NCBI GenBank assembly: GCA_964036045.1
Contig: OZ038378.1
Span: 41,230,001-41,294,000 of the forward strand
Direction of reading: 5' to 3'
Length of the DNA stretch: 64,000 bases
Origin: Eutreptiella sp. 'Long Island Sound 2002'
Taxonomy: Eukaryota; Protista; Euglenida
Below the pieces are notes generated by a model. The model was not told the DNA's origin. It was given only the letters and a program-made list of their open reading frames with translations, and ran no database searches. Position numbers and translations under genes: made by a program. Shown here in pieces: positions 1 to 64,000 of the stretch (positions are counted from its first letter, which is position 1; the number at the start of each line of letters is the position of its first letter).

Positions 1-1188
1 ACACCCTCACTTGGTCAATGTTGAAGGGGGGGGGGTTTCGACGGCCCAGTTGACTGAGCGCCCGACCGAGCCGTCAATTAGCCGTAAGTGTGCCAGCCCA
101 CCTGCCTCTCACTTAGCTCTCACCTGCTCTCACTGAGCGCGCGAAACGGCTCACTAAGCGCTCATTGACAGCTAATTAGGGGCTCACTTAGGGCCCCCTT
201 TTAGCCCGCCCCCCCCCCCCTTACGGCTCTCCCCCCCGTCCGCCCACCCACCCATTCCCCCTGGGTCCCATAGGTCCATCTTCTCTTGCCACATCATGTC
301 CAGCATCATCATAGGCCTAGAGCCCACAGCTTCAAAGGCTCTCTCGTCTTTTCCTAGTTGCCCCCGGGTACGTACCGTATTCACGGAGCTAGCGTACCCC
401 GGGGTGCCTTCGCAAGACCTTGAGCCAGCACCTCTCCGCCCCTTCCCCAGAGGAGGTTCTCATCAAGATGTTTGACCCTTTTGGGAAAGAGTTGGATGTC
501 CCGTGGCAACAAAATATTGCGATTGGTGCATCCAACAAATCGTGTCGTTCGGTTCTGCTTTCCTGTGGACGGTGTGCCGGATTTGTGTCAGCTACACCGA
601 TGATCGGGGGCCATCAAGTGGGGGTGAACGCCATGGATGCATGTGTGTAGTGAGTGATGGGAGGCATTTGCTGCCACGTCCCATGTGACGTGGAAGGATG
701 ATTTCAAACTTCAATTTGTAAGTATACAAACTTTAGTTTGGCTCCATTGCCATTATCACCTACGGGGCGTGTCGGCATACTTCGTTCATAAAGCACACAT
801 GACAAGGAGAAATTGGGTAATTGGAATATTCTTTCCTATATAGAGCATACTACACACCCACAATGGTAGAATGCCGCATAACGCAATCTAGATTCTTTTG
901 GTCCTAGCAGCTCCAAAGGTACATAGAACTGGCCATCGCCGAAATCACCATGCATGACAAAGGGATCAGTCCATATCCCCAATTCGAAAGCTGCCAATAC
1001 AAATCCAAACTCTTGATACATACCACGAACTTGTAGGCAAGGATGCAAAACAACACAAACCGGTGCACTAGAAATGAGGACAAAGCATGCATGGATGCAT
1101 ACCAAGGCTCATTGTTACTCGCACTACTATGCCGCTTTGGTACAGTCCAAATTTTCGCGCAACGCGCACACTGCACACAGTACACCCC

Positions 1189-1351
1189 CCCCCCCCCCCC
1201 GGCGCACAGCCAGCAACCACCTGGTGTGGTACAGAACTGGTCTACGCTGCAGTGCAACAAGCAAAACACTGAACAATGTGGTTATGACCATGCGCCTGTG
1301 ACACGGGGGCGTATGCGAGCCCAGTTTCCGTTGCCTCATGGCCCCCCGGCG
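1189..1351 (+). mobile_element. Short 5'-truncated insertion with 13-bp TSD
   Basis: CACAGTACACCCC occurs at 1176-1188 and 1352-1364. The insert matches ~6360-6510 and ~47220-47372 and shares their 3' end (GTTGCCTCATGGCC). Confidence 0.7.
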
Positions 1352-1364
1352 CACAGTACACCCC

Positions 1365-1897
1365 TCTAGCAACCAATTGGGTTGGAATCTCTCCAACACG
1401 CCTTCCACACGAGTGATGGACAAAGGGTGAAAAAGTGCCCCACCATTATCAAGAAGATTGCAGCAACCATCTTGAGCGGCTCGGGGCAACGGGCCCGGTT
1501 GCAAAAGCATTTGACCATGGCGGCAAGGCACCTTGACTAGGGTTGGGGGAAGACCTTGTGGACACACATGTTGATTGGCCACATGTATGCATATGGTGCA
1601 CAATGGAGGACCATTGCAAGGTTTAGTTGTGCATTGGAGGGCACGCATGTGCGACTGAAGCGGCTGCTTAGTAATAGTGGGGGGATAAGCTTGTTGAATG
1701 ACAAATCGGGGTTGCAGTGTGGCATGGACAACCGCACATTGGATGATAACCTCCATAAGGAGGGTCGGGAGGTTGGAAGTAGGGCGGTGACCAAGCAAAG
1801 GGGGTTCCAACGGCAGTGCATGACTTGGTCACGTGCCCAGCGGGTGAGCAAAGTGGGGCACAACATGGTGAAGAGGATTGTGGAACGTGCATTGTGA
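1365..1897 (+). pseudogene. C-terminal fragment of a DDE-type transposase (H-x4-H...E motif)
   Basis: Translation WTHMLIGHMYAYGAQWRTIARFSCALEGTHVRLKR resembles the RAG1/Transib HKTLAH...SEGNE catalytic-Glu region. In-frame stops occur upstream. Confidence 0.5.
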
Positions 1898-2418
1898 CAA
1901 AGAAGTTGTTGGGAATGTGAAAGTAGGATTTTTATGCCCGTGCACATTCAGTGAGCCCTGAGTAAGCCCCTAATTAGCTCTTAGTGAGCGCTCAGTGAGC
2001 CGTTTCGCGCGCTGAGCGAGCGCTAAATGGGAGCCAAAACAGCTAAGTGAGCCGCTTCACTAACGGTTGTGTGGCGGCACGTCCAGGGACGCGTGTCGCC
2101 TTGGTTCCCACCACCGCCCCCTGCAGCAGCTCACTCTTTCGCCGGTATCATTGGCTCGCGGTAGGTGTGTCTCGTCATCTTATTGATCTTTACCGGCCTA
2201 CCCCCACCCCTCCCGCCCTTGTGCGTGGCAAAAAAATCTCCATCACCACCCCCTACAGCTTTGCGCTACGCGACGTGCTCCGTCAGCCGGTTGCAGCAAC
2301 TGCGTCTCCTCCTCCTCTGCTTTGGCGGAGGGGCCATGTATGCAGTAGGAATCCAACCGGCGCCTTCACGGCACGAGACTGGTGACTCAACTAATGACAC
2401 AGCACCCACCAAAGGACA

Positions 2419-2439
2419 ACACACACACACACACACACA
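2419..2439. repeat. (AC)n microsatellite
   Basis: Direct reading; sits immediately 5' of a LINE fragment. Confidence 0.95.
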
Positions 2440-2442
2440 GGG

Positions 2443-5066
2443 GTGAACGCGAAGAAATCTGTCGGCTTCTCGTCTGACGCCCGTCACCCAGTGAAGGCAG
2501 CACTACAGGGGGTGCCCTTCCCTATGTCTTCTGAGTTTAAGTCCCTGGGCGCGGGGGTCCGCACCACGGACGCGACTTTTTCGGGACCGCTCATCAAGAA
2601 AAGGATTTCCAGAGCCTGCGGCCTCCTGGATAGGGTGCATGGTGCTCAGGGCAATTTTGAAAGGAGATGCGACATCATCTCCACAATGATCACGGCCACT
2701 GGCCTGCACGCAGCAGAAAATAGTGCCACTTCAGCCCAAAGACCTCCTGCCCTTCGAGACTAAGGTCATGCAGACCATTTGGGGACGGTCACGGCCCGGC
2801 AGGGCCAAAGAAATCTTTTTCACCTTGCTGTGCAAAGGACACCGGATTGCACCTAGCTTGGTACTTAAGTATCATCGCATCCTGTGGTTATCTCAGCTGT
2901 GTCGCACGAGGGGTGCTGGACAGATCACAGCCCAAGCCATTTGGGAGATGACAACATTTCACAAAGGCTCCGGCCCATACGGCTGAGCCTTGTCCACAGC
3001 ACAGGAGTGTGGCTGGGTCGCTACGCAGGGATGGTGGGGATGGAAAGTGCCTGGGCGCCAGGAACCCCTCCTCCTATACGGGGATAAAAACACTATCAAG
3101 CACGAGGTGCGTGAACAGTTGCGCTCGCAAATATTGGACAGCCTGGTTCGGAGGCGTCCCCGCCTTTTCGCGGGGGCTCATTACACCACATGCCGGCGCC
3201 TGGTCCAGCCCAGCATAGTGTCATTTGCCACAGAGTTACAGCGCTCTATCCTGCGGGGCATCCTATCAGGAGCAACCTGGACTGCCCTCCGGGCCTATCA
3301 ACGTGGCATGAGAGCCACATCCACGTGCCCGTACTGTGGCAATGCTCAGGAAAACGAGGAGCACATTTTTTGGCAGTGTTCAGCCTGCAGTACGGTGCAG
3401 GACACCCACCTGCCGGGCATCAGGACGGCGGCAGCACAGATCACAGGCCTTCCCCTCATGGACCAGTGGCCCCCATGTTTACGACTTTGTGGATTAGCTA
3501 GACACAGACAGCGTCAAGTCAGGGACATCGCTCGCATTCATGACAGCTCTGCACAATATGTTAGTAGCCGTTTTGCAGGCCCGCAAGTTACGAGACACAC
3601 AATCCCCCATGCTTTTCATGGGGTCGAGCCTCTCACAGCAGCTTCGGCAATACCCGTACCACCAACTGGTGGGACCCCTCCCCAGACCGGAAGACAAAGG
3701 GTTACTTCTTTTGCGTACCCCTAAGAAGGTGGAATGGCAGTGGGAAATGCCCTTTTTGGCGGACCTGCTATGCTGGCTGAGGGAACTGCACTGGGCCCCT
3801 GAACCAGGCACAGTGACGTTCTTGGAACTCGCACTGGACTTTGAGAAATTTGCGCAACGCACCCTCCCACACGCTCCACAGGCAAAATTCAAGGGCACCA
3901 CCCTTTCACCGCAAGAGAGAGGCCGGGTCTTACGACTGGCAATGGCAAATGCGCAGCGCCTGGTCACCAAAGGCCATTTGCATCCGGCGCGTGTGGTCAC
4001 ACGCTGCAGCTCTTTAGCTCCTTTGGGGGGGCCGGCACTCTGCGGCCTGAACTGCCGCCCCTATTTCACCTACCGCAGTGCCATGAACATGCACGTTCAG
4101 CAGTTAGCGGCAAACTGTGAGCGCACGTGGGCCACCAAGGTTGGTCTCAACAGAATACACAAACTGCGCCCGTACACACATAGGCCACGCAGAACAGCGC
4201 AGGAAGTGGAGGAGCATCGACTACAGCGTGCACTCCAGGGGATTCTGCAGTTGGGGCTGGCTCCGTCCTCGGAGCACACCACTTACGCCAAAGGGGGGGG
4301 GGCTGCTCCTCCTTTGCAGCTGATTTCTTCCCTGTGATAGGGGATGGGAAGCTCCCGCACCGCCCCTACACCGGGACACGCAGGCGCGCAAACACACACA
4401 GGGCGCCACCACCGGCGCCGCCGGCTGATCCGTCAAAGTGTGCCCAGCACTCTGCTGACGCATGCACGACCTGCAAGAGACTTCGGCGCACAGCTGAAGC
4501 ATGCTGTGCGCTGGGACATCACGCTGATGACCACATAGCACGCAGACCGCAACTGCAACTGTGCCCACTGCATGGCCTCCCACCGTGCCCGAGGTGGACA
4601 CTCAAGCAAAGGGGAGTGCGCCACTGCTGTCAGCGGGGACACCATAAAGTGTGCACCCCGGTGCCTGCGCGCCGGAAGCGCTCACTTGCTGCACATGCAC
4701 AACTGCCCCACAAACGACCACGCCTGCAAGGGCCTGCACGTATCTCTACGGGTCTGATGAGGTCCCCACACCAACCCCCCACCCCTCCAGCCCCCAAACG
4801 CAGGAGGCCCAAAACACCGCCCCCTCCGTCCCCACCAGCCCCAGTTCCACGGGGGCCGGAGGAGACCGTGGCCGAGGATGTCGCCCGCCCGCCTTTCGTG
4901 ACGAGGCATGGGGGAGCAAACACTCTGGATACCTAGCCAGCAAAATACAGAGGTTCTGATTCCGCAGAAGGGAGGGAAACAACGTCACAAAGAGGCCTCA
5001 GCAGACCTGAGCCAAATGAGGCGTCCAGCCCAACGCTGCACAAGGATCCACCTCTAAAAGTACATG

Positions 5067-5099
<33 letters not shown>
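2443..5099 (+). mobile_element. 5'-truncated, frameshifted non-LTR retrotransposon (LINE) 3' half
   Basis: RT C-terminal FKSLG-like segment (2443-2763), zf-RVT-like CPYCG...ENEEHIFWQC (2990-3724) and TFLELALDFE tail (3540-4337). Ends in a (CA)n tract at 5068-5100. Confidence 0.8.
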
Positions 5100-5101
<2 letters not shown>

Positions 5102-5654
5102 ACATAGCACGCAGACCGCAAGTGCAGCTATGCCCACTGCATGGCCTGCCACCATGCTCGAGGTGCACACTCAAGCAAAGGGGAGTGCGCCACTGCTGTC
5201 AGCGGGGACACCATAAAGTGTGCACCCCAGTGCCTACGCACCGGAAGCGCCCACTTGCTGCACATTCACAACCGCCCAACAAACGACCATGCCTGCAAGG
5301 GCCTGCACGTATCTCTACGGGTCTGCTGAGCTCCCCACATCAACCACCCACCCCTCCAGCCCCCAAACGTAGGAGGCCGAAAACACACCTCCCTCCGTCC
5401 TCACCAGCCCCAGTGCCACAGGGGCTGGAGGAGACCGTGGCCGAGGATGTCGCACGCCCGCTTTTCGTGACGAGGCACGGGAGAGCAAACACTTTGGATA
5501 CCTGGCCAGCACATGCAGAGGTTCTGATTCCGCAGAAGGGAGGGAAACAACGTCACAAAGAGGCCTCAACAGACCTGAGCCAAATGAGGCGTCCAGCCCA
5601 ACGCTGCACAAGGATCCACCTCTAAAAGTAAAGATCACACACACACACACACAC
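4531..5654 (+). repeat. Tandem duplication (~570-bp unit) of the LINE 3' end, each copy ending in (CA)n
   Basis: CCACATAGCACGCAGACCGCA... starts at 4531 and 5100. Both units end with CCACCTCTAAAAGTA followed by (CA)n (5068-5100; 5636-5654). Confidence 0.95.
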
Positions 5655-5739
5655 GGACACATGGACACCCGTGGACGGCTATCACGTCACACCTACAGAG
5701 GTACAGGTGCAGCCACCAATTTCACCCGGTGAGAACGAT

Positions 5740-6510
5740 GTGTACGTACCCGATATCTATTCAGTGATGGTCCAATTAAAATGGACCCTGAAGACTCAGC
5801 CCTAACAAATATGCAGATTGAGTGGCGGCCCAAGAGTGGTGACAAGTGGCACCCATTCCAATGGGAGGCGATCCTCCGTTGCCCAACGGCAAAAGGCCAC
5901 AGGGCGGTGCCATCCTCAGTGAGCAGGAATGGAGACAGCCTGCACATGTGGTTGACGGGTCGAGCTGACCTTATAAAGCTGTTTCAAAAAACGCTCTTCA
6001 GGCATGCAAACCTGGTCACAAGGGACGCTGTTCGGTTCCTTTACACGTTGCTGAGCACGCCGCCATGCGAAAGGCAATATGCCTTAGTTGAATCGGCAAG
6101 CAAAGGGGGGCGTAAGATGAGGTAGAGACACGGGGAAGAGAGGGACAGAGAGAAATTGGAGGGTGGTTGAAGAGGAAGAGAAACCCCCTTGGGAGGGTGA
6201 GGAGTAAGACAAACCCCCTTGGGTGCGTGAAGAGGACGAAACACACACAGAGAGACGCCATCAGAGCGAAAGATCAGTGAGAGAGACACCCGCAGAGCAA
6301 GAGGTTAGATTCTAACCGGCGCCGTGGGAGGGTGGTGAGTGCGAGCCGACCCAGATGCCCAGGCAACCAAAGCACATTCAAAAGCCACCCGGAGTGGCAC
6401 CGAACTGGTTTGCGCTGCAGTGCAGCAAGGCAAACAATGAAATGAGTGGTGATGACCATGCGCCGGTGACACGGGGGCGTATGCGAGGCTAATATGCGTT
6501 GCCTCATGGC
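5740..6510 (+). mobile_element. Dispersed repeat, copy 1 (ORF remnant + GA-rich tract + conserved 3' end)
   Basis: ORF 5781-6125 (WRPKSGDKWHPFQWEAIL...WLTGRADLIK) is near-identical to 46314-46670; the 3' end matches 47220-47372 and 1200-1346. Confidence 0.85.
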
Positions 6511-6899
6511 CGATATGTTTTGCATGGCATGTGCAAGGCGCCACCGGTCAGCCGGAATTACCGGAAGAACATCACATTCGGACTAAGGGCTGAAAGTGCC
6601 TATGGCGGGGGCATTCAGTCACTTAGATGCCGACCATCAACCCCCCTAAGAGGTGGCTCAGCTGGGTTGCTCACTCACCCGCCGCAACCCCCCCGCCCCC
6701 CCGGTCAAGTCCCCTCAAAGTAGGGATTAGAATCACTTTGGGGACATCCTAACACCTCATCCAAGCCCCGAAAGCCACAAAGTTTCACATTAACCCCCTT
6801 GAAGAACACCAATTAGCCTCCAACGAGCCGTCTTAGCCCCAAATGGGCCCCAACTTTACATTTCCAAGTGAGTTGCAGGTGCATATCCTGCTGCACACT

Positions 6900-7450
6900 G
6901 CCATGCGAGAAGAATCGTTCACGGATGGGGCGCACCACAACTCCTCGACGGGAGACAAATTCACAATGGTAACCGGTATTGGTGACGCCCCAGAGAGGCT
7001 ACCGCGGCAAGAGCAGGAGGCTCAATGCCTATGGGTGATCCTAGAGACCAAGCTCCGAGTGGTGAGACCGGTCGGCGCAACCGTAGAGTTTGACAGTGGG
7101 GGAATCATCCGTAAGATTCTTCGGAAGGCAGCACGTGCGATCATTGATAAGTTTCGATTTTTCCAAGTCGTCCGCACTACGTCGCTAGACAAGGACATGT
7201 GCAGCAAGAGTTCCTCCGGGATGCACGTGCGGTCACGTTCCTCTTGAGCAACACAGCCCGCCAGACCCCATACCAAGACCAGACAATAAGGTATCTCCAA
7301 AACCCCCGGATATATGCACATAGCATTTCAGTGCCACGCCGAACATACGGCATCCTAGTCCCCACGGTCACACAAAAATTGGCCCAGTTCTATTGGTTCA
7401 TCAATGGGAGAGCGTTAGCGCGCCGACAAGCGCCAGGCGCGCGCCACACA
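6900..7450 (+). pseudogene. Degenerate paralogue of the unknown ORF at 19014-20148
   Basis: EESFT...LWVILETKLR...FQVVRTTS and LQNPRIY...QFYWFIN align with EESFT...LWVTLETKLR...FQVARTTS and QNPQVF...QFYLFVN. Confidence 0.85.
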
Positions 7451-8422
7451 TCATTTTTGACCCGTACCGCACCGTTCTCCTTTTAGGAGGTGCACTAAGC
7501 GTAGTGCCCGCACAGTGTAACTATTTGGACGTCACGCCGTCCTAGAACCCCATACTTTGTGACGCTATGGGCATTATTGTTGTTTGAAAACGGGTATTTT
7601 CATAATTATTGCACAGTTTCACAGACTCCATACCCATCACTTCCATTGGTGAGATCTTGGGTGCCGACGTGTGGAATCCTAAGTATGCGTCGCATGTATG
7701 TAATGTGCCTGTTGCCGTTGATATGTTGGCAACATAATATGGATATGCCCCTTGGCCCCCGGGACATCAGCTGATGTTTTCATTTGGGAAGGGTATGGAC
7801 TTTCTTGTACCCGAGGTAATTTCTTTGATTTTGAAGTTTGGGGCCATGTCGGTGCTTATAAAGGCCGGATTCATGTCATCGTGCCACCCATTGCAACAAA
7901 GAATGGCTCGTTGACAACCCGCCAACAATGTTACAATGACCTGCACAGGTGGTATAGGGTACGAATTGAACAGCTGTTTGCTTGCTTGTGGCATTGGGGC
8001 TTGGTTAGGAACATCTGGCTTGCGGCCCCAATGACTGCAGTCTATATTTCATTGCCTGTTGTTGCTTAGGCACAGTATCCATCCCCACGTCCATCCCCAC
8101 CATGACATCTCACCGTGTCCGTCAAGGTCACTGCCCCAATGTGACCGTGCGTACGGGGCAGGGGTTGTCATCAATGGCCATGCACATCCAACCAGCCACA
8201 AGATGAACCCCACCTTCAGCCCCGCAATGGCCGATTACACACCTTCATTGATGTCACAACGCCAATATGACGGAGTGTACGGGGGGGGGGGGGGGTCATC
8301 ACCGCTGACTTTGCAAGCCCAACTGATCACAACACATTTGCTCGAAGATCAGAGCCCCAATACAGCTGAGTGTACGGGGCAGGCCCGTCACCACTAGCTG
8401 AGATGACAATATCAACGGCCAG

Positions 8423-8986
8423 ATGACCGACCGCACCTCCAACTTGGACAGCATGGTTCTTTTTGAACACCCCAAGAACACAGCCTCCACCATCACCAAC
8501 CGTCTCACCACCAGCACCGCCCCTTATGTAGCAAGGAGTTCCGCAGAGCTGAATGAGGCCTACTCCTTTGTGAGCAGTGGTGACCTGCAAGTTATTGAGG
8601 GGTTGGCAGGGTTCGCCCCTTCCGTAGCCATGTTTGCCTCGAGCGACCGGGAGACACAGCAAACTCGCTACGACTCCACCCACCTCGTAAAGCGGATCCC
8701 GGGGGTTGTGGCATTAGGTGGCTCCTCGAACCCTGCTGGGGTGTCTAAGATGAAAGGTCCTAAGCAGTTGATGTATGCCTTTGAAGAACCGATGGAACAA
8801 AGGTGCACCGCGATGCTCGCGGCCCTCGGGTCCCCATTCGACAAAGAGTTCCATGTGATCTTCCCAAGGAACAACAAACCCCGAGATCTCTCATTTCATG
8901 TGGCCCCTTGGCTAGCTCGAACCTCAGCCTCAGCCCCGACGCCAGCCCAGTCCAAGTCTCAGTGCCATCCCCAATTTGAATCTTAG
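8423..8986 (+). CDS. Hypothetical ORF (187 aa), function unrecognised; could be an exon or TE remnant
   Basis: Open, protein-like composition over ~160 aa before running into a hexamer array. No motif recognised. Confidence 0.25.
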   Translation: MTDRTSNLDSMVLFEHPKNTASTITNRLTTSTAPYVARSSAELNEAYSFVSSGDLQVIEGLAGFAPSVAMFASSDRETQQTRYDSTHLVKRIPGVVALGGSSNPAGVSKMKGPKQLMYAFEEPMEQRCTAMLAALGSPFDKEFHVIFPRNNKPRDLSFHVAPWLARTSASAPTPAQSKSQCHPQFES

Positions 8987-9265
8987 CCCCACTCCCATCC
9001 CCAGTGCCAGTGCTAGACCCAAGTTAGCCCCAGCTCTAGCCCTGATGCCAGCCTCAGTCCAAGTTCCATTGCGAACCCCAATCTGAATCCCAACCCCACT
9101 CCCAGCCCCAAAGCCAGGCCGGGACCCAGTCCCGGCCTCATTGCTGGCCCTAGTTCAAGCCCCAGCGCCAGCCTCAATACGAATCTCAGCCCCAGTCCAA
9201 GCCCCACTGTCAGTCCCAGTCCGCAACCCAACCCCAGTGCCGGCCCTAGCAGGCCCCCGCCAAAG
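8915..9265. repeat. Degenerate 6-bp-period array (CCYAGY/CCCAAY), telomere-like
   Basis: Clear 6-bp periodicity, translating as PSPSPN.../GLGLGL... Confidence 0.85.
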
Positions 9266-9504
9266 CTCCAGGCAAAGCTATCGCCAAGGGTATGTTTGCA
9301 TGCCTGGAGTTTGCCCTCGAGAGCATTGTCCGGTTCACTAACTCCGCCGCCGGATACTATCACAACCACAACCTTCGGTTGCACTCGGGCCACCCAGGTG
9401 CTGCATGAGGCCGCCGGGTGCTAACAGGCATGCCCTGAGTACTATGTCTGTGTGGCCGCCATCGACTCCGTAAATCAGATGCAAGTGACAATTTCTATGT
9501 GCCC

Positions 9505-9795
9505 CCTACCCCAGTATTTGCCCTAGCTCCAGTGCTAGCCCAGGTGCCGGCCTCCGCCCCCGTACCAACCCCATTACAAGCCCCACTCGCAGTCCCAGCC
9601 CCAATGCCAGCCCTAGTGCCAACCCCATACCCAGTCCTAGCCGGAGTGCTAACCCCAGTCCCAATCCCATTGGCAAGCCCAGTCCCACCCCCAGTCGCGG
9701 TGCCAGCTCCAGTCGCGGCCCTGGTGCCAGCCCCAATCTACATCTCAGCCCCAGTCCGAGCCCTCGCGACGGCCCAACCCGAGATCAAGCCCTAG
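9505..9795. repeat. Second degenerate 6-bp-period array
   Basis: Same periodicity; ends in the same AGCTATCGCCMAGGGTATGT as the first array (9276-9295 and 9800-9819). Confidence 0.85.
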
Positions 9796-9854
9796 TGCCA
9801 GCTATCGCCCAGGGTATGTCTCCGTGTGTGGAACTCGCCTCCGAGGAGAACAGC

Positions 9855-10229
9855 AACGGCAACAACGTACACAAGAGGCGTAGGACAGAGTAGGACAGTA
9901 TGTTGTGAGAGAGAGGAGGAGAAAGCACACAATGAACCAAAATGGAGGTTGAAGGGATGAGAGCACTTTGGAAGGTAAGATGACTCTATGGGTCTCAGCA
10001 ACACAGGAGAATACGTGAGCTTCACCAACAACATAAGGCCGTTGCGTAGTGCATATGCAAGGGTTAGACCAAGCAAGTAGTGAACAGAGACGACTCCCCA
10101 GGTAAAGCTGGAACACATGCCAAATGTGGAGCCCTCATTTGTGCTGTATGCCATACTGCTTGAACGAGGCGGTTGCCTGAGAGCTCACATTACCCTGTTT
10201 GAACTTGTTGAGCCTGAGCAAAAAAAAAA
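9855..10229 (+). mobile_element. 375-bp retroposed insertion with A10 tail and 25-bp TSD
   Basis: GGAACTCGCCTCCGAGGAGAACAGC occurs at 9830-9854 and 10230-10254; an A-run at 10220-10229 abuts the second copy. Confidence 0.75.
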
Positions 10230-10578
10230 GGAACTCGCCTCCGAGGAGAACAGCTTCATGCCCAACAAAAAAACCGTCCGTTTCACAAGCCCCCCCGCCG
10301 GATACCATGGAAACGGGAAGCTGCCCGTGTCCAGCTGCATTGCCGCCATCCAGGTACTCCACGAGACTGATGAGTGGAAACAGGCGGATCCTTAGTGTTA
10401 CAGTGATGCCTACACTCTAGACCCTTTCGATTCCATGGGGTTTGGCTGCCTACCCTAGCGCCACTGCTCAGCTCACGGGTATGCATGTCCATCATGGTCG
10501 CTTGGGCATGCTTTTTGCATTGGACTACAACCTGCATACCATAGCGACTGGCCAACGCCCCCCCCCCCCTGTTATAAG

Positions 10579-11254
10579 CTACACCCTTGTCCTAGTTACA
10601 GTAGGCGTAGGGACTGTATTAATTTGGTACCTAATTTTATTTCGCTAAGATGTGGGTTTGACGAATTTTTCAGTCACATAGAGTCATGGACACATTTGTT
10701 GTGAGTGTTTGCCCACTTCAACCCACCCCATTTCATAGTCCTCTTCTTCAAGCGATTATTCTAGTGACTCTGATGATGCTCCCAGTGAATTTGTTTGGGC
10801 TAAGGCTGCCCGAGGTGTGTGGGAATGGCCCATGTCTTTGATGGGAAGTGGTATTTCACAAGAGGCCATATGCAAGACAATTTCATTCCCAATATTTTGA
10901 AGTTGCCGCAGCCCAGAGCAGCCCCTAAACCTCAAGCAAAGGCAGCTTTAAAAAGCATCTTCAAGTGGTGAGCATGTGCAGTTGTTCCGCACGGTGTATG
11001 ATTGCAAGAAGGGTTTACAAGCCGAACATTCGTAGGTCTCAATGCTACATTGCTTGTGAGAACATGGGTGTGAACCTGAATTTCCATGTTTCAAATACTT
11101 TCTTGTGTTTGCATGCCTTTGGTAAGATGGGTGGAGGTTGAGGTGCACTCGACTCTGTGCTCACTTACGTGTGTGTTGGTACTTGCATGTGTTCCGCGTA
11201 ACCTACGCCTGTGTCCAAGCTACCGTAGGCGTAGGGACCGTATTAATTTGGGAC
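10579..11254 (+). repeat. Pair of ~52-bp direct repeats (10579-10630, 11203-11254)
   Basis: Core GTAGGCGTAGGGACYGTATTAATTTGG at 10601-10627 and 11225-11251. Confidence 0.85.
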
Positions 11255-12479
11255 GTTGGCGTAGCGTATAAAAAGGGGGGGGACTAACAGCAAGATATCC
11301 CACATTGATAGCCCCGCGGCCACACATGTGAAGGCGTTCTCGCTTCACAAGAGCTACTTAGGGCTTCATGCAACGCGTACATCGAGCCCGGTGACTCCTA
11401 GCTATCGCGGCCTTTTTGCAGCACCGCGCTCCAATTATGTTTGTCCCCAATCTCGGTTGGAGCCTCTCTGGATCTGTAGCCCAACACCTCGCACGGACAT
11501 TGGGCCGAGGGGGCGTCCCACTACTGTACCCCATCCCAAACCAAGTATTGCCGTCCTTGAGTTGGCTTGCAGCCCCTCCGGAGCAATAGGCCAACGCCTC
11601 TTACGGCTGCGGGCACGAGAGGGCATTTTCGGCGACGTGGGGTGGGCACCAAACGCTGTGCTTCGGACACCGAATTCTCGTCCTCTTCTACGTCCATCAT
11701 GTCCTACTCATCCCATAAGCGACACAAAAAACGCAAAAACAACGCCAAAGCACAAACAAAAAGTGCAGGAGGCCGCCCCCCCCCTCCCTTCCCAAGAGTA
11801 CCCGTACGAATTTGAGTACCCGTGCCAACACTCGACCCCACCGCAACAATAGTTCCCGCATTCCCAATAGTACCCGTACGAAACACAACCAGCCCCAACC
11901 TCACAACCACATTATCGCTACATGCCACAAGCACCCCAACACCCACAACCACATCATCACAACCCATACCACTAGCACCCCAGCACCCGCATGCTCCATA
12001 CACGCTACGGCCCGAGTCCACACCACTTTGTGAGCCCCATAAGTCGCCACACGATCCACACGCCTCCTGCACGTAACCCTCCCACATCCATACGAGCCAT
12101 GTCAACACAACCCCTACGAGACTATTCACCAGCACCACAACCACGTAGAAAGCCAACTACAGCATCAATACCCCGCGCTCCACACAGAAGTAAACTACTC
12201 ACAGCACTCTGAGACAAAGGGACAACATCACCACGACCAACACTAACACGAGTGCCACTATCCCGCACCACACGCACAGGACAATCCGCAACCATACCAC
12301 CAACAGCAATCGCGCCTACAAGCGCTTAGCCAACCACTCCCACCTCCCAAACGGCAACAAACAGCACTAGGACCCCCCACATCCACGTCGGAAACACGGC
12401 CTCCCTCCCCTCAGCACACAAGCAGGCGGCCAACCAGCGCCGAGCATTGATTAGAGGCATTAAGGCAATGTGATGGATT

Positions 12480-12504
12480 CTTTCTGAGTGTCTTTTTTTT
12501 TTCG
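12480..12504 (+). other. Euglenid spliced-leader relic, copy 1
   Basis: CTTTCTGAGTGTCTTTTTTTTTTCG versus the Euglena SL as I recall it, (A)CTTTCTGAGTGTCTATTTTTTTTCG: 24/25 identical. Not followed by GT. Confidence 0.85.
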
Positions 12505-12520
12505 ATTCATGAAACTGGTA

Positions 12521-12540
12521 CTGAGTGTCTATTTTTTTTG
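12521..12540 (+). other. Euglenid spliced-leader relic, copy 2 (5'-truncated)
   Basis: CTGAGTGTCTATTTTTTTTG: 19 nt exact match to the SL, then G in place of CG. Confidence 0.8.
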
Positions 12541-12722
12541 GGTGTCTTCTTGCACATGGGCTGCCCGGGACACCATGGTCCCTAGCCTCTATCGTTGAAG
12601 CCACTGCTGACTGCGACAACACCGCCGTCACCTCTGACATTAGAAAGCCCTCTTGAAGTTGACAACTTTGAGACCATCACTGACGCCACTGTCGACAACA
12701 GCAAGCCCCTCTGAAGTGCGAC

Positions 12723-13679
12723 ATGTCCGACTCCTCCCCGGTCGAATCGCAAGAGAGTCCCACCCCCACGTCTACGACAAGAACGGAGGACTCCGGAGAC
12801 AGTGAGGCGTACTACCAACGCGACCCTCGTCATCACCACCGAAGCCCGTCGCGATCAACGCGCAGGAGGCCACGGCGCAGCATCAGTCCAACGCCAGCAG
12901 GGCCACGCAAGTACAGGAGGCGCTCCAGCTCCCGATCCAGGTCGCCTTCGCGACGATGGCACCAACGAAGGTCAAAATCTTGCTCCAGGTCACGTTCGCG
13001 GTCCGGAATACACATCCATCTCCACATTGACCAGCCCAAGCAGCTGCGCTCCCGCACGCCTACTCCGAGATCACCCAAACAGAACGGACCGCGACAAGTA
13101 GGCGGTCACAGGGCGGGGCCACAGCTTCCCTCTCAGCCCGGTACTCAGTCCCGGTCACAGCATCGGAAGAAGTGCTACAAGTTGGCGAAGTTGAGGAAGA
13201 AGGAGGCGGCAGAGCGCGAACGAGAGGCGCAGGGGCAGCAGCAGCAACGAGAAGGAGACGTTCCGGAGAGGGCACGGCCCGCAGCGTCGGCCCCCCCAAG
13301 TGCGGCACAAGGCGCATACCGCCACGGCGGGCGGGCGCCCCCAGGACACGAGGCGCTCACCGAGGACGAGCCCGCACAGAGCGTGGCACCAAGGGACCAG
13401 GCGACGGGGTTTGTACCAGCCCAGCTGTACACCATGAGCCACCACATCGAGAAGGCGCAGTATGTGGCGGTGGAGCGAGGACGGGACACGTTCACCCTCC
13501 TCAGCTACACAAAGACGTACGCCGTGATGCAATACACACCGGTAATACCACCAGGACAAGCGGACAAATGGCTGCAAAAGATGGCCACGACGCTTGGACA
13601 GGTGCTGGGCTTTGCAACGCCGCCGAAGCGTGCGCAAGGATCAAGCGGAGCACAGGGCGTACAAAAACTGGCACCTTGA
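12723..13679 (+). CDS. 318-aa ORF with acidic and RS-rich N-terminus; continues after a frameshift (13675-13782) into the uncharacterised LTM...LxGK domain
   Basis: ATG-started long ORF 183 nt after the SL relics. The frame-1 continuation APNMALTMGVSSNRGIPQYLWLQGKDWLV aligns ungapped with YR element 2 ORF4. Confidence 0.55.
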   Translation: MSDSSPVESQESPTPTSTTRTEDSGDSEAYYQRDPRHHHRSPSRSTRRRPRRSISPTPAGPRKYRRRSSSRSRSPSRRWHQRRSKSCSRSRSRSGIHIHLHIDQPKQLRSRTPTPRSPKQNGPRQVGGHRAGPQLPSQPGTQSRSQHRKKCYKLAKLRKKEAAEREREAQGQQQQREGDVPERARPAASAPPSAAQGAYRHGGRAPPGHEALTEDEPAQSVAPRDQATGFVPAQLYTMSHHIEKAQYVAVERGRDTFTLLSYTKTYAVMQYTPVIPPGQADKWLQKMATTLGQVLGFATPPKRAQGSSGAQGVQKLAP

Positions 13680-15092
13680 GGCCCCGAACATGGCCCTGAC
13701 CATGGGTGTATCCAGCAACCGGGGCATCCCGCAATACCTCTGGTTGCAAGGCAAGGATTGGCTGGTGTCGGAACGCCACAAAGCACCTGACCCCAAAGGG
13801 ATTGGACGCTATCCTCGGGGCAGAAGAGCCCGCACAATCAGCAGAGCCGTAGAGGGCACAGCAAGCGCCACGACCACCGACGGGGGGACAAGCAGGCTGT
13901 GACATAGCCCTGCCCTACAACGAGGTCATGCGCCGCGCACAGATGCAAGAGGCAGCGCAAGCGCCAGTGGGAGGACCCGGCGGCCAGCCACGGCACATGG
14001 CAGCCTAGCCACCGCAGCGTGACACGCCACCGCCGCCATACACGCGGCGACGTGAGGTCTACCATGCCGCAGAACGAGCCGCGCGTTCCGCCACCAGCGC
14101 ACCCAGACAAGATCCACGAGCGTGGGCAAGGTCATCGGAGGGAGACCGCTTCAAAGGACGAGGAGGAAAAGGACATCCCCGGTCGAAGCTGTGTGCGATG
14201 CATTTGCTGAGAAGGGCCCATTTTACGTATAGACGCACACTGTGCCGTGTCGCACCGCCGATGCCATCGCTCTGCATGTCTGCCATCGTAGGGGAAAGGG
14301 CGCCGATAACAATCATCCGCCAACCGGCGGCCCGCCGAGATGACCATGAACACCGCCCCAGCAGCGCGGGCGAGATGCACCTCGTCACCTACACCCGCAC
14401 CCGTCCCGTGCCACGAGCTGACACGCGAGAAGCTACCGGGCACCACATTGACTTGCCTGGAAGCTCCGCAGTCACCGGGGTGCATTCCCCCACGAAGACG
14501 TTGACAGTCCCCCACACTCTAGCAGCCTACCGAGCTAACCACGCGCACCGTGCCATCATTGTGGGCGAGATGCACCTGGTCACCGGCATACAGAGTCGTC
14601 CCATACCGAAGTGCCTCGCTGCAACGCACCTCCTCTATCTGACCGACGTGACCCACACACAATGCTAGTCAATGCTACTGTCAAATCAGGATAGCAATGA
14701 CGCTTCCTCCATAGCCGTTGCATGACGACCAGTGCTCTTCATTGGCCAGGGGCAGGAGGGATGCGAGGCATCAGTGGAGAGGGTTAAGACCGCCCCATGT
14801 TGTCAGGGCATACCATGCAGGTAGGACCCTGGAACGACATAGGCCGGCGCCGCATCCTGTAGGCCAGGAAGCGTGGCTCCACGACCCAACGGAAGATGGG
14901 GACGTGGAGTCGAATCAGGGACCAAAGATCCCAAAGAGAAGCGCAAATGTGTCAAACCCACGAAGGCTCTCGTCCGTGCTCACCCCAATCAAACGGCTCT
15001 TTGGAGGTGCACCAACACCAGAGCCGCAGGACGGTACCATAGTTACGTAGCCCTCGAAGTAAAGCAGGTTCAGCACATACGGCATCCCCTGC

Positions 15093-15139
15093 ACCCTCCC
15101 CCCTTCACTCACTCATCTCTCCCTCCATCTCTCCGACAG
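15093..15139 (+). promoter_or_regulatory. Polypyrimidine tract + AG, candidate trans-splice acceptor for element 1 gag
   Basis: ~40-nt C/T-rich tract, AG at 15138-15139, ATG at 15183. Confidence 0.4.
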
Positions 15140-15182
15140 TCTCGTTTTTCATCAAGGTAGTCAGGCCTCCCCGCAAAGGCAT

Positions 15183-16356
15183 ATGGACGAATTCGATGGG
15201 GACGGAGCCTGGTCCTCGGAGCGGCTGCTGGCTCACGACGAGTCCGTGCTTGACGCGGCATGGGCTGAGCTCATGCAGCAACACTGGCGGGCGACGGAGG
15301 TCCCGCTAGAGCGGCGCGGCACCGTGCTCGACGTGGGGATCAACAGCTGGGTCCGGACGGCGCGCCTCAACGTGTCCAAGCTGGCGGTCATCTTCAATCG
15401 CGGGCTGGGGGTGTGCCTGGTGTGCAAGAACTTCGTGGCGTACAGAGACCCCTTTCCCGTACGGCCCGGGACCTGCATGGGGCATCGAGGTACCCAACGT
15501 AGAGCTTTTGCAGCCCCAATCGGAGGCGGCCTTCGAGCTCTGCGCGTCACTGTAAAAACTCGAGCGCCGGGCGGGGCAAGGAGCGCACGGCGCTGGTGGC
15601 GACAACAGCGGCAACGCGGCGGATCCATCGGGCACGCAGCCAGCGTACGGCCCAGGGGACAATAGAGGGCACAACGACAGGGCGAGCGACAAGGTCAAGT
15701 GGAACGTCCTGACGGCGTCGGCGGCCCGCAGCACGACGCGACGGCCGGGGGCCACGAGGTAGACTATCAAATCATGCAGGGCGCTGGAGCAGGAGCTCAA
15801 AAACCACGCGGCGGAGAGCGAGGCGGAGCCTAGCGCCTGGGCGCGAAAGGTGTGGAAAATCGTGCTGGTCTGCGACGTGACCGGGGCTGACGAATTGAAG
15901 AACAAGGCCCGGGAGCGACGGAGGAAAGAGAGGAAGCTGGAAAAACGACAGCGCCGGAAGGAGCGCAAGCGGCGCGGTAAAAGCAAACGGCGAGACTCTA
16001 GCTCCGACAGCAACGACTCATCGAGCTGCAGCAGCAACAGCAGCAACAGCTCGGGGTCGTCATCATCGTCGTCGGGACGATCCTCGCGAGCGGCAAGAAG
16101 CAGACCAAGAGCACCGCGCCGGGCGGGAAACGACATCGCAGGGCGCAAAGAAGGAGAAATCTGGCGGCGCACAGGCTCAGCCGCCAACACCGAGTTCACC
16201 CTACTGGACGGCCGCCGCCACTTTAAAAGTAAGCGCTCAGGGGCCTGGGAAGACTGCACAGACCCGCCAAAGTCGAAGTGCACAGACTGCAGCCAGGCAC
16301 ACTGGTACTTCGACAGGGACGAGTGGGGCTGTGTCAAAGGCAAGGGCACCAAATGA
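15183..16356 (+). pseudogene. gag-like ORF(s) of element 1, frameshifted
   Basis: K/R- and S-rich tract, then CTDCSQAHWYF knuckle directly upstream of the YR. Confidence 0.65.
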
Positions 16357-16368
16357 CAGCAGGAGCGC

Positions 16369-17925
16369 ATGCTGCCCGTGGCGGAGGCCGTCGAACGCCT
16401 TGGGCACGCTATGGGGGACGGCTGCGGCGCGGGGTACGACGCCAGTGTCGTGCGGGGCCTCAGCAAATCCACGCTAGACGGGTACCTGGGGGCCCTCGCG
16501 AAGCTCCGGAGGCGCGAACGCATGAAGTCGGGGTCCGGAAGAAGGCGCGTGTTGGAGGACGAGCTCGGCGACATCGCTGCGCAGAACGTTGGGGAGGGCA
16601 ACATCAAGAAACTACTCTCGGGGTTGCGGCTACTCGAAAAACTGGGATGGATCAAAAGTACCGTACGGCCCGGGGACTGGCACCTCGTTCCGGGGGTGGA
16701 GAAGGAGCATGAGCTGCAGGGGCGAGGCGCCGTCAAAGAGTGGGCGAGCATGGAAGCGTTGCGGTACATTGCGGGCATCGCGTGCACCAGGGCGGAGTGG
16801 CAGCTCCTTGCGCTGGCAGCGGTGTCGTGCGCCCACTGCCTCCGAGCGAGCGAAGCAATCACGGCCCACGTCGAGGGCAGCGAGTTGGTGTTCCAGGACA
16901 CCAAGTCCCGCAGCGGCGAGCAACGGCAAGAGATGGCATAGTGGACGGCGAAGTGGGCCGCATTCCTGGCGCGCCTCAAGGCAAGCCACGGATACCACCC
17001 CGACGTCCCTGCGTGGTTTCAAGGAACGGGCGGGCTACACAGGGGACTCCACAGCGTCCTGGACCGACCCCGCGGATCCTTCAAGTACCTGCGCTGGCAC
17101 TCGTTCAGACGATTCGGGGCAGCCCAGCTCCACGGCCTTGGACTTCCAGCGCAGTTCATCATGCTCTGGGGGGGGGGGGGGTGGAAGTCAACGGCGGTGG
17201 CGGATATATACTACAAGGCGCCGCCGCGATGGCAGTTTGTGCGAGGGGGACCCATTCCCCTGCCAGAGTACGGGGCAAGCGAAACGATGGCGCGGATGCA
17301 GCCCGGGACAACGTTGGGGATGTGGCCAAGCTGGATTAGGAGCGATCTCGAGATCCCCCAGGTGCGACTTGCTCGGGCAGAACCGAGTGCGGTGGGCAGT
17401 ACTGCCCACGTGCAGAAAAGGTCCCGAACGGAGTCGTTCAAGCGCGACCGCCGCCCAAGACCGTCAAACGCCACGGGGGGGCGACGCCAGGAGCGCGGAG
17501 GAGACTGCCAGCGGACAGCGGAGGCGCAGGCAAACCGGACGGAGAAGCGGCAGGCGGTGCATAGGCATCACTGGGACGCGCGGGGGGTGACGATCGAGGA
17601 CGAGCACCTGGCGCGGGCGATCAGCGAGCTGCCGGGAGTGAAGCGGGGCCGCAGGGGCATGGTCCACAAAGGCGTCCAGGAGCTGATCATGGCGGCGGCG
17701 CAGCTAAGGCTGGGGTCCGGCGATGCTACTGCGAAGCTGCGACTCACTGCAGGGGGTACTGGACAACGGACTGGACGGCGAGGAGGACGGGTATTACTTG
17801 TCGGAGGACGAAGACGAGATGGACCCGGAGACGGCGGCAAAGGGGCTCGGATCGGCGGGCCGTGTGCACGTGCATGCGCCGCTCTGGAGGCGGCCGGCGC
17901 CACAGGATCTCCTGAAGGCTTATGA
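16369..17925 (+). pseudogene. Tyrosine recombinase of element 1 (one TAG at 16939-16941)
   Basis: Catalytic set in one frame: LRASEA (R), DTKS (K), WHSFRR (HxxR), GWKS (W), DIYY (Y). Confidence 0.92.
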
Positions 17926-19008
17926 GAAGCACGCCAAAACCAGGGGGGCCGACCTGAAGTCGCACTGCACTAAGCTTCCGCTCATGATGCGGGCCCTGTG
18001 CGTAGACGCGCGGGGCGTGAAACGCACGCGCCTCAGGCCCACCTCACGGGCATTCCTGTGCCCCAAGAATAGGCAAATGTGTAGAACGATCTTGGATGCA
18101 TCTCCTATAAACGAGGCACACCCCAGACGGCCCCAAAAGTTCACCCTCCTGGGCCTGGAACAGCTCAGCGACTAGATGCGGGGGGGGGGGGGGTGCGTGG
18201 ATGGCCAAACTCGACCTCCAGAATGCATTCTGGAGCGTTGTGCTCCCGGGGGGCTGGCACAGGGTTTTTGTTCTGCAAACCGCCGACGTGCGGTCGTACC
18301 GCTACACGCGCCTCCCCTTCGGATGGCACTACTCCCCCCTCATCTGCCAGTCACTCGTCCGGGGTATCGTGGCTGCCGCCCTGCGAGGCGTGCGGGCCCG
18401 GGCATGGGTGTATATAGACGACATACTCGTCGCCCTCGCAATCCATCCGAGGTGCGGTGCGCTGTGCGGCTCATCATCCGGCACCTGCAGCGGGCGCGTT
18501 GTATAATTAGCCAGAAAAGCGAAACAACACCCACGATGGAGCTCAGCTTCATTGGCAAACAAATAAACACGGATGCAAGATACTTCCAAAACGTCCCTGG
18601 CGGGCTGCGCAGTGCGCTCCGAGCATGGGTGAGGGCCATGGGCCGTGGAACCATCCAGCCGTGCAAGCTCAGAAAGCTGCTTGGGCAGCTATGCTGGCTG
18701 TCAAGGCCCAATGCCGGCCTCTCTTGCTTTATTGCGGGGAGCTATCAGGCACTGGACTCGGGCGCGCGGTGGTTCACACGGAGTATGGCGCGAGGCCTCG
18801 GCACCCTGATTCTGTTCAGCGCTGTAGCCAAGTCCTATCCGCCGGACAACCACGAGGGAGGGGCACAACTGGTGCCGGGCAAGGGCGACCTCCTACTGTT
18901 TGCGGACGCGGCACCAGAAGGGGTACGGTTCAGGGTAGGGCTGGTGGGCGACAGGCGATTCCGCCGCTCCGTCCGCTGCCCGGCATGGGTTACGTCACTC
19001 CAGTCTGC
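17800..19008 (+). pseudogene. RT/RNase H of element 1, disrupted
   Basis: AFLCPKN, AKLDLQNAFW, RLPFGW, YIDD and RH LFADA. TAG at 18173-18175 and a frameshift at the poly-G run. Confidence 0.92.
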
Positions 19009-19013
19009 AGTGG

Positions 19014-20887
19014 GTGCATGGAGGAATCCTGAGTTGTGCCTGTTCAATGGGGGCAGGGATGCGGGGGCTGAACATCGGAAACACAAGGCACACCACCAGC
19101 CGATGCCCCGCGAATGAGGCAGAATACTACATCACCCTAGGGAAAACCACGCTCCACGATTGGCAGCCAAACCCCCACAATCGTGGGGTACTCCACCGGG
19201 GCACCACCTACCAAGACATGGCGGCAGCCATGGCAAGAAAGGAGCTGTACCAGGACATCCTAGCGACACAACCATGGAACATAGATCTGTCCGATAGTGT
19301 GGTCTCCCCGGTGCGACTGCTACCCGACCACAAGGCACGGCCACACTCACCCACCGTAGATGCACTGAGCAGCATGAACCCCGGGGACACAGCAGTCTGG
19401 ACTGTGCCGTTACACACATCTAGGAAAGAGGAGTCTTTCACAAATGAGGGGCGGCGGATAGTGTGGACGGGAAACCCAACGACCGTAGTGTCGGCCATCA
19501 TTGATGCCATGGAACGAATGCTACAACAAGAGTCACAGGCACGCTACCTGTGGGTGACATTAGAAACGAAACTTCGGCCCGTCGGCCCGGCACATGTGAT
19601 GCTCCAGTTGGATGGAAGGGGGATCATGGGGAAGTTGCGACGCAAGATGGTTGCCGCCATAGTCGACAAATCCGGGTACTTTCAGGTTGCGAGGACCACG
19701 TCTCCTGAGCAGCTGGACGTAACTAGAGTGTCCATGTGGGACGTACGCATGGTAGCATGCCTGTTGAGCAGCACTGCTCAATGGCTTCCCTATCAAGATC
19801 CCGAGCCGGTACTTGCAGAACCCGCAGGTGTTTCCCCCACGGGTGGAAGTCCCGCCCAGACCTTACCGGTTGCTGTTGCCCAGTTCGGTTGAAAAAAGAA
19901 CCCAATTCTACCTTTTCGTAAATTCCTCCACGGATGACGCATCCTCGGTGGCCCGCCGTAACTCGGTGTTCCCATGGACGGGCGCGACGCGAATAGCCGC
20001 CCCGGATGAGACAAGTTACTTGTGGGAATACCAAATCCCTCAGGTGCTCCATGACAGAATGCAGGCCTTCCTGGAACACCGGGACACTCAGGTACAGTGG
20101 CTCGACCTCATCGACCACGAAAAGTTGTACATAAGCGAAACCCAATGAAGGGAAAGAAGGGATACAATATATCAAGTCCCCAAAAGACTTGGCGGTTGAA
20201 CTGGCGGCGGCAATGGACAAGGACTTGGATGACAATGTTCCCTTGCCTCGCCCGCCCTTCTCGACAGAGGTGTTCCCGACGGGTGTGCCACACATGCGGT
20301 ACCAGCGCATTGTGACACTTGCCAACGAGAACCAGGCCTGAGAGGTGGTACGAGGGCTATGGCAGAACAACCGGTTGGTACTGAAGAAGCTGACGACGGA
20401 TCGTCGCGTCAGATTTGGGGTGTGGGGGGCAAGGACGGAGGAGGACCGGCAACGGGCACCCCGAGAACCGGTACTGGAAGGGCAGGCGCTAATTATCGCG
20501 CCGTCTGGCGTGTTTGCGGCCACCGTACGCAAATATGCGGCGCTGTTCGGTCTCTTCACCACAGTGTCGACCCGAGGAGCATCCCACATATTGGGGCGCA
20601 CCGAGTATGTGGTCACGTATGGCCGCAAGCTGAGCGCTATGATCAGCCACGGTGTCACGCTGGACTGCACAGTGGGTGAGGTTACATTTGAGGCAAATTG
20701 CACGGAGGATGACCCCATGGGAGCCAAACGGGCCTTCGGAGAGAGGCAGGGACAAATGCTGGACAACCAAGAGGACATGGGAGATTGGTGGAGGATGGAA
20801 ATGGGCCGAGAGTTGGGTGCGGAGACGGCGGTGGTCGAGGAGGCCAACCGCCTGACGGCTGACAACCTGGCGGCCCTTTCGGGCTGA
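19014..20887 (+). pseudogene. Unknown ORF (~550-600 aa across frameshifts and a stop) upstream of the LINE; candidate ORF1
   Basis: Consecutive ORFs 19014-19892, 19813-20148 and 20345-20887. Paralogues at 6900-7450 and 36620-38150. Confidence 0.6.
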
Positions 20888-21599
20888 ATCCCTTGCACAT
20901 CACCACAGGACACACGGGGTTGCACGGGGAGCACACAGGTCCCCCCACAAGGGACGACACACGGCGGCACGGCTGGGGGATACCGCGAGGGACCGCACGG
21001 GACAACACCATCACTGGGAACGCCACTGGGAGACACGACACAGGGGATCATATTTCACAACACACCCAACCAATACTTGACACACGCAATCCTGTGGTCT
21101 ATGATGTGCATGAATCTCAGGCACAAACCGCGGCGTTGGTGGATTCGCATGGTGGTGGCCATACTTGCCTGCCAAGTGGCCCTGTCCGTCGAGACCTCCT
21201 CTGACACACATACCCTAAGCACAAGTAGAAAGTCGTGCCGTGCCCGCATCCGACGACGGCATGAGCCGCGTTCGTCATGGTTCCTGGACAACATACCATG
21301 GTACTGGAGGGTGCTCACGGGTGCTTGGGGGAAATTCTACCCCACAGAGTACTCATCCCCATGCACGACACAGCACGCTGAATGGCCTGCCTGCCGTGAT
21401 GACCTGCCCTACCAATGGCAAGCGGCCCCGTTGTGAGACACGGCGCAACGACTGGTGACCCTGTCAAATGACGTGCCCCCAAACCCTAATAGAGCGCAAC
21501 AGGTTTGCTGCCGGGACCCAGTCATACTGCCTCATGCCCGATGGAAACTTTAAACCCTAACACTATCGGTTGATGTGCACCCAAACCGAGGTCACCCCA

Positions 21600-24500
21600 A
21601 TACGACCACGTTGCACGCCCTGACTCTGAACGTTGGCGGCCGCATCTCAGCAGGCGGAGGTGGGGCCGCCTCCAGCAAGAAATAACTGCCTCCTCCCCCC
21701 ATATCATTGCCCTCCAAGAGGTCCGCTTTAAAACAGGTGAAGCCCACCTTGCATACATTGCAAAGGCCTGCCCAAACTACCAAGCGCTCGCTCATGACGA
21801 CAAACGCCCCGACATGATGTTTCTTGTGCATGAGAGGGTCCACAAATACTGCAAATTGATGGCCCACCGAGCGCCCCATGCCATAGCTCTCCGCGTCCAG
21901 CTCCCGGGCGTGCCTGAATTTACCTTGGTGAACCAGCATGGGCCGTTCACCTAACGGGAAAGGGAGGCCTTAGACGCCTGGATTGCTTCCGTTCCCAATG
22001 TGGGCATTCTTGGAGGGGACACTCAATGACTGAATGTGGCACGCAAGTCCAGGTCGCCGGAGGATAGGGCACGACTACTCGACACCGGGCGCTTTGTTGA
22101 CCCGCACTACCAAACGGTACCTCAACCACAGGGCCCGAGCCACACCCGAGGGGGCAAACGCCTGGTCGCGCTCCTCCTGTCCCCAAACAACATGGAATGC
22201 CCTCACGCCGGTGGCCTACCAAGTGACCACGTTCCCGTCGGCAAGGGGCCACGCAGGTGTGGAAATCCACACCACGGTCGTGCTCCTTGAGCCGCAGTCT
22301 CCAGATCCAGACGTCATGAGCATCCGAGACTGGACGGGTAGAGACCTGAAGCGTTTCCGTGCACATATGGGAAGGTGGTACCGAGGCGTCCCGAAAAACA
22401 TGACCCTGGAGACTGCCCGTAGTATGGTGCCGAAAGAGATTGCCCGGTATGTCGCTGCACACAAGAAGCCCGACAAACGACCGGGCCAGGCTCACCAGGA
22501 TTTGCAGACCCGTCTCGCCCAGAAACCTTTTGACCACACCGCGCTGAAGCACTGGGGGGAGCACATGCGACGGAAGCGACACACGGAGGTGATGAAGAAA
22601 CTACGCCGCTTCCGCAAATCCGCGGTTGGGAGCACAGGGACGTTCTTTGCGGACCTCGCCACGTGGCTTGTGAGGCCGGCCAGCGTCTCGTCCATGTCCC
22701 CCACTCTGGCATCGGCGACCAAAAGGTTGCCTGATTTTGCGGGGGACCCGCATTGGGACCCTGAGAAGGCCTTCCAGGTTTTGCCCAGTCTCCGCGTGCC
22801 CGACACCCCCGTGAGTTCCGACTCCGCCAACGTGGCGCGAGTTCCACGACGTGGCCAATCAGCCCAAGAAAAAGGCGATGGGAATGGACGCAGTTCCGCC
22901 GCACACAATACAGTGGCTGCCTGAGAACGTGCAATGGATCCTATACAGGAGAGTCTGTGAGGTTTGGCACCATGGACAGATGCCGACAGATTGGACTGAC
23001 GCCCGCATATCACTGTTGTACAATAACGGCGACCCCAGGGATGCGAGCAACTACCGACCTATAGCAGTGTCCACCTGCATGTACCAAATTACCACGAAGT
23101 CGATCGTGCGGCGCATCAAGACACCCCTCACCGAAGTGCTTTCTGAACACCAAGCGGGAGGGCGAAGGGGACATACCACACTGTCCCAAGCTATAAAACT
23201 ATGGTCGTCGGCGCTGAACATGCCGGAGACACCGGATGTGGTACTGCTCGATATTGCCAAGGCGTATCCAAGCACCCCCCACCCGCTGCTGTGGGCTGCA
23301 ATGCAGCAGGTGGGGGTACCGGATCGCTACATCTCCATGATGCAATACACATACCAAGAGACGCGGTGCTACTATCGGGTGAATGGGGAAAAACACTCAT
23401 ACCACCAGAGGAGGGGGGTGAAGGAGGGGTGCCCCCTCTCCCGCCTACTCTTTTGTGTGGTGTATGAGATGTTTCGAGGGACGCTGGCGGTAGAATTCCC
23501 CTCCGTCCACTTCTGTGCGTACATGGATGATGTGGCCTTCATCTCGCCGGACCGGTGGACTACGATGGCCGTGCTTAGGAGGGTCACGGACTTGGGAAAC
23601 ACGCTGGGCTTCCACCTGCACAAGGGGAAAACAGAGGTGTACTGCTGGTCGGCAACCTACAAGGTGGATCAGCTACTGTGGGACGGGCAGGTTAATACTG
23701 TCAGACCCCCCATCTTCAGCCACCCGGGACACATCATTGCACACCCAGAGTGGGCACACAAGGCGCGGTCCGACTACCTGGTATTGATTAGGTCGGACCT
23801 AGCACAATATGCACACATTCCCATGGATGGCTGGGAACGAAAACAGGTGGTCATCTCCATCTTGATGCCCAGGTGGCTCCACCGGGCGGTGCTCATCCCC
23901 TTGGACAGGTGGTAAAAAGAAGTAGACGACCTGTGTTCGGTGTTTGTCCATCACCCTAAAGGCATGGTCCCGGGACGAAATACTAAACAACTAAGTGCCC
24001 CGGTATCTTGCGGAGGCATGGGGTTGCACCAGATGTACTGGGCCACCGGCGGCGATTCATCACAACTATGCAGCACACCATACACCACCATCACCAAGCA
24101 TTTCGGGTATGTATGAACGCATCAGTTGAACGTACCCAGGCGCCCTTTTTTGCGTACGTGACCTTGTTGAACTCAATGGGAGCAATCTCGGGCATATCAC
24201 TGCAGCACCCCCGTCGCCGTACCGGGTGGCCGAGGCTTATCGACAGTGAGGACACGCAGGACGGTCGCATGATTCACAATCAAATGGCCCCCGTCGGCCA
24301 AGAAGACTTAGCGCACCGGTACGGCCTTGCCAAACCTCGGTGGCATGTCGTGGAAGGAGGGCAGGTCCCGGCAGCCTACCAACTCATTGTGGTAGGGGGC
24401 CGTGAAGTGTACACCAACGGCTGCGAGCCACAGGGGACAACATGGTATACGGATGGAAGCAAGAAGGGCGATCCGGCGGGTATGGGGGGCGCCACGGCCG

Positions 24501-26025
24501 ACTGTCGAGCAGGGTTCGGACTCCACTGCGGACCACTGCACTTGATTGGACGGGTGCGGGGTCCTCAAACCCTGTACCGGGCGGAGCTCATGGGCATGTA
24601 TGTAGCCTCCTGCCTGGCACAAGGTGGTGATGAGGTAGTATTGGACAACCAAGCCGCAACGGATTGTGCGACGGCCGCGCCACACCGCCAAGTCTGTGAC
24701 GTGGACGTCCGCCAGCCATTAGCAGAGGAGCTCCATGACAAGTCACTGATGCCCAGGTGGGTGCCACGCCACCGGGAAGAACGCCAGGCGCGGACCATTC
24801 AGGAAGTTCGAGACATACGGGGCAATAACCTGTCGGATTTGCTGGCGTCCATGGGCAGCGAGCTCCTAGTGACACCATACACGCCAGATGCGCCGCACGG
24901 CATAGAAGTGGGGGGGGCACGGAGGCACCCACACCAGCAAAAAATTGGATTACTGCGATGCGCCCACACGCCACACCAGAGGGGGTGCACTGGGCAACAT
25001 GGCTGCCCCTGAAGCCAAAGCGCCGCAGGTTGTGGCTTCAGTGGTTGTGCGGGAACGTGTGGTGCAAAGGGTGTACGCCACCATGGCAGAAGTCGACCCA
25101 ACCGTGTGCCCTGTGTGGGTCCACACACCAGGGAGCGGCACAGACACGGATTGTGCTGTGTGGGACGTGGAGGACACTGTTCCTGGACGAGTGGGCGAAA
25201 AGCTGGGGACCGTGGGGGTCTATGGCCTGGCAGTGGCTCTCGACAACAACGCCAGACAACCTTGCCCGTGTCGCGAAGTTCCACATTACCCTGTCTCTTG
25301 TGTGTTCGATCCCTCCTGACCACATGCCCCATTTTCGGTACAGGGTGGCGGTACACCAGTACAAGTGCATGCAGCTGGCGGGTGAGCTGCGCCACAACCT
25401 ACCCATGCCGCAGGACCCGGTAGAGGAGCAACGCCCCTCATCGGGTGGAACGGCCATTTGGTACACGGCCTTCCGCCGCAGGGCCCAGTGCCTGCCCCCT
25501 ACCGAGGAACGCCTTGTGCGACAGTGCCACAACAACCCCCGAAAACGCCTTGCGGCTGGCGGCCACCAAAGGCCGGCAAAACCCAAAAGAGACCACAGGC
25601 TGGAAACGAGACGCACGGTGGCGAAACTCCTGCGTCAACCGTACACTGTCCCAAGGGCATGTATGGTAATCAGGGCTCTACCGGTGCTGACAGGGGGGAC
25701 AGGCTCGCTGGTGCGGAGACTTTCCTCGACGCAGGCATGCACTTGACACCGTATGTGACCCCCGCAAAACAGTGGCGGCCGGTTACGGGGGCAACCTACG
25801 TGGCTGCCAGCAATCTGCTGCAAACGGCCCGATCACTGATCCGGGGAACTGTTAGGGGAATCCTGGCGCAACGAAAGGTCACTCACTGTCAGAGTGGCGG
25901 TGACGTGGGCCGCCCGCGTGGACACCTGTGCCAGGGTGCTCGCCGTGTCCGCCCAACGCACACGGTTCTGGTTCCACCACAGTGTCCGCGTGACGCTCTA
26001 CGCGGTGCACCGTGCCCGTCAGCGT
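21600..26025 (+). mobile_element. Non-LTR retrotransposon ORF2 remnant: APE endonuclease - RT - RNase H (I-group/ingi-like domain order)
   Basis: ILGGD(x)ND and SDHVPV (APE); NYRPIAV, QAGGR, LDIAKAY, GVKEGCPLS and YMDD (RT, 22851-23915); WYTDGS, RAEL, LDN and GNNLSD (RH, 24008-25012); CALCGSTH...C downstream. Confidence 0.92.
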
Positions 26026-26173
26026 ATCAAGGGATTCGCCTATAGGCGAATCACAGGATTCACCCCATAATACCACTCATATGCACTATCACTATAGAAT
26101 CTTTTAAAGATTTTTGGGTTCTCGGGCCCGTCAGGCCAAGTAAAGAGATCCAGACCAAATGTCAGCCATCAGC

Positions 26174-27455
26174 ATGGAGTCCCTCACCTTCAAAGATTTC
26201 GTCTCCAAGGGCCAGTTCGAGGTCTACAAGAGCACCCTCCCCGCAGACCACGGCGAGAGCGGCAGTGGAAATCATGCAGCGCATCGGAGATGCGGGGGTG
26301 GACCATGACAAATGGCTGCAGGACCTCAAGGTGGCCTCTGGTTGGGACGAAGATCCACTCAAACTCCTCCACGCCATTGCTGGCTATGAGAGCTGCTGTC
26401 GATGCACAATTGAGGTCCAGACAAGGGAGTTCAAGGCGAAAAAGGAGACGGAGCTGGCGGTCAGCGACGAGATAAGGGCTCGCATCAAGTCGTTTTTGGA
26501 GTCGCAGTGGAGCACTTTTGTGAAGCTCTGCTCCAGTGCCGAAATCGCGAAGGCGGGAATGGAGGTGGCACAGCTGGCAGCCAAGCACCGCCTAACCATC
26601 TGAGAGTTTGCTGAGGACATCCCGGAGACCCGAAAGCCAGAAGACCCCGAATTCGTGCTAAAGGCAATGGGAGCGCTGGCCCTCTTCGACAACTTCAAGT
26701 GGATCATCATCCGGGAAGGCCACAAGCTGAATCTGGTAACGGCAGATGCATCGGATGTGGGAAAACCAAACGCATCTGTAGACCCGGAGGAGCAGGAGAT
26801 CTCAAAACAGATGGAGGCGCTCAAAGTGAGATTGGAGCACAAGCGGAGAGCAAAAATCGTGAGACCCCTGACCTCTGCAGCGCTGGACGAGTTTGTTGAT
26901 GCCCCGGAAAATGCCAAATGGATGCGTGAGACGACAGCTTCACTGAAGAAATTCCTGGAGTCCAACGAGGAGGAAAAAGGGGAGACGCTGGCAAAGGAGC
27001 TGTGGGAGGTGATGCTGGTCTCCAAGGACAACTATAAAGAGAAGTACCCCAGCGGGGGCCACAGTGTGACTCGTGGCTCACATAAGGGCACCGGGAAGCA
27101 ACCACAATCCCGGGTTGCGCCGAGGTCTACCAAAGAGTTGGAAAGACTGGGAGCACGCAGATGGATTGAAGCGACCCGAAAAGGGAGATTCAGGTTCGCG
27201 GAGTTGGAGAACATCACCTACTACTGCACTGCGAGGGGCGACAACACATATGAAGTGGCGAAGGGCCCCCCGGGGCCTTGTGGAGAATGTGGAGACAGCC
27301 ACCGGATATGGGACTGCGAGAGTGGACTCCCCCCGGAAGGGGGGGGAGGGGGGGGCATGGCGGAGGACAGCCCAAACAGGTTCCTTTGGCATGAAGGAGA
27401 AGTGGAGGGGGAGAGCGAAGACGACGACATCCCCAGGGAATGGCCGGCATACTGA
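26174..27455 (+). pseudogene. gag-like ORF of element 2 (frameshift near 26255, TGA at 26601-26603)
   Basis: Helical, charged protein ending in YEVAKGPPGPCGECGDSHRIWDC knuckle. Confidence 0.8.
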
Positions 27456-27470
27456 CGGGCATATGCCGCA

Positions 27471-28382
27471 TTGTGTCGAGCCCAGGCGGACAGCAAGGAT
27501 GGGGTCCTGGAAAGCAACTGGCAAGTCCTCGCAAACTCCTGTAGCACGACATCGCTGGGTACGTACAAGATGGGAATGCGACGACTCCGACAGACACATA
27601 TCGCCCGGCCGGAGTGGGGACCATACAAGGTCGTGGAGCAAGTCGTGTGTGATGCCATTCGAGAGGGAAAAGGCAGCAGTTCGGTCAAAACAATCCTCAA
27701 TGCGGCGGCCATGGCATACACCATGGGGGTGGTTAGCGAGCCGGTCCCAAAACGACTCTGGAAGGCATTCAAGGCAGCGCAGCGGCTGGAAGAGAAGTCA
27801 ACACAGGAGTGGGGCAGTTTTGAGGCACTGCAGATCATGGCGCACCAAGTGGATTCAGAGCTGGAGTGGTGTGTGGTGGGACTCGCGATACTTTCAACGT
27901 TGCTGGGCCTCAGAGTCGGCGAGGCGGCCAGCATCAGCTTCCACAGGCTGGGGGTTCTAGCAGGGACGGCGGCGTTCTATGACCGCAAAGTCCACAGGGC
28001 TTGGATTACCCGTACGGTTTCAGGAGTGGCCCTCAAATGGTTGCAGTTCTGCGCCTGGATTGCACAAAGATGCTGGAACCTCGACAAGTTCCAGCGACTG
28101 GTCTCTGAGGACAAACTGCAGCGTGTCATGGCGACCCTTTTGCGTGGATCAACGCGGAAGGACCTCAGGTGGCATGCATGGAGGCGCCTGGGCCCAGCGA
28201 CCATGTACAAGGCTGGGGGCAAGATCCCTAGCATCAAGGCGTGGTTCAGGTGGAGGAGCACAAGAACGGCAATGGCCTACATCAACTGCCCGCACCCAGG
28301 GCGCATCCGGCACCCATTCACAACGCCTACCCCCCCCAGTTACCTCAAGGGGAGGCCATGGATTGCGGGAACGGCAACCTGA
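27471..28382 (+). CDS. Tyrosine recombinase of element 2, apparently intact (303 aa)
   Basis: GLRVGEA (R), YDRK (K), WHAWRR (HxxR), WFRWRS (W), AMAY (Y). Confidence 0.93.
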   Translation: MCRAQADSKDGVLESNWQVLANSCSTTSLGTYKMGMRRLRQTHIARPEWGPYKVVEQVVCDAIREGKGSSSVKTILNAAAMAYTMGVVSEPVPKRLWKAFKAAQRLEEKSTQEWGSFEALQIMAHQVDSELEWCVVGLAILSTLLGLRVGEAASISFHRLGVLAGTAAFYDRKVHRAWITRTVSGVALKWLQFCAWIAQRCWNLDKFQRLVSEDKLQRVMATLLRGSTRKDLRWHAWRRLGPATMYKAGGKIPSIKAWFRWRSTRTAMAYINCPHPGRIRHPFTTPTPPSYLKGRPWIAGTAT

Positions 28383-30522
28383 CGGTGTACGGAGTTCTGG
28401 GCCCCTGAGGCCAACGATATCCCTGAGGGGAGCACCCCAGAGAGCGACTCTGGAGATTCCACGTGCGCTGGATCATCCTCCGATAGCCCCTCACCTCGGA
28501 AGGCCGATGGCAGGAGGGGAAAGAGGAGACGCAGTGCGTGAGGAGGCGAATGGCCGGACGGCCTGTGGGGTAGGGGGGGGGGGAGGTAAATCGAGACGGG
28601 CGTCACCCGACAACGAGGTGGGCAAGCAGCACAAGCCACGTAGGTTAAAGTGCCTCATGGGAGTTGGAGGAGGAAGTACTGCAGGAGCGTGGGTCACATA
28701 TAGGCGGGCGCGGGCGTGTGCGTGGTTGGCTTCGAGACGGATCGAGCGGGTCTCGAATATCCCGCGAAATGAGCTTTTTCGGGCCGCGCTTGCGGTAATC
28801 CTCCGGGCGCGGGAGCGCCTCAGAGATGTGGACGGTGGGCAGGCACACCTGGACACGATCCTGCGCCACATGGGGGATCTGCATGAGCTCAACTGGGACC
28901 TGCTGGGTCACGACTACGACGGATATGACGGGGATGGCCCGTCGGGAGGTATCTCACAAAGAATGATTGATGCGGGCCTTGGAGAGAAGGGCAGCCTGGA
29001 CATCCCTTTAGATGTGTGGAACGCGAACATCCCAAAGCGCCTCATTTGGGATATACGGAGTTGGAAGTCGGGGCACGATTGTGGAGGATTTGATGTATGG
29101 CAGCCGTCGTTGCACACCGAACGCATGATCAGAGTGCTCGTGGACGATGGGTTCCTGTGCAGGGACCCCACGTGTTTGGGTGCCCTTGAGTGGGAGGACC
29201 TCACGGACAATGTGTCGGCTTTCGTTAAGCCCAAAAATGATGTGAAGTGCTCCTTCATCATTGACATGCGAAATCTGAACGACTGCTCGAAGGTGCCGCT
29301 GCGCAAGGTCAGGCTTCCATCTATTCACACGGTCTGTCAGACCATCCAATGGGAGATACACCGTGGAGCACCATTGTGGGGCATTACCTTGGACAAATCC
29401 AACTTCTACTGAAGCCTGCAAATCCCAGCTGAAAATTGGGGACTGTTTCGCATACAGGGGGCGCACTTCCACTGCCTCCCGTTTGGGTGGAAGTTTTCCC
29501 CGGTATTGGCACAGGACACATTGGCAGCGCTGTTGAAGGAGTTCTTTGACAACCACGTGGAGGGGATCGATGTCTACCGTTTCCATTATTTGGATGATGT
29601 GCTGATCTTGTCACGTGACAGGGAGTGCATGAAAAGCCTCGGCCATCGGCTGGCGTGTTTCTTGACGGCAAAGGGCCTGCGCATCTCCATAAAATCCTGC
29701 CTCGAGCCACATCAGAATGTCCTGTGGCTGGCGAAGATGTTCGACCTCGCCAAAGGGGAGGTGCGGAACACAGACAAAATGCTCACAAAGTGCTTGGGGA
29801 TTGCCATAAAAACGGCCTGCTCGCCTGTGTCTCCAAAGGTGGCGGAACGGGTCACGGGAAAAATGCAATGGGCATTTCGACCACGAAAAGGGGTCACCCT
29901 GATTCTGCAGGGGTGGCACAGGTTCCGTTGGGGACATCATCGGTTTCAGCACCGCCCGAGCCCGGCCCTGATATCGGCACTGTTCGATGCGCTGGCGATA
30001 TCGTACGTGCCAGCCACGGTTGACCCAAGGCCTGGGCATTTTGGCTTTGCGCCGTTCCTGGCAGTGGATGCAGCAGAGACTGCTGGTGGCTACCGCCTGG
30101 GTATCTGTGGACGCAATGGAGTCATGCGAACGCGAAAGATCCCGGCGCAGAACCAGCAACAGGCGGAGCTCGGTGGTGTCCTACATGCCTGTAGGTTTGC
30201 GGTGACCCAGAAGTGGCACAGGGTCTCATTGTTTGTGGACAATACAGCGGCCTGCTACAGTGCAACCAATATGACGGCGTCGACGAGGGCATGTACGCAA
30301 GTGAAGATACTCCGTGCTTTTTGGAATTTGTTGTGGCACACGGGCTTGGTCTTGAATGTTGTCTGGGTTGATACTGCGCGCATGCCTGCTGATGTTGTGT
30401 CCCGTTTGCCAGACCTGACGCCAGCAAGCATCACCAAGGCAAAAATTGAGGCGGCACATAAGTGGGGTACATTGTGCGGAGAGCTGCACCTTGTGCAGAG
30501 TTTTGGATCGGTCCGACTGTAG
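27979..30522 (+). pseudogene. RT/RNase H of element 2; single TGA at 29410-29412 at a conserved Trp
   Basis: AFVKPK, LDKSNFY*, CLPFGW, YLDD; RH LAVDA, QAEL, VDN, ADVVSR. Both parts are in frame 1. Confidence 0.95.
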
Positions 30523-30566
30523 CGGGGGGGGGTGGGGGTTTCATCGCGTGAGCGATGGCTGGAGTG

Positions 30567-30589
30567 CCCCCTCTTTTTTGCTGTAGCAG
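30567..30589 (+). promoter_or_regulatory. Polypyrimidine tract + AG, candidate splice acceptor for ORF4
   Basis: CCCCCTCTTTTTTGCTGTAGCAG ends 11 nt before the ATG at 30601. Confidence 0.5.
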
Positions 30590-30600
30590 GCCCCTGCAAC

Positions 30601-31125
30601 ATGTCTGAGTGGGGCGACCGACATGAGGAGGAGTCCCATGACGAGGGGAAAGTGGGGTCGAAACGCCCACGAGGATCTCGGGGCCCGGAGGGCAAGCTGG
30701 CGCAGAAGGCGCGCACTCTGAGGCGGAGACCTGAGAGAGCGGAAGAGCACCTCCATGCAGAACAGCCCAGATACCGCCTGGGAGGGATGACCGAGCAATC
30801 CTTCGAGTTAGTGCTGTGCCGGCCAGTACCAGAACGGGACCTCCACAACGCCTGGCAGACCTTCTGTGGATGGATCACGCGACGCACCAGGGCGCAGTAT
30901 GCCATGGCACGGGTCGAGCCTGCTCAGAAGAGTAAGGACCAGACCCAACGCCACCTTTACCTCGACCGCCACGAGCTGCGACTGGCACCAGGAGTCAGGC
31001 TGACGATGTCCTTCACCCAAGAGGCCACTGCAGTGCAAAGAGTCACCCTCAATGGAAAAGCGGACCTCATCAAAGATGTATTCAAGCCTGTGAAGGATGA
31101 TCTGGAACAAACGGACTCAGACTGA
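30601..31125 (+). CDS. Accessory ORF4 of element 2 (174 aa), unknown function
   Basis: Intact ATG-to-TGA ORF between RH and B1. Charged N-terminus; the C-terminal domain is shared with 13675-13782, 5781-6125 and 46314-46670. Confidence 0.7.
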   Translation: MSEWGDRHEEESHDEGKVGSKRPRGSRGPEGKLAQKARTLRRRPERAEEHLHAEQPRYRLGGMTEQSFELVLCRPVPERDLHNAWQTFCGWITRRTRAQYAMARVEPAQKSKDQTQRHLYLDRHELRLAPGVRLTMSFTQEATAVQRVTLNGKADLIKDVFKPVKDDLEQTDSD

Positions 31126-31770
31126 GACGAGGCTGACATGAGGATGACTGTCACTCCTGCACGAACTGTCCATGGCGCTAATGTACCAGAGTGAGAAAAA
31201 AGTGGGCTGGAGAGGAGAGGTGGGGGAGAGGGACGACACGTGGTGCAGGCAGAGCAGGACCATACCCGGGGTATATAAAAGAGAGCTCCCCTGGCAAGTG
31301 CGATGGATGAGACGGCACAGTGTGAGTCAGTGAGCGAGCACGCCTTTATATGTGGAACCACGAGAGCCATCATGAGTGAGAGTCAGAGATGACCCACGGT
31401 GCCCTTCGGGCCTGGCGCGCCAATGAAGGAGCAAGCATCAGTGTTGGCTTTGTGTACTGTGTATGTGTGAGCTGTACCTGTCAGGAGGTTAGGGGGGAAT
31501 CAAGGGATTCGCCTATAGGCGAATCACAGGATTCACCCCATAATACCACTCATATGCACTATCACTATAGAATCTTTTAAAGATTTTTGGGCCCACCCAC
31601 CCGCACGGACACTTACTCACACTTCAGGAACACCATTGATACTATCATGGAGAAGTGTATCATAGATCCACGGCACACGAGTCTACCGCCAGTGAAGGAG
31701 CAAGCATCAGTGTTGGCTTTGTGTACTGTGTATGTGTGAGCTGTACCTGTCAGGAGGTTAGGGGGGAATC

Positions 31771-32562
31771 CTTTTGGGCACACTATCAAGCCTGCGCCGC
31801 CTAGCCACACGGGCCCTTCGGCACCTGGACGTTTTGGAGCTGCCACTGCGCTCTGCGCTCGCCCACACAGCCACAGTTGCCCGGGCCAACATTAGTCACC
31901 AATTGCTGTCCTACCAGAAGTTCCGCACATGGGCTGCTATGGTGACCCATAAACTGGGGGACAGAGACAAGTGGCTCACCGCGGCCATGTGCGGCGCCTT
32001 GCAACTTGCCCGCACCAGCCAATATAGGTCCATGCGAAGATGGCGGCAAGAGTCACTCGACGAGGTGCGGACCTGTATGAGCAGGTGGCTGATGGACCAC
32101 CAAACCTTTGTGCTTTTCCGCCACTGGGTGCGACAAGGCTATGCGGAAGTCCACGCCCGCCATCGCTCAGACGTCGCTTGCCCCGCCGGACGCTCCATGA
32201 GTATGGTCACAATACGCGGTACGACATCTAGCACTTCACGAGCACTTTGGGCGGCCTCATCTAGCACACGTGGCAATGTCGGCGTCGGATCAAGTCCTCG
32301 ACCCATTCGCCCCCGTGCCTGCAAGGCGCCCCGACCAAATCGGCGTCAACGAGCCCCGGGCACCAATTACCCGCCCAGCAGGGGCCGTCTGCCGTCCCTT
32401 CGCAACGGCACCAGCCGAAGCACACCTCTGTGCACCACAGCAATGCCCCGCAATGCGGGCAACCGGGCCGGGAACGGGAGCCCCCCCCCCCCTCCCCGAG
32501 TTTCTCGGGAGTTGCCCCTCGACGTGGGTAGTTGCGAATGGCCACGAGACCAAGGACATTGA
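31771..32562 (+). pseudogene. Continuation of the LINE C-terminal region split by element 2
   Basis: Joining 26028 to 31771 reads HRARQR-I-LLGTLSSLRR in frame into ORF 31774-32562. Confidence 0.75.
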
Positions 32563-35500
32563 CCGAAGGTCCCCGCAGGCGGAGCACCAAACCCCACCCC
32601 CGCCACCCAGCACACGGCCACCATTTGGCCCCACCCGCCATCCGCACTTTCGACGCCACCACCCCTTGGCAAGCCTCGTGAGGCGAACTTTGGCGGAACG
32701 GGCGCTTGTGACAACCAGATAATGCTTGCATTCGTTACGTGGCGCGCGCTACGTCTCATCTTGTGTTGGCCGCAACACGAATCTGGATCGCAGCGGCAGC
32801 GAGGTAGGGAACCCCTCCCGCTGCTTATTTCAATGGCCGCCCCAAGTCACGGTCCTCCGCAATGCTGGCAGGACGTGCCACGAGATTCTGGGCCGACAGC
32901 TCTGGTTTCCTCCTACGACAACGAAAAGGAAGACGAATAAAACAATACAGTGCATTGCAAGTGTGCTCGTTGTGGCGAGCGCGATGGGCGGGGCACGTGC
33001 GGACATCATGACGAGCAAGATAGCAGACACATGGGCGGCATTAGGGGGACCTTGGGGAGGCTATGCACAAGAACGCACTCGATTGCATTTGCGAAGATTA
33101 GGTGCTACTTGATGGCGGCGGCCCGTGCACGGAGGCTAGCGTGCCCCTGGCAGAGAACGTTGCTGGGGCGGGGGCGAGCTACGTGGGCGTCCTTGTGAGC
33201 GGGGCGGCCGCCGGAATCTGCGGGACAGTGACGGGGGCTACTGGCGGCGGGAGCACAGGCGCAGGCGCGGGACATGTCGTCCCGGGAGTATCGGGTTGGG
33301 CGCGAGATCAGAGACAGCCGGGCTTGCTGTGCTATCCTCCTTGAAGCGGGGCGCGGGGTGGGGGGGGCTTGCTACTCTAGCGGTGGCGTCCATTAACCTC
33401 CGAACAATCGTTGCGTCTCTACGGACCGTGTGTTCCCTCGTGCACCTGGGGCACACGTGCTGCCAGACATTTAGTGATACTAATGGGTGGATTTCTCTTC
33501 ATGCGGCCAAAGCCAGCACACGTGGTTAATCGGTACTTGGCACATATCATCTCACCAAGGAGAACGGAACTTAATTAAAAAGTCACCAGCATTCGCGCGG
33601 TGGTCTTTGCGGCCACCGCCCATGACATGACATCTGCAAACAGCAAAACAACAGTCCTGTCACCCGAGCCCCTTTCCCAACCCCCCCCCCCCCACCCCTC
33701 CTTCAGGGGGCTGAAACAACCCCCCCCCCCCCCGCACGCAAACCTTTTTTCAACATCCCCATTATTTCGGCGGGGTTGGGTCGTCAAATGCCCTTAAGGC
33801 TCCCCCCTCCCAACGGATCAATTTCAAAAAAGGGCCGTTTTGGTCCGACATGAGGTACCGTCTACTTCTTGCGTGTCGCGCGGCATTGGTGGAGACTGTT
33901 CTGTCGTGTGTTCCCTGGCGGTTTTTGTTGCTTGCCCGGGGGGGGGGGGGTGACAAACACCGACATACACTCCACATATGACAAAACACGAAGAATACAA
34001 TTGCACACTGGACTTGACATGCTTTGAAGACGAGGGTCAGTAGAGTCCGTGTATATTGCGAGACAGATTGGTGCCACATGGGAAGAGGGTTAACGTGTTT
34101 CCGTGGAGGCGTTCGCCTGCCTGCGGCATAGAGCGTGCAACGAACTAGAGGGTGTGCACATGCATGCAAAGTGTGATGCACGAGCAAATACACGGCCACA
34201 CACGCGCTCCGTGGGAAAAGGACGCTCACCCGCCCCCCCCCCCCCCCCCGCACCCCGACTCGGACAACAAAATGCGTCCACAACGTGTAACACGATGGTG
34301 ACGGGGAGGGCAACCCCCGACCGCGAAGCGGCACCGCGGTGTTGGGACTACCTGGATCTCCTACCACCCTACACCCATGTAACCTCGGTCACCTTCGGCA
34401 CATCCAGTTTGGGAACAAAAGGCGCATGATGACTTCGTGGGGGCGGCCGCATATGATCTGCCTCCATACCAATACGTGCCACCAAACGCGTGCAAGCGGG
34501 TGCAGCCGCTGAACACCCTCTTGATCCCACGATGCACGTACCGCACCTTGTTTGTCAGCAACGAGTTCCACGTTCAAAGCCGGAGACTCCATTTGCTTGC
34601 AGTGTGTGCTTATGGTGGAGGGCATGGAACTCAACAAGGTTGACATTCACAAATTGTGCAACGTTCTCTCTGTCCCGTTCCCCCCCCCGCCTGGGTGGAA
34701 CGGGGTCGCACCAACTGTTGTGGGCCCATGGGGCACGCTTCATCACAATGGTACGGAACATGTTACACTCACTTCCGATATCCAGTGGCTATGACCCCAG
34801 GAAAGAACTACCCTTTGGAGTGTTGCCTATCCGAGAACCTGGCTTTCCTCATCTGGCTGGGTGTCGACACTGCACTTCACGTAGCACCTCCGCAGTTACC
34901 GGCTGGGGGGCCCAACGTCATCGACATGGAAAGCGTCGATGACGGCGTCCTCCTCTGAGCCCGCAAAGGGCAGGTGGGCGGTACCCTCCGCACGCGCCAC
35001 TACATTGCCCCACCGGTGCCACGAAGACCCCTTGGCGGACACGGTGCCGGCAAGCTACCACCCTATCAGCATCGCAGGCATACCGTGCTACCGCCAGTCG
35101 GAATATCCTTGTACTCCGGCGGCAGCCTTGAAACAGTGTACATTGCAGGCTCGAAATACCAAGCGGCGGGGGCCGATGTGACAAAAGGGCCTCTTCGCAT
35201 CCTTGCCTGGGCACCAGGCCCACAGTAGTCCTACAGGGCTGCAATATGTGTAGAGCAGCCGTTGGCGCCGCCATGGCATCCGACGGTGACACTAAACATG
35301 TCGACACCATTACCGTCGGAAAGTGCGCTCACCGCCGACCCGCGCACCAACGTTCCGACGCCGACGTCCGCCACAAAATGTGCTACTAGTTGCACCAGAG
35401 ACACGTCATCGCGGAGTGGATCACCCGCCACCGCTTTGAGACAAACGCCTGCAAAGCACCAGAAACGCGAACAAACTTGCCACAATTGGGAAGTATGTGT

Positions 35501-36930
35501 GCTCACCACGGTGGCCACGCGCCTACCCGGGCCGGATCACTATCGCAAGCATCCCGAAGGTATCGCGATGTGCGGGTGGCCCACCCCCACTCCAGTGCGA
35601 AAATGCATCCTCCGGCGGAGGGGTATTGCGCTTTTAGACGATCCTAGCTACCGATGCGCGAGGACCGACGCATGCTCCGAGGAAAATGGCTGTGGGGACT
35701 AGGTACCATGGGATGTTACGGGCGCGCCAAGGGACCACACCACCCGTCAATGTCCCCTGTGTCCCCTCCACCACGGGACAATTTTCCACAAACGCCTCAC
35801 ACACTCTGCGGCCAACTCACCATGCCCCCTCGCGACCCTGAGGTGCCGCCCACGTCGTCGAAACCGGTACCGGCTTGGTACCGGAAGCTGCGCTCACAAG
35901 CCGCATGGCCCAACGGCAAGGACTTTGTCGTCCGCAATCAAGTACGGGAAAAAGGGCCCCGGGACCAATCATCGCGTCGCGATGGCCACGCCCCTCAATA
36001 GGCATCCAATCGCAGAGCGTTGCACACATGGGACCGGCCGCAGTTGTTCCGCACCCATCATGGGCGCTGAAATATGTGGACCGTTGCGTGTGTTCCAATG
36101 CTGCTCACCGCGAGTGATGCAGTGATGCAGTATCTCGCCTAGCCCTACTTTTTGCATCAACATGCCGTTCTCGCTTTCTCACTGCTGGATTCACACCGCG
36201 ACACCCTAGATGACCTGGTGCGGCAATCACGGCACTGGCACTCCCTCATGCCACGTGCCACAGTGTGGACAACCTCCGGTAACCGGCACTACCGACGGGT
36301 TGAGTTGTTCTCGGTGATGAGCTAGTTGTGGGCATCTAAGCGCGCTTCTCGCAGGCTATGGTCGCCTCTGCGCAAGCGCCAATGCCGCACAAGGCCCGGC
36401 ATCCTGGGCCAACGCGCGCCACCGGACCTGGCGCCCAGAAGCGACGAAAATTTTTCAACCTTGAACACATGTGGAGAGGGGAACAAACCTCATTGTGCAA
36501 TTCTTTACTCCCCCTTTATTGTTACACCTCCCAAGTTTGCCATAAGGCGTGGCGGTTGCCTACCGCATTAGAGAGCGCTCGGGTATGCGCATTCGAACTA
36601 TGAGTCTTTGCCATTTGCCATGTGTTGCGGGGATCCACTGTATCACTCTTCCAAGGACAATCCTGATTCCACTTTGAATTGCTGGAGTCAGACCAAAAAT
36701 TAAAAAAAGGAATAGCGGTCGCCTTAGATGAAGAGTTGGACGAAGAGTGCCCCTTGCCACATCCCCCGTTTTCCCCACATGTTTTCACCACCGGGGTCCC
36801 TCACATGCCCTATGAGCGCATGGTTCCCTTTGCCAACGAGGACCGCGTGTCACAAGTGGCACGCAACATGTGGCAAAGCAGCAGACTATTGTTAAATTGG
36901 TTGACCATAGACCACCGCGTGAGGCTTGGG

Positions 36931-37715
36931 CACGGGGGGGGGGGGGCGACTCCGCGGGTCCTGGGACGCCAACTACCCCTGCCCCCCCCCCCCCCCTAGG
37001 GGCCTTGGGCCAACAGTTAGTTGCCAAAGGTGTCACCCTCAGGCGTCCATGGGTGCCTAAGGCGCCCGATGCTACATGAACACCAAAGGTGCCCTAAGGA
37101 AAATTTTGTCCAATTTGCACCCCAACACTATCCTTTAACCCAACCTTGACTCTAACACCCACCCCCAACCCTCAGCCTACTCCTATCCCTACACCTAACC
37201 CTAACCCTAACCCTAGCCCTAACCCTAGCCCTGGCTCTCACCCTAGGCTAGGGTCAGAGTGGGTGTTGGGGTCCAAAATGGAGAGCAATGATGTGGCAAA
37301 AGCAGCCAGGAACGAAATTTGGGAGATCTTGTTCACCCAATCAACATGGCTGGCATGGCCAAACCAACTGGCTGCAAAGCTTAGCGTTAGGTTTATGGTG
37401 ATGGTATGGTTAGAGGGAGGGCAAGGGGAGGTAAGGGGAGCCTGTGCCCCCCTCCCCCCACCAACACCCCAAACTGCCCCACCTGGACCCCCCCCCCCAC
37501 CACCTCCACCCCGAATTGCCCCACTTGGACCCCCCCCCCCCACCCACCCGACCCTCCTTGAACCCCCCCCTCCCTGCCCCTCCTGTACCCCTCCCCCATT
37601 CGCCCTCCCTGAACCCCCCCCTGAGATGCCCCACCCCCCCCCCCAAGGGGCCTCCGGCCAATAGTTAGTTGGGGGGTTAGTTGGCGCCCAGAAGCGAGGG
37701 GTTGCCCCCCCCGGG
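36931..37715. mobile_element. MITE 1 (785 bp), imperfect TIRs, 8-bp TSD GGCTTGGG, internal telomeric repeats
   Basis: TSD at 36923-36930 and 37716-37723. Removal restores RVRLG-MWG (paralogue reads RVRFGVWG). The ends CACG(n)CGAC...CTGGGACGCCAACTA and the inverted CCCG(n)CAAC...CTGGGCGCCAACTA match. Confidence 0.85.
37136..37245. repeat. Interstitial telomere-like (CCCTAA)n, degenerate
   Basis: CCTAACCCTAACCCTAACCCTAGCCCTAACCCTAG core at ~37195-37230. Confidence 0.9.
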
Positions 37716-40700
37716 GGCTTGGGATGTGGGGAGGCCAAGCAGAGGAAGGCACTAAGGGGGTCTCCAAACAACCCATCTGGAAGGACAAGCGCTCGTGACA
37801 GCTCCGTGCGGACTATCCGAGGCAACGGCGTGCAAGTACACGGCCCGTTTCGGCCTATACACCTCGGTAGCCCCTCCAAGGGCGGCACTCGTACTTGGGC
37901 GCACCGAGTACGTGGCTACGTACGACAGAAAGGAGAGTGCCATGATTAGCGACGGCACCATATTAGACTCCGCTCCCGGTGAGGTGAACTTCCAACCATG
38001 GTGTTCGAAAAACTGCTTGCTGGCGACCAAGCGGGACTTCTTGGGTAGGGCTGGACGCATGGAGGGCGACACAGAAAAGGATTGATCGGTGGAGGATGGA
38101 AATGGGAGAACAGCCGGGGGCCGAGAGTCCCATTGGCCAGGAAGCTACACGCTCGACGTCGGAGAGTCTCGGAGCCCTACAAGATTGTCTTCTGACTGAG
38201 GCACAAGGAAGGTTGCAAGGCACGGCGCAAATGCCACAAGACAACAATAGAGACACACAAGAGAGAGAGACACCCACCCCACGCACCACGACCATGGCTT
38301 GCGTGTGGAACTGGTGCGGGATGATCCTATGTGACATGTGTTGTGTTGCTCCGTGGCGCAAGACACCACGCTCGTGACTCTGCATGGTCGTGACTATGCT
38401 GAGTGGCAAGTGGCATTACAAAAAGAAGTCACCAGGCAATGCCCAATGATGTGCACAAAGAGGAAGGTCTGGCACGTCCCCCGAAAAGCAAGAAGGCCGG
38501 GATGTCCCCATAAAGACACAGACCTAGCCGACGGCTGCATGGCGCACCGGCAGTGTGCTGTGGTATTGGCGCGTCTCCCTTAGAATACGGGGGTATACGG
38601 GTTCCCACCAATGAAGCACCAGCAGGCAGCTAAAAACTCCGGGAGTGATCACGGGCACACCGTTGAAGCCCCGGGCTCCCACTTCAATAGATAAGTAGGA
38701 TGGCTTAGGAGGCCCATAGTGCCCCCTATCGTTTTTTAACGAAAAAAGGGGTGATAGGTGGTTTTTTGCATGTGGTAGAATGGGGGTGCAAATTTGCATT
38801 ATTACATCCGCCTGCGCTCTGCAGAGCCCAAACCAGTGGTGTAAGTCATTTTAGGCCCCAGTATGATATTTGCCGGCTCTGCAGGCCCCAGGCTACAAGT
38901 TACTCCCTTTGTGCCAACCCCCGTGGCAACAATTGGCTCATGTATATAGTGGTCAAGTGGCCGCTCGACATGGCGCTCGGTGAAGTGGTACACATTTCCC
39001 GCCGCCCTAAAATAGTCAGTCCAAACATAGTCCCTGATCCGGTCAGCAGGAATGGGACTGAAGGATACAACTCCTGCATACACGACTAGTGGGCGATGCT
39101 CAAACACGTGCTACACCAGGCACCACATCATCTGGATGGAAATGCCAAAACCACGTCTCTATTAGGATCCGCCAACAAGCCGGGCTCTCCGGAGCCCAAC
39201 ATTCATATACTTGGTTCTTACGGGGTGCATATTAGGGTTTTCGTGTTGCCTCGGCTCTGCAGAGCCCAGATGTTCACAAGGTCCCATTTTGACCCCCTGG
39301 TGTGTGACATAATAGTAGTTTGACACTTTGAAACTGATTCTACCGCGGTCTGTTGTTATATTTTTCTATGCCTTTTTGCGCTTTTGCTCTTGTATCCTAA
39401 TGTACAATGGTGCCACCGTGGTATTGTGTAAGTATCGCAGTTAGCAGCTGTTAAGGAGTACTATACAACAAGGCTTAGACCATTTGCACACTAGTGTATT
39501 TGGAGCTTGGTGATGTGATGTTTGTATTGTTTTGGGGTGTCTGATTCTATTGGAGTTTCACGACACATGGTTTGCAATATACCCTAGTCTATTGCAGTTG
39601 ACTTTGTGCATACTGTGCAGTGCTGTTATAATTACTATGTGGCCGTATGTCCCATATTCTAAGTACATGTAACTTGCTATTTTCTTTTTACATTAGCCAT
39701 GGATGATTTTCCACATTTTAGACGCACCGAGGTGGATGTAGTGGGTGCCAGCTAGGATACCGAAGGAGATGACGTTGTAGGACCTGTACCCTTTCCGGTC
39801 ACATTGACCAGCGAAACGGCAGCGCGTGCTGCAATTACGCTCGCCTTGCAAGAGGCAATCATGTTTATGGGGTTAGCACCCCCATCCCCACCGCGGCCAC
39901 CAAAGTTTGTCCCAAAGACCACTGATTTGCCGAGGGACAACCGTGGTGGGCAGGCACGATGGTTTGTGCAGTACATCCGGAGGCTTGGCGCGCGATTCCG
40001 TTTCGCTTTGCGGAACCCAGTGCGCAACCCCCTTGTCACGTGGCAGCAAGGGGATCGGATATGGCCATCCCATTTTTTGTCAGGCAACGAGGAGCGGGCT
40101 GCATTGATCCTGGATACGCTTAATCCAAAATACGTCGCCATGTTGAGTCGTTTTCCCATCCCCGTATCCCACCCCCTCGGCGGCCTCTTCCCCCGGATGC
40201 CGACCAACCCACCCTTACACACATTGACCGGCACAACTCCGATCGCCACACAGTCGCTTTCGGTCGCTTGGACGAGTTGTCGAAGCACACCACACGGGTG
40301 GGGAGGCACAATTCAGCCTGTTGCCACCAGTTCTTGCACCACATAGAAGATCCCCCCCCCCGCGCCTTGAGTTACATTTCAATCGACTGCAGTGGTAGGC
40401 TCGCAGTTCCCGCCCCGGTGCCCCTGCCTGATAATATGATACCCCCAAGCACTTCCCTCCTGCTTCCCCTCCGGCGCACTTCCCTTTTGCCCACTGCCGC
40501 TGTTGCGGACAACCAACAGCCCGCGAGGTACTCACTGTTGCCACATGTGCATGTACCATTGCCGCCGCGTGTCGCCCAATCTGCGGCCCCACAACCATTT
40601 ACTGTCCAACTAAAGAGAGATGGTCAGTATCGGTCACGGTGGTCATTACTACCTGATACGCCACCGACCTAATGCCGGAAAACTATGTGACCTTTGCCAC

Positions 40701-41289
40701 CATGAAGAGTTTGGTCTAATTCCCATATGTGCGTTATGCACCACAAAATTATCATCTTTCCGGACCTTGGGCTCTGCGAAGCCCAGCTTGCACCTAATGC
40801 TACTTTCACTCCTTCTCAGTTACTTCTTCGTAGTTCCCTATGGCCCCTACGTCTATTATACGGCCCGCCATTACCAATTTCCGGATACTAGGCTTTGCAC
40901 AGCCCAGCCTTTTTGAAAAGCCTACTTTCACGTCTTCTGTGCATACTATTCGCTATGCAAGTCCGTACTTCTGTTTTCTCAGTTGTGAATACAGCCCCGA
41001 GTATGCACGGTATGTGCTAGTCCACGCCTATTGCTAGTGTCCTGTTGTGGTTATTGCCTTTTCCTCTTGTGCCACCCAGACTTTCTTCTCACCATTGCAC
41101 CGGTTTGTATGGCGTTGCATGTTAGCTACATGCGGTCTGTTTGTAAGAAAGAATGGCGCACTGGTCGCCAAGTGATATTGTCGCCTGTGCACCATGGTGT
41201 GGCGGAGAACTTCGTACAATTCTGTGCGGGTCTACGTGTTAACAAGTGGTCGTGCATTACACTTGACCGCATTTCCAAGGCGGTGGCCC

Positions 41290-41892
41290 AAAAACCATTG
41301 CTATGTTGGCTAACTAATTTTCCCAAGGAGGCTTATTATGTATGGCTGGGTATGCGTCGCATGGCATTGCCACAAGGTGCCGTCCCCAGTGGTGAGAGCA
41401 CCATGCTGTTATGCCGGCAGACAGCCGCAAGCTGGTGCACGCAGCTCTCACCAAGCCATCCCGGATGTCTATTGCAGACCAGGGGGCATTGCAATTCCGC
41501 AATTCGTGGCGTAGCATTGTCCGGTGTGATATTGTGGTGTGGGTGGACAACTGGTGGCATGCCCAATCTCGGGCCAATCTAGTGAAACCCAATGTTTGTC
41601 CAGATCTCACCGCCGTCTTAGCGGTCATAGCGGTCTTGCACACAACCCCCCTGGGTGGGGTCGGGTATAGTAGCCATGTGTGTACTTTAGCGCTGTGTGG
41701 GTCTACTTGTTGACCTTGCTGGTCCCGCTGCAGCGAAAATGGACTGTCCGCACCATATCCTGCGCACTTCTGTACAATACGCAGGGACACGAGGACACAC
41801 CCGTTGCCGTCCATGTGCAGGAATGTTGTGAGGCACTGCTCGCAAAATTGCGGAGAGTGCAAGCAACACCCCAACAAGCGCACGGCGGATGA
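41290..41892 (+). pseudogene. Internally deleted transposase-like remnant paralogous to 43355-44642
   Basis: VVWVDNW...TAVLAVIAVLHTTPL (41411-41713) matches LWFDNY...TAVGVLHTTEL. It is followed by VRTISCALL...VQECCEALLAKL (41680-41892). Confidence 0.6.
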
Positions 41893-43354
41893 GGCTGGTG
41901 ACGTTTTCCGCACCATGCCCCCCCCCCCCCCCGTGAGAAGGCACCCGCAACGGAGTCATTCTCCGAAAGTGTGTGTGTAGAGATCCGGGAGAGGGTATGG
42001 GCACTAATGCGTGGTGCAGGACGGGAGGAGCATCCCGCTGTGCAATGGGTTTGGGTCGAGTCACTGTGGTTGAGGCAGCAAGGGACACAACATATGCGTT
42101 CCCCAAAAAGCGGACCGGGAATCTACTAACTGTTGCGTTTATGAATTCTCTTCTAAAGCATTTCCTGGGCACCCTGGTAGGTCGACAATTTAAAGGCTCC
42201 GCGATGATGCCATGGATTACATAGGGGAACATATCCCACTTAGGCCACCTGTCAACCGCCGCGAGGTCTGGGCAGCTGTAGAAGTAGTTGGGTTCATACA
42301 AATTGCAATGGAGCACAATGTTCCGCCAATGCCAAATGCAATGTTCATTGATCATGTGATGTTGTGACCATCACCGTGCACCAAACATTGCATTGGAGAC
42401 ACCTCTGCAATGATTAGGTGTTTTGAAGACACTTTTGCCTATTTCCACCCGTGTGGGTGGCGCATTGACCGCATTGTCCTGGCTACTTTCCTGTCCAAAC
42501 CTGCCATTTGCCATCATTGATGCTTCGAATTGTGGGATTGCTGTGCTGTTTTTACTGACCACATTTGTCCTGTACAGTCGGTGTGCTTCTAAGATATGTG
42601 TGACATACCAAACGCCATTGCCACTTGATGGCAACATTGCTGAGACCCCAGCCTTGGACACACGAGAAACCCAGAAACAGGGCAGCGCTGTTGCTGGGGC
42701 AAGCCAAGCCAATAAACCCCCTCTCGAATGGGGAACAAGTCTCGTGTCACAAGCAAAATGGGTGGTATCAAGGACTCGACAAGTGCTTAGGCCACGCTAA
42801 CTACCCGCCCCATATGACCCAAACATGTGCACTTTGTCGCCTTTTTTGTGTCTTGTTTTTGTGTCTATGTTTTCCACGTGTCGCATGTACTGTAATAGCT
42901 GGTGAAGAATAATTGTACATTTATTGCGTGTCCTATGCATACACACTTTGAAACTCAAATTCACTGTTTCTATTTGCCAATTTTCCCAGGCCTTGGCGAA
43001 ATTTTCCCCAGCCCCCCCGGATAGCAAAAAAGTATACATATTTTGATGTCTTGATGACCCTGGGCGAAATTTCCCCCAGCTCCGCCTCTTTTGCAAAATG
43101 TATAGGTCAAAAACACCAATCAATGATCCTGGGCGAAATTTCTTCCAACCCCCCCCCTGGTGTTTCTTTGCTTGTCGTGTGCCTGATATGTCGCCCTTTG
43201 CCTCACTGTCACTTAGGCCCACCAGTCGATAAAGTTGAACCTGGGCGAAATTTCTTCCAGCTTGCCTTTACACCCGTGTACCTATGGGGTGGTACCTGTG
43301 TTGGGTTCTGTTCACTGACTCTTCGGGGTGCTTCTGCCAATGTGGCTGTGAGAC

Positions 43355-44642
43355 ATGATTGATGTGCACTTTCTTCAAACAGCCGTGGGGGGTACTCGCG
43401 TTCGGACCCCGAAGGATGTGATTCGGGTGGCATTGATCAAAGGGAGGACACTCCCACTGCTGCAAGTGGCACTGGATTTGCGTCACAATAGAAAGACTAC
43501 ACGTAATGTTGGGCATGTGCGGGCTGCCTGGGGATCTAGTTGTCCACCAAGATGGTTGTTGGTCCTGCAGAAGCAAGTTTTCTCACTTTATAACATTGTG
43601 CGGGTGCTGACATATCCCCGTGTTGAGAGAGGCACTGGAGCCTCATATCGCGGTACAATGACCCAGTCCATCCGCCGTAAGCTGCCACTGGGAATGCACT
43701 ATCAATGCTCCTCCTATCTCGGCCCAGGCCATTGTTCAAGCTTCATACCTTTGGGATTCATTTGAGAGACAGCAATTCACACTGTGGTTCGACAATTACC
43801 GTGGCTACATCAATGGGGTGGACCCCCATAGCCCTGATAACACTTTGAATGTGACTGCTGTCGGTGTGTTGCACACTACTGAGCTGCCCCAGTACCACGG
43901 TCTGCCAGGTCTTGATGCTGTTGCACAACGCATACCCGGGGTTGTTGAGTACCTTGTGCGCTGTGTTGGGTTGTTGTTGCAAAGCAGTACAGTCCCAGAT
44001 GGGCCTATTCTGCGTAACTGGGTTCATGCACCTGTGGACTATGCTCGCAATGCTGTGGTATCCCTCAACTGGAGGCCCTTTCTGTTATCAGACCTGAAAT
44101 GCGGAAGTCATGTTCCGTTATTGGAGTTTGTCAGGGGGCCAGAATGCTTGCAGGTGAAGACGAGACGGACTATGCCATTTCTGATTGACATGAAGATCTT
44201 TTACGCACTCCTAAAAATGTCTTTTGCAGCAAGCTCTGCCCCTTGGCACGTAGACCAGTTTCTGTTGGAACACCCGTTGCTTTATCGTGTCTGGCACCCA
44301 TATAAGTATTTGGTGGAAATAACCTATAAGGCATTTGCCCCTATCATTAGACGAGACACTCCTTTGCCCATACGAAGAAAGCTAGCAGGGCTTCATCAAG
44401 TGAAGACCACAAGCAGTAGTGTGTCAACAACCAGTGAACGGATGGGACTCCTACTAGAGCATATTGCGGAGGATCCAGATGCCCCCCTACTCACCCATAC
44501 TGAGAACATGTTGGCTGAAATTGGTATTACTGCTGATGAAGGCAATGTGGTGTGTTCAACGTTTCGACTGTATCCGTTTTCGTTATACATTACTGTAAGC
44601 CTGTGTTTCTACCTGTCTCTTGCTGTCTTAAGGTTACTGTAG
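43355..44642 (+). pseudogene. Putative DDE-type transposase (WFDN...FLID...VWHPYK)
   Basis: The frame of ORF 43818-44642 is open upstream through LWFDNY (43782-43799). The order of acidic and His motifs resembles RNase H-fold transposases. Confidence 0.5.
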
Positions 44643-45076
44643 CCAAGCGTTGGGCAGGGTTGGGCAAGCTTGTCAAATTCATTGGGCAGCCAGCTGTTGA
44701 TGCAGTTTATGGGATGGAGAAGCGAGATTTTGTACCGGTGCTTGGGGTATTCAAAGAGTGCAAAAGAGTAATGCCAGACAGACTGTCGAGCAGTGTCCTC
44801 TACATGTCGGGTACTAAAAGCACAATACTGGGAATCAAACGTGAAATAAATGGCCACAGTTGAGCAGTTGTGGGGCTGGCATGTGCTCCATCCGGATGCA
44901 GTCACTGACGGGTTCGTGCACGAGTCCAGGGGTATGCTGCATTATTCTGCACTCTGAGTGGTAGTGATTTCGTAGTCTTTATTTCATTGCTGACGCTGAG
45001 CTGCGCGAAATTTCGCCCAGGTCTCTCGATTTTCGTGCATAAGCATACCATTTTTTAACTGCCTCATCTATATCCT

Positions 45077-46324
45077 TTGTATACCCTCTGCAGCAAATCC
45101 GGGTACTGTGACTATGTGCAAAGAATAATGTCGTATATTGGTCCCGAGTCACCTTGGCCACCGTGGGCTTCTGTTGTCAAGGCAGTCTTTTTGACCTCCG
45201 ACCTTTACCAAGGGTTACGTGACGGGCTTCGCAAGCCCCGTGTGACACCAAGTATTGAGCAGGCTGACGGTGGCCATCTGAGTCTTAAGTTGGGTGATAC
45301 CATTATTGACACAGACACAGGGAAAGTTTTGAAGGAGGAGGGTAGAGTTGCGCTACTCCCTTTTTGGGCAGGTTGCCGTGTTCCCAGCTTTATTACGGCA
45401 TTGCCATTTCTCTGCATCCGGATTGAAGTCCGAGGTATGTGGACGTTGGCCCTCCACAATATTGTGGCACAATATGTATTGAATGGTATTTTGGTGGCAC
45501 TCACTGGTGAGACTACGGACGTTCGGGCCCGTGTTAGCAACCTAAAGGCATCCTGTGCTGAGGAATTTTTCCATGCCAATGTATGTGTGTACAACCTGTC
45601 CAAGGCATCAGCACTGTACAACATTGCACGGACTGCTCTTGCAATGTGTAGTTTGCACCAATTTTCTGCACGCCTACCCCGATATCTTTCTTATATTCCG
45701 GGCAGCTTGACGACTGCCATTCTTGTTGAAGTGTTCTGTTATTTGTTGTATGCATTACATTTGATTCAGCAAACTAGTACATGGGTAATGGTTTGCACAC
45801 AGCAACTAGATTTTTCTGCAGCCCTGTCCATTCAAAGCATGTTCCCTGTGAACATTGCAGTTCCATACTTGTCTGCGGAGAAGTCTGTTCCTGAGTCATT
45901 TGTTACTGATTTGAGGGTTGCTGTGTCGAACTGCGACACTGTGGCACCAATCCTGTGGGAACGAGTCTGTGAAGACCTTGCACATGGTTTTTTAGTGGAT
46001 TGTACGGGAAGGAAGTATGGAGAACAAGAAGCCGAGGCCACCCAACCAGAGGAAGAGGACGGTGAGTCCCGGAAACCCCCCCCCCAAATGTCAACCCAAA
46101 AGTCAACGACATGGCCCCTACACACAAATTCAACCAGCCCCAACGAAGGCCAAGCCCCAGCAAGAGCGCCAGCGTTTCAAGGTGCAAGCACTGAGCTAGC
46201 TGGACGCCATAGCGAACGAGGGGCCGCGGGCAGTCAATGCCGAGCTGACCACTATGGCCTAGGCCCGCAATCAGGAGATTTGGCTCTGACTGGACCAACT
46301 ACACAGCACCAGGATGCACTGTGA
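45077..46324 (+). CDS. Long hypothetical ORF (415 aa) inside the transposon; product unrecognised
   Basis: Length only; no motif recognised. Confidence 0.2.
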   Translation: MYTLCSKSGYCDYVQRIMSYIGPESPWPPWASVVKAVFLTSDLYQGLRDGLRKPRVTPSIEQADGGHLSLKLGDTIIDTDTGKVLKEEGRVALLPFWAGCRVPSFITALPFLCIRIEVRGMWTLALHNIVAQYVLNGILVALTGETTDVRARVSNLKASCAEEFFHANVCVYNLSKASALYNIARTALAMCSLHQFSARLPRYLSYIPGSLTTAILVEVFCYLLYALHLIQQTSTWVMVCTQQLDFSAALSIQSMFPVNIAVPYLSAEKSVPESFVTDLRVAVSNCDTVAPILWERVCEDLAHGFLVDCTGRKYGEQEAEATQPEEEDGESRKPPPQMSTQKSTTWPLHTNSTSPNEGQAPARAPAFQGASTELAGRHSERGAAGSQCRADHYGLGPQSGDLALTGPTTQHQDAL

Positions 46325-46364
46325 AATTGTGGACAATCATGGAGAGCCATCGCTTATGAGCGAC

Positions 46365-46988
46365 CAAGAACTCTACTTGGTGATGGTCCAAATCAACCGG
46401 ACCCCGAACACCCACGTTCTGACGAACATGCAGGTCCAGTGGCGACCCAAGAGTGCAGGCAAGTGGCACCCGTTCCAATGGGAGGCGATCCTGCACTGTC
46501 GGACGGCAGAGGGACACAGAGCGGTGCCCTCCTTTGTGAGCAGAAATGGAGACTGCCTGCATGTGTGGCTAACGTGCCGAGCTGACCTCTTAAGGCTGTT
46601 CCAAAGAACGCTCTCACGCAAACAGACCCGGTACCCGGAGACGCCCTACGGTTCCTCTACACGCTGCTGAGCACACCGCCGTGCGAACGGCGATATGCCG
46701 GATCCGGGACAACATGCAGGGGGGTGTAAGAAGCGGCAGAGGCACAAGAAAAACCCTTGGGGAGGGTGAGGAGAGGGAGCAAAGATGAGGAGGGAGAGAG
46801 AGAGCAAGACACAGAGAGAGAGAGAGGGAGACACAGATAGAGAGCTGAACAGGTCAGGGCTACAGTGTAGAAAGCATCTCTTCGTAGCTCAGTGTGTGTA
46901 TAGCACACCTCTTCTGTCCGGTAGAGGAGGGTTCCAACCCCGGGAGGGGATAGAGACCCACCGAACATCCCGAAAACCCCCTTTATGC

Positions 46989-47024
<36 letters not shown>

Positions 47025-47372
47025 GAGAGAGAGAGCGGGTCACAGAGAGGGTCACAAAGAGAGAAAGAGAGAGTGGGAGGAAGGCCAGAGAGAGAGAGAA
47101 AGAGAGACAACGAGAGAGAGACAGATCGAGAGAGTGAGAGAGAGAGACCCGCAAAGCGAGTGTAAGAGACTAACCGGCACTCTAGGAGGGTGGTGGGTGC
47201 AAGCTGACCCAAATGTACAGGCAGCCAACGCACAATCACAAACCACCTGGAGTGGTACAGAACTGGTCAGTGCTGCAGTGCAGCAAGGCGAAACAATGAA
47301 CTGAGTGGTGACGACCATGCGCCTGTGACACGGGGGCGTATGCGAGCCCAGTATCCGTTGCCTCATGGCCCC
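46365..47372 (+). mobile_element. Dispersed repeat, copy 2 (paralogue of 5740-6510), with expanded GA tract
   Basis: MQVQWRPKSAGKWHPFQWEAIL...WLTCRADLL and the shared 3' end CCGTTGCCTCATGGCCCC. Confidence 0.85.
46989..47035. repeat. (GA)n microsatellite within a GA-rich tract (~46780-47150)
   Basis: Direct reading. Confidence 0.95.
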
Positions 47373-48486
47373 AAAAGTGAACCGGCAAGCAGGGGGACGG
47401 CACCCCCGCCAAGGCCAAAAAACCAAAGGCTAGAGCAAGCAGCTCACAGCAAAGCCCCAAGTCTGCATCAAAGCCTCCACCCAACAAGGCGTTGGGCACG
47501 TTTGCAGCCCATTTCACACCGTCCTAGCAGACACACAATGGACGTGGTGCCACTGGTGGTGCTAACAGTGAGATGCGTGGTGACCAGGCACTACAAGCAA
47601 ATGGTGGCCAGTTTACTAGAAAGGATGCCCACCCAAAGGCCCTGGCCTGAGGAAGCGGCGCCAGAGTGACAATGGTGTGTGCTCTGACTGATGTCTTGTA
47701 TGTTTTACCTATTACACGTCTGAATGTCGTTCTGCGCTGTCTCTGCAGATACTATTGACGTTTTGCGAACTGTTTTTTTGTGTTTTACCAAAGCTGGAAG
47801 AAATTTTGCCCAGGTTGAGGCGCTTCCCGGAATACGCGGTTCGTTTTTACATTTTTGTAAAGCTGGAAGAAATTTCGCCCAGAGGTCTCAACAATGCAAA
47901 TAGAGACCTCGATTACGATGCATGAATTTGAGTGACTGTCAATTGACAGCCCTTGGGTACACACATGGTGCATCAATCTTTGCCAAGTGTGTGCTACCCT
48001 ACTTCTTGCACTGCATCGCCTCGGTGGATGATACATTTGTGTGGAACACTGGAAAGGTTTGTTGTATTCCAGAAACCTTCTTTCTCCCTCTGCTTTTCTA
48101 GTATGCATGCATGCTTATTGTGTTTTGACAAGTGGTGTGTGGTTACATGAGAATAGCATTTTAGATAATTAGAGATACTTATTTTTTCCTACCAGGTGCA
48201 AGGGGTCCCCTAGGTGCAAAATTCATACCCTGGTTTTTGGTGTACTCACAAGGGGCCAGTATGGCCCCGCGGAGCTCTGCCCGTGGGTAGGGGGGTGGGC
48301 AGTTAGCATGGCCTAAGAAGTGTATTGGCCATTGCAAATTACGTGGAGTTGTGCTGGACCAAGGTAAATCACAAGGAATTGAAGATTTACAGGACCATGG
48401 AATATGGGCCATCACCGGTCATCGATTGGGACCACGTGGCACAGGGAAAGTAGGACCTACTTGCAATCCCCCTTGATGGTGCGGTA

Positions 48487-48721
48487 GCTACTTTTGATTC
48501 TGTCCCGTTTGATGGAGACCCCCGAGAACAGAGGGGTTGCGTAGCACTTCCGCCCTCATTTGGGCCCCCAAGAAGGCACGGTTGAGGAAGCCACTTTCGA
48601 TTTTGTCGCTTTTGATGGGGACCCCTGAGAACGCATGGGCTACGTAGCACCTCCGCCTTCATGTGGGCCCTTGAAAAGGGAAGAGTGAGGCAGTCACTTT
48701 TGATTCTATCCCGTTTGATGG
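48487..48721. repeat. Tandem repeat, 103-bp unit, ~2.3 copies
   Basis: Units begin at 48487, 48590 and 48693 with GYYACTTTYGATT. Confidence 0.85.
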
Positions 48722-49849
48722 CAAGGGGGCCTGGGCGGCTCAACCACCAGTGCATTGGTGCTAAGGAGTGTGGAGGCCTCGGTTGTTGTATGCTAATCTC
48801 TTAGGCCACCGCGTCTTTGCTACACCTGATATGTGAAACACCACCATCAAATAAGCATGCAAATATCCGTCCTTTTTGAGGCAAAACACGCCCCAATTTC
48901 CTTCTCCGAACCCAAAAAGTGGACAAATACACACTTGTGCACATCCAAGGTAACCACCCGCACCGCGTGTTGGAAAATTTCATTTGCGCGCAAAAGCGGT
49001 ATAAGCCCCCCCTTTGTTCAAAGTTGCCAATCATAGGCAAAACCCCATGACTTCACATCTCGCAAAAAAGCCCCCCCGCCCCCCTTGCTACAACACCCAA
49101 GTATGCGGCAACATCAAGTGGCAGTGAAAAGTTGAGAGTTGGTGTGCAAAATGTGCTGGTAGACTTTTGTTAAAATGTGCATGTCCGCTTGGTCCTCATG
49201 GTTCACCGGGGCCTACCCGGGGTGGCTTTGGGACGCAGTCTGGCCATGGGCACCGCCCATACTGTCCTCTAGTAGGGCAAACTTCGGTGGACACATCTCT
49301 CAATCCACCACATGCATTTTTTTTGCAAGGAAGTGGAGAATCTTGTGCAAGTTCTTCTGCTTTGGCATGGAGAAGAATCAACGGACCTTCGAGCGCATGT
49401 TGCACAAGAGCGGGGGGGCTAAGCATCCTCTAGGGGAGGTTAGGTGTGCAAGTAGTTAAGGACAACCACACCATTGTAGATTCTTTGGCGGCACACACGG
49501 GTGGGATGTGACCAAGAGGGCACAACATGGGCAAGGGCACATCAACTTGCAAAGCTTTTGGGGCCGTCCGAGAAGACGGCTCAAGTTCCGAAATGGCGCA
49601 CCTTCAAACCCTAGAGAGGCCGTTCAGATGCCGCGACCTAAGGATATAAAGATCCATCTTGCACAAACACCATCACTGCCTATGGGATGGGGTGCTTGAT
49701 GGGGTGCACAAGGTGCATAGTCAGCAAATTTTGGCAACAGTGGGAGTGGATGTGAATGATGTTCGCGTGATTTCGTGCAAAGGGTGCATGAATTTCGTCT
49801 AATTTCAGGCAGATTCATTGTCATCGCCATCATGCAACGATGCCGGCTT

Positions 49850-50375
49850 TTGCATTTTTGAGCTTTGGGCACCATTTGGCTGTGGTCCGTCCATTTGGGC
49901 CGCTAGTTTTCGTGGATGGTGTGGAATGAATCCGGGTCATGACTTTTACCCTATCGCCGACCTCATATGCAACCAAAAATATAGTGTATCGGTGGCAAAA
50001 GATCAAAATACGGACACATTCATATGAATTTGCGTGCTCCATTTGTACGACCGTTTCAATCCCGTTCACCAAGGGCACACATGACAACAATGTTGATCCA
50101 GGCCGCGGCTACATAGATGTGATCGTCTATACCCAAGTCTTGCCCCCATGGTGTCTTTCTTGAGGACACACCTTACCCGTGCGAAACTACAAGTCCCAAG
50201 ATGGACGGTGTAAATTGTTCTAGACCCCATGTCATTATGTTCCCGTGGGCTTGGACCCTATGCGGGGCTGCTGCACACGCCTAGCGCCAGAACACCACAA
50301 TTTGATTGCAAATAGGTGTTCAAGGGGGCCTCACCCACGTTGGCGTGCCATGCGGTGAGCCGTTATCCATGTTTT
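49850..50375 (-). pseudogene. Possible highly decayed retroviral-type (rve) integrase
   Basis: Minus-strand fragments in the expected order across frames: MDNGS, SSPA*GPS...SRTI, TWV-DD...ALG, YEVGDRVKV. Confidence 0.3.
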
Positions 50376-52659
50376 GGTGCCAACGGGCTGTTTTTCACCC
50401 ATTTTCATGGATGAAAGTTTGAAACCTTTCTGAAAACGGCCAATGTGCCATCGAGTCGGGCGGCTAGCCGCCAGGGTCCCCAAGGGGGATTGGTGCGTAC
50501 CCCAACATAGATACTTGAAAACGATCCTAATAAACCGCTGATCATTCTGAACATACACACGTGAGGTAAAGAAAAATTACACAAAAAATTCTGCTCATCA
50601 CCTGAAGTTGCCATCCGCGAAGGTCAACCGACGGGTTGGGACAGGGTCGAATTGCTTTTTTGTGCCTTTTGGGGAATTTTGAGTTCTCTTCAAAATTCTG
50701 AGTTTTAAATAAAAGATATAGAGGGTAAAACAAAAAAATTTGCCGCATGAGGCCCTTTGGCGCCAACCATACTCCCTGAAATCCACATAACACAAGGAGC
50801 TAGGCACGGAGGCGCTACCGCCCCTGTTTCTGGTGACGCCGGTGTCAACCCCCCCCCCCCCCCTTGGCACCCGAGAAGAGTAATTTTCAGGCCGCCGTTG
50901 CAGTACCAAAGGCAACACGGCAGTGCGCACGGTAGTGCAAGCAAACCCGGCAAACCGTTCCTTAGGGGGATTTTGCCTTCAAATTTTGGCTGCCCGCCAT
51001 GCACTTGTACTTTACAGTCGACACACAAAAGAAAACCAAATTCCCTTGACCCTCCCCCCCGAGTCTTTGAAACTTACCTTTGCCGCCTTAAACGTGTTAA
51101 ATCAACACACCAAGGCCAAGTTGTGTTCATCCCCATTCGTAGGGGTTTAATACCATACGAGACCCGTAATGCCACTTTGGTTGCAATTTGCGGGTTGCGC
51201 ACGCCGTGTTTTCCGTGCATGCCGAACCGGTGCGGTGCAGTGTGCACTCCCATATTACCCTGCGTTTTTGCTGCGATTGATTCTTGTAGTATTGTGTGGC
51301 ACAAGAGCATTTGAATGATTGTCTTCACGGCCACTCTAAAAATGTGTGATATGAACTCACCAGTGCCGCATGGTTGGCCCCAAGTGAACAAGCAATGTGA
51401 AACCATGGGATATGGAAAGGGGGGAGGATGGCTTTTGACCAGAAGGCCAACAGTCCGGGTAAGTTGCGGTCTTCTCAATGGGACACAACTACACATAACC
51501 TTCTCCTGTTGCACTCGTAGGTGGCTCTGCGCCACATCGTCAACGCCACCGGGCGGCAAAGGCGCCTTCTAGAAGAGTCGCATTCCAAACGTGCATTGGT
51601 TGAGTGGATTAAGAGGCGATCAATGGTGCCTTGCAGCCGCACAAGCAGTTGGGGGGTATGAAGAATGGTTGGGTGTGGCCTAAAAGTACTCACTCAGCCT
51701 CAAGCCCGTGGAAGTACTTATGCCCAAAATGAAGACGACAAGTATCAAGTAACCTTGGTTATTGCGGTGGAAAAATGTGACAAACCATCCGCATCACCTG
51801 CCGGGGATGACAGACCGGCGAAGCGTACACACGGTTCATTTGCAATTGTTGTTCACACTTTGGCGCCCAAGCATGGTTCGCCCTAGTCTCGTGACTGTGT
51901 GCTCTACACCATTAGGCTGGTTAATCTAGCTGGAGGCACGCGCACCTCAAAGGTGGTCATCAGCCTTCCCGACGACCGCCCAATGGTGTGTGTTGTGCGC
52001 CACCCAAAGCACAACGTGGCCACAAATCGTGCCTATGCGGCCTAGCATGCTTTCAAGTGGCTCATTGGCAGTGCTGATGAGTCGCACGCCCCGCCAGTGA
52101 AGCTGAGGAACAATGCAATGGGTCACAATTGCAGAACTGCAGGGCAGTGCACGCTAGTGCTCAAGGCCCATTGTGAAATAAGAGTCGTGTCATGCGGCAA
52201 GATATGGTGAAAGCTTTTGGTGAGGCTGCGCGTAGCATGAGGCCCTATCCCCTCACCCATACTATGTGGCAACTAATCGCCGCTTTTTGCATCTTGACCA
52301 TGGAATTACTATGCAAGAGTGTTTTGCTAAGAATGCGTAGGAAACCCCACATGGAAGTGCTGGGCTTGTAGAATGTGGCAGCTTGGACGGCGGTAGCTTT
52401 GTGCTTAGACGGTGTCTGGAAAGCCCGAAGATTCCTCGTCTTTGGCAGTTCAACACCGAGAAGGTGGCACGCTTCAAGTACGCCACACATTTTGTGGCGG
52501 CTGAATTTTTGCCTTACGTGTTTTGTTATTCATGATAGCATAGGAACATTAACCTGGCCAATGCGTTGATAAGGGTTCTCTGAATAGCAACATTTCCATG
52601 GACAACATGCAGTTTTTGTTTTCTGTTTTGTGCATGTAGATTTCGCATTTTTGGAGGAC

Positions 52660-53450
52660 GGGGACCACATGTTGGACTCCACATGGCAACGTAGGTCTTG
52701 CGTTCATATATTTTTTCAAAGGATGAACCACATGAGGCACGATAGGGGGACTATGATAGAGTCAACACAATACAAGCCAATGAATTTACATAAGTCGGAC
52801 CACCCATGGTGCAAGCATTTTCGTGCATTGAATTGTTGAAAGCACGGACCACATGAGGCACTGGGAGAACGTCCACCATACGCGGAGGAATGAATTTTCG
52901 AAGGTCGGACCACACATGGTACATGGTGTAGCGTGCATTGAATTTTCGAAGGGTAGGACCACACAACGCATACAATATTTATTACACATCCAGCGAGACA
53001 CATGGCAATGAATTTTGGAAAGGTCAGATCACCTTAGCCACTATGATAGATTCAACAAAACACAAGGCAATGACTTTTCGAAGGGTCACACAACACATGA
53101 TACAAAGAGTTGTGTGCATTAAATTTTGGAAAGGCCGGGCACAAAAGCCATTATACTAGTCAAAATAGAGTGAACGAGACACATCGCAATCAATTTTCGA
53201 AAGGACGAAGCACAAATGATGCAAGGAGTTATGTGCATTGAGCTTTTAAAAGGCCGGACCACACGACGCATTATAACAATTATATACAGTCAAAGAGACA
53301 CAGGGTAATGAATTTTTGATGGGTCGGACCACGTGAGCCACTATGATGAAGTCAATGAAACACATGGCAGTGTATCTTCGAAACATCAGATCACACATGA
53401 TACGAGGAGTTGCGTGCATTGAATTTTTGAAAAGTGCAACCACACATGGC
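52660..53450 (+). repeat. Satellite array, ~181-bp unit of three related subunits (orientation 1)
   Basis: GAATTTTCGAAGGTCGGACCAC-type core recurs every ~47-68 bp. Equivalent positions at 52920, 53101, 53220 and 53401. Confidence 0.9.
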
Positions 53451-53464
53451 TACCGTTACCCTAA

Positions 53465-53779
53465 CACGACCTTTTGAAAATCCATTGACGTGTGTCTCGT
53501 TGACGCTATTATAACTATTACAATGTGTCATGTGGTCCAACCTTTCGAAATTTCAATGCGCGGTGCACCATTTACCATATGTGGTTCGACCTTTTGAAAT
53601 TCCTTGACAAGTGTGTTGTTTACTCTAGTATAACGGTGGCAATGCGTCATGTGGTACGACCCTTGGAAAATTCATTGCCACGTGTTTCCTTGACTCCTTC
53701 ATAGTGGCTCACGTGGTCCAAATTTTTGACCTTCGTCTCGTTCACTGCATTATTATAATAGCTCATGTGGTCCGAGCTT
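53465..53779 (-). repeat. Same satellite, inverted orientation
   Basis: The reverse complement matches the subunits of 53224-53450. Confidence 0.9.
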
Positions 53780-55103
53780 TTGAAATCCAGTTTCATGCTT
53801 CATGCTCAATAAGGAGCACCACAAGAAAGTGGTGAACTGGACAAAAGCCAACGTGGCCCGGGACTTCAAGATGCAGTCCCTACGGAACGCCCTCCTGATC
53901 ACCGTCTCAGGAGATCGCGAGAAGGCAGCAATGTGGCGCCTGGACAAGTGTGAGGTGGGCCGCCAGGCTCGGTCTGCAGGCCATCCCGGCGCGGATGAGC
54001 TGCGACGACGTGCGGGAATGGGTCGGAGAGGAAGTGCTCAAGGAGTACAAGAACCTCCGCCCCAACCGCGGGCTGCAAGGAGGCGAACGCAACGTCCACT
54101 AGGGAAGCTGCCATGGACCCTGCAGAAGCCGAAGTCGGCGATGGTCTCGACGATGATGACGACGAGGCCGAACCAGCGGAGACTGCCGTCTGTGCCCTCG
54201 TGGCCAACAACCTGCACAAGGGAGGCAGCCGGGGAGGGGCATGTCCAGTTGTCGTGTTGGAAGGGGGCGTTCCGCCCGTAGCACACGAAGAAGGCTTGAG
54301 GCTGAGCTCGGATGAACTCCCCAAAGGACAGCGGCGGGTCGCCAACTCGGCGAGGTTCCTTCTTTTCCCTCTTCTTCCAACCCTGCTGAATGAGTTTCGA
54401 GCTTCATCCACAAGGCCGACACGGAGGCGTACAAGAAGGCGCACGAGACGAAGAAGCCTGCGTCCGCCAAAGTCCGGGAGACCAAGGTGGAGGTGTCCAA
54501 GGATGAGCTCTGCAAGTTGATGATGGTTGGCAGCGAGCTCACGAACGAGATCCAGGAAATCAGAGAGCCTGGGCTCCCAAGCAGGACAAGGACAAGGACA
54601 AGGACAAGGACAAGAAGGGCAAGGGGCGGTGGAGAAAGAAAGGTGACGGAGTGCATGATGTGACCGCGGAGGAGAACATCCCGACCAACGACACCCCTTA
54701 GCGGAGCCGCTGCAGCCAAGGGCCCCAGCTAGGACGGTCGCAAGACGGTGCGGTGGTCAATGCCGCACCGTCCTTGTCGAGAATTGTCGATTTCACCGGA
54801 CGTCCACCCAGCGGAATGCTTGGAACAACTTCGGAGAGGGCGGACATTTGCAATGGCTGAGTGAGGGCGAGTGCCGGAGGGCTAACTGCCCTAGGCCGAT
54901 CTTCCTGTCTGACCACGGTTCCCGGTGAAGGCGCCAACCCTTGCCCTGAGTCATCCTTTGCGACTAAGAATGTATGAGGCGTACTCCAAGATCTTTCGGA
55001 GACTATCGGGGGATCACCCGGCACCATGTGTTGGCCGAACTTTGAAAAATTTGTTGCCCTGAGTCTCGTCGGCGGTATCATACTATCTCATAGGGCATAA
55101 CGG
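53780..55103 (+). mobile_element. 1.3-kb insertion in the satellite, flanked by a 13-bp duplication, with coding-like fragments
   Basis: GTGGTCCGAGCTT occurs at 53767-53779 and 55104-55116. Frameshifted protein-like text (NWTKANVARDFK...DDVREWVGEEVLKEYK; DKDKDK tract). Confidence 0.55.
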
Positions 55104-55570
55104 GTGGTCCGAGCTTGGGAAAATTGATTGCCCCGTGTTTCTTTGCACTCGTCACGGTGGCTCACGTTGTCCAACCTTTCAAACTTTCATTGGCCCGTGT
55201 TTCGTTGAGCGTATTATAACTATTTTGATGCGTCGTATGGTCCGGAATTTTGGAAGTTCAATGCACACCGCTCTTTGCATCATGTGTGGTTCGTTCCAAA
55301 AGTCATTGCCCTATGTCTGGTTGACTCTATTATGGCTATTATTATGCCATGTGTGGTTGGACCTTTCAAAACTTCAATGCACGCAACTCCTTGTACCATG
55401 TGTGGTCTGACGTTTTGAAGATACACTGCCATGTGTTTCCTTCATTTCATCATAGTGGCTCACGTGGTCCGACCTCTAAAATTTATTGCCCTATGTCTCT
55501 TTGACTGTATATAATTGTTATAATGTGTCGTGTGGTCGGACCTTTTAAAGGTTCAATGCACACAACTCCT
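55104..55570 (-). repeat. Satellite continuation (inverted orientation)
   Basis: 55380-55570 is a close reverse complement of 53224-53415. Confidence 0.92.
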
Positions 55571-56683
55571 AAAACGCACTTTACCCTCGCGTCATAGCGC
55601 CCAAGGGGTTTTTGTCATGGCCGCGTGCTGGCGACGCCTAGGTTAGCAATAACCTAGGTTTTGCCAAAGGGGGGAGGAGGGATAGACCTGCCACTGTTCG
55701 GGACAGTACCACCCTGCTACCCCCCTGTTTCAGTGAAGTGTTCCTTCTTTGTTCGGGACCCGATCCCGTTGTGTTTTGTTCCTTTCTCTTTTTGTGTCAT
55801 GTCCCACCCGTCGCCGAATGAGTTGGAATCACTGGATCAAGAAGCCGAGGAGGCGTCGGGGGCGGGTTACGAGGCGATGTTGGGTGGCGCGACAGCCCCC
55901 GCTGGGCGACCTACGCAAGACCAGCCGCGCGCTAAGCGCACTAAATGCGCATTTGCAGGAGATGTCAACATGCCCGAGGTTGCCAGCGAGTTGTACGAGC
56001 GGTGGTCTCAATGGAGGGACAACGTGTCGGCTACTTTCCGGGCCTTCCTCAGTGATGGCATGGCTGCCAAGAAGGCCGGGGAGTACCACGTGGAGCTGAT
56101 GCACCGCGGTCTGGACCAAGCAGGCGTGGATGTGGCCACAGCGTGGGCGGCCCTGTTGGTGGAGCTCCATGCGGCTCTCCTGATGATGGGCCTTTACGAA
56201 AGCCATGAGCGCTGGAAGCTGGATGTGGTGGCCGGGGAGTGGCGTCACATGAATCCCCCGGCCGAGGCGCCCCCACAAGGCGCGGCGCCGCGTGGGCAGG
56301 ACCCGCGGGCCACTGATCGCGTCCGGGCTGAGATCGCTGTACTTAAGGCCCAGTTGGCACAACTACATGGCCCATCGGTCCCGCAACTATCACCGGGCGA
56401 GCTGCAGCGCGTAGCGAACGCGCAGCTGCACTACTCATGGCAACGCCAATTGGTGGAGACGCCTGTCATTTTCCTGAGGTGTGAGGCACCGCAGCATGGT
56501 TACGGTCAGTCAGAGGTGACAATTGCGATGGCCAACGGCACGTGGGCCGCCCTGTGGCCGACCCCCGGGATCAAAGAAGGCGAATTCTCGGCCCGACAGC
56601 AGACCCCGCAGGCGGCTAAGGCGGGCCCCCCTGGGGCCTGCTTCAAGTGCGGGCTGCACGGCCACTGGGCGCGCGAATGCAAC

Positions 56684-57192
56684 CCGGGGGGGGCAGCCGG
56701 GCCGGGTCCTTGTATGCGACCCCCCCCAGCCCCCCCCCCCCCCGGGTTTCAAAAGATAGTGGTGCCGGGTCGGCCCTCAACAAGTGTTCCTGGAGAAAAC
56801 TGTCTGGCGCCAAAGGCGCCAATTTTTTTTTTTGATACTATGTGTTTATACTCCAAATACTCAAATTTTTGTAGAAAATTCATATTTGTGTTAAGATAAC
56901 ACGAAAACTTTTTGTCCTGAAGGAGGGCTACAGGAAGGCTGCAGGCCCTAACAGCAACCTTAGCCCTAACCCCAACCCTAGCCCAAACCCTAACCCTAAC
57001 CCTAACCCTAGGGCTAACCCTAACCCTCACCCTAATCCTAACCCTAACCCCCCCCCTCACCCCGGGCTGGACGCCCCCCTGACCCCCCGGCCAGACGCCC
57101 CCCCGACCCCCCCCCCCTCCCCCCCCCCGAGTTTTGACAGATAGCGGGGGGGGGGTGGTCGCATCAGGACTGTTGGTAGTTGCCCCCCTCGG
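56684..57192. mobile_element. MITE 2 (509 bp), TIRs CCG(G/A)GGGGGGCA, 8-bp TSD AATGCAAC, internal telomeric repeats
   Basis: TSD at 56676-56683 and 57193-57200. The inverted match extends through GTCCT...ATGCGACC. Confidence 0.9.
56947..57050. repeat. Interstitial telomeric (CCCTAA)n, about 17 partly degenerate units
   Basis: Direct reading. Confidence 0.95.
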
Positions 57193-57499
57193 AATGCAAC
57201 ATGCAGCAGTCCCAGTCCTCTCAGCAGTCGTAGCCGCAATGGCAGCCGTCGGTGGCGCAGCCGCAGGCCCCGCGTGGGCCCCAGGCAACAGGGTTCTCTG
57301 TGCACGGGGATCACACCCTGTACACGGCGTTCACCACCGGGCGCGCGTATGACGCGCGCGAACCCTCCCTCTACCCGTGTGTGAGGTGCAACGGCATGCA
57401 CTGGTCGTTCCACCCGTGCCCTACCGGGGCGCAGCAGCCCCCCCAACAGCAGTTGGCCCCTTAGGCACGCCCCCCGCCCCCCAAGCCATTTTGCTGAGG

Positions 57500-58552
57500 G
57501 GGGGAGCCACCCTCCCCGCCTGGCGACCTGCCGCCCTTGGTAACCCGGGGGTGGGGGATGGGGGCAGGGGCACTGCGGCAGAACTCCATGGCCTTGCAAC
57601 ACGGGTCTATGACCTGCGGGCTGCGGATTTCGCGACCGAGCCCCGTGCCCTCACACTGCGGCGATGGGCGGAGAGCACGGTTTTTGCCTAGGCGAGGGAG
57701 CTCAGGGGCGTGGGCTGTGCGGGGCTCCTATATGCGGAGCTGAGGCGTGCCAACGCCCTTGCACGGCACCTGGCGCACCTGGCCGCCATGGGTAAGTCCT
57801 CAGCAGCCTTGCGCGGCACCATATCGGCAATTCGCATGGCCGAAAAGCTCCAGCTCCTGCGGCCCACGATGGGCCCCATCCACTGGGCCATCGCGGCCGG
57901 GGCTGGACGGGCATACAACTCCGAGCCAGGTCAGCAGGTTTGGGGAACCCTGGGCATGCTCCGGGCGATGGCCACGGCACTACGGACCGACACGGATCTA
58001 GCCATGCTCGCCCTCGCTGTCTTCAGTGCCTGTCACGGTCTGCGAGTCGGGGAGGCTGCCAGCATCCGTAGGGCTGACGTCAGCCAAGCAGGCTGGGTCA
58101 GCTTCTACGACCGCAAGACCAAGCGTCGCTGGATCCTCGCCAGGCTGGGAAACTGGGCGGAGCGCTGGCGATAGGCCCCGCTGGCGTGCGGCATGGTACA
58201 GCGCAGGGCTGAGTTCCTTCCCCTCTTCTCCGAGGCAGAGCTCGAGCGCCGCTTGCACTGCTTACTGTTGGGTACACACTGGGTCGGAGTTGACTGGCAC
58301 TGTTGGAGGCGGCTCTCAGCAGCACCCATGGTCGCGCTGGGAGCCCCCATCTCCGCCGTGTGCATCTGGAATCGATGGACGTACCAGCGGCAGGCATGGG
58401 AGTACGCGGTGGCAGGGCCGGACTGGGAGTTCGAGCTCCGAGACCAGGACCCTTGGCCACACCCGGTCGCGGGTGTCACCACGCTGCCCCTGTCCTCCGT
58501 CCAATTCTGGCCTGCTGGCGCTCTCGGGCGGCGCACGGCCCCCGATGCTTAA
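57500..58552 (+). pseudogene. Tyrosine recombinase of element 3 (TAG at 58172-58174)
   Basis: GLRVGEA, YDRKTK, WHCWRR, WNRW and AWEY in the same frame. Confidence 0.92.
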
Positions 58553-59149
58553 AAGGGCCCCTAATATCATCATGGTCGACAGTGATGAAGAAGGCGACGA
58601 CACCGACGATGCGGTATTGGGAGCCCCTGGCACGCATCGTGGAATGGCCCAGAGAGGACGGGAACGACGTGCGCGACATCCGTGCGGCCAGCAACACGCG
58701 ACGCCGGTCCCGCGTGCGCGTACGACTCCGCCTACGCAAGCCCAAGGCCCGCCGGTCCAGCAGCAATGCTTCGTCCGTCGGTCGCTCTTAGCAAGGGACG
58801 GCACGTCCCGCAAGCGGAAACCCTGAGCCGACGCCGCCGCCCTTACCGCCCCAGGAGCAGGCCAGGGGGAGCTGGACCCCGCCCCTGAGCGCCTGTCAAA
58901 GGTGCGGAAAGCCGGTAAGTGAGCACCTCCTCGATGCGGTGGTCCTAACAGCGATCAAGGGGTCTGTGGACCACCATCGGGCGGACAGCCCGCTGCGGAT
59001 GTGGTGGGCGGAGTGGCACCGCTGGGCCCTGGACAGGCCCACAGTGAGTCCCGATGACGAGGCGCTTCTGCATGGCACCCTCGACCACCTGGCGACGCAT
59101 GGCCCGCCGGACGAGGCATCGTCCCCCCAGCTCGGAGATGGCGACGCGG

Positions 59150-60560
59150 TCACCATTGAGCTGGCGGGCTGGGGCCTGGGTCCGGTAGGTTCGGTGCAAA
59201 CCTCTGGGCCCAGTGGGCGGATCCCCACTTCCATAGGGCGGGCGAAGCAGCCCCCACAGAGCCGGAATCATCATGCCCGAAGGTTGCGGCACTGTTGCGC
59301 CGGTTACATGCTGATGGCCTCGTCGACAAATCCCTCTTGTCACCAAATGCCCGGGCCTTTGTTAAATACAAAAGCCTGGCCAAGTGCGCGCTTATTATCG
59401 ACAGGCAGGCATTCAACCGTACTTACTCGTTCAAGGCAAGGCCATTCCGCGTGCCCTCACTTGAGGGCCTCGCAGATTTGCTGCGCTCGTTGCGGGGGGG
59501 GGGGGGGGGGCGTGGCGGGCCAAGATTGATCTAAGCAACTGTTACTGGAGCGTGCACCTCCCCACGGCGATGGCGGGGGCGGTGCGTGTGGCTACAGCAG
59601 GCACCACATATGCGCTGGTTCGTGTGCCATTCGGCTGGCACCAGGCACCTGGCCTGGTGCAGCACCTGATCGCAGCGGTGCTGTCTGAACTGCCTGACAC
59701 ACAGGTAGTCATTGTACAGTACTTGGACGACATCCTTTTTGTAGGATGGGACAGGCAGGTTACCACCCGCGTAGCGCGTGACACGGCGGCGCATCTGGCC
59801 CGCAAGGGCTTCATCGTCAGCCCCAAATCAATGCTTGATGCCACGCAGTCCCTCAGGTGGATGGGCAAGCAGCTCAGCCTGAATCGGTCACGTGTGGCAC
59901 ATAGGCCCGAAGGACTGGCTGACATTGTAGGTCGCATGGTCACTTTCTGCTTGGGCCACTGCACGCGCAAGCCGCTCCAGAGACTTCTGGGGCGCATAGT
60001 TCAGCTGGCCCGCCCGGGTTTCTCCGCGGGATGTTTCCTCGCAGGTGCACGCGCATGGCTTCGTCTGGGTCCGCCTTCTGCCCGTTGCGTTTCGTTTGCT
60101 GTGTGCAGGGGCCTCTTGGTGGCGATCGTTGCGGGGGCACGGAGTGGGAGCCGCAAGCGACTGAAGGGCCGGCAATCCGTGTATACACTGACGCCGCGGA
60201 ATGCCCGCTCACGCCAAGTGGTTTCTTTGTGGGAGTGTGGAGCTCCGAGGGCCCTGCAATCCGCCGGTGCCCCCCATGGGTCAGTAGCCAGCAATCCGCT
60301 AAGCTGTACGCGTTGTGTGTGCGCTTGATGTTCCACGGAGTGCGCGATGCCGGCACGGGGACCTTGTCATGGACAACTTGGGCGCGATAGCCCAAGTCCT
60401 CTGGGGCCGTGCGTCTACGCTGCTGGTGGCCCAGCGACGCATCTTGCGGCGGGTCGCGCACCGGCTGCGCTGGCAGGGGTTGTCGGTGGGGTTGAGGTAG
60501 GTGGAGAGCGCGCTCAACCCGGCGAACTGCGTCAGCTGCTGGTGGGGGGGGGGATATGGT
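59150..60560 (+). pseudogene. RT/RNase H of element 3, frameshifted
   Basis: AFVKYK, KIDLSNCYW, VPFGW, YLDD; RH VYTDAA, QQSAKL, MDN, LNPAN. Confidence 0.93.
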
Positions 60561-61439
60561 GGTGGAGCCCAGGGCCAAGGCACGGGTCTACAGCCAGCGA
60601 CCGGGGCAGGTGTGGGGGACGGTCGGGGATCGGGACAAGCGGTTGCATGTGTGGGATGGTGCGTTTGTCGGGGAGTAGGGAATGTTGTGCTGCCGCACTG
60701 TGTCCAGCCATGTCGTCTCAGCCCCGCCGCTCCGCCTACCGTGCCCCTGACTGTGTCACTCAGGACACGGTGCGGTCCGCGGCGGCAGCCGCGCCCCCGC
60801 CGGCGTGCGACGCTGAGCGGGCAGTGGCAGCAGTGCTGGCCGCCGGTGTACCACCGCTGCCGCCACTACAGCCATATCAGCGGCCTCGGCAGCAGCCTGA
60901 GCGCATGCACGTGCACCTGGCACAAGTGCCCCCAGGACAGGGGTGGAGCGTGACCTGGAGCCGCTGAGAACGTAGCGCCCATGGCGGGAACTGTCGATGC
61001 CGCGAGCGCCGCCTCCTCCGCGAGTTCGCAGAGCCCGCCGCTGCAGTGGCGGCCGTCGATGGGGCCGCCCTACCACCCATGCTGCGTGAGAGCAGCGACG
61101 GGGAGGGCGGGCTGGCCCCCCTCACGCGCCCCTGCCCCGCCGCGACGGACCCCCTGGGCAGCGGCGCCGGGCGGCCGTTGTTTCGTTGCCCGCCCCGCCG
61201 AGCCGTGCACCCAGCGCCGCGGGCTACGCCGCGGACAAGTCCTCTGTCCAGTCCGGTTCGGTGTGGTCGGACTTCTTCAGTCCTGGGAGCATGCCGTGAG
61301 CGCTGCCAGTGCCGGTGTGTGCAGTTGCCGCCGGTGCGTGGGTCTGTGGCAGGCCTGCTTCAATTTGGCTTGGGTTTGGAAACCCGGTGTGCCCCCTCTT
61401 CGCCTGCCCGCACAGGCCTACAATCGCGCTGGACCTGGG

Positions 61440-62600
61440 CGCTGCGGCATGGGCGTGGGAGCCCACTGGACGAGTCCGGGCATGCATGGCCGGCAGTGCG
61501 TTGTTGAGCCTGGGGAGTTGCCGCTGGAACCCCCGAGATGCGCCCTAGGGTGCGTGTGAGTCTGGGTGCCTCGCCTGTGACCGCTGTGTGTGGGCGGCCC
61601 GACCGCCCTGCTTTGTGTATTGTGGAACAGCGTGCCGGTGAGCGCTCGGCCCTGTTTGGGTACAAGTGTGGGGCCTTGTGGGTGAGCACATGCACACGCG
61701 GTTTTCGGGCATGTGCACAATGGTCGGAGCGAGGAAGCCCGCTGAACCCAGGCTGCTACTTGGCGTGCCCCGGCTGTACGTGCTCGTGTGTGTACACTTG
61801 CGCGTGACCGCATTGGCTCTGGTGAATAGGTATAACTGACTCTGCGCTTGCTCCCTCGAGCCATGGTCGGCGGATCAGTATGCATCGGCATGGGCGTCGG
61901 AGCCCGCTCGCTCCTGTGTGCGCCCTCGGGCTTTTGCCTGCATTTGACGTGACGCGGTGTGTCTGCTTCTCTCCTGCTTCCTAACGTGCCCCGGCTGTAC
62001 CAGGGCGGGGGGCGGGGGGGCGGCAGCAGCAGCGTGTCTGTGTGAGAGCGCGTGAACGCAATGGCGCTGGTGGGATGATGTATATATGTTTCGTTTCTGG
62101 GTGTGCTCCATTTGGGCCTGGCGCGCAGACTGGGCGTGGGAGCCCGCTTGCTCCCGCGCACGCCCTGGTGCTCTTGCTGCATGTTTGTCCCTGCTCGGCC
62201 GCTGGGTCTGGGCACGCGCTCTGTGATTTGAGGCTGCAGGCCGGTGAGCGCCGAGTCCCGTTCGGGGCACAAATGTGGGCCCCCTGCGCATAGGGACGCA
62301 AACGCAAGCAGGTGCACCCCAGTCTTCCGGTCTGGGTTTGATGGTCTGCTTTTCTTGTAACCCATTTGCAGCAGCCGCGGCGTGGGAGCCCGTTGGACTC
62401 GGGCGGTTGCCTGGTATGCCGCGGTTGTGCCCGCACGTGTGTGTCTCTGCACGTGAACGCGTTGGCTCTGGTGGGTATGTATATATGACTCCGGGCCTGC
62501 TCCGTCGACCCAAAGACGGCAGATCAGTATGCAACAGCCTGGGGCGTGGGAGGCCGCTTGCTCCCCACCTAGCGTTTGCCTCGACGCGGTGTGTCTCCAT
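61440..62600 (+). repeat. Degenerate tandem repeats in the 3' region of element 3
   Basis: GTGGGAGCCCGCT(T/C)G-like motif near 61455, 61900, 62137, 62382 and 62546; 61800-61980 resembles 62450-62600. Confidence 0.7.
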
Positions 62601-63801
62601 TTTTGTAGCAGGTGAGTATGTAAGCCAGCCACCTGCCAGCCAGCATATATCTCAGCCCGACCGCGGCGTGGTTTGGCACCACTGGTGCGTTTGCACGTCC
62701 CCTGAGCCTGTGTTGACAGACAGGCAGTTCGGATGGGGGGGGGGTGTGCAACAGGCATGGTTATTTTTCCCTTGAGCATCAGTCAGGTGTTTCTGTGGTC
62801 TATGCATGCCTGCATGGGACAGGGCGGACAGTGCAGGTCAGGAGGACAGGGCTACAATACAAGCAAAACCTAGGTTAGCAATAACCAAGGTTTTGCCACA
62901 GGGGGGGAGGAGGGACTGACCTGCCACTTTTCGGGACATACCAGCCAGCTACCCCCGTGTTTCAGTGAAGTGTTCCTTCGTTGTTGGGGACCAGATTCCG
63001 TTGGCCCGCACGGGCGTGTTTATGTGGCGCCCAGTAAAGGCCGGTTGGCTAGGCGCAGCGCTGTCATCAGGTTCTTGGGTAACCCAGACAGCAGCACCCT
63101 TGAGTATCAGTCAGGTGTTTCTGTGTTTTGTGCTTGCCTGCATGGGACAAGGCGGGACAATGTAGGTCAGGGGGACAGGGCTACAATACAAGCAAAACTG
63201 CCCAAGGATGGGGTGAATACCCATGTCAGTGGGGCCGGTCGGAAGTCTCTGATGTTCCCGCTGGTGGTTGTGGCGACGGGTGTTTGTTGATGTTGTCCGC
63301 ATATCATACGTGTAACGCACTTGACCATCACGGTAGAGGGCGCCGGTTGGAGTCTCGCGGTGTAGGCGTAGATGCCGCCGGGGTTCTTTATTTGTCTTCA
63401 TCGCACGGACTGCGCAGTTGTATTTTCTTCGAGTGGTTCTCTATGGGGGAGGGTCTCCTAGCTTGCCCAACCCGCCACCACCGCGCTTTGCTTGGCTGCG
63501 ATCCACAAGAGATCCAGTGTGCCCAGGCCGGTTCATGTTTTACGTGGTTACACTCTCGGCGGGAGGGACACCCAAGCTTGCCCAACCTTCCCACGCCGTG
63601 CTTCGCTTGGGCGCGATCCACAAGTTATCAAGTGTGCATTTTTGCAGTTGTGTTCTACTCCATTGCTGTTGTATTTGTCCATACATTTGTGGCATGGAAC
63701 ACAACACTGTGTCTATGAACGTCCCCTTTCAACTCATTTGTGCGGAGCCGGATCCTGTGAGCGGGGGTACCCGGTTAGCCAGGTATTCGTCTCTATGGCA
63801 G

Positions 63802-64000
63802 CAATGCACATAACTCCTTGCATTATTTGTGGTTCGTCCTTTCGAAAAATGATTGTGCTGTGTCTCGTTGACTTTATTTGGACTAGTATAATGCCTTGTG
63901 TGCCCGGCCTTTCCAAAATTTAATGCACACAACTCCTTGTATCATGTGTCGTGCGACCATTCGAAAAGTCATTGCCCTGTGTTTTGTTGACTCTCTCATA
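63802..64000 (-). repeat. Satellite resumes (inverted orientation), running off the window
   Basis: Same subunit cores as 55104-55570. Confidence 0.9.

Follow-up and report, generated by a model that had tools for sequence, protein, structure and literature searches.

How do two copies of a spliced leader (SL), an RNA tag that is normally added only to messages, come to be written into genomic DNA, and what do they mark? This question was raised by the original prediction, which described two tandem SL relics in front of an open reading frame and inferred that the locus had gone through mRNA-to-DNA recycling, possibly twice. The analysed window is a 64-kb stretch of DNA (C1:41230001-41294000 of a 2.28-Gb assembly; C numbers denote sequences of this assembly and L numbers the loci fetched from it). 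The observation is confirmed and the main inference is supported, although two corrections are needed. The open reading frame that follows is ORF1 of an autonomous LINE, so the recycled RNA is a retrotransposon's own transcript and not a host mRNA. In addition, the second round of recycling remains an inference.

The two leaders and the insertion they cap

The outer leader, SL1 (12480-12504, + strand), matches the Euglena gracilis SL exon at 24 of 25 positions, with one A>T change. It is followed by a 16-nt spacer (12505-12520, + strand; ATTCATGAAACTGGTA) and by the inner leader, SL2 (12521-12541, + strand), which lacks the first 5 nt of the leader. SL2 has an exact 19-nt core at 12521-12539 and continues to 12541 with one C>G change, ending in GG in place of CG. 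Both copies lie in the sense orientation of the ORF at 12723-13679. A 19-mer search allowing up to 3 mismatches found only these two sites in the window and none in 100 shuffled sequences. The species' own SL is the same sequence, since ten loci in the genome (L001-L009 and L011) carry the 26-nt leader ACTTTCTGAGTGTCTATTTTTTTTCG between a conserved 70-nt upstream block and a conserved GT intron and are therefore SL RNA genes. The same 26 nt are given as the E. gracilis SL in PMC6242988. Contigs from three public runs in two studies span 12300-12550 without any difference, so the tandem arrangement is not a local assembly error.

A genome search with 12480-14480 returned a repeat family in which homology to five sister copies (L032-L036) starts exactly at SL2. 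Nine of eleven related copies examined begin with an SL, while their upstream flanks are unrelated. Of the other two, L041 keeps only a remnant of the leader and L038 is 5'-truncated further in. Comparison with longer stretches of sister copies showed that the window copy is colinear over 12521-15037, 19072-26028 and 31769-32107 and is interrupted by two foreign insertions. The first LINE segment comprises a 5' UTR (12542-12722) and ORF1 (12723-13679), both on the + strand. ORF1 is basic and Arg/Ser-rich and has no Pfam match. The second segment (19072-26028, + strand) contains RVT_1 at about 23043-23660 (E 3.7e-23) and a weak RNase H match at about 24434-24850. The better-preserved copy L049 has RVT_1 (E 1.7e-13), a weak RNase H match and a marginal Exo_endo_phos match (25.2 bits against a cut-off of 24.5). 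This APE domain was not detected in the broken window copy, where the homologous region lies at about 21630-22080. The third segment (31769-32107, + strand) forms the 3' terminus, and at least 30 family copies stop matching at 32107. There is no poly(A), and the last ORF of the family is still open at the terminus. Copy L049 is 3'-truncated and followed by a long CA/CACG microsatellite. Taken together, the element is a non-LTR retrotransposon of about 9.8 kb. Its only close RT relatives came from unnamed ENA assemblies, presumably of this organism or close kin. Other LINE RTs are 25-31% identical, and no clade was assigned. The frames of the window copy are broken and its terminal branch is 0.058 substitutions per site, indicating an old, dead copy, and one mismatch in each leader fits that age.

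The two interruptions are not part of the LINE. The first (15038-19071, 4.0 kb) is absent from sister copies L043, L047 and L049, has no terminal repeats, and the ORFs at 15183-19117 gave no Pfam matches. The second (26029-31768, 5.7 kb) is absent from copy L046 and bounded by 100% identical 93-nt direct repeats (26026-26118 and 31499-31591), which suggest a recent insertion. An additional 84-nt repeat of its end lies at 31418-31501 and 31687-31770. No Pfam matches were found for this insert or for the ORF crossing the 3' end, and a pairwise BLASTP between LINE ORF1 (12723-13676) and the ORF at 30532-31122 showed no significant similarity (best E 0.33).

The 5' flank (12381-12521) was joined to the sequence after 32107. 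The joined sequence aligns contiguously, at about 70% identity, with six to eight copies of another repeat, here called Rep-X, which have no SL, no spacer and no LINE at that point. In the window, Rep-X forms the 5' flank (12397-12479, + strand) and the 3' flank (32108-32663, + strand), and about 48 nt of it are missing. SL1, the spacer, SL2 and the LINE therefore form a single insertion (12480-32107) with SL1 at its tip. The 5' junction is ambiguous by about 3 nt (CTT microhomology) and the 3' junction over about 6 nt (AAACCT). No target-site duplication was found. In other copies (L056-L063), Rep-X lies 11-14 kb from a second, very abundant repeat that starts at 34382 in the window (40 or more copies at 78-80%), and both may belong to one large element. 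The upstream part at 12000-12440 is strikingly A/C-rich on the + strand.

Leaders elsewhere in the genome

The SL core, with up to 1 mismatch, occurs 8,280 times in the genome, against 1 hit for the reversed control. In contrast, a conserved 24-mer of the SL RNA intron occurs 1,163 times, and 1,924 exact leaders are followed by a base other than G, so they cannot be exon-intron junctions. Most genomic leaders, about 7,000 SL cores, are therefore outside SL RNA genes. This warns annotators that SL matches in euglenid genomes are mostly not SL RNA genes. Among 20 such loci sampled, several unrelated repeat families each begin with the SL at different flanks. The SL RNA genes themselves occur in clusters spaced about 1-60 kb apart (C1:29-458 kb, C13:25-404 kb and C3:164.04-164.57 Mb, in mixed orientation on C3) and not in a tight 0.6-kb tandem array, so they seem to be embedded in larger repeat units.

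Tandem leaders are also not restricted to this locus. The relatives L035, L037 and L039 carry an SL followed by a second leader that begins right after the leader's internal AG. Genome-wide, this junction occurs 108 times, with 0 in the reversed-pattern control. All 20 loci fetched show the 16-nt remainder of the leader repeated 2 to 4 times. In 18 of them, the leader's first 10 nt, intact or with one or two changes, precede the outermost unit only, while L083 keeps just the last 4 of these nt and L084 has lost them. Stack depth differs within families, with 3 units in L067 against 2 in L073, and 3 in L068 against 2 in L079. This is what re-trans-splicing at the AG of a DNA-encoded leader predicts. 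Spacer-type tandems like that of the window recur with different spacers at L051, L052 and L013, in 12 exact genomic hits against 0 in the control, and in further contigs from the read data. Moreover, the first 11-12 nt of the LINE body (12542-12552 in the window and the 5' ends of L037, L039, L040 and L042) consist of TGTCT, a short T-run and then CG or G. They resemble a decayed copy of the 16-nt unit, which may be an older third layer of recycling in the family's ancestor.

Origin of the two leaders

The explanation in which we have good, though not complete, confidence is that the LINE transcript, like host mRNAs, receives the 26-nt leader by trans-splicing, and that full-length reverse transcription writes it into DNA at the front of each new copy. 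In this scenario, SL2 was already DNA-encoded in a parental copy that had lost 5 nt of the leader at its own insertion. A transcript starting upstream of that parent was trans-spliced again at an acceptor 16 nt upstream of the element. The resulting RNA, consisting of SL1, 16 nt of parental flank, SL2 and the LINE, was then reverse transcribed and inserted into Rep-X with a target deletion of about 48 nt. Trans-splicing of this transcript is inferred from DNA alone, without RNA data, and single-SL copies could also be inherited through DNA from an SL-bearing master without fresh splicing. The absence of a poly(A) tract and of a target-site duplication does not fit processed retrocopies and counts against this explanation. 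The element ends at its own family-specific 3' terminus. The GG variant shared by SL2 and L034 was considered as a sign of DNA inheritance, but the tree does not support this, because L034 pairs with L033, which has CG.

The two-round reading has one real rival, which is considered unlikely but is not excluded. While copying the SL-capped LINE RNA, the reverse transcriptase could have jumped at the CTGA microhomology near the RNA's 5' end onto a second SL-bearing mRNA, landing 16-20 nt downstream of that mRNA's leader, and copied it to its cap. Such a one-step template switch would produce the same SL-spacer-SL layout, and SL2 lacks exactly the 5 nt before CTGA. No parental copy carrying the spacer plus SL2 exists in the assembly. 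A 26-mer search with up to 3 mismatches found only the window and one locus on C16 without a LINE (L064; C16:47017500-47022500, minus strand), which matches the spacer plus CTGA at 20 of 21 positions and whose flanks do not align with the window beyond about 30 nt. This match places the join at a 4-nt microhomology shared with the leader, which fits either a microhomology-mediated 5' junction of the parent or a template switch, with the spacer representing the parental 5' flank or the 5' end of a donor mRNA, respectively. An ATG lies 5 nt into the spacer, and an 80-codon ORF follows at C16. However, C16 has GG where an acceptor AG is needed, and its short ORF lies in repetitive-looking sequence with recurring similar peptide stretches, suggesting a roughly 200-nt tandem or dispersed repeat and not a gene. 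The SL-plus-spacer junction occurs nowhere else in the genome, and the spacer is absent from other LINE copies and from Rep-X. The 108 stacked junctions suggest that re-splicing of DNA-encoded leaders is common here, which makes recycling the simpler explanation for spaced tandems too. Both readings involve two RNA-level leader additions being fixed in DNA.

The remaining alternatives are very unlikely. The original prediction had named a decayed SL RNA gene, with SL2 read as an exon followed by a GT intron, and the footprint of an SL-targeting CRE/SLACS-like element, and both are effectively refuted. SL2 is indeed followed by G-GT, but neither the conserved upstream block nor the intron of the SL RNA genes is present. 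The sequence after SL2 is instead 88-91% identical to LINE copies, Rfam found nothing in the whole window, and Rep-X has no SL at this site. Although a retrotransposon directly abuts SL sequence, as would be expected for an element of the SLACS/CZAR/CRE type, the leader is complete up to its 3' end and not split. The insertion is flanked by an unrelated repeat that is continuous in other copies and not by SL RNA gene halves, sister copies lie at unrelated sites, and the endonuclease domain found in the family, marginal as it is, is APE-type. Insertion of the LINE into an older SL1-bearing retrocopy is rejected by the unique SL1-spacer junction and by the Rep-X copies lacking both. Finally, slippage or tandem duplication of a T-rich tract without an RNA intermediate has in its favour that the T-run is slippage-prone and 16-nt stacks could grow by replication slippage once two units exist. 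Nevertheless, the two leaders of the window are separated by a unique spacer and differ at their ends. In stacked loci, the unit boundary always falls right after the leader's AG, even where the downstream sequence is unrelated and offers no microhomology, and the reversed-pattern controls gave only 0-1 hits.

Comparison with known systems and other SL-capped families

The closest known system is mRNA recycling marked by relict DinoSL upstream of dinoflagellate retrogenes (Song et al. 2017, PMC5585692, and Slamovits and Keeling 2008 as cited there). There, the DNA-encoded leader also marks retroposed transcripts, up to 8 leaders occur in tandem, an AG inside the leader serves as the acceptor for the next round, and both adjoining and spaced relicts occur, with gaps of 6 to about 450 bp. 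The present case concerns a euglenid (Euglenozoa) with an unrelated 26-nt SL, the tagged unit is an autonomous LINE and not a host gene, and the AG lies at leader positions 9-10, so that each round leaves a 16-nt unit. No report of genomic SL relicts in euglenids was found in our literature searches, and the paper on the chromosome-level E. gracilis assembly does not mention the SL. The trypanosomatid L1Tc/ingi elements (PMC1874656, PMC8190864) are LINEs of the same phylum in hosts that trans-splice their mRNAs, but they are described as carrying the 77-nt Pr77 internal promoter and giving unspliced transcripts. Their DNA copies do not start with the SL, whereas the Euglena family starts with the host SL, an opposite strategy. 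The SLACS, CZAR and CRE elements of trypanosomatid SL RNA genes also lie next to SL sequence, but appear to split the SL exon within these genes and to use a restriction-like endonuclease. In the family described here, the leader is whole, lies at the element's own 5' end and occurs at dispersed sites.

DNA-encoded leaders have served as a natural tag for retroposition only in dinoflagellates. Their occurrence on a LINE in a euglenid, with the same AG-driven stacking, suggests that any organism with SL trans-splicing and active reverse transcriptase can record RNA-to-DNA recycling. This provides a simple handle for cataloguing retrocopies in this genome, for counting their rounds of retroposition and for asking how much retroposition inflated the genome to 2.3 Gb. 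A broader reading, which we regard as only slightly more likely than not, is that Euglena retroelements and retrocopies at thousands of loci routinely form their 5' ends through the host's SL trans-splicing. As the leader contains its own 3'-splice-site-like motif (CTTTCTGAG), every further round of transcription, re-splicing and retroposition would add one 16-nt unit or one spacer-separated leader. Tandem leaders would then be a built-in generation counter, and the DNA-encoded leader may help new copies to be expressed. Two copies of another SL-capped family, L018 (C1:3.00 Mb) and L030 (C1:13.01 Mb), are both immediately preceded by (TG)n microsatellites, which may be a target preference or part of the element. 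One SL-capped family shows three different leader architectures in three copies, namely a mixed spacer and stack in L013, a 3-unit stack in L068 and a 2-unit stack in L079, which makes it well suited for reconstructing successive rounds.

What the first reader, a model, noticed from the sequence alone, without database searches (positions are those of the whole stretch)
30567..31125. Possible trans-spliced subgenomic cargo gene (ORF4) that is independently retroposed
Seen: an intact 174-aa ORF after RH in an element whose core ORFs are broken, preceded by a textbook pyrimidine tract and AG. Its domain recurs downstream of genomic SL relics (12480-13782) and in 5'-truncated dispersed copies (5740, 46365; tip only at 1189). 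Inference: the element uses host SL trans-splicing to express a downstream accessory gene, and that mRNA is reverse-transcribed into stand-alone copies. The function of the domain is unknown. This is the best candidate in the window for an undescribed system.
Basis: partly seen in the sequence, partly recalled or inferred. Interest (0 to 1): 0.82.

Follow-up and report, generated by a model that had tools for sequence, protein, structure and literature searches.

The report
Extra conserved gene in Euglena retrotransposon
The 174-codon ORF is a real, selectively maintained fourth gene of a tyrosine-recombinase retrotransposon in a Euglena genome and has a relative that is the first gene of LINE-like elements, but there is no evidence that it is copied on its own, and its proposed trans-spliced expression is still untested.

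Summary
Confirmed:
- ORF4 (30601-31125) is intact and lies after RT/RH inside a gag-YR-RT/RH split-repeat element (26026-31767).
- It is preceded by one of only two strong pyrimidine tracts in the element, followed by AG.
- It is a real gene. The genome holds at least 150 copies. dN/dS is 0.25 (RT/RH 0.16, control frames about 1.1-1.4). About 120 of 150 copies have no stop.

Not supported:
- Independent retroposition. All 50 copies examined sit in element context, none breaks at the AG, and no spliced-leader (SL)+ORF4 junction exists in the genome.
- The "dispersed copies" at 5740, 46365 and 1189. They belong to an unrelated, very abundant repeat.
- The SL-preceded ORF at 12723-13900 as an ORF4 retrocopy. 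It is the first ORF of a long SL-headed LINE-like element, and its similarity to ORF4 is only borderline (E 0.035).

New:
- ORF4 has a solid distant homologue (27-30% identity), which is the first ORF of another LINE-like repeat.

Best reading: an ORF1-like, probably RNA-binding module shared between retroelement classes.

SL trans-splicing at AG 30586 is plausible but untested, because the available runs looked like DNA. Other agents of this scan noted SL-headed retrocopies elsewhere in this genome.

The parts
26026..31767 (+). Tyrosine-recombinase retrotransposon, order gag-YR-RT/RH-ORF4, with split direct repeats
   Evidence: ORF map. Weak Pfam hits to Phage_integrase, RVT_1 and RNase_H. 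Repeats 26026-26118 = 31499-31591 and 31418-31501 = 31687-31770. Empty-site joint 26025->31768 with 3 shared nt in runs X2, X3 and X5.
26175..27455 (+). gag-like ORF with a CCHC knuckle, broken in this copy
   Evidence: Translation. TGA at 26601-26603, where the other copies' contigs read C at 26601, and 2 nt missing at 26251.
27471..28382 (+). Tyrosine recombinase ORF
   Evidence: Pfam PF00589 E 0.011. Paralogues in the window at 16447-17223 and 57791-58405.
27979..30522 (+). RT/RNase H ORF, with one private nonsense codon at 29410-29412
   Evidence: TGA here; TGG in 27 of 30 copies.
30524..30538 (+). G-rich run of variable length just after the RT/RH stop
   Evidence: 10-15 G among 30 young copies. 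Older subfamilies have AAGGGGGAAAC instead. The spacer is in frame with RH in only 16 of 30 copies.
30567..30589 (+). Pyrimidine tract plus AG (30585-30586 conserved, 30588-30589 not): candidate 3' splice acceptor
   Evidence: A comparable tract plus AG lies upstream of the distant homologue P0052.
30601..31125 (+). ORF4: 174 aa with a disordered acidic/basic N-terminus, helix 29-54 and an α+β domain 57-170
31126..31417 (+). 3' non-coding region between ORF4 and the terminal repeats
   Evidence: 70-79% identity in divergent copies, where ORF4 keeps 82-87%.

Best explanation
ORF4 is a functional fourth gene of a Euglena tyrosine-recombinase retrotransposon family with the VIPER-like order gag-YR-RT/RH.

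It encodes a small protein with a disordered charged N-terminus, a long helix and a KA1-like α+β domain. The same protein module is the first ORF of a LINE-like repeat family in the same genome. It is therefore best read as an ORF1-like, probably RNA- or RNP-binding accessory protein that has been exchanged between retroelement classes.

It travels only as part of the whole element and not as a separate retrocopy.

It is translated from its own ATG (30601). The most likely route is a minority of element transcripts processed at the conserved pyrimidine-tract/AG acceptor (30567-30586), in Euglena most probably by spliced-leader trans-splicing.

Shown: the gene is real, selected, confined to element context and homologous to the LINE-like first ORF.
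Inferred: RNA binding, the direction of exchange and the splicing route.
For: - Copies and selection: at least 150 scored copies (487 candidates) at 73-97% aa identity, about 120 without stops. Random substitution at 13-18% divergence leaves only 2-7% of sequences open. dN/dS is 0.25, against 0.16 for RT/RH and 1.1-1.4 in the control frames. ORF4 is better conserved than the 3' UTR.
- Context: all 50 copies examined are joined to RT/RH upstream and to the terminal repeats downstream.
- Distribution: the only relatives among 5.8 and 1.84 billion proteins come from this species' assembly.
- Homologue: P0052 matches the profile at E 1e-5 and pairwise at 1e-9, and aligns over the full length. It is followed in four copies by the same ORFs, among them an RT with a YMDD box.
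- Structure: pLDDT 74.7 with the core near 88. KA1 domains fill ranks 1, 2, 5, 7, 8, 12, 17, 26, 28 and 33, including the RNA-binding KA1 of TUT1 and METTL16.
- Acceptor: the pyrimidine tract is rare in the element and sits 17 nt before the ATG. The first AG is conserved. A similar tract lies before P0052.
- Frame: the ORF4 frame relative to RH is not fixed.
Against: - There is no RNA evidence at all. No SL junction was seen, and the usable runs look like DNA.
- In many older subfamilies an in-frame ATG 17 codons upstream would make the 'acceptor' coding sequence (VPSFAVAG).
- The whole 78-nt spacer is well conserved, so conservation of the AG is not specific.
- The LINE-like nature of the P0052 repeat rests on a weak RVT_1 hit (E 0.01), one pairwise RT alignment (E 2e-5) and an endonuclease-like stretch seen by eye only.
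Confidence: 0.6

Rival explanations
1. The element makes an SL-trans-spliced subgenomic ORF4 mRNA, and that mRNA is reverse-transcribed into stand-alone ORF4 copies scattered in the genome.
For: - A candidate acceptor exists.
- SL-headed retrocopies do exist in this genome (earlier notes).
- The SL-headed ORF at 12723-13900 has borderline similarity to the ORF4 family.
Against: - None of the 50 copies is stand-alone or broken at the AG.
- There are no SL+ORF4 or SL+P0052 junctions in the genome, with a working positive control.
- The copies at 5740, 46365 and 1189 are an unrelated repeat.
- The SL-headed ORF is the first ORF of a LINE-like unit of more than 10 kb that is colinear in other loci.
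- DNA contigs showed no joint at 30586 or 30589.
Confidence: 0.07
2. ORF4 is made as a C-terminal extension of RT/RH by read-through of the TAG at 30520-30522. The spacer is open and in frame in this copy.
For: In the window copy the frame is open from 30523 to 31122. 16 of 30 young copies are in frame.
Against: - 14 of 30 young copies are out of frame.
- The open-frame classes 198-200, 219-224 and 232-235 aa are all common among 150 copies.
- The P0052 homologue is a free-standing first ORF.
- Homopolymer length errors in the assembly could blur this test.
Confidence: 0.08
3. ORF4 starts at the upstream ATG (about 191 aa), so the pyrimidine tract is simply coding sequence. Expression would come from an internal promoter, reinitiation or cis-splicing rather than SL trans-splicing.
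For: An in-frame upstream ATG and an open 17-codon extension (MGDGLRVPSFAVAGPGN) are found in many subfamilies, including the most divergent copy, where an indel is compensated.
Against: - The youngest and most numerous subfamily has lost that frame. There the upstream ATG opens a 10-codon uORF that ends at the TAG at 30584-30586.
- The P0052 family has a stop right after its upstream ATG and a non-coding pyrimidine tract.
Confidence: 0.2
4. ORF4 is a chance open frame with no function.
For: No Pfam family and no relatives outside this species.
Against: dN/dS is 0.25 with frame controls near 1. Open frames are kept at 13-18% divergence. A full-length homologue exists at 27% identity. The predicted domain is confident.
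Confidence: 0.01

Closest known systems
VIPER and TATE tyrosine-recombinase retrotransposons of kinetoplastids (Ribeiro et al. 2019, PMC6681497)
   Same: A retroelement with a tyrosine recombinase, gene order gag-YR-RT/RH, split terminal repeats, and a host in the Euglenozoa.
   Different: That paper never mentions an ORF4 and mentions euglenids only in a reference title. The present element carries an extra selected gene after RNase H and lives in Euglena. No phylogeny was made here, so membership in VIPER proper is open.
Accessory ORFs and domains of DIRS and Ngaro elements (DAM-like methyltransferase of DIRS; extra ORFs in some Ngaro, the latter from memory)
   Same: An additional module beside gag, RT/RH and YR in a YR retroelement. 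Modular exchange among Euglena retroelements has been proposed (bioRxiv 10.64898/2026.05.21.726589).
   Different: ORF4 has no methyltransferase or hydrolase signature and no Pfam match. Its relatives are first ORFs of LINE-like repeats.
LINE ORF1 proteins (e.g. L1 ORF1p: coiled coil plus RNA-binding domains; from general knowledge)
   Same: A small basic protein with a long helix followed by a compact domain. The homologue P0052 occupies the first-ORF position of a LINE-like unit.
   Different: There is no sequence or fold match to L1 ORF1p domains. Here the gene lies at the 3' end of a YR element that already has a gag with a zinc knuckle. RNA binding has not been tested.
KA1 (kinase-associated 1) domains of SAD/MARK/Chk1 kinases, TUT1 and METTL16
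Spliced subgenomic mRNAs of retroviruses, and SL-relic retrogenes of dinoflagellates (Slamovits & Keeling 2008, from memory)
   Same: Works-like analogies for expressing a 3' gene through a splice acceptor, and for SL sequences fixed in DNA by retroposition.
   Different: No spliced ORF4 RNA has been seen. The SL-headed copies in this window belong to a LINE-like element, not to ORF4.

Membership tests
Tyrosine-recombinase retrotransposon (order DIRS, VIPER-like arrangement) | Encodes a tyrosine recombinase instead of an integrase | tested here: met
   PF00589 is weak (E 0.011, below Pfam's cut-off). However, three mutually homologous YR ORFs lie beside RT/RH in the window and in L081.
Tyrosine-recombinase retrotransposon (order DIRS, VIPER-like arrangement) | RT and RNase H domains | tested here: inconclusive
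   RVT_1, RVT_3 and RNase_H match only at E 0.02-0.06. The ORF is homologous to an ORF in L081 whose precomputed record lists a Pfam RVT_1 hit.
Tyrosine-recombinase retrotransposon (order DIRS, VIPER-like arrangement) | Split direct repeats (A1 ... B1A2 ... B2) and insertion without a long target duplication | tested here: met
   Repeats 26026-26118 = 31499-31591 and 31418-31501 = 31687-31770. Empty-site joint with 3 shared nt.
Tyrosine-recombinase retrotransposon (order DIRS, VIPER-like arrangement) | Gene order gag-YR-RT/RH (VIPER) rather than gag-RT/RH-YR (Ngaro, DIRS) | tested here: met
   ORF coordinates.
Tyrosine-recombinase retrotransposon (order DIRS, VIPER-like arrangement) | RT/YR phylogeny places it inside the VIPER clade | not tested
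   No kinetoplastid sequences were fetched.
ORF4 / P0052 protein family (defined here) | Full-length significant sequence similarity | tested here: met
   P0052 and P0053 match the profile at E 1e-5 over 1.84 billion proteins. tblastn gives 1e-9. Alignment A2 has conserved motifs along the whole length.
ORF4 / P0052 protein family (defined here) | Membership of the SL-headed ORF at 12723-13900 (orf318 family) | tested here: inconclusive
   HMM E 0.035. 1-2 of 20,000 shuffles reach the score for the four best of seven paralogues; the other three are weaker (61 to 1,146 shuffles). The reverse HMM is not significant. hhalign P 0.028, probability 1.8%.
ORF4 / P0052 protein family (defined here) | Membership of the repeat at 5752-6084 and 46068-46732 | tested here: not met
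   hhalign P 0.023 and 0.13 against ORF4 profiles and 0.59 against the orf318 profile. HMM E 4-32.
Processed retrocopy of a trans-spliced mRNA | SL sequence at the 5' boundary of the copy | tested here: not met
   No SL+ORF4 junction was found with three patterns (for P0052). The control pattern finds 4 copies of the other family.
Processed retrocopy of a trans-spliced mRNA | Copy found outside its parental context | tested here: not met
   50 of 50 copies continue into RT/RH and the terminal repeats, or are internal rearrangements of the element.
SL trans-spliced mRNA | RNA reads joining the SL to the acceptor | not testable with these tools
   The single read search and the single lay were used. 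The holders look like DNA, and the RNA run had 8 listed short pieces, none at 30560-30620.
KA1 fold | Structural superposition clearly above background | tested here: inconclusive

The most novel reading that the evidence does not exclude
ORF4 belongs to a Euglena-specific family of KA1-like RNA-binding proteins that act as the ORF1 of LINE-like elements, including an element whose copies start with the host spliced leader. A VIPER-type YR retrotransposon captured this gene and expresses it as a subgenomic mRNA by SL trans-splicing at an internal acceptor. That would be the first retroelement known to use host trans-splicing the way retroviruses use cis-splicing.
Probability: 0.2. Interest if true: 0.7.

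Novelty: new variant of a known kind. Interest (0 to 1): 0.42.

Why it matters
YR retrotransposons with the VIPER gene order are described from kinetoplastids. Here a large, recently active family in Euglena carries an additional selected gene. That gene is shared with LINE-like elements, which gives a concrete case of module exchange between retroelement classes in a 2.3-Gb, repeat-rich genome. It also points to a lineage-specific ORF1-like protein whose fold and RNA binding can be tested. If the acceptor is used for SL trans-splicing, it would show how a multi-gene retroelement solves expression of a downstream gene in a trans-splicing host. For annotation, it warns that hundreds of intact ORF4 and P0052 ORFs are transposon genes and not host genes.

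Tried and rejected
- Pfam gave nothing for ORF4, P0052, the orf318 family or the 46290 repeat.
- Searches of 5.8 and 1.84 billion proteins found only same-species hits.
- ESM Atlas found nothing usable by features or by shape.
- Foldseek against PDB and the viral library found nothing below E 1e-3.
- The first AlphaFold run, with a shallow alignment, was poor (pLDDT 50) and was discarded.
- Reads: the run search returned one RNA metatranscriptome with a 0.07 share and six runs of unknown kind. Laid on 26000-31800 (5,801 letters), the latter gave even depth over the whole element, so they were treated as DNA. No SL loose end was listed, and 127 loose ends were not shown. This is no evidence against trans-splicing.
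- The deletion derivative L031 (27576|30643), considered as a possible gag+ORF4 non-autonomous family, is a single locus.
- TAG read-through and slippage at the G run were rejected as the general mechanism, because the frame relation varies.
- A synteny argument between the two LINE-like families failed. Their other ORFs show no tblastn similarity.
The upstream context of some P0052 copies and the long ORFs that carry the orf318 domain were therefore not read.

Full report
**Organism and setting.**
- The window is 57% G+C and lies in a 2.28-Gb assembly.
- At 12480-12540 it holds two copies of a motif that matches the Euglena gracilis spliced leader. The SL-specific primer ACACTTTCTGAGTGTCTATTTTTTTTCG is printed in PMC5654406.
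- All protein relatives come from one ENA assembly, which holds sequences identical to this genome.

**The observation.**
- ORF4 (30601-31125, 174 aa) is intact. It lies 78 nt after the stop of the RT/RH frame (TAG 30520-30522).
- It belongs to an element bounded at 26026 and 31767, with split direct repeats 26026-26118 = 31499-31591 and 31418-31501 = 31687-31770.
- Contigs of three runs join 26025 directly to 31768 with 3 shared bases, which is an empty site.
- The gene order is gag (with a CCHC knuckle), YR, RT/RH, ORF4.
- The core genes of this copy are broken by private mutations. RT has TGA at 29410 where 27 of 30 copies have TGG. gag has TGA at 26601-26603 and lacks 2 bases at 26251 relative to the other copies' contigs.
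- With so few lesions, an intact 0.5-kb ORF4 is expected by chance and shows nothing on its own.
- The pyrimidine tract 30567-30579 followed by AG 30585-30586 is real. It is one of only two stretches with at least 13 of 15 pyrimidines on this strand of the element.
- The first AG is kept in copies down to 80% identity. The second (30588-30589) is not.

**ORF4 is a real gene.**
- The genome holds at least 150 scored copies (487 candidates) at 73-97% protein identity. About 120 of them have no stop.
- Random substitution at 13-18% divergence would leave only 2-7% of sequences open. Six of the ten copies examined at that divergence are open.
- Against 13 divergent copies, dN/dS is 0.25 for ORF4 and 0.16 for RT/RH. 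The two control frames give about 1.1-1.4.
- ORF4 keeps 82-87% nucleotide identity where the 3' non-coding region keeps 70-79%.

**ORF4 is not independently retroposed.**
- All 30 best copies and 20 chosen divergent or partial copies continue upstream into RT/RH and downstream into the terminal repeats, or are internal rearrangements.
- None breaks at 30586 or 30589.
- One deletion copy (27576|30643) is a single locus.
- Patterns joining the 3' half of the SL to the ORF4 leader found nothing in 2.28 Gb. The same kind of pattern found four SL-headed copies of another family.
- The DNA contigs showed no joint at the AG.

**The claimed dispersed copies.**
- Places 5752-6084, 46068-46732 and 1204-1346 are copies of one repeat, truncated at the 5' end to different extents.
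- This repeat has about 2,000 candidate copies and an open frame of about 229 aa at its 3' end. It is followed by a tRNA-like stretch and (GA)n.
- It shares only a G[KR]ADL[IL] motif with ORF4. The tests are hhalign P 0.023, then 0.13 with the better profile, HMM E 4-32, and no relation to the orf318 family.

**The SL-preceded ORF.**
- The stretch from 12521 on is repeated at about 16 places. Five copies start exactly within the SL. Two ENA copies carry CTTTCTGAGTGTCTATTTTTTTTCG at their 5' boundary, with different flanks.
- These copies are colinear with the window as 12521-15037 | 19072-21343 | 21620-25241. They therefore run on through a non-LTR-type RT (22851-23915) and an RNase H (24008-25012).
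- The SL therefore heads a LINE-like element more than 10 kb long.
- A second YR element (15038-19071) and the ORF4-bearing element (26026-31767) have inserted into this LINE-like element.
- The ORF after the SL is the LINE-like element's first gene. It is frameshifted in the window and reaches 691 aa in L082.
- Its similarity to ORF4 is borderline. BLASTP shows nothing. The HMM of ORF4 alone gives E 2 and the HMM of ORF4+P0052 gives E 0.035. For the four best of seven intact paralogues, 1-2 of 20,000 shuffles reach the score; the other three are weaker. The reverse HMM is not significant. hhalign gives P 0.028.
- I put homology at about even odds. Either way, this ORF is not a retrocopy of ORF4.

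**A solid relative.**
- The profile search found P0052 and P0053 (E 1e-5). Pairwise tblastn gives 1e-9, and the alignment covers the full length at 27% identity.
- This family has about 670 candidates, many of them decayed.
- In four copies the ORF is followed by the same unit of at least 8 kb. That unit holds ORFs of 444 and 286 aa, an endonuclease-like stretch (seen by eye only) and an RT with YMDD (RVT_1 E 0.01; E 2e-5 against the window's LINE RT).
- Conservation among copies starts 160-835 nt before the ATG, without an SL.
- One copy (L071) lies right after a YR-type RT/RH.
- A pyrimidine tract with AG precedes this ATG too.

**Structure.**
- With the deeper alignment, the model reaches pLDDT 74.7, with about 88 for residues 55-170.
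- It shows a helix at 29-54 and then a ββαββββα domain.

**Expression.**
- The G run after the RH stop varies from 10 to 15 G. ORF4 is in frame with RH in only 16 of 30 young copies. A read-through fusion is therefore unlikely to be the rule.
- In older subfamilies an in-frame ATG 17 codons upstream would turn the tract into coding sequence. The youngest subfamily has lost that frame.
- SL trans-splicing at 30586 is the most natural route in Euglena. No RNA data could be brought to bear.

**Verdict.**
- ORF4 is a real and previously undescribed accessory gene of a Euglena YR retrotransposon, related to the first ORF of LINE-like elements.
- The retroposition story is not supported.
- The trans-splicing story remains open.

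Noticed in passing
window 12521-15037, 19072-26025 and on from 31768: One long LINE-like element whose copies begin with the Euglena spliced leader. It has a first ORF (691 aa in L082), a non-LTR-type RT at 22851-23915 and an RNase H at 24008-25012. In the window two YR elements are inserted into it, at 15038-19071 and 26026-31767. An autonomous retroelement copied from a trans-spliced RNA may be the most interesting thing in this window.
   Followed up: partly
window 21343-21597; also L063 8563-8993 versus L066: A 255-bp segment of the SL-headed element is inverted between the window and locus L083. A segment of about 430 bp right after the P0052 ORF is likewise inverted between copies of that family. 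These are invertible or palindrome-flanked segments inside retroelements, and they are unexplained.
   Followed up: no
own genome: The domain of the SL-headed first ORF (alignment A3) matches more than 100 further places at E about 1e-10. Most lie inside very long open frames (500-3,600 aa), so it is a widespread domain of large retroelement or host polyproteins. The sequences could not be fetched.
   Followed up: no
window 46068-47375, 5752-6511, 1204-1346: A very abundant repeat (about 2,000 candidate copies). It has a roughly 229-aa 3' ORF of unknown family, a tRNA-like stretch and a (GA)n tail, and its copies are 5'-truncated to different extents, as in LINEs and SINEs.
   Followed up: partly
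window 30524-30538: A G run of 10-15 bases directly after the RT/RH stop in the young subfamily only. Older subfamilies have AAGGGGGAAAC. It may be a polypurine-tract-like or G-quadruplex element, or partly a homopolymer assembly error.
   Followed up: partly
P0079-P0082, matching window about 13900-14200: The first ORF of the SL-headed element has an RS-rich N-terminus and, after the conserved domain, proline-rich stretches with PPPY and APPY motifs that resemble retroviral late domains.
   Followed up: no
L063 / L080 (ENA contig ctg9257): A P0052-type LINE-like unit of about 15 kb, with a nested RNase H-bearing insertion, lies between two stretches matching Pfam DHFR_1. It is apparently in an intron of a dihydrofolate reductase gene.
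   Followed up: no
L031 (G000:C15:24751346-24754828); run X3: A copy of the element with a 3.07-kb internal deletion (27576|30643, 5-nt microhomology) that removes YR, RT/RH and the first 14 ORF4 codons. It is a single locus in the genome, and the same joint is present in a run of 'organism B'.
   Followed up: yes
L064-L075, about 170 nt upstream of the P0052 ATG: A conserved G+C-rich leader with an apparent hairpin (GGCGACTCTCCC ... GGGAGCGCC), shared by subfamilies that otherwise diverge upstream.
   Followed up: no
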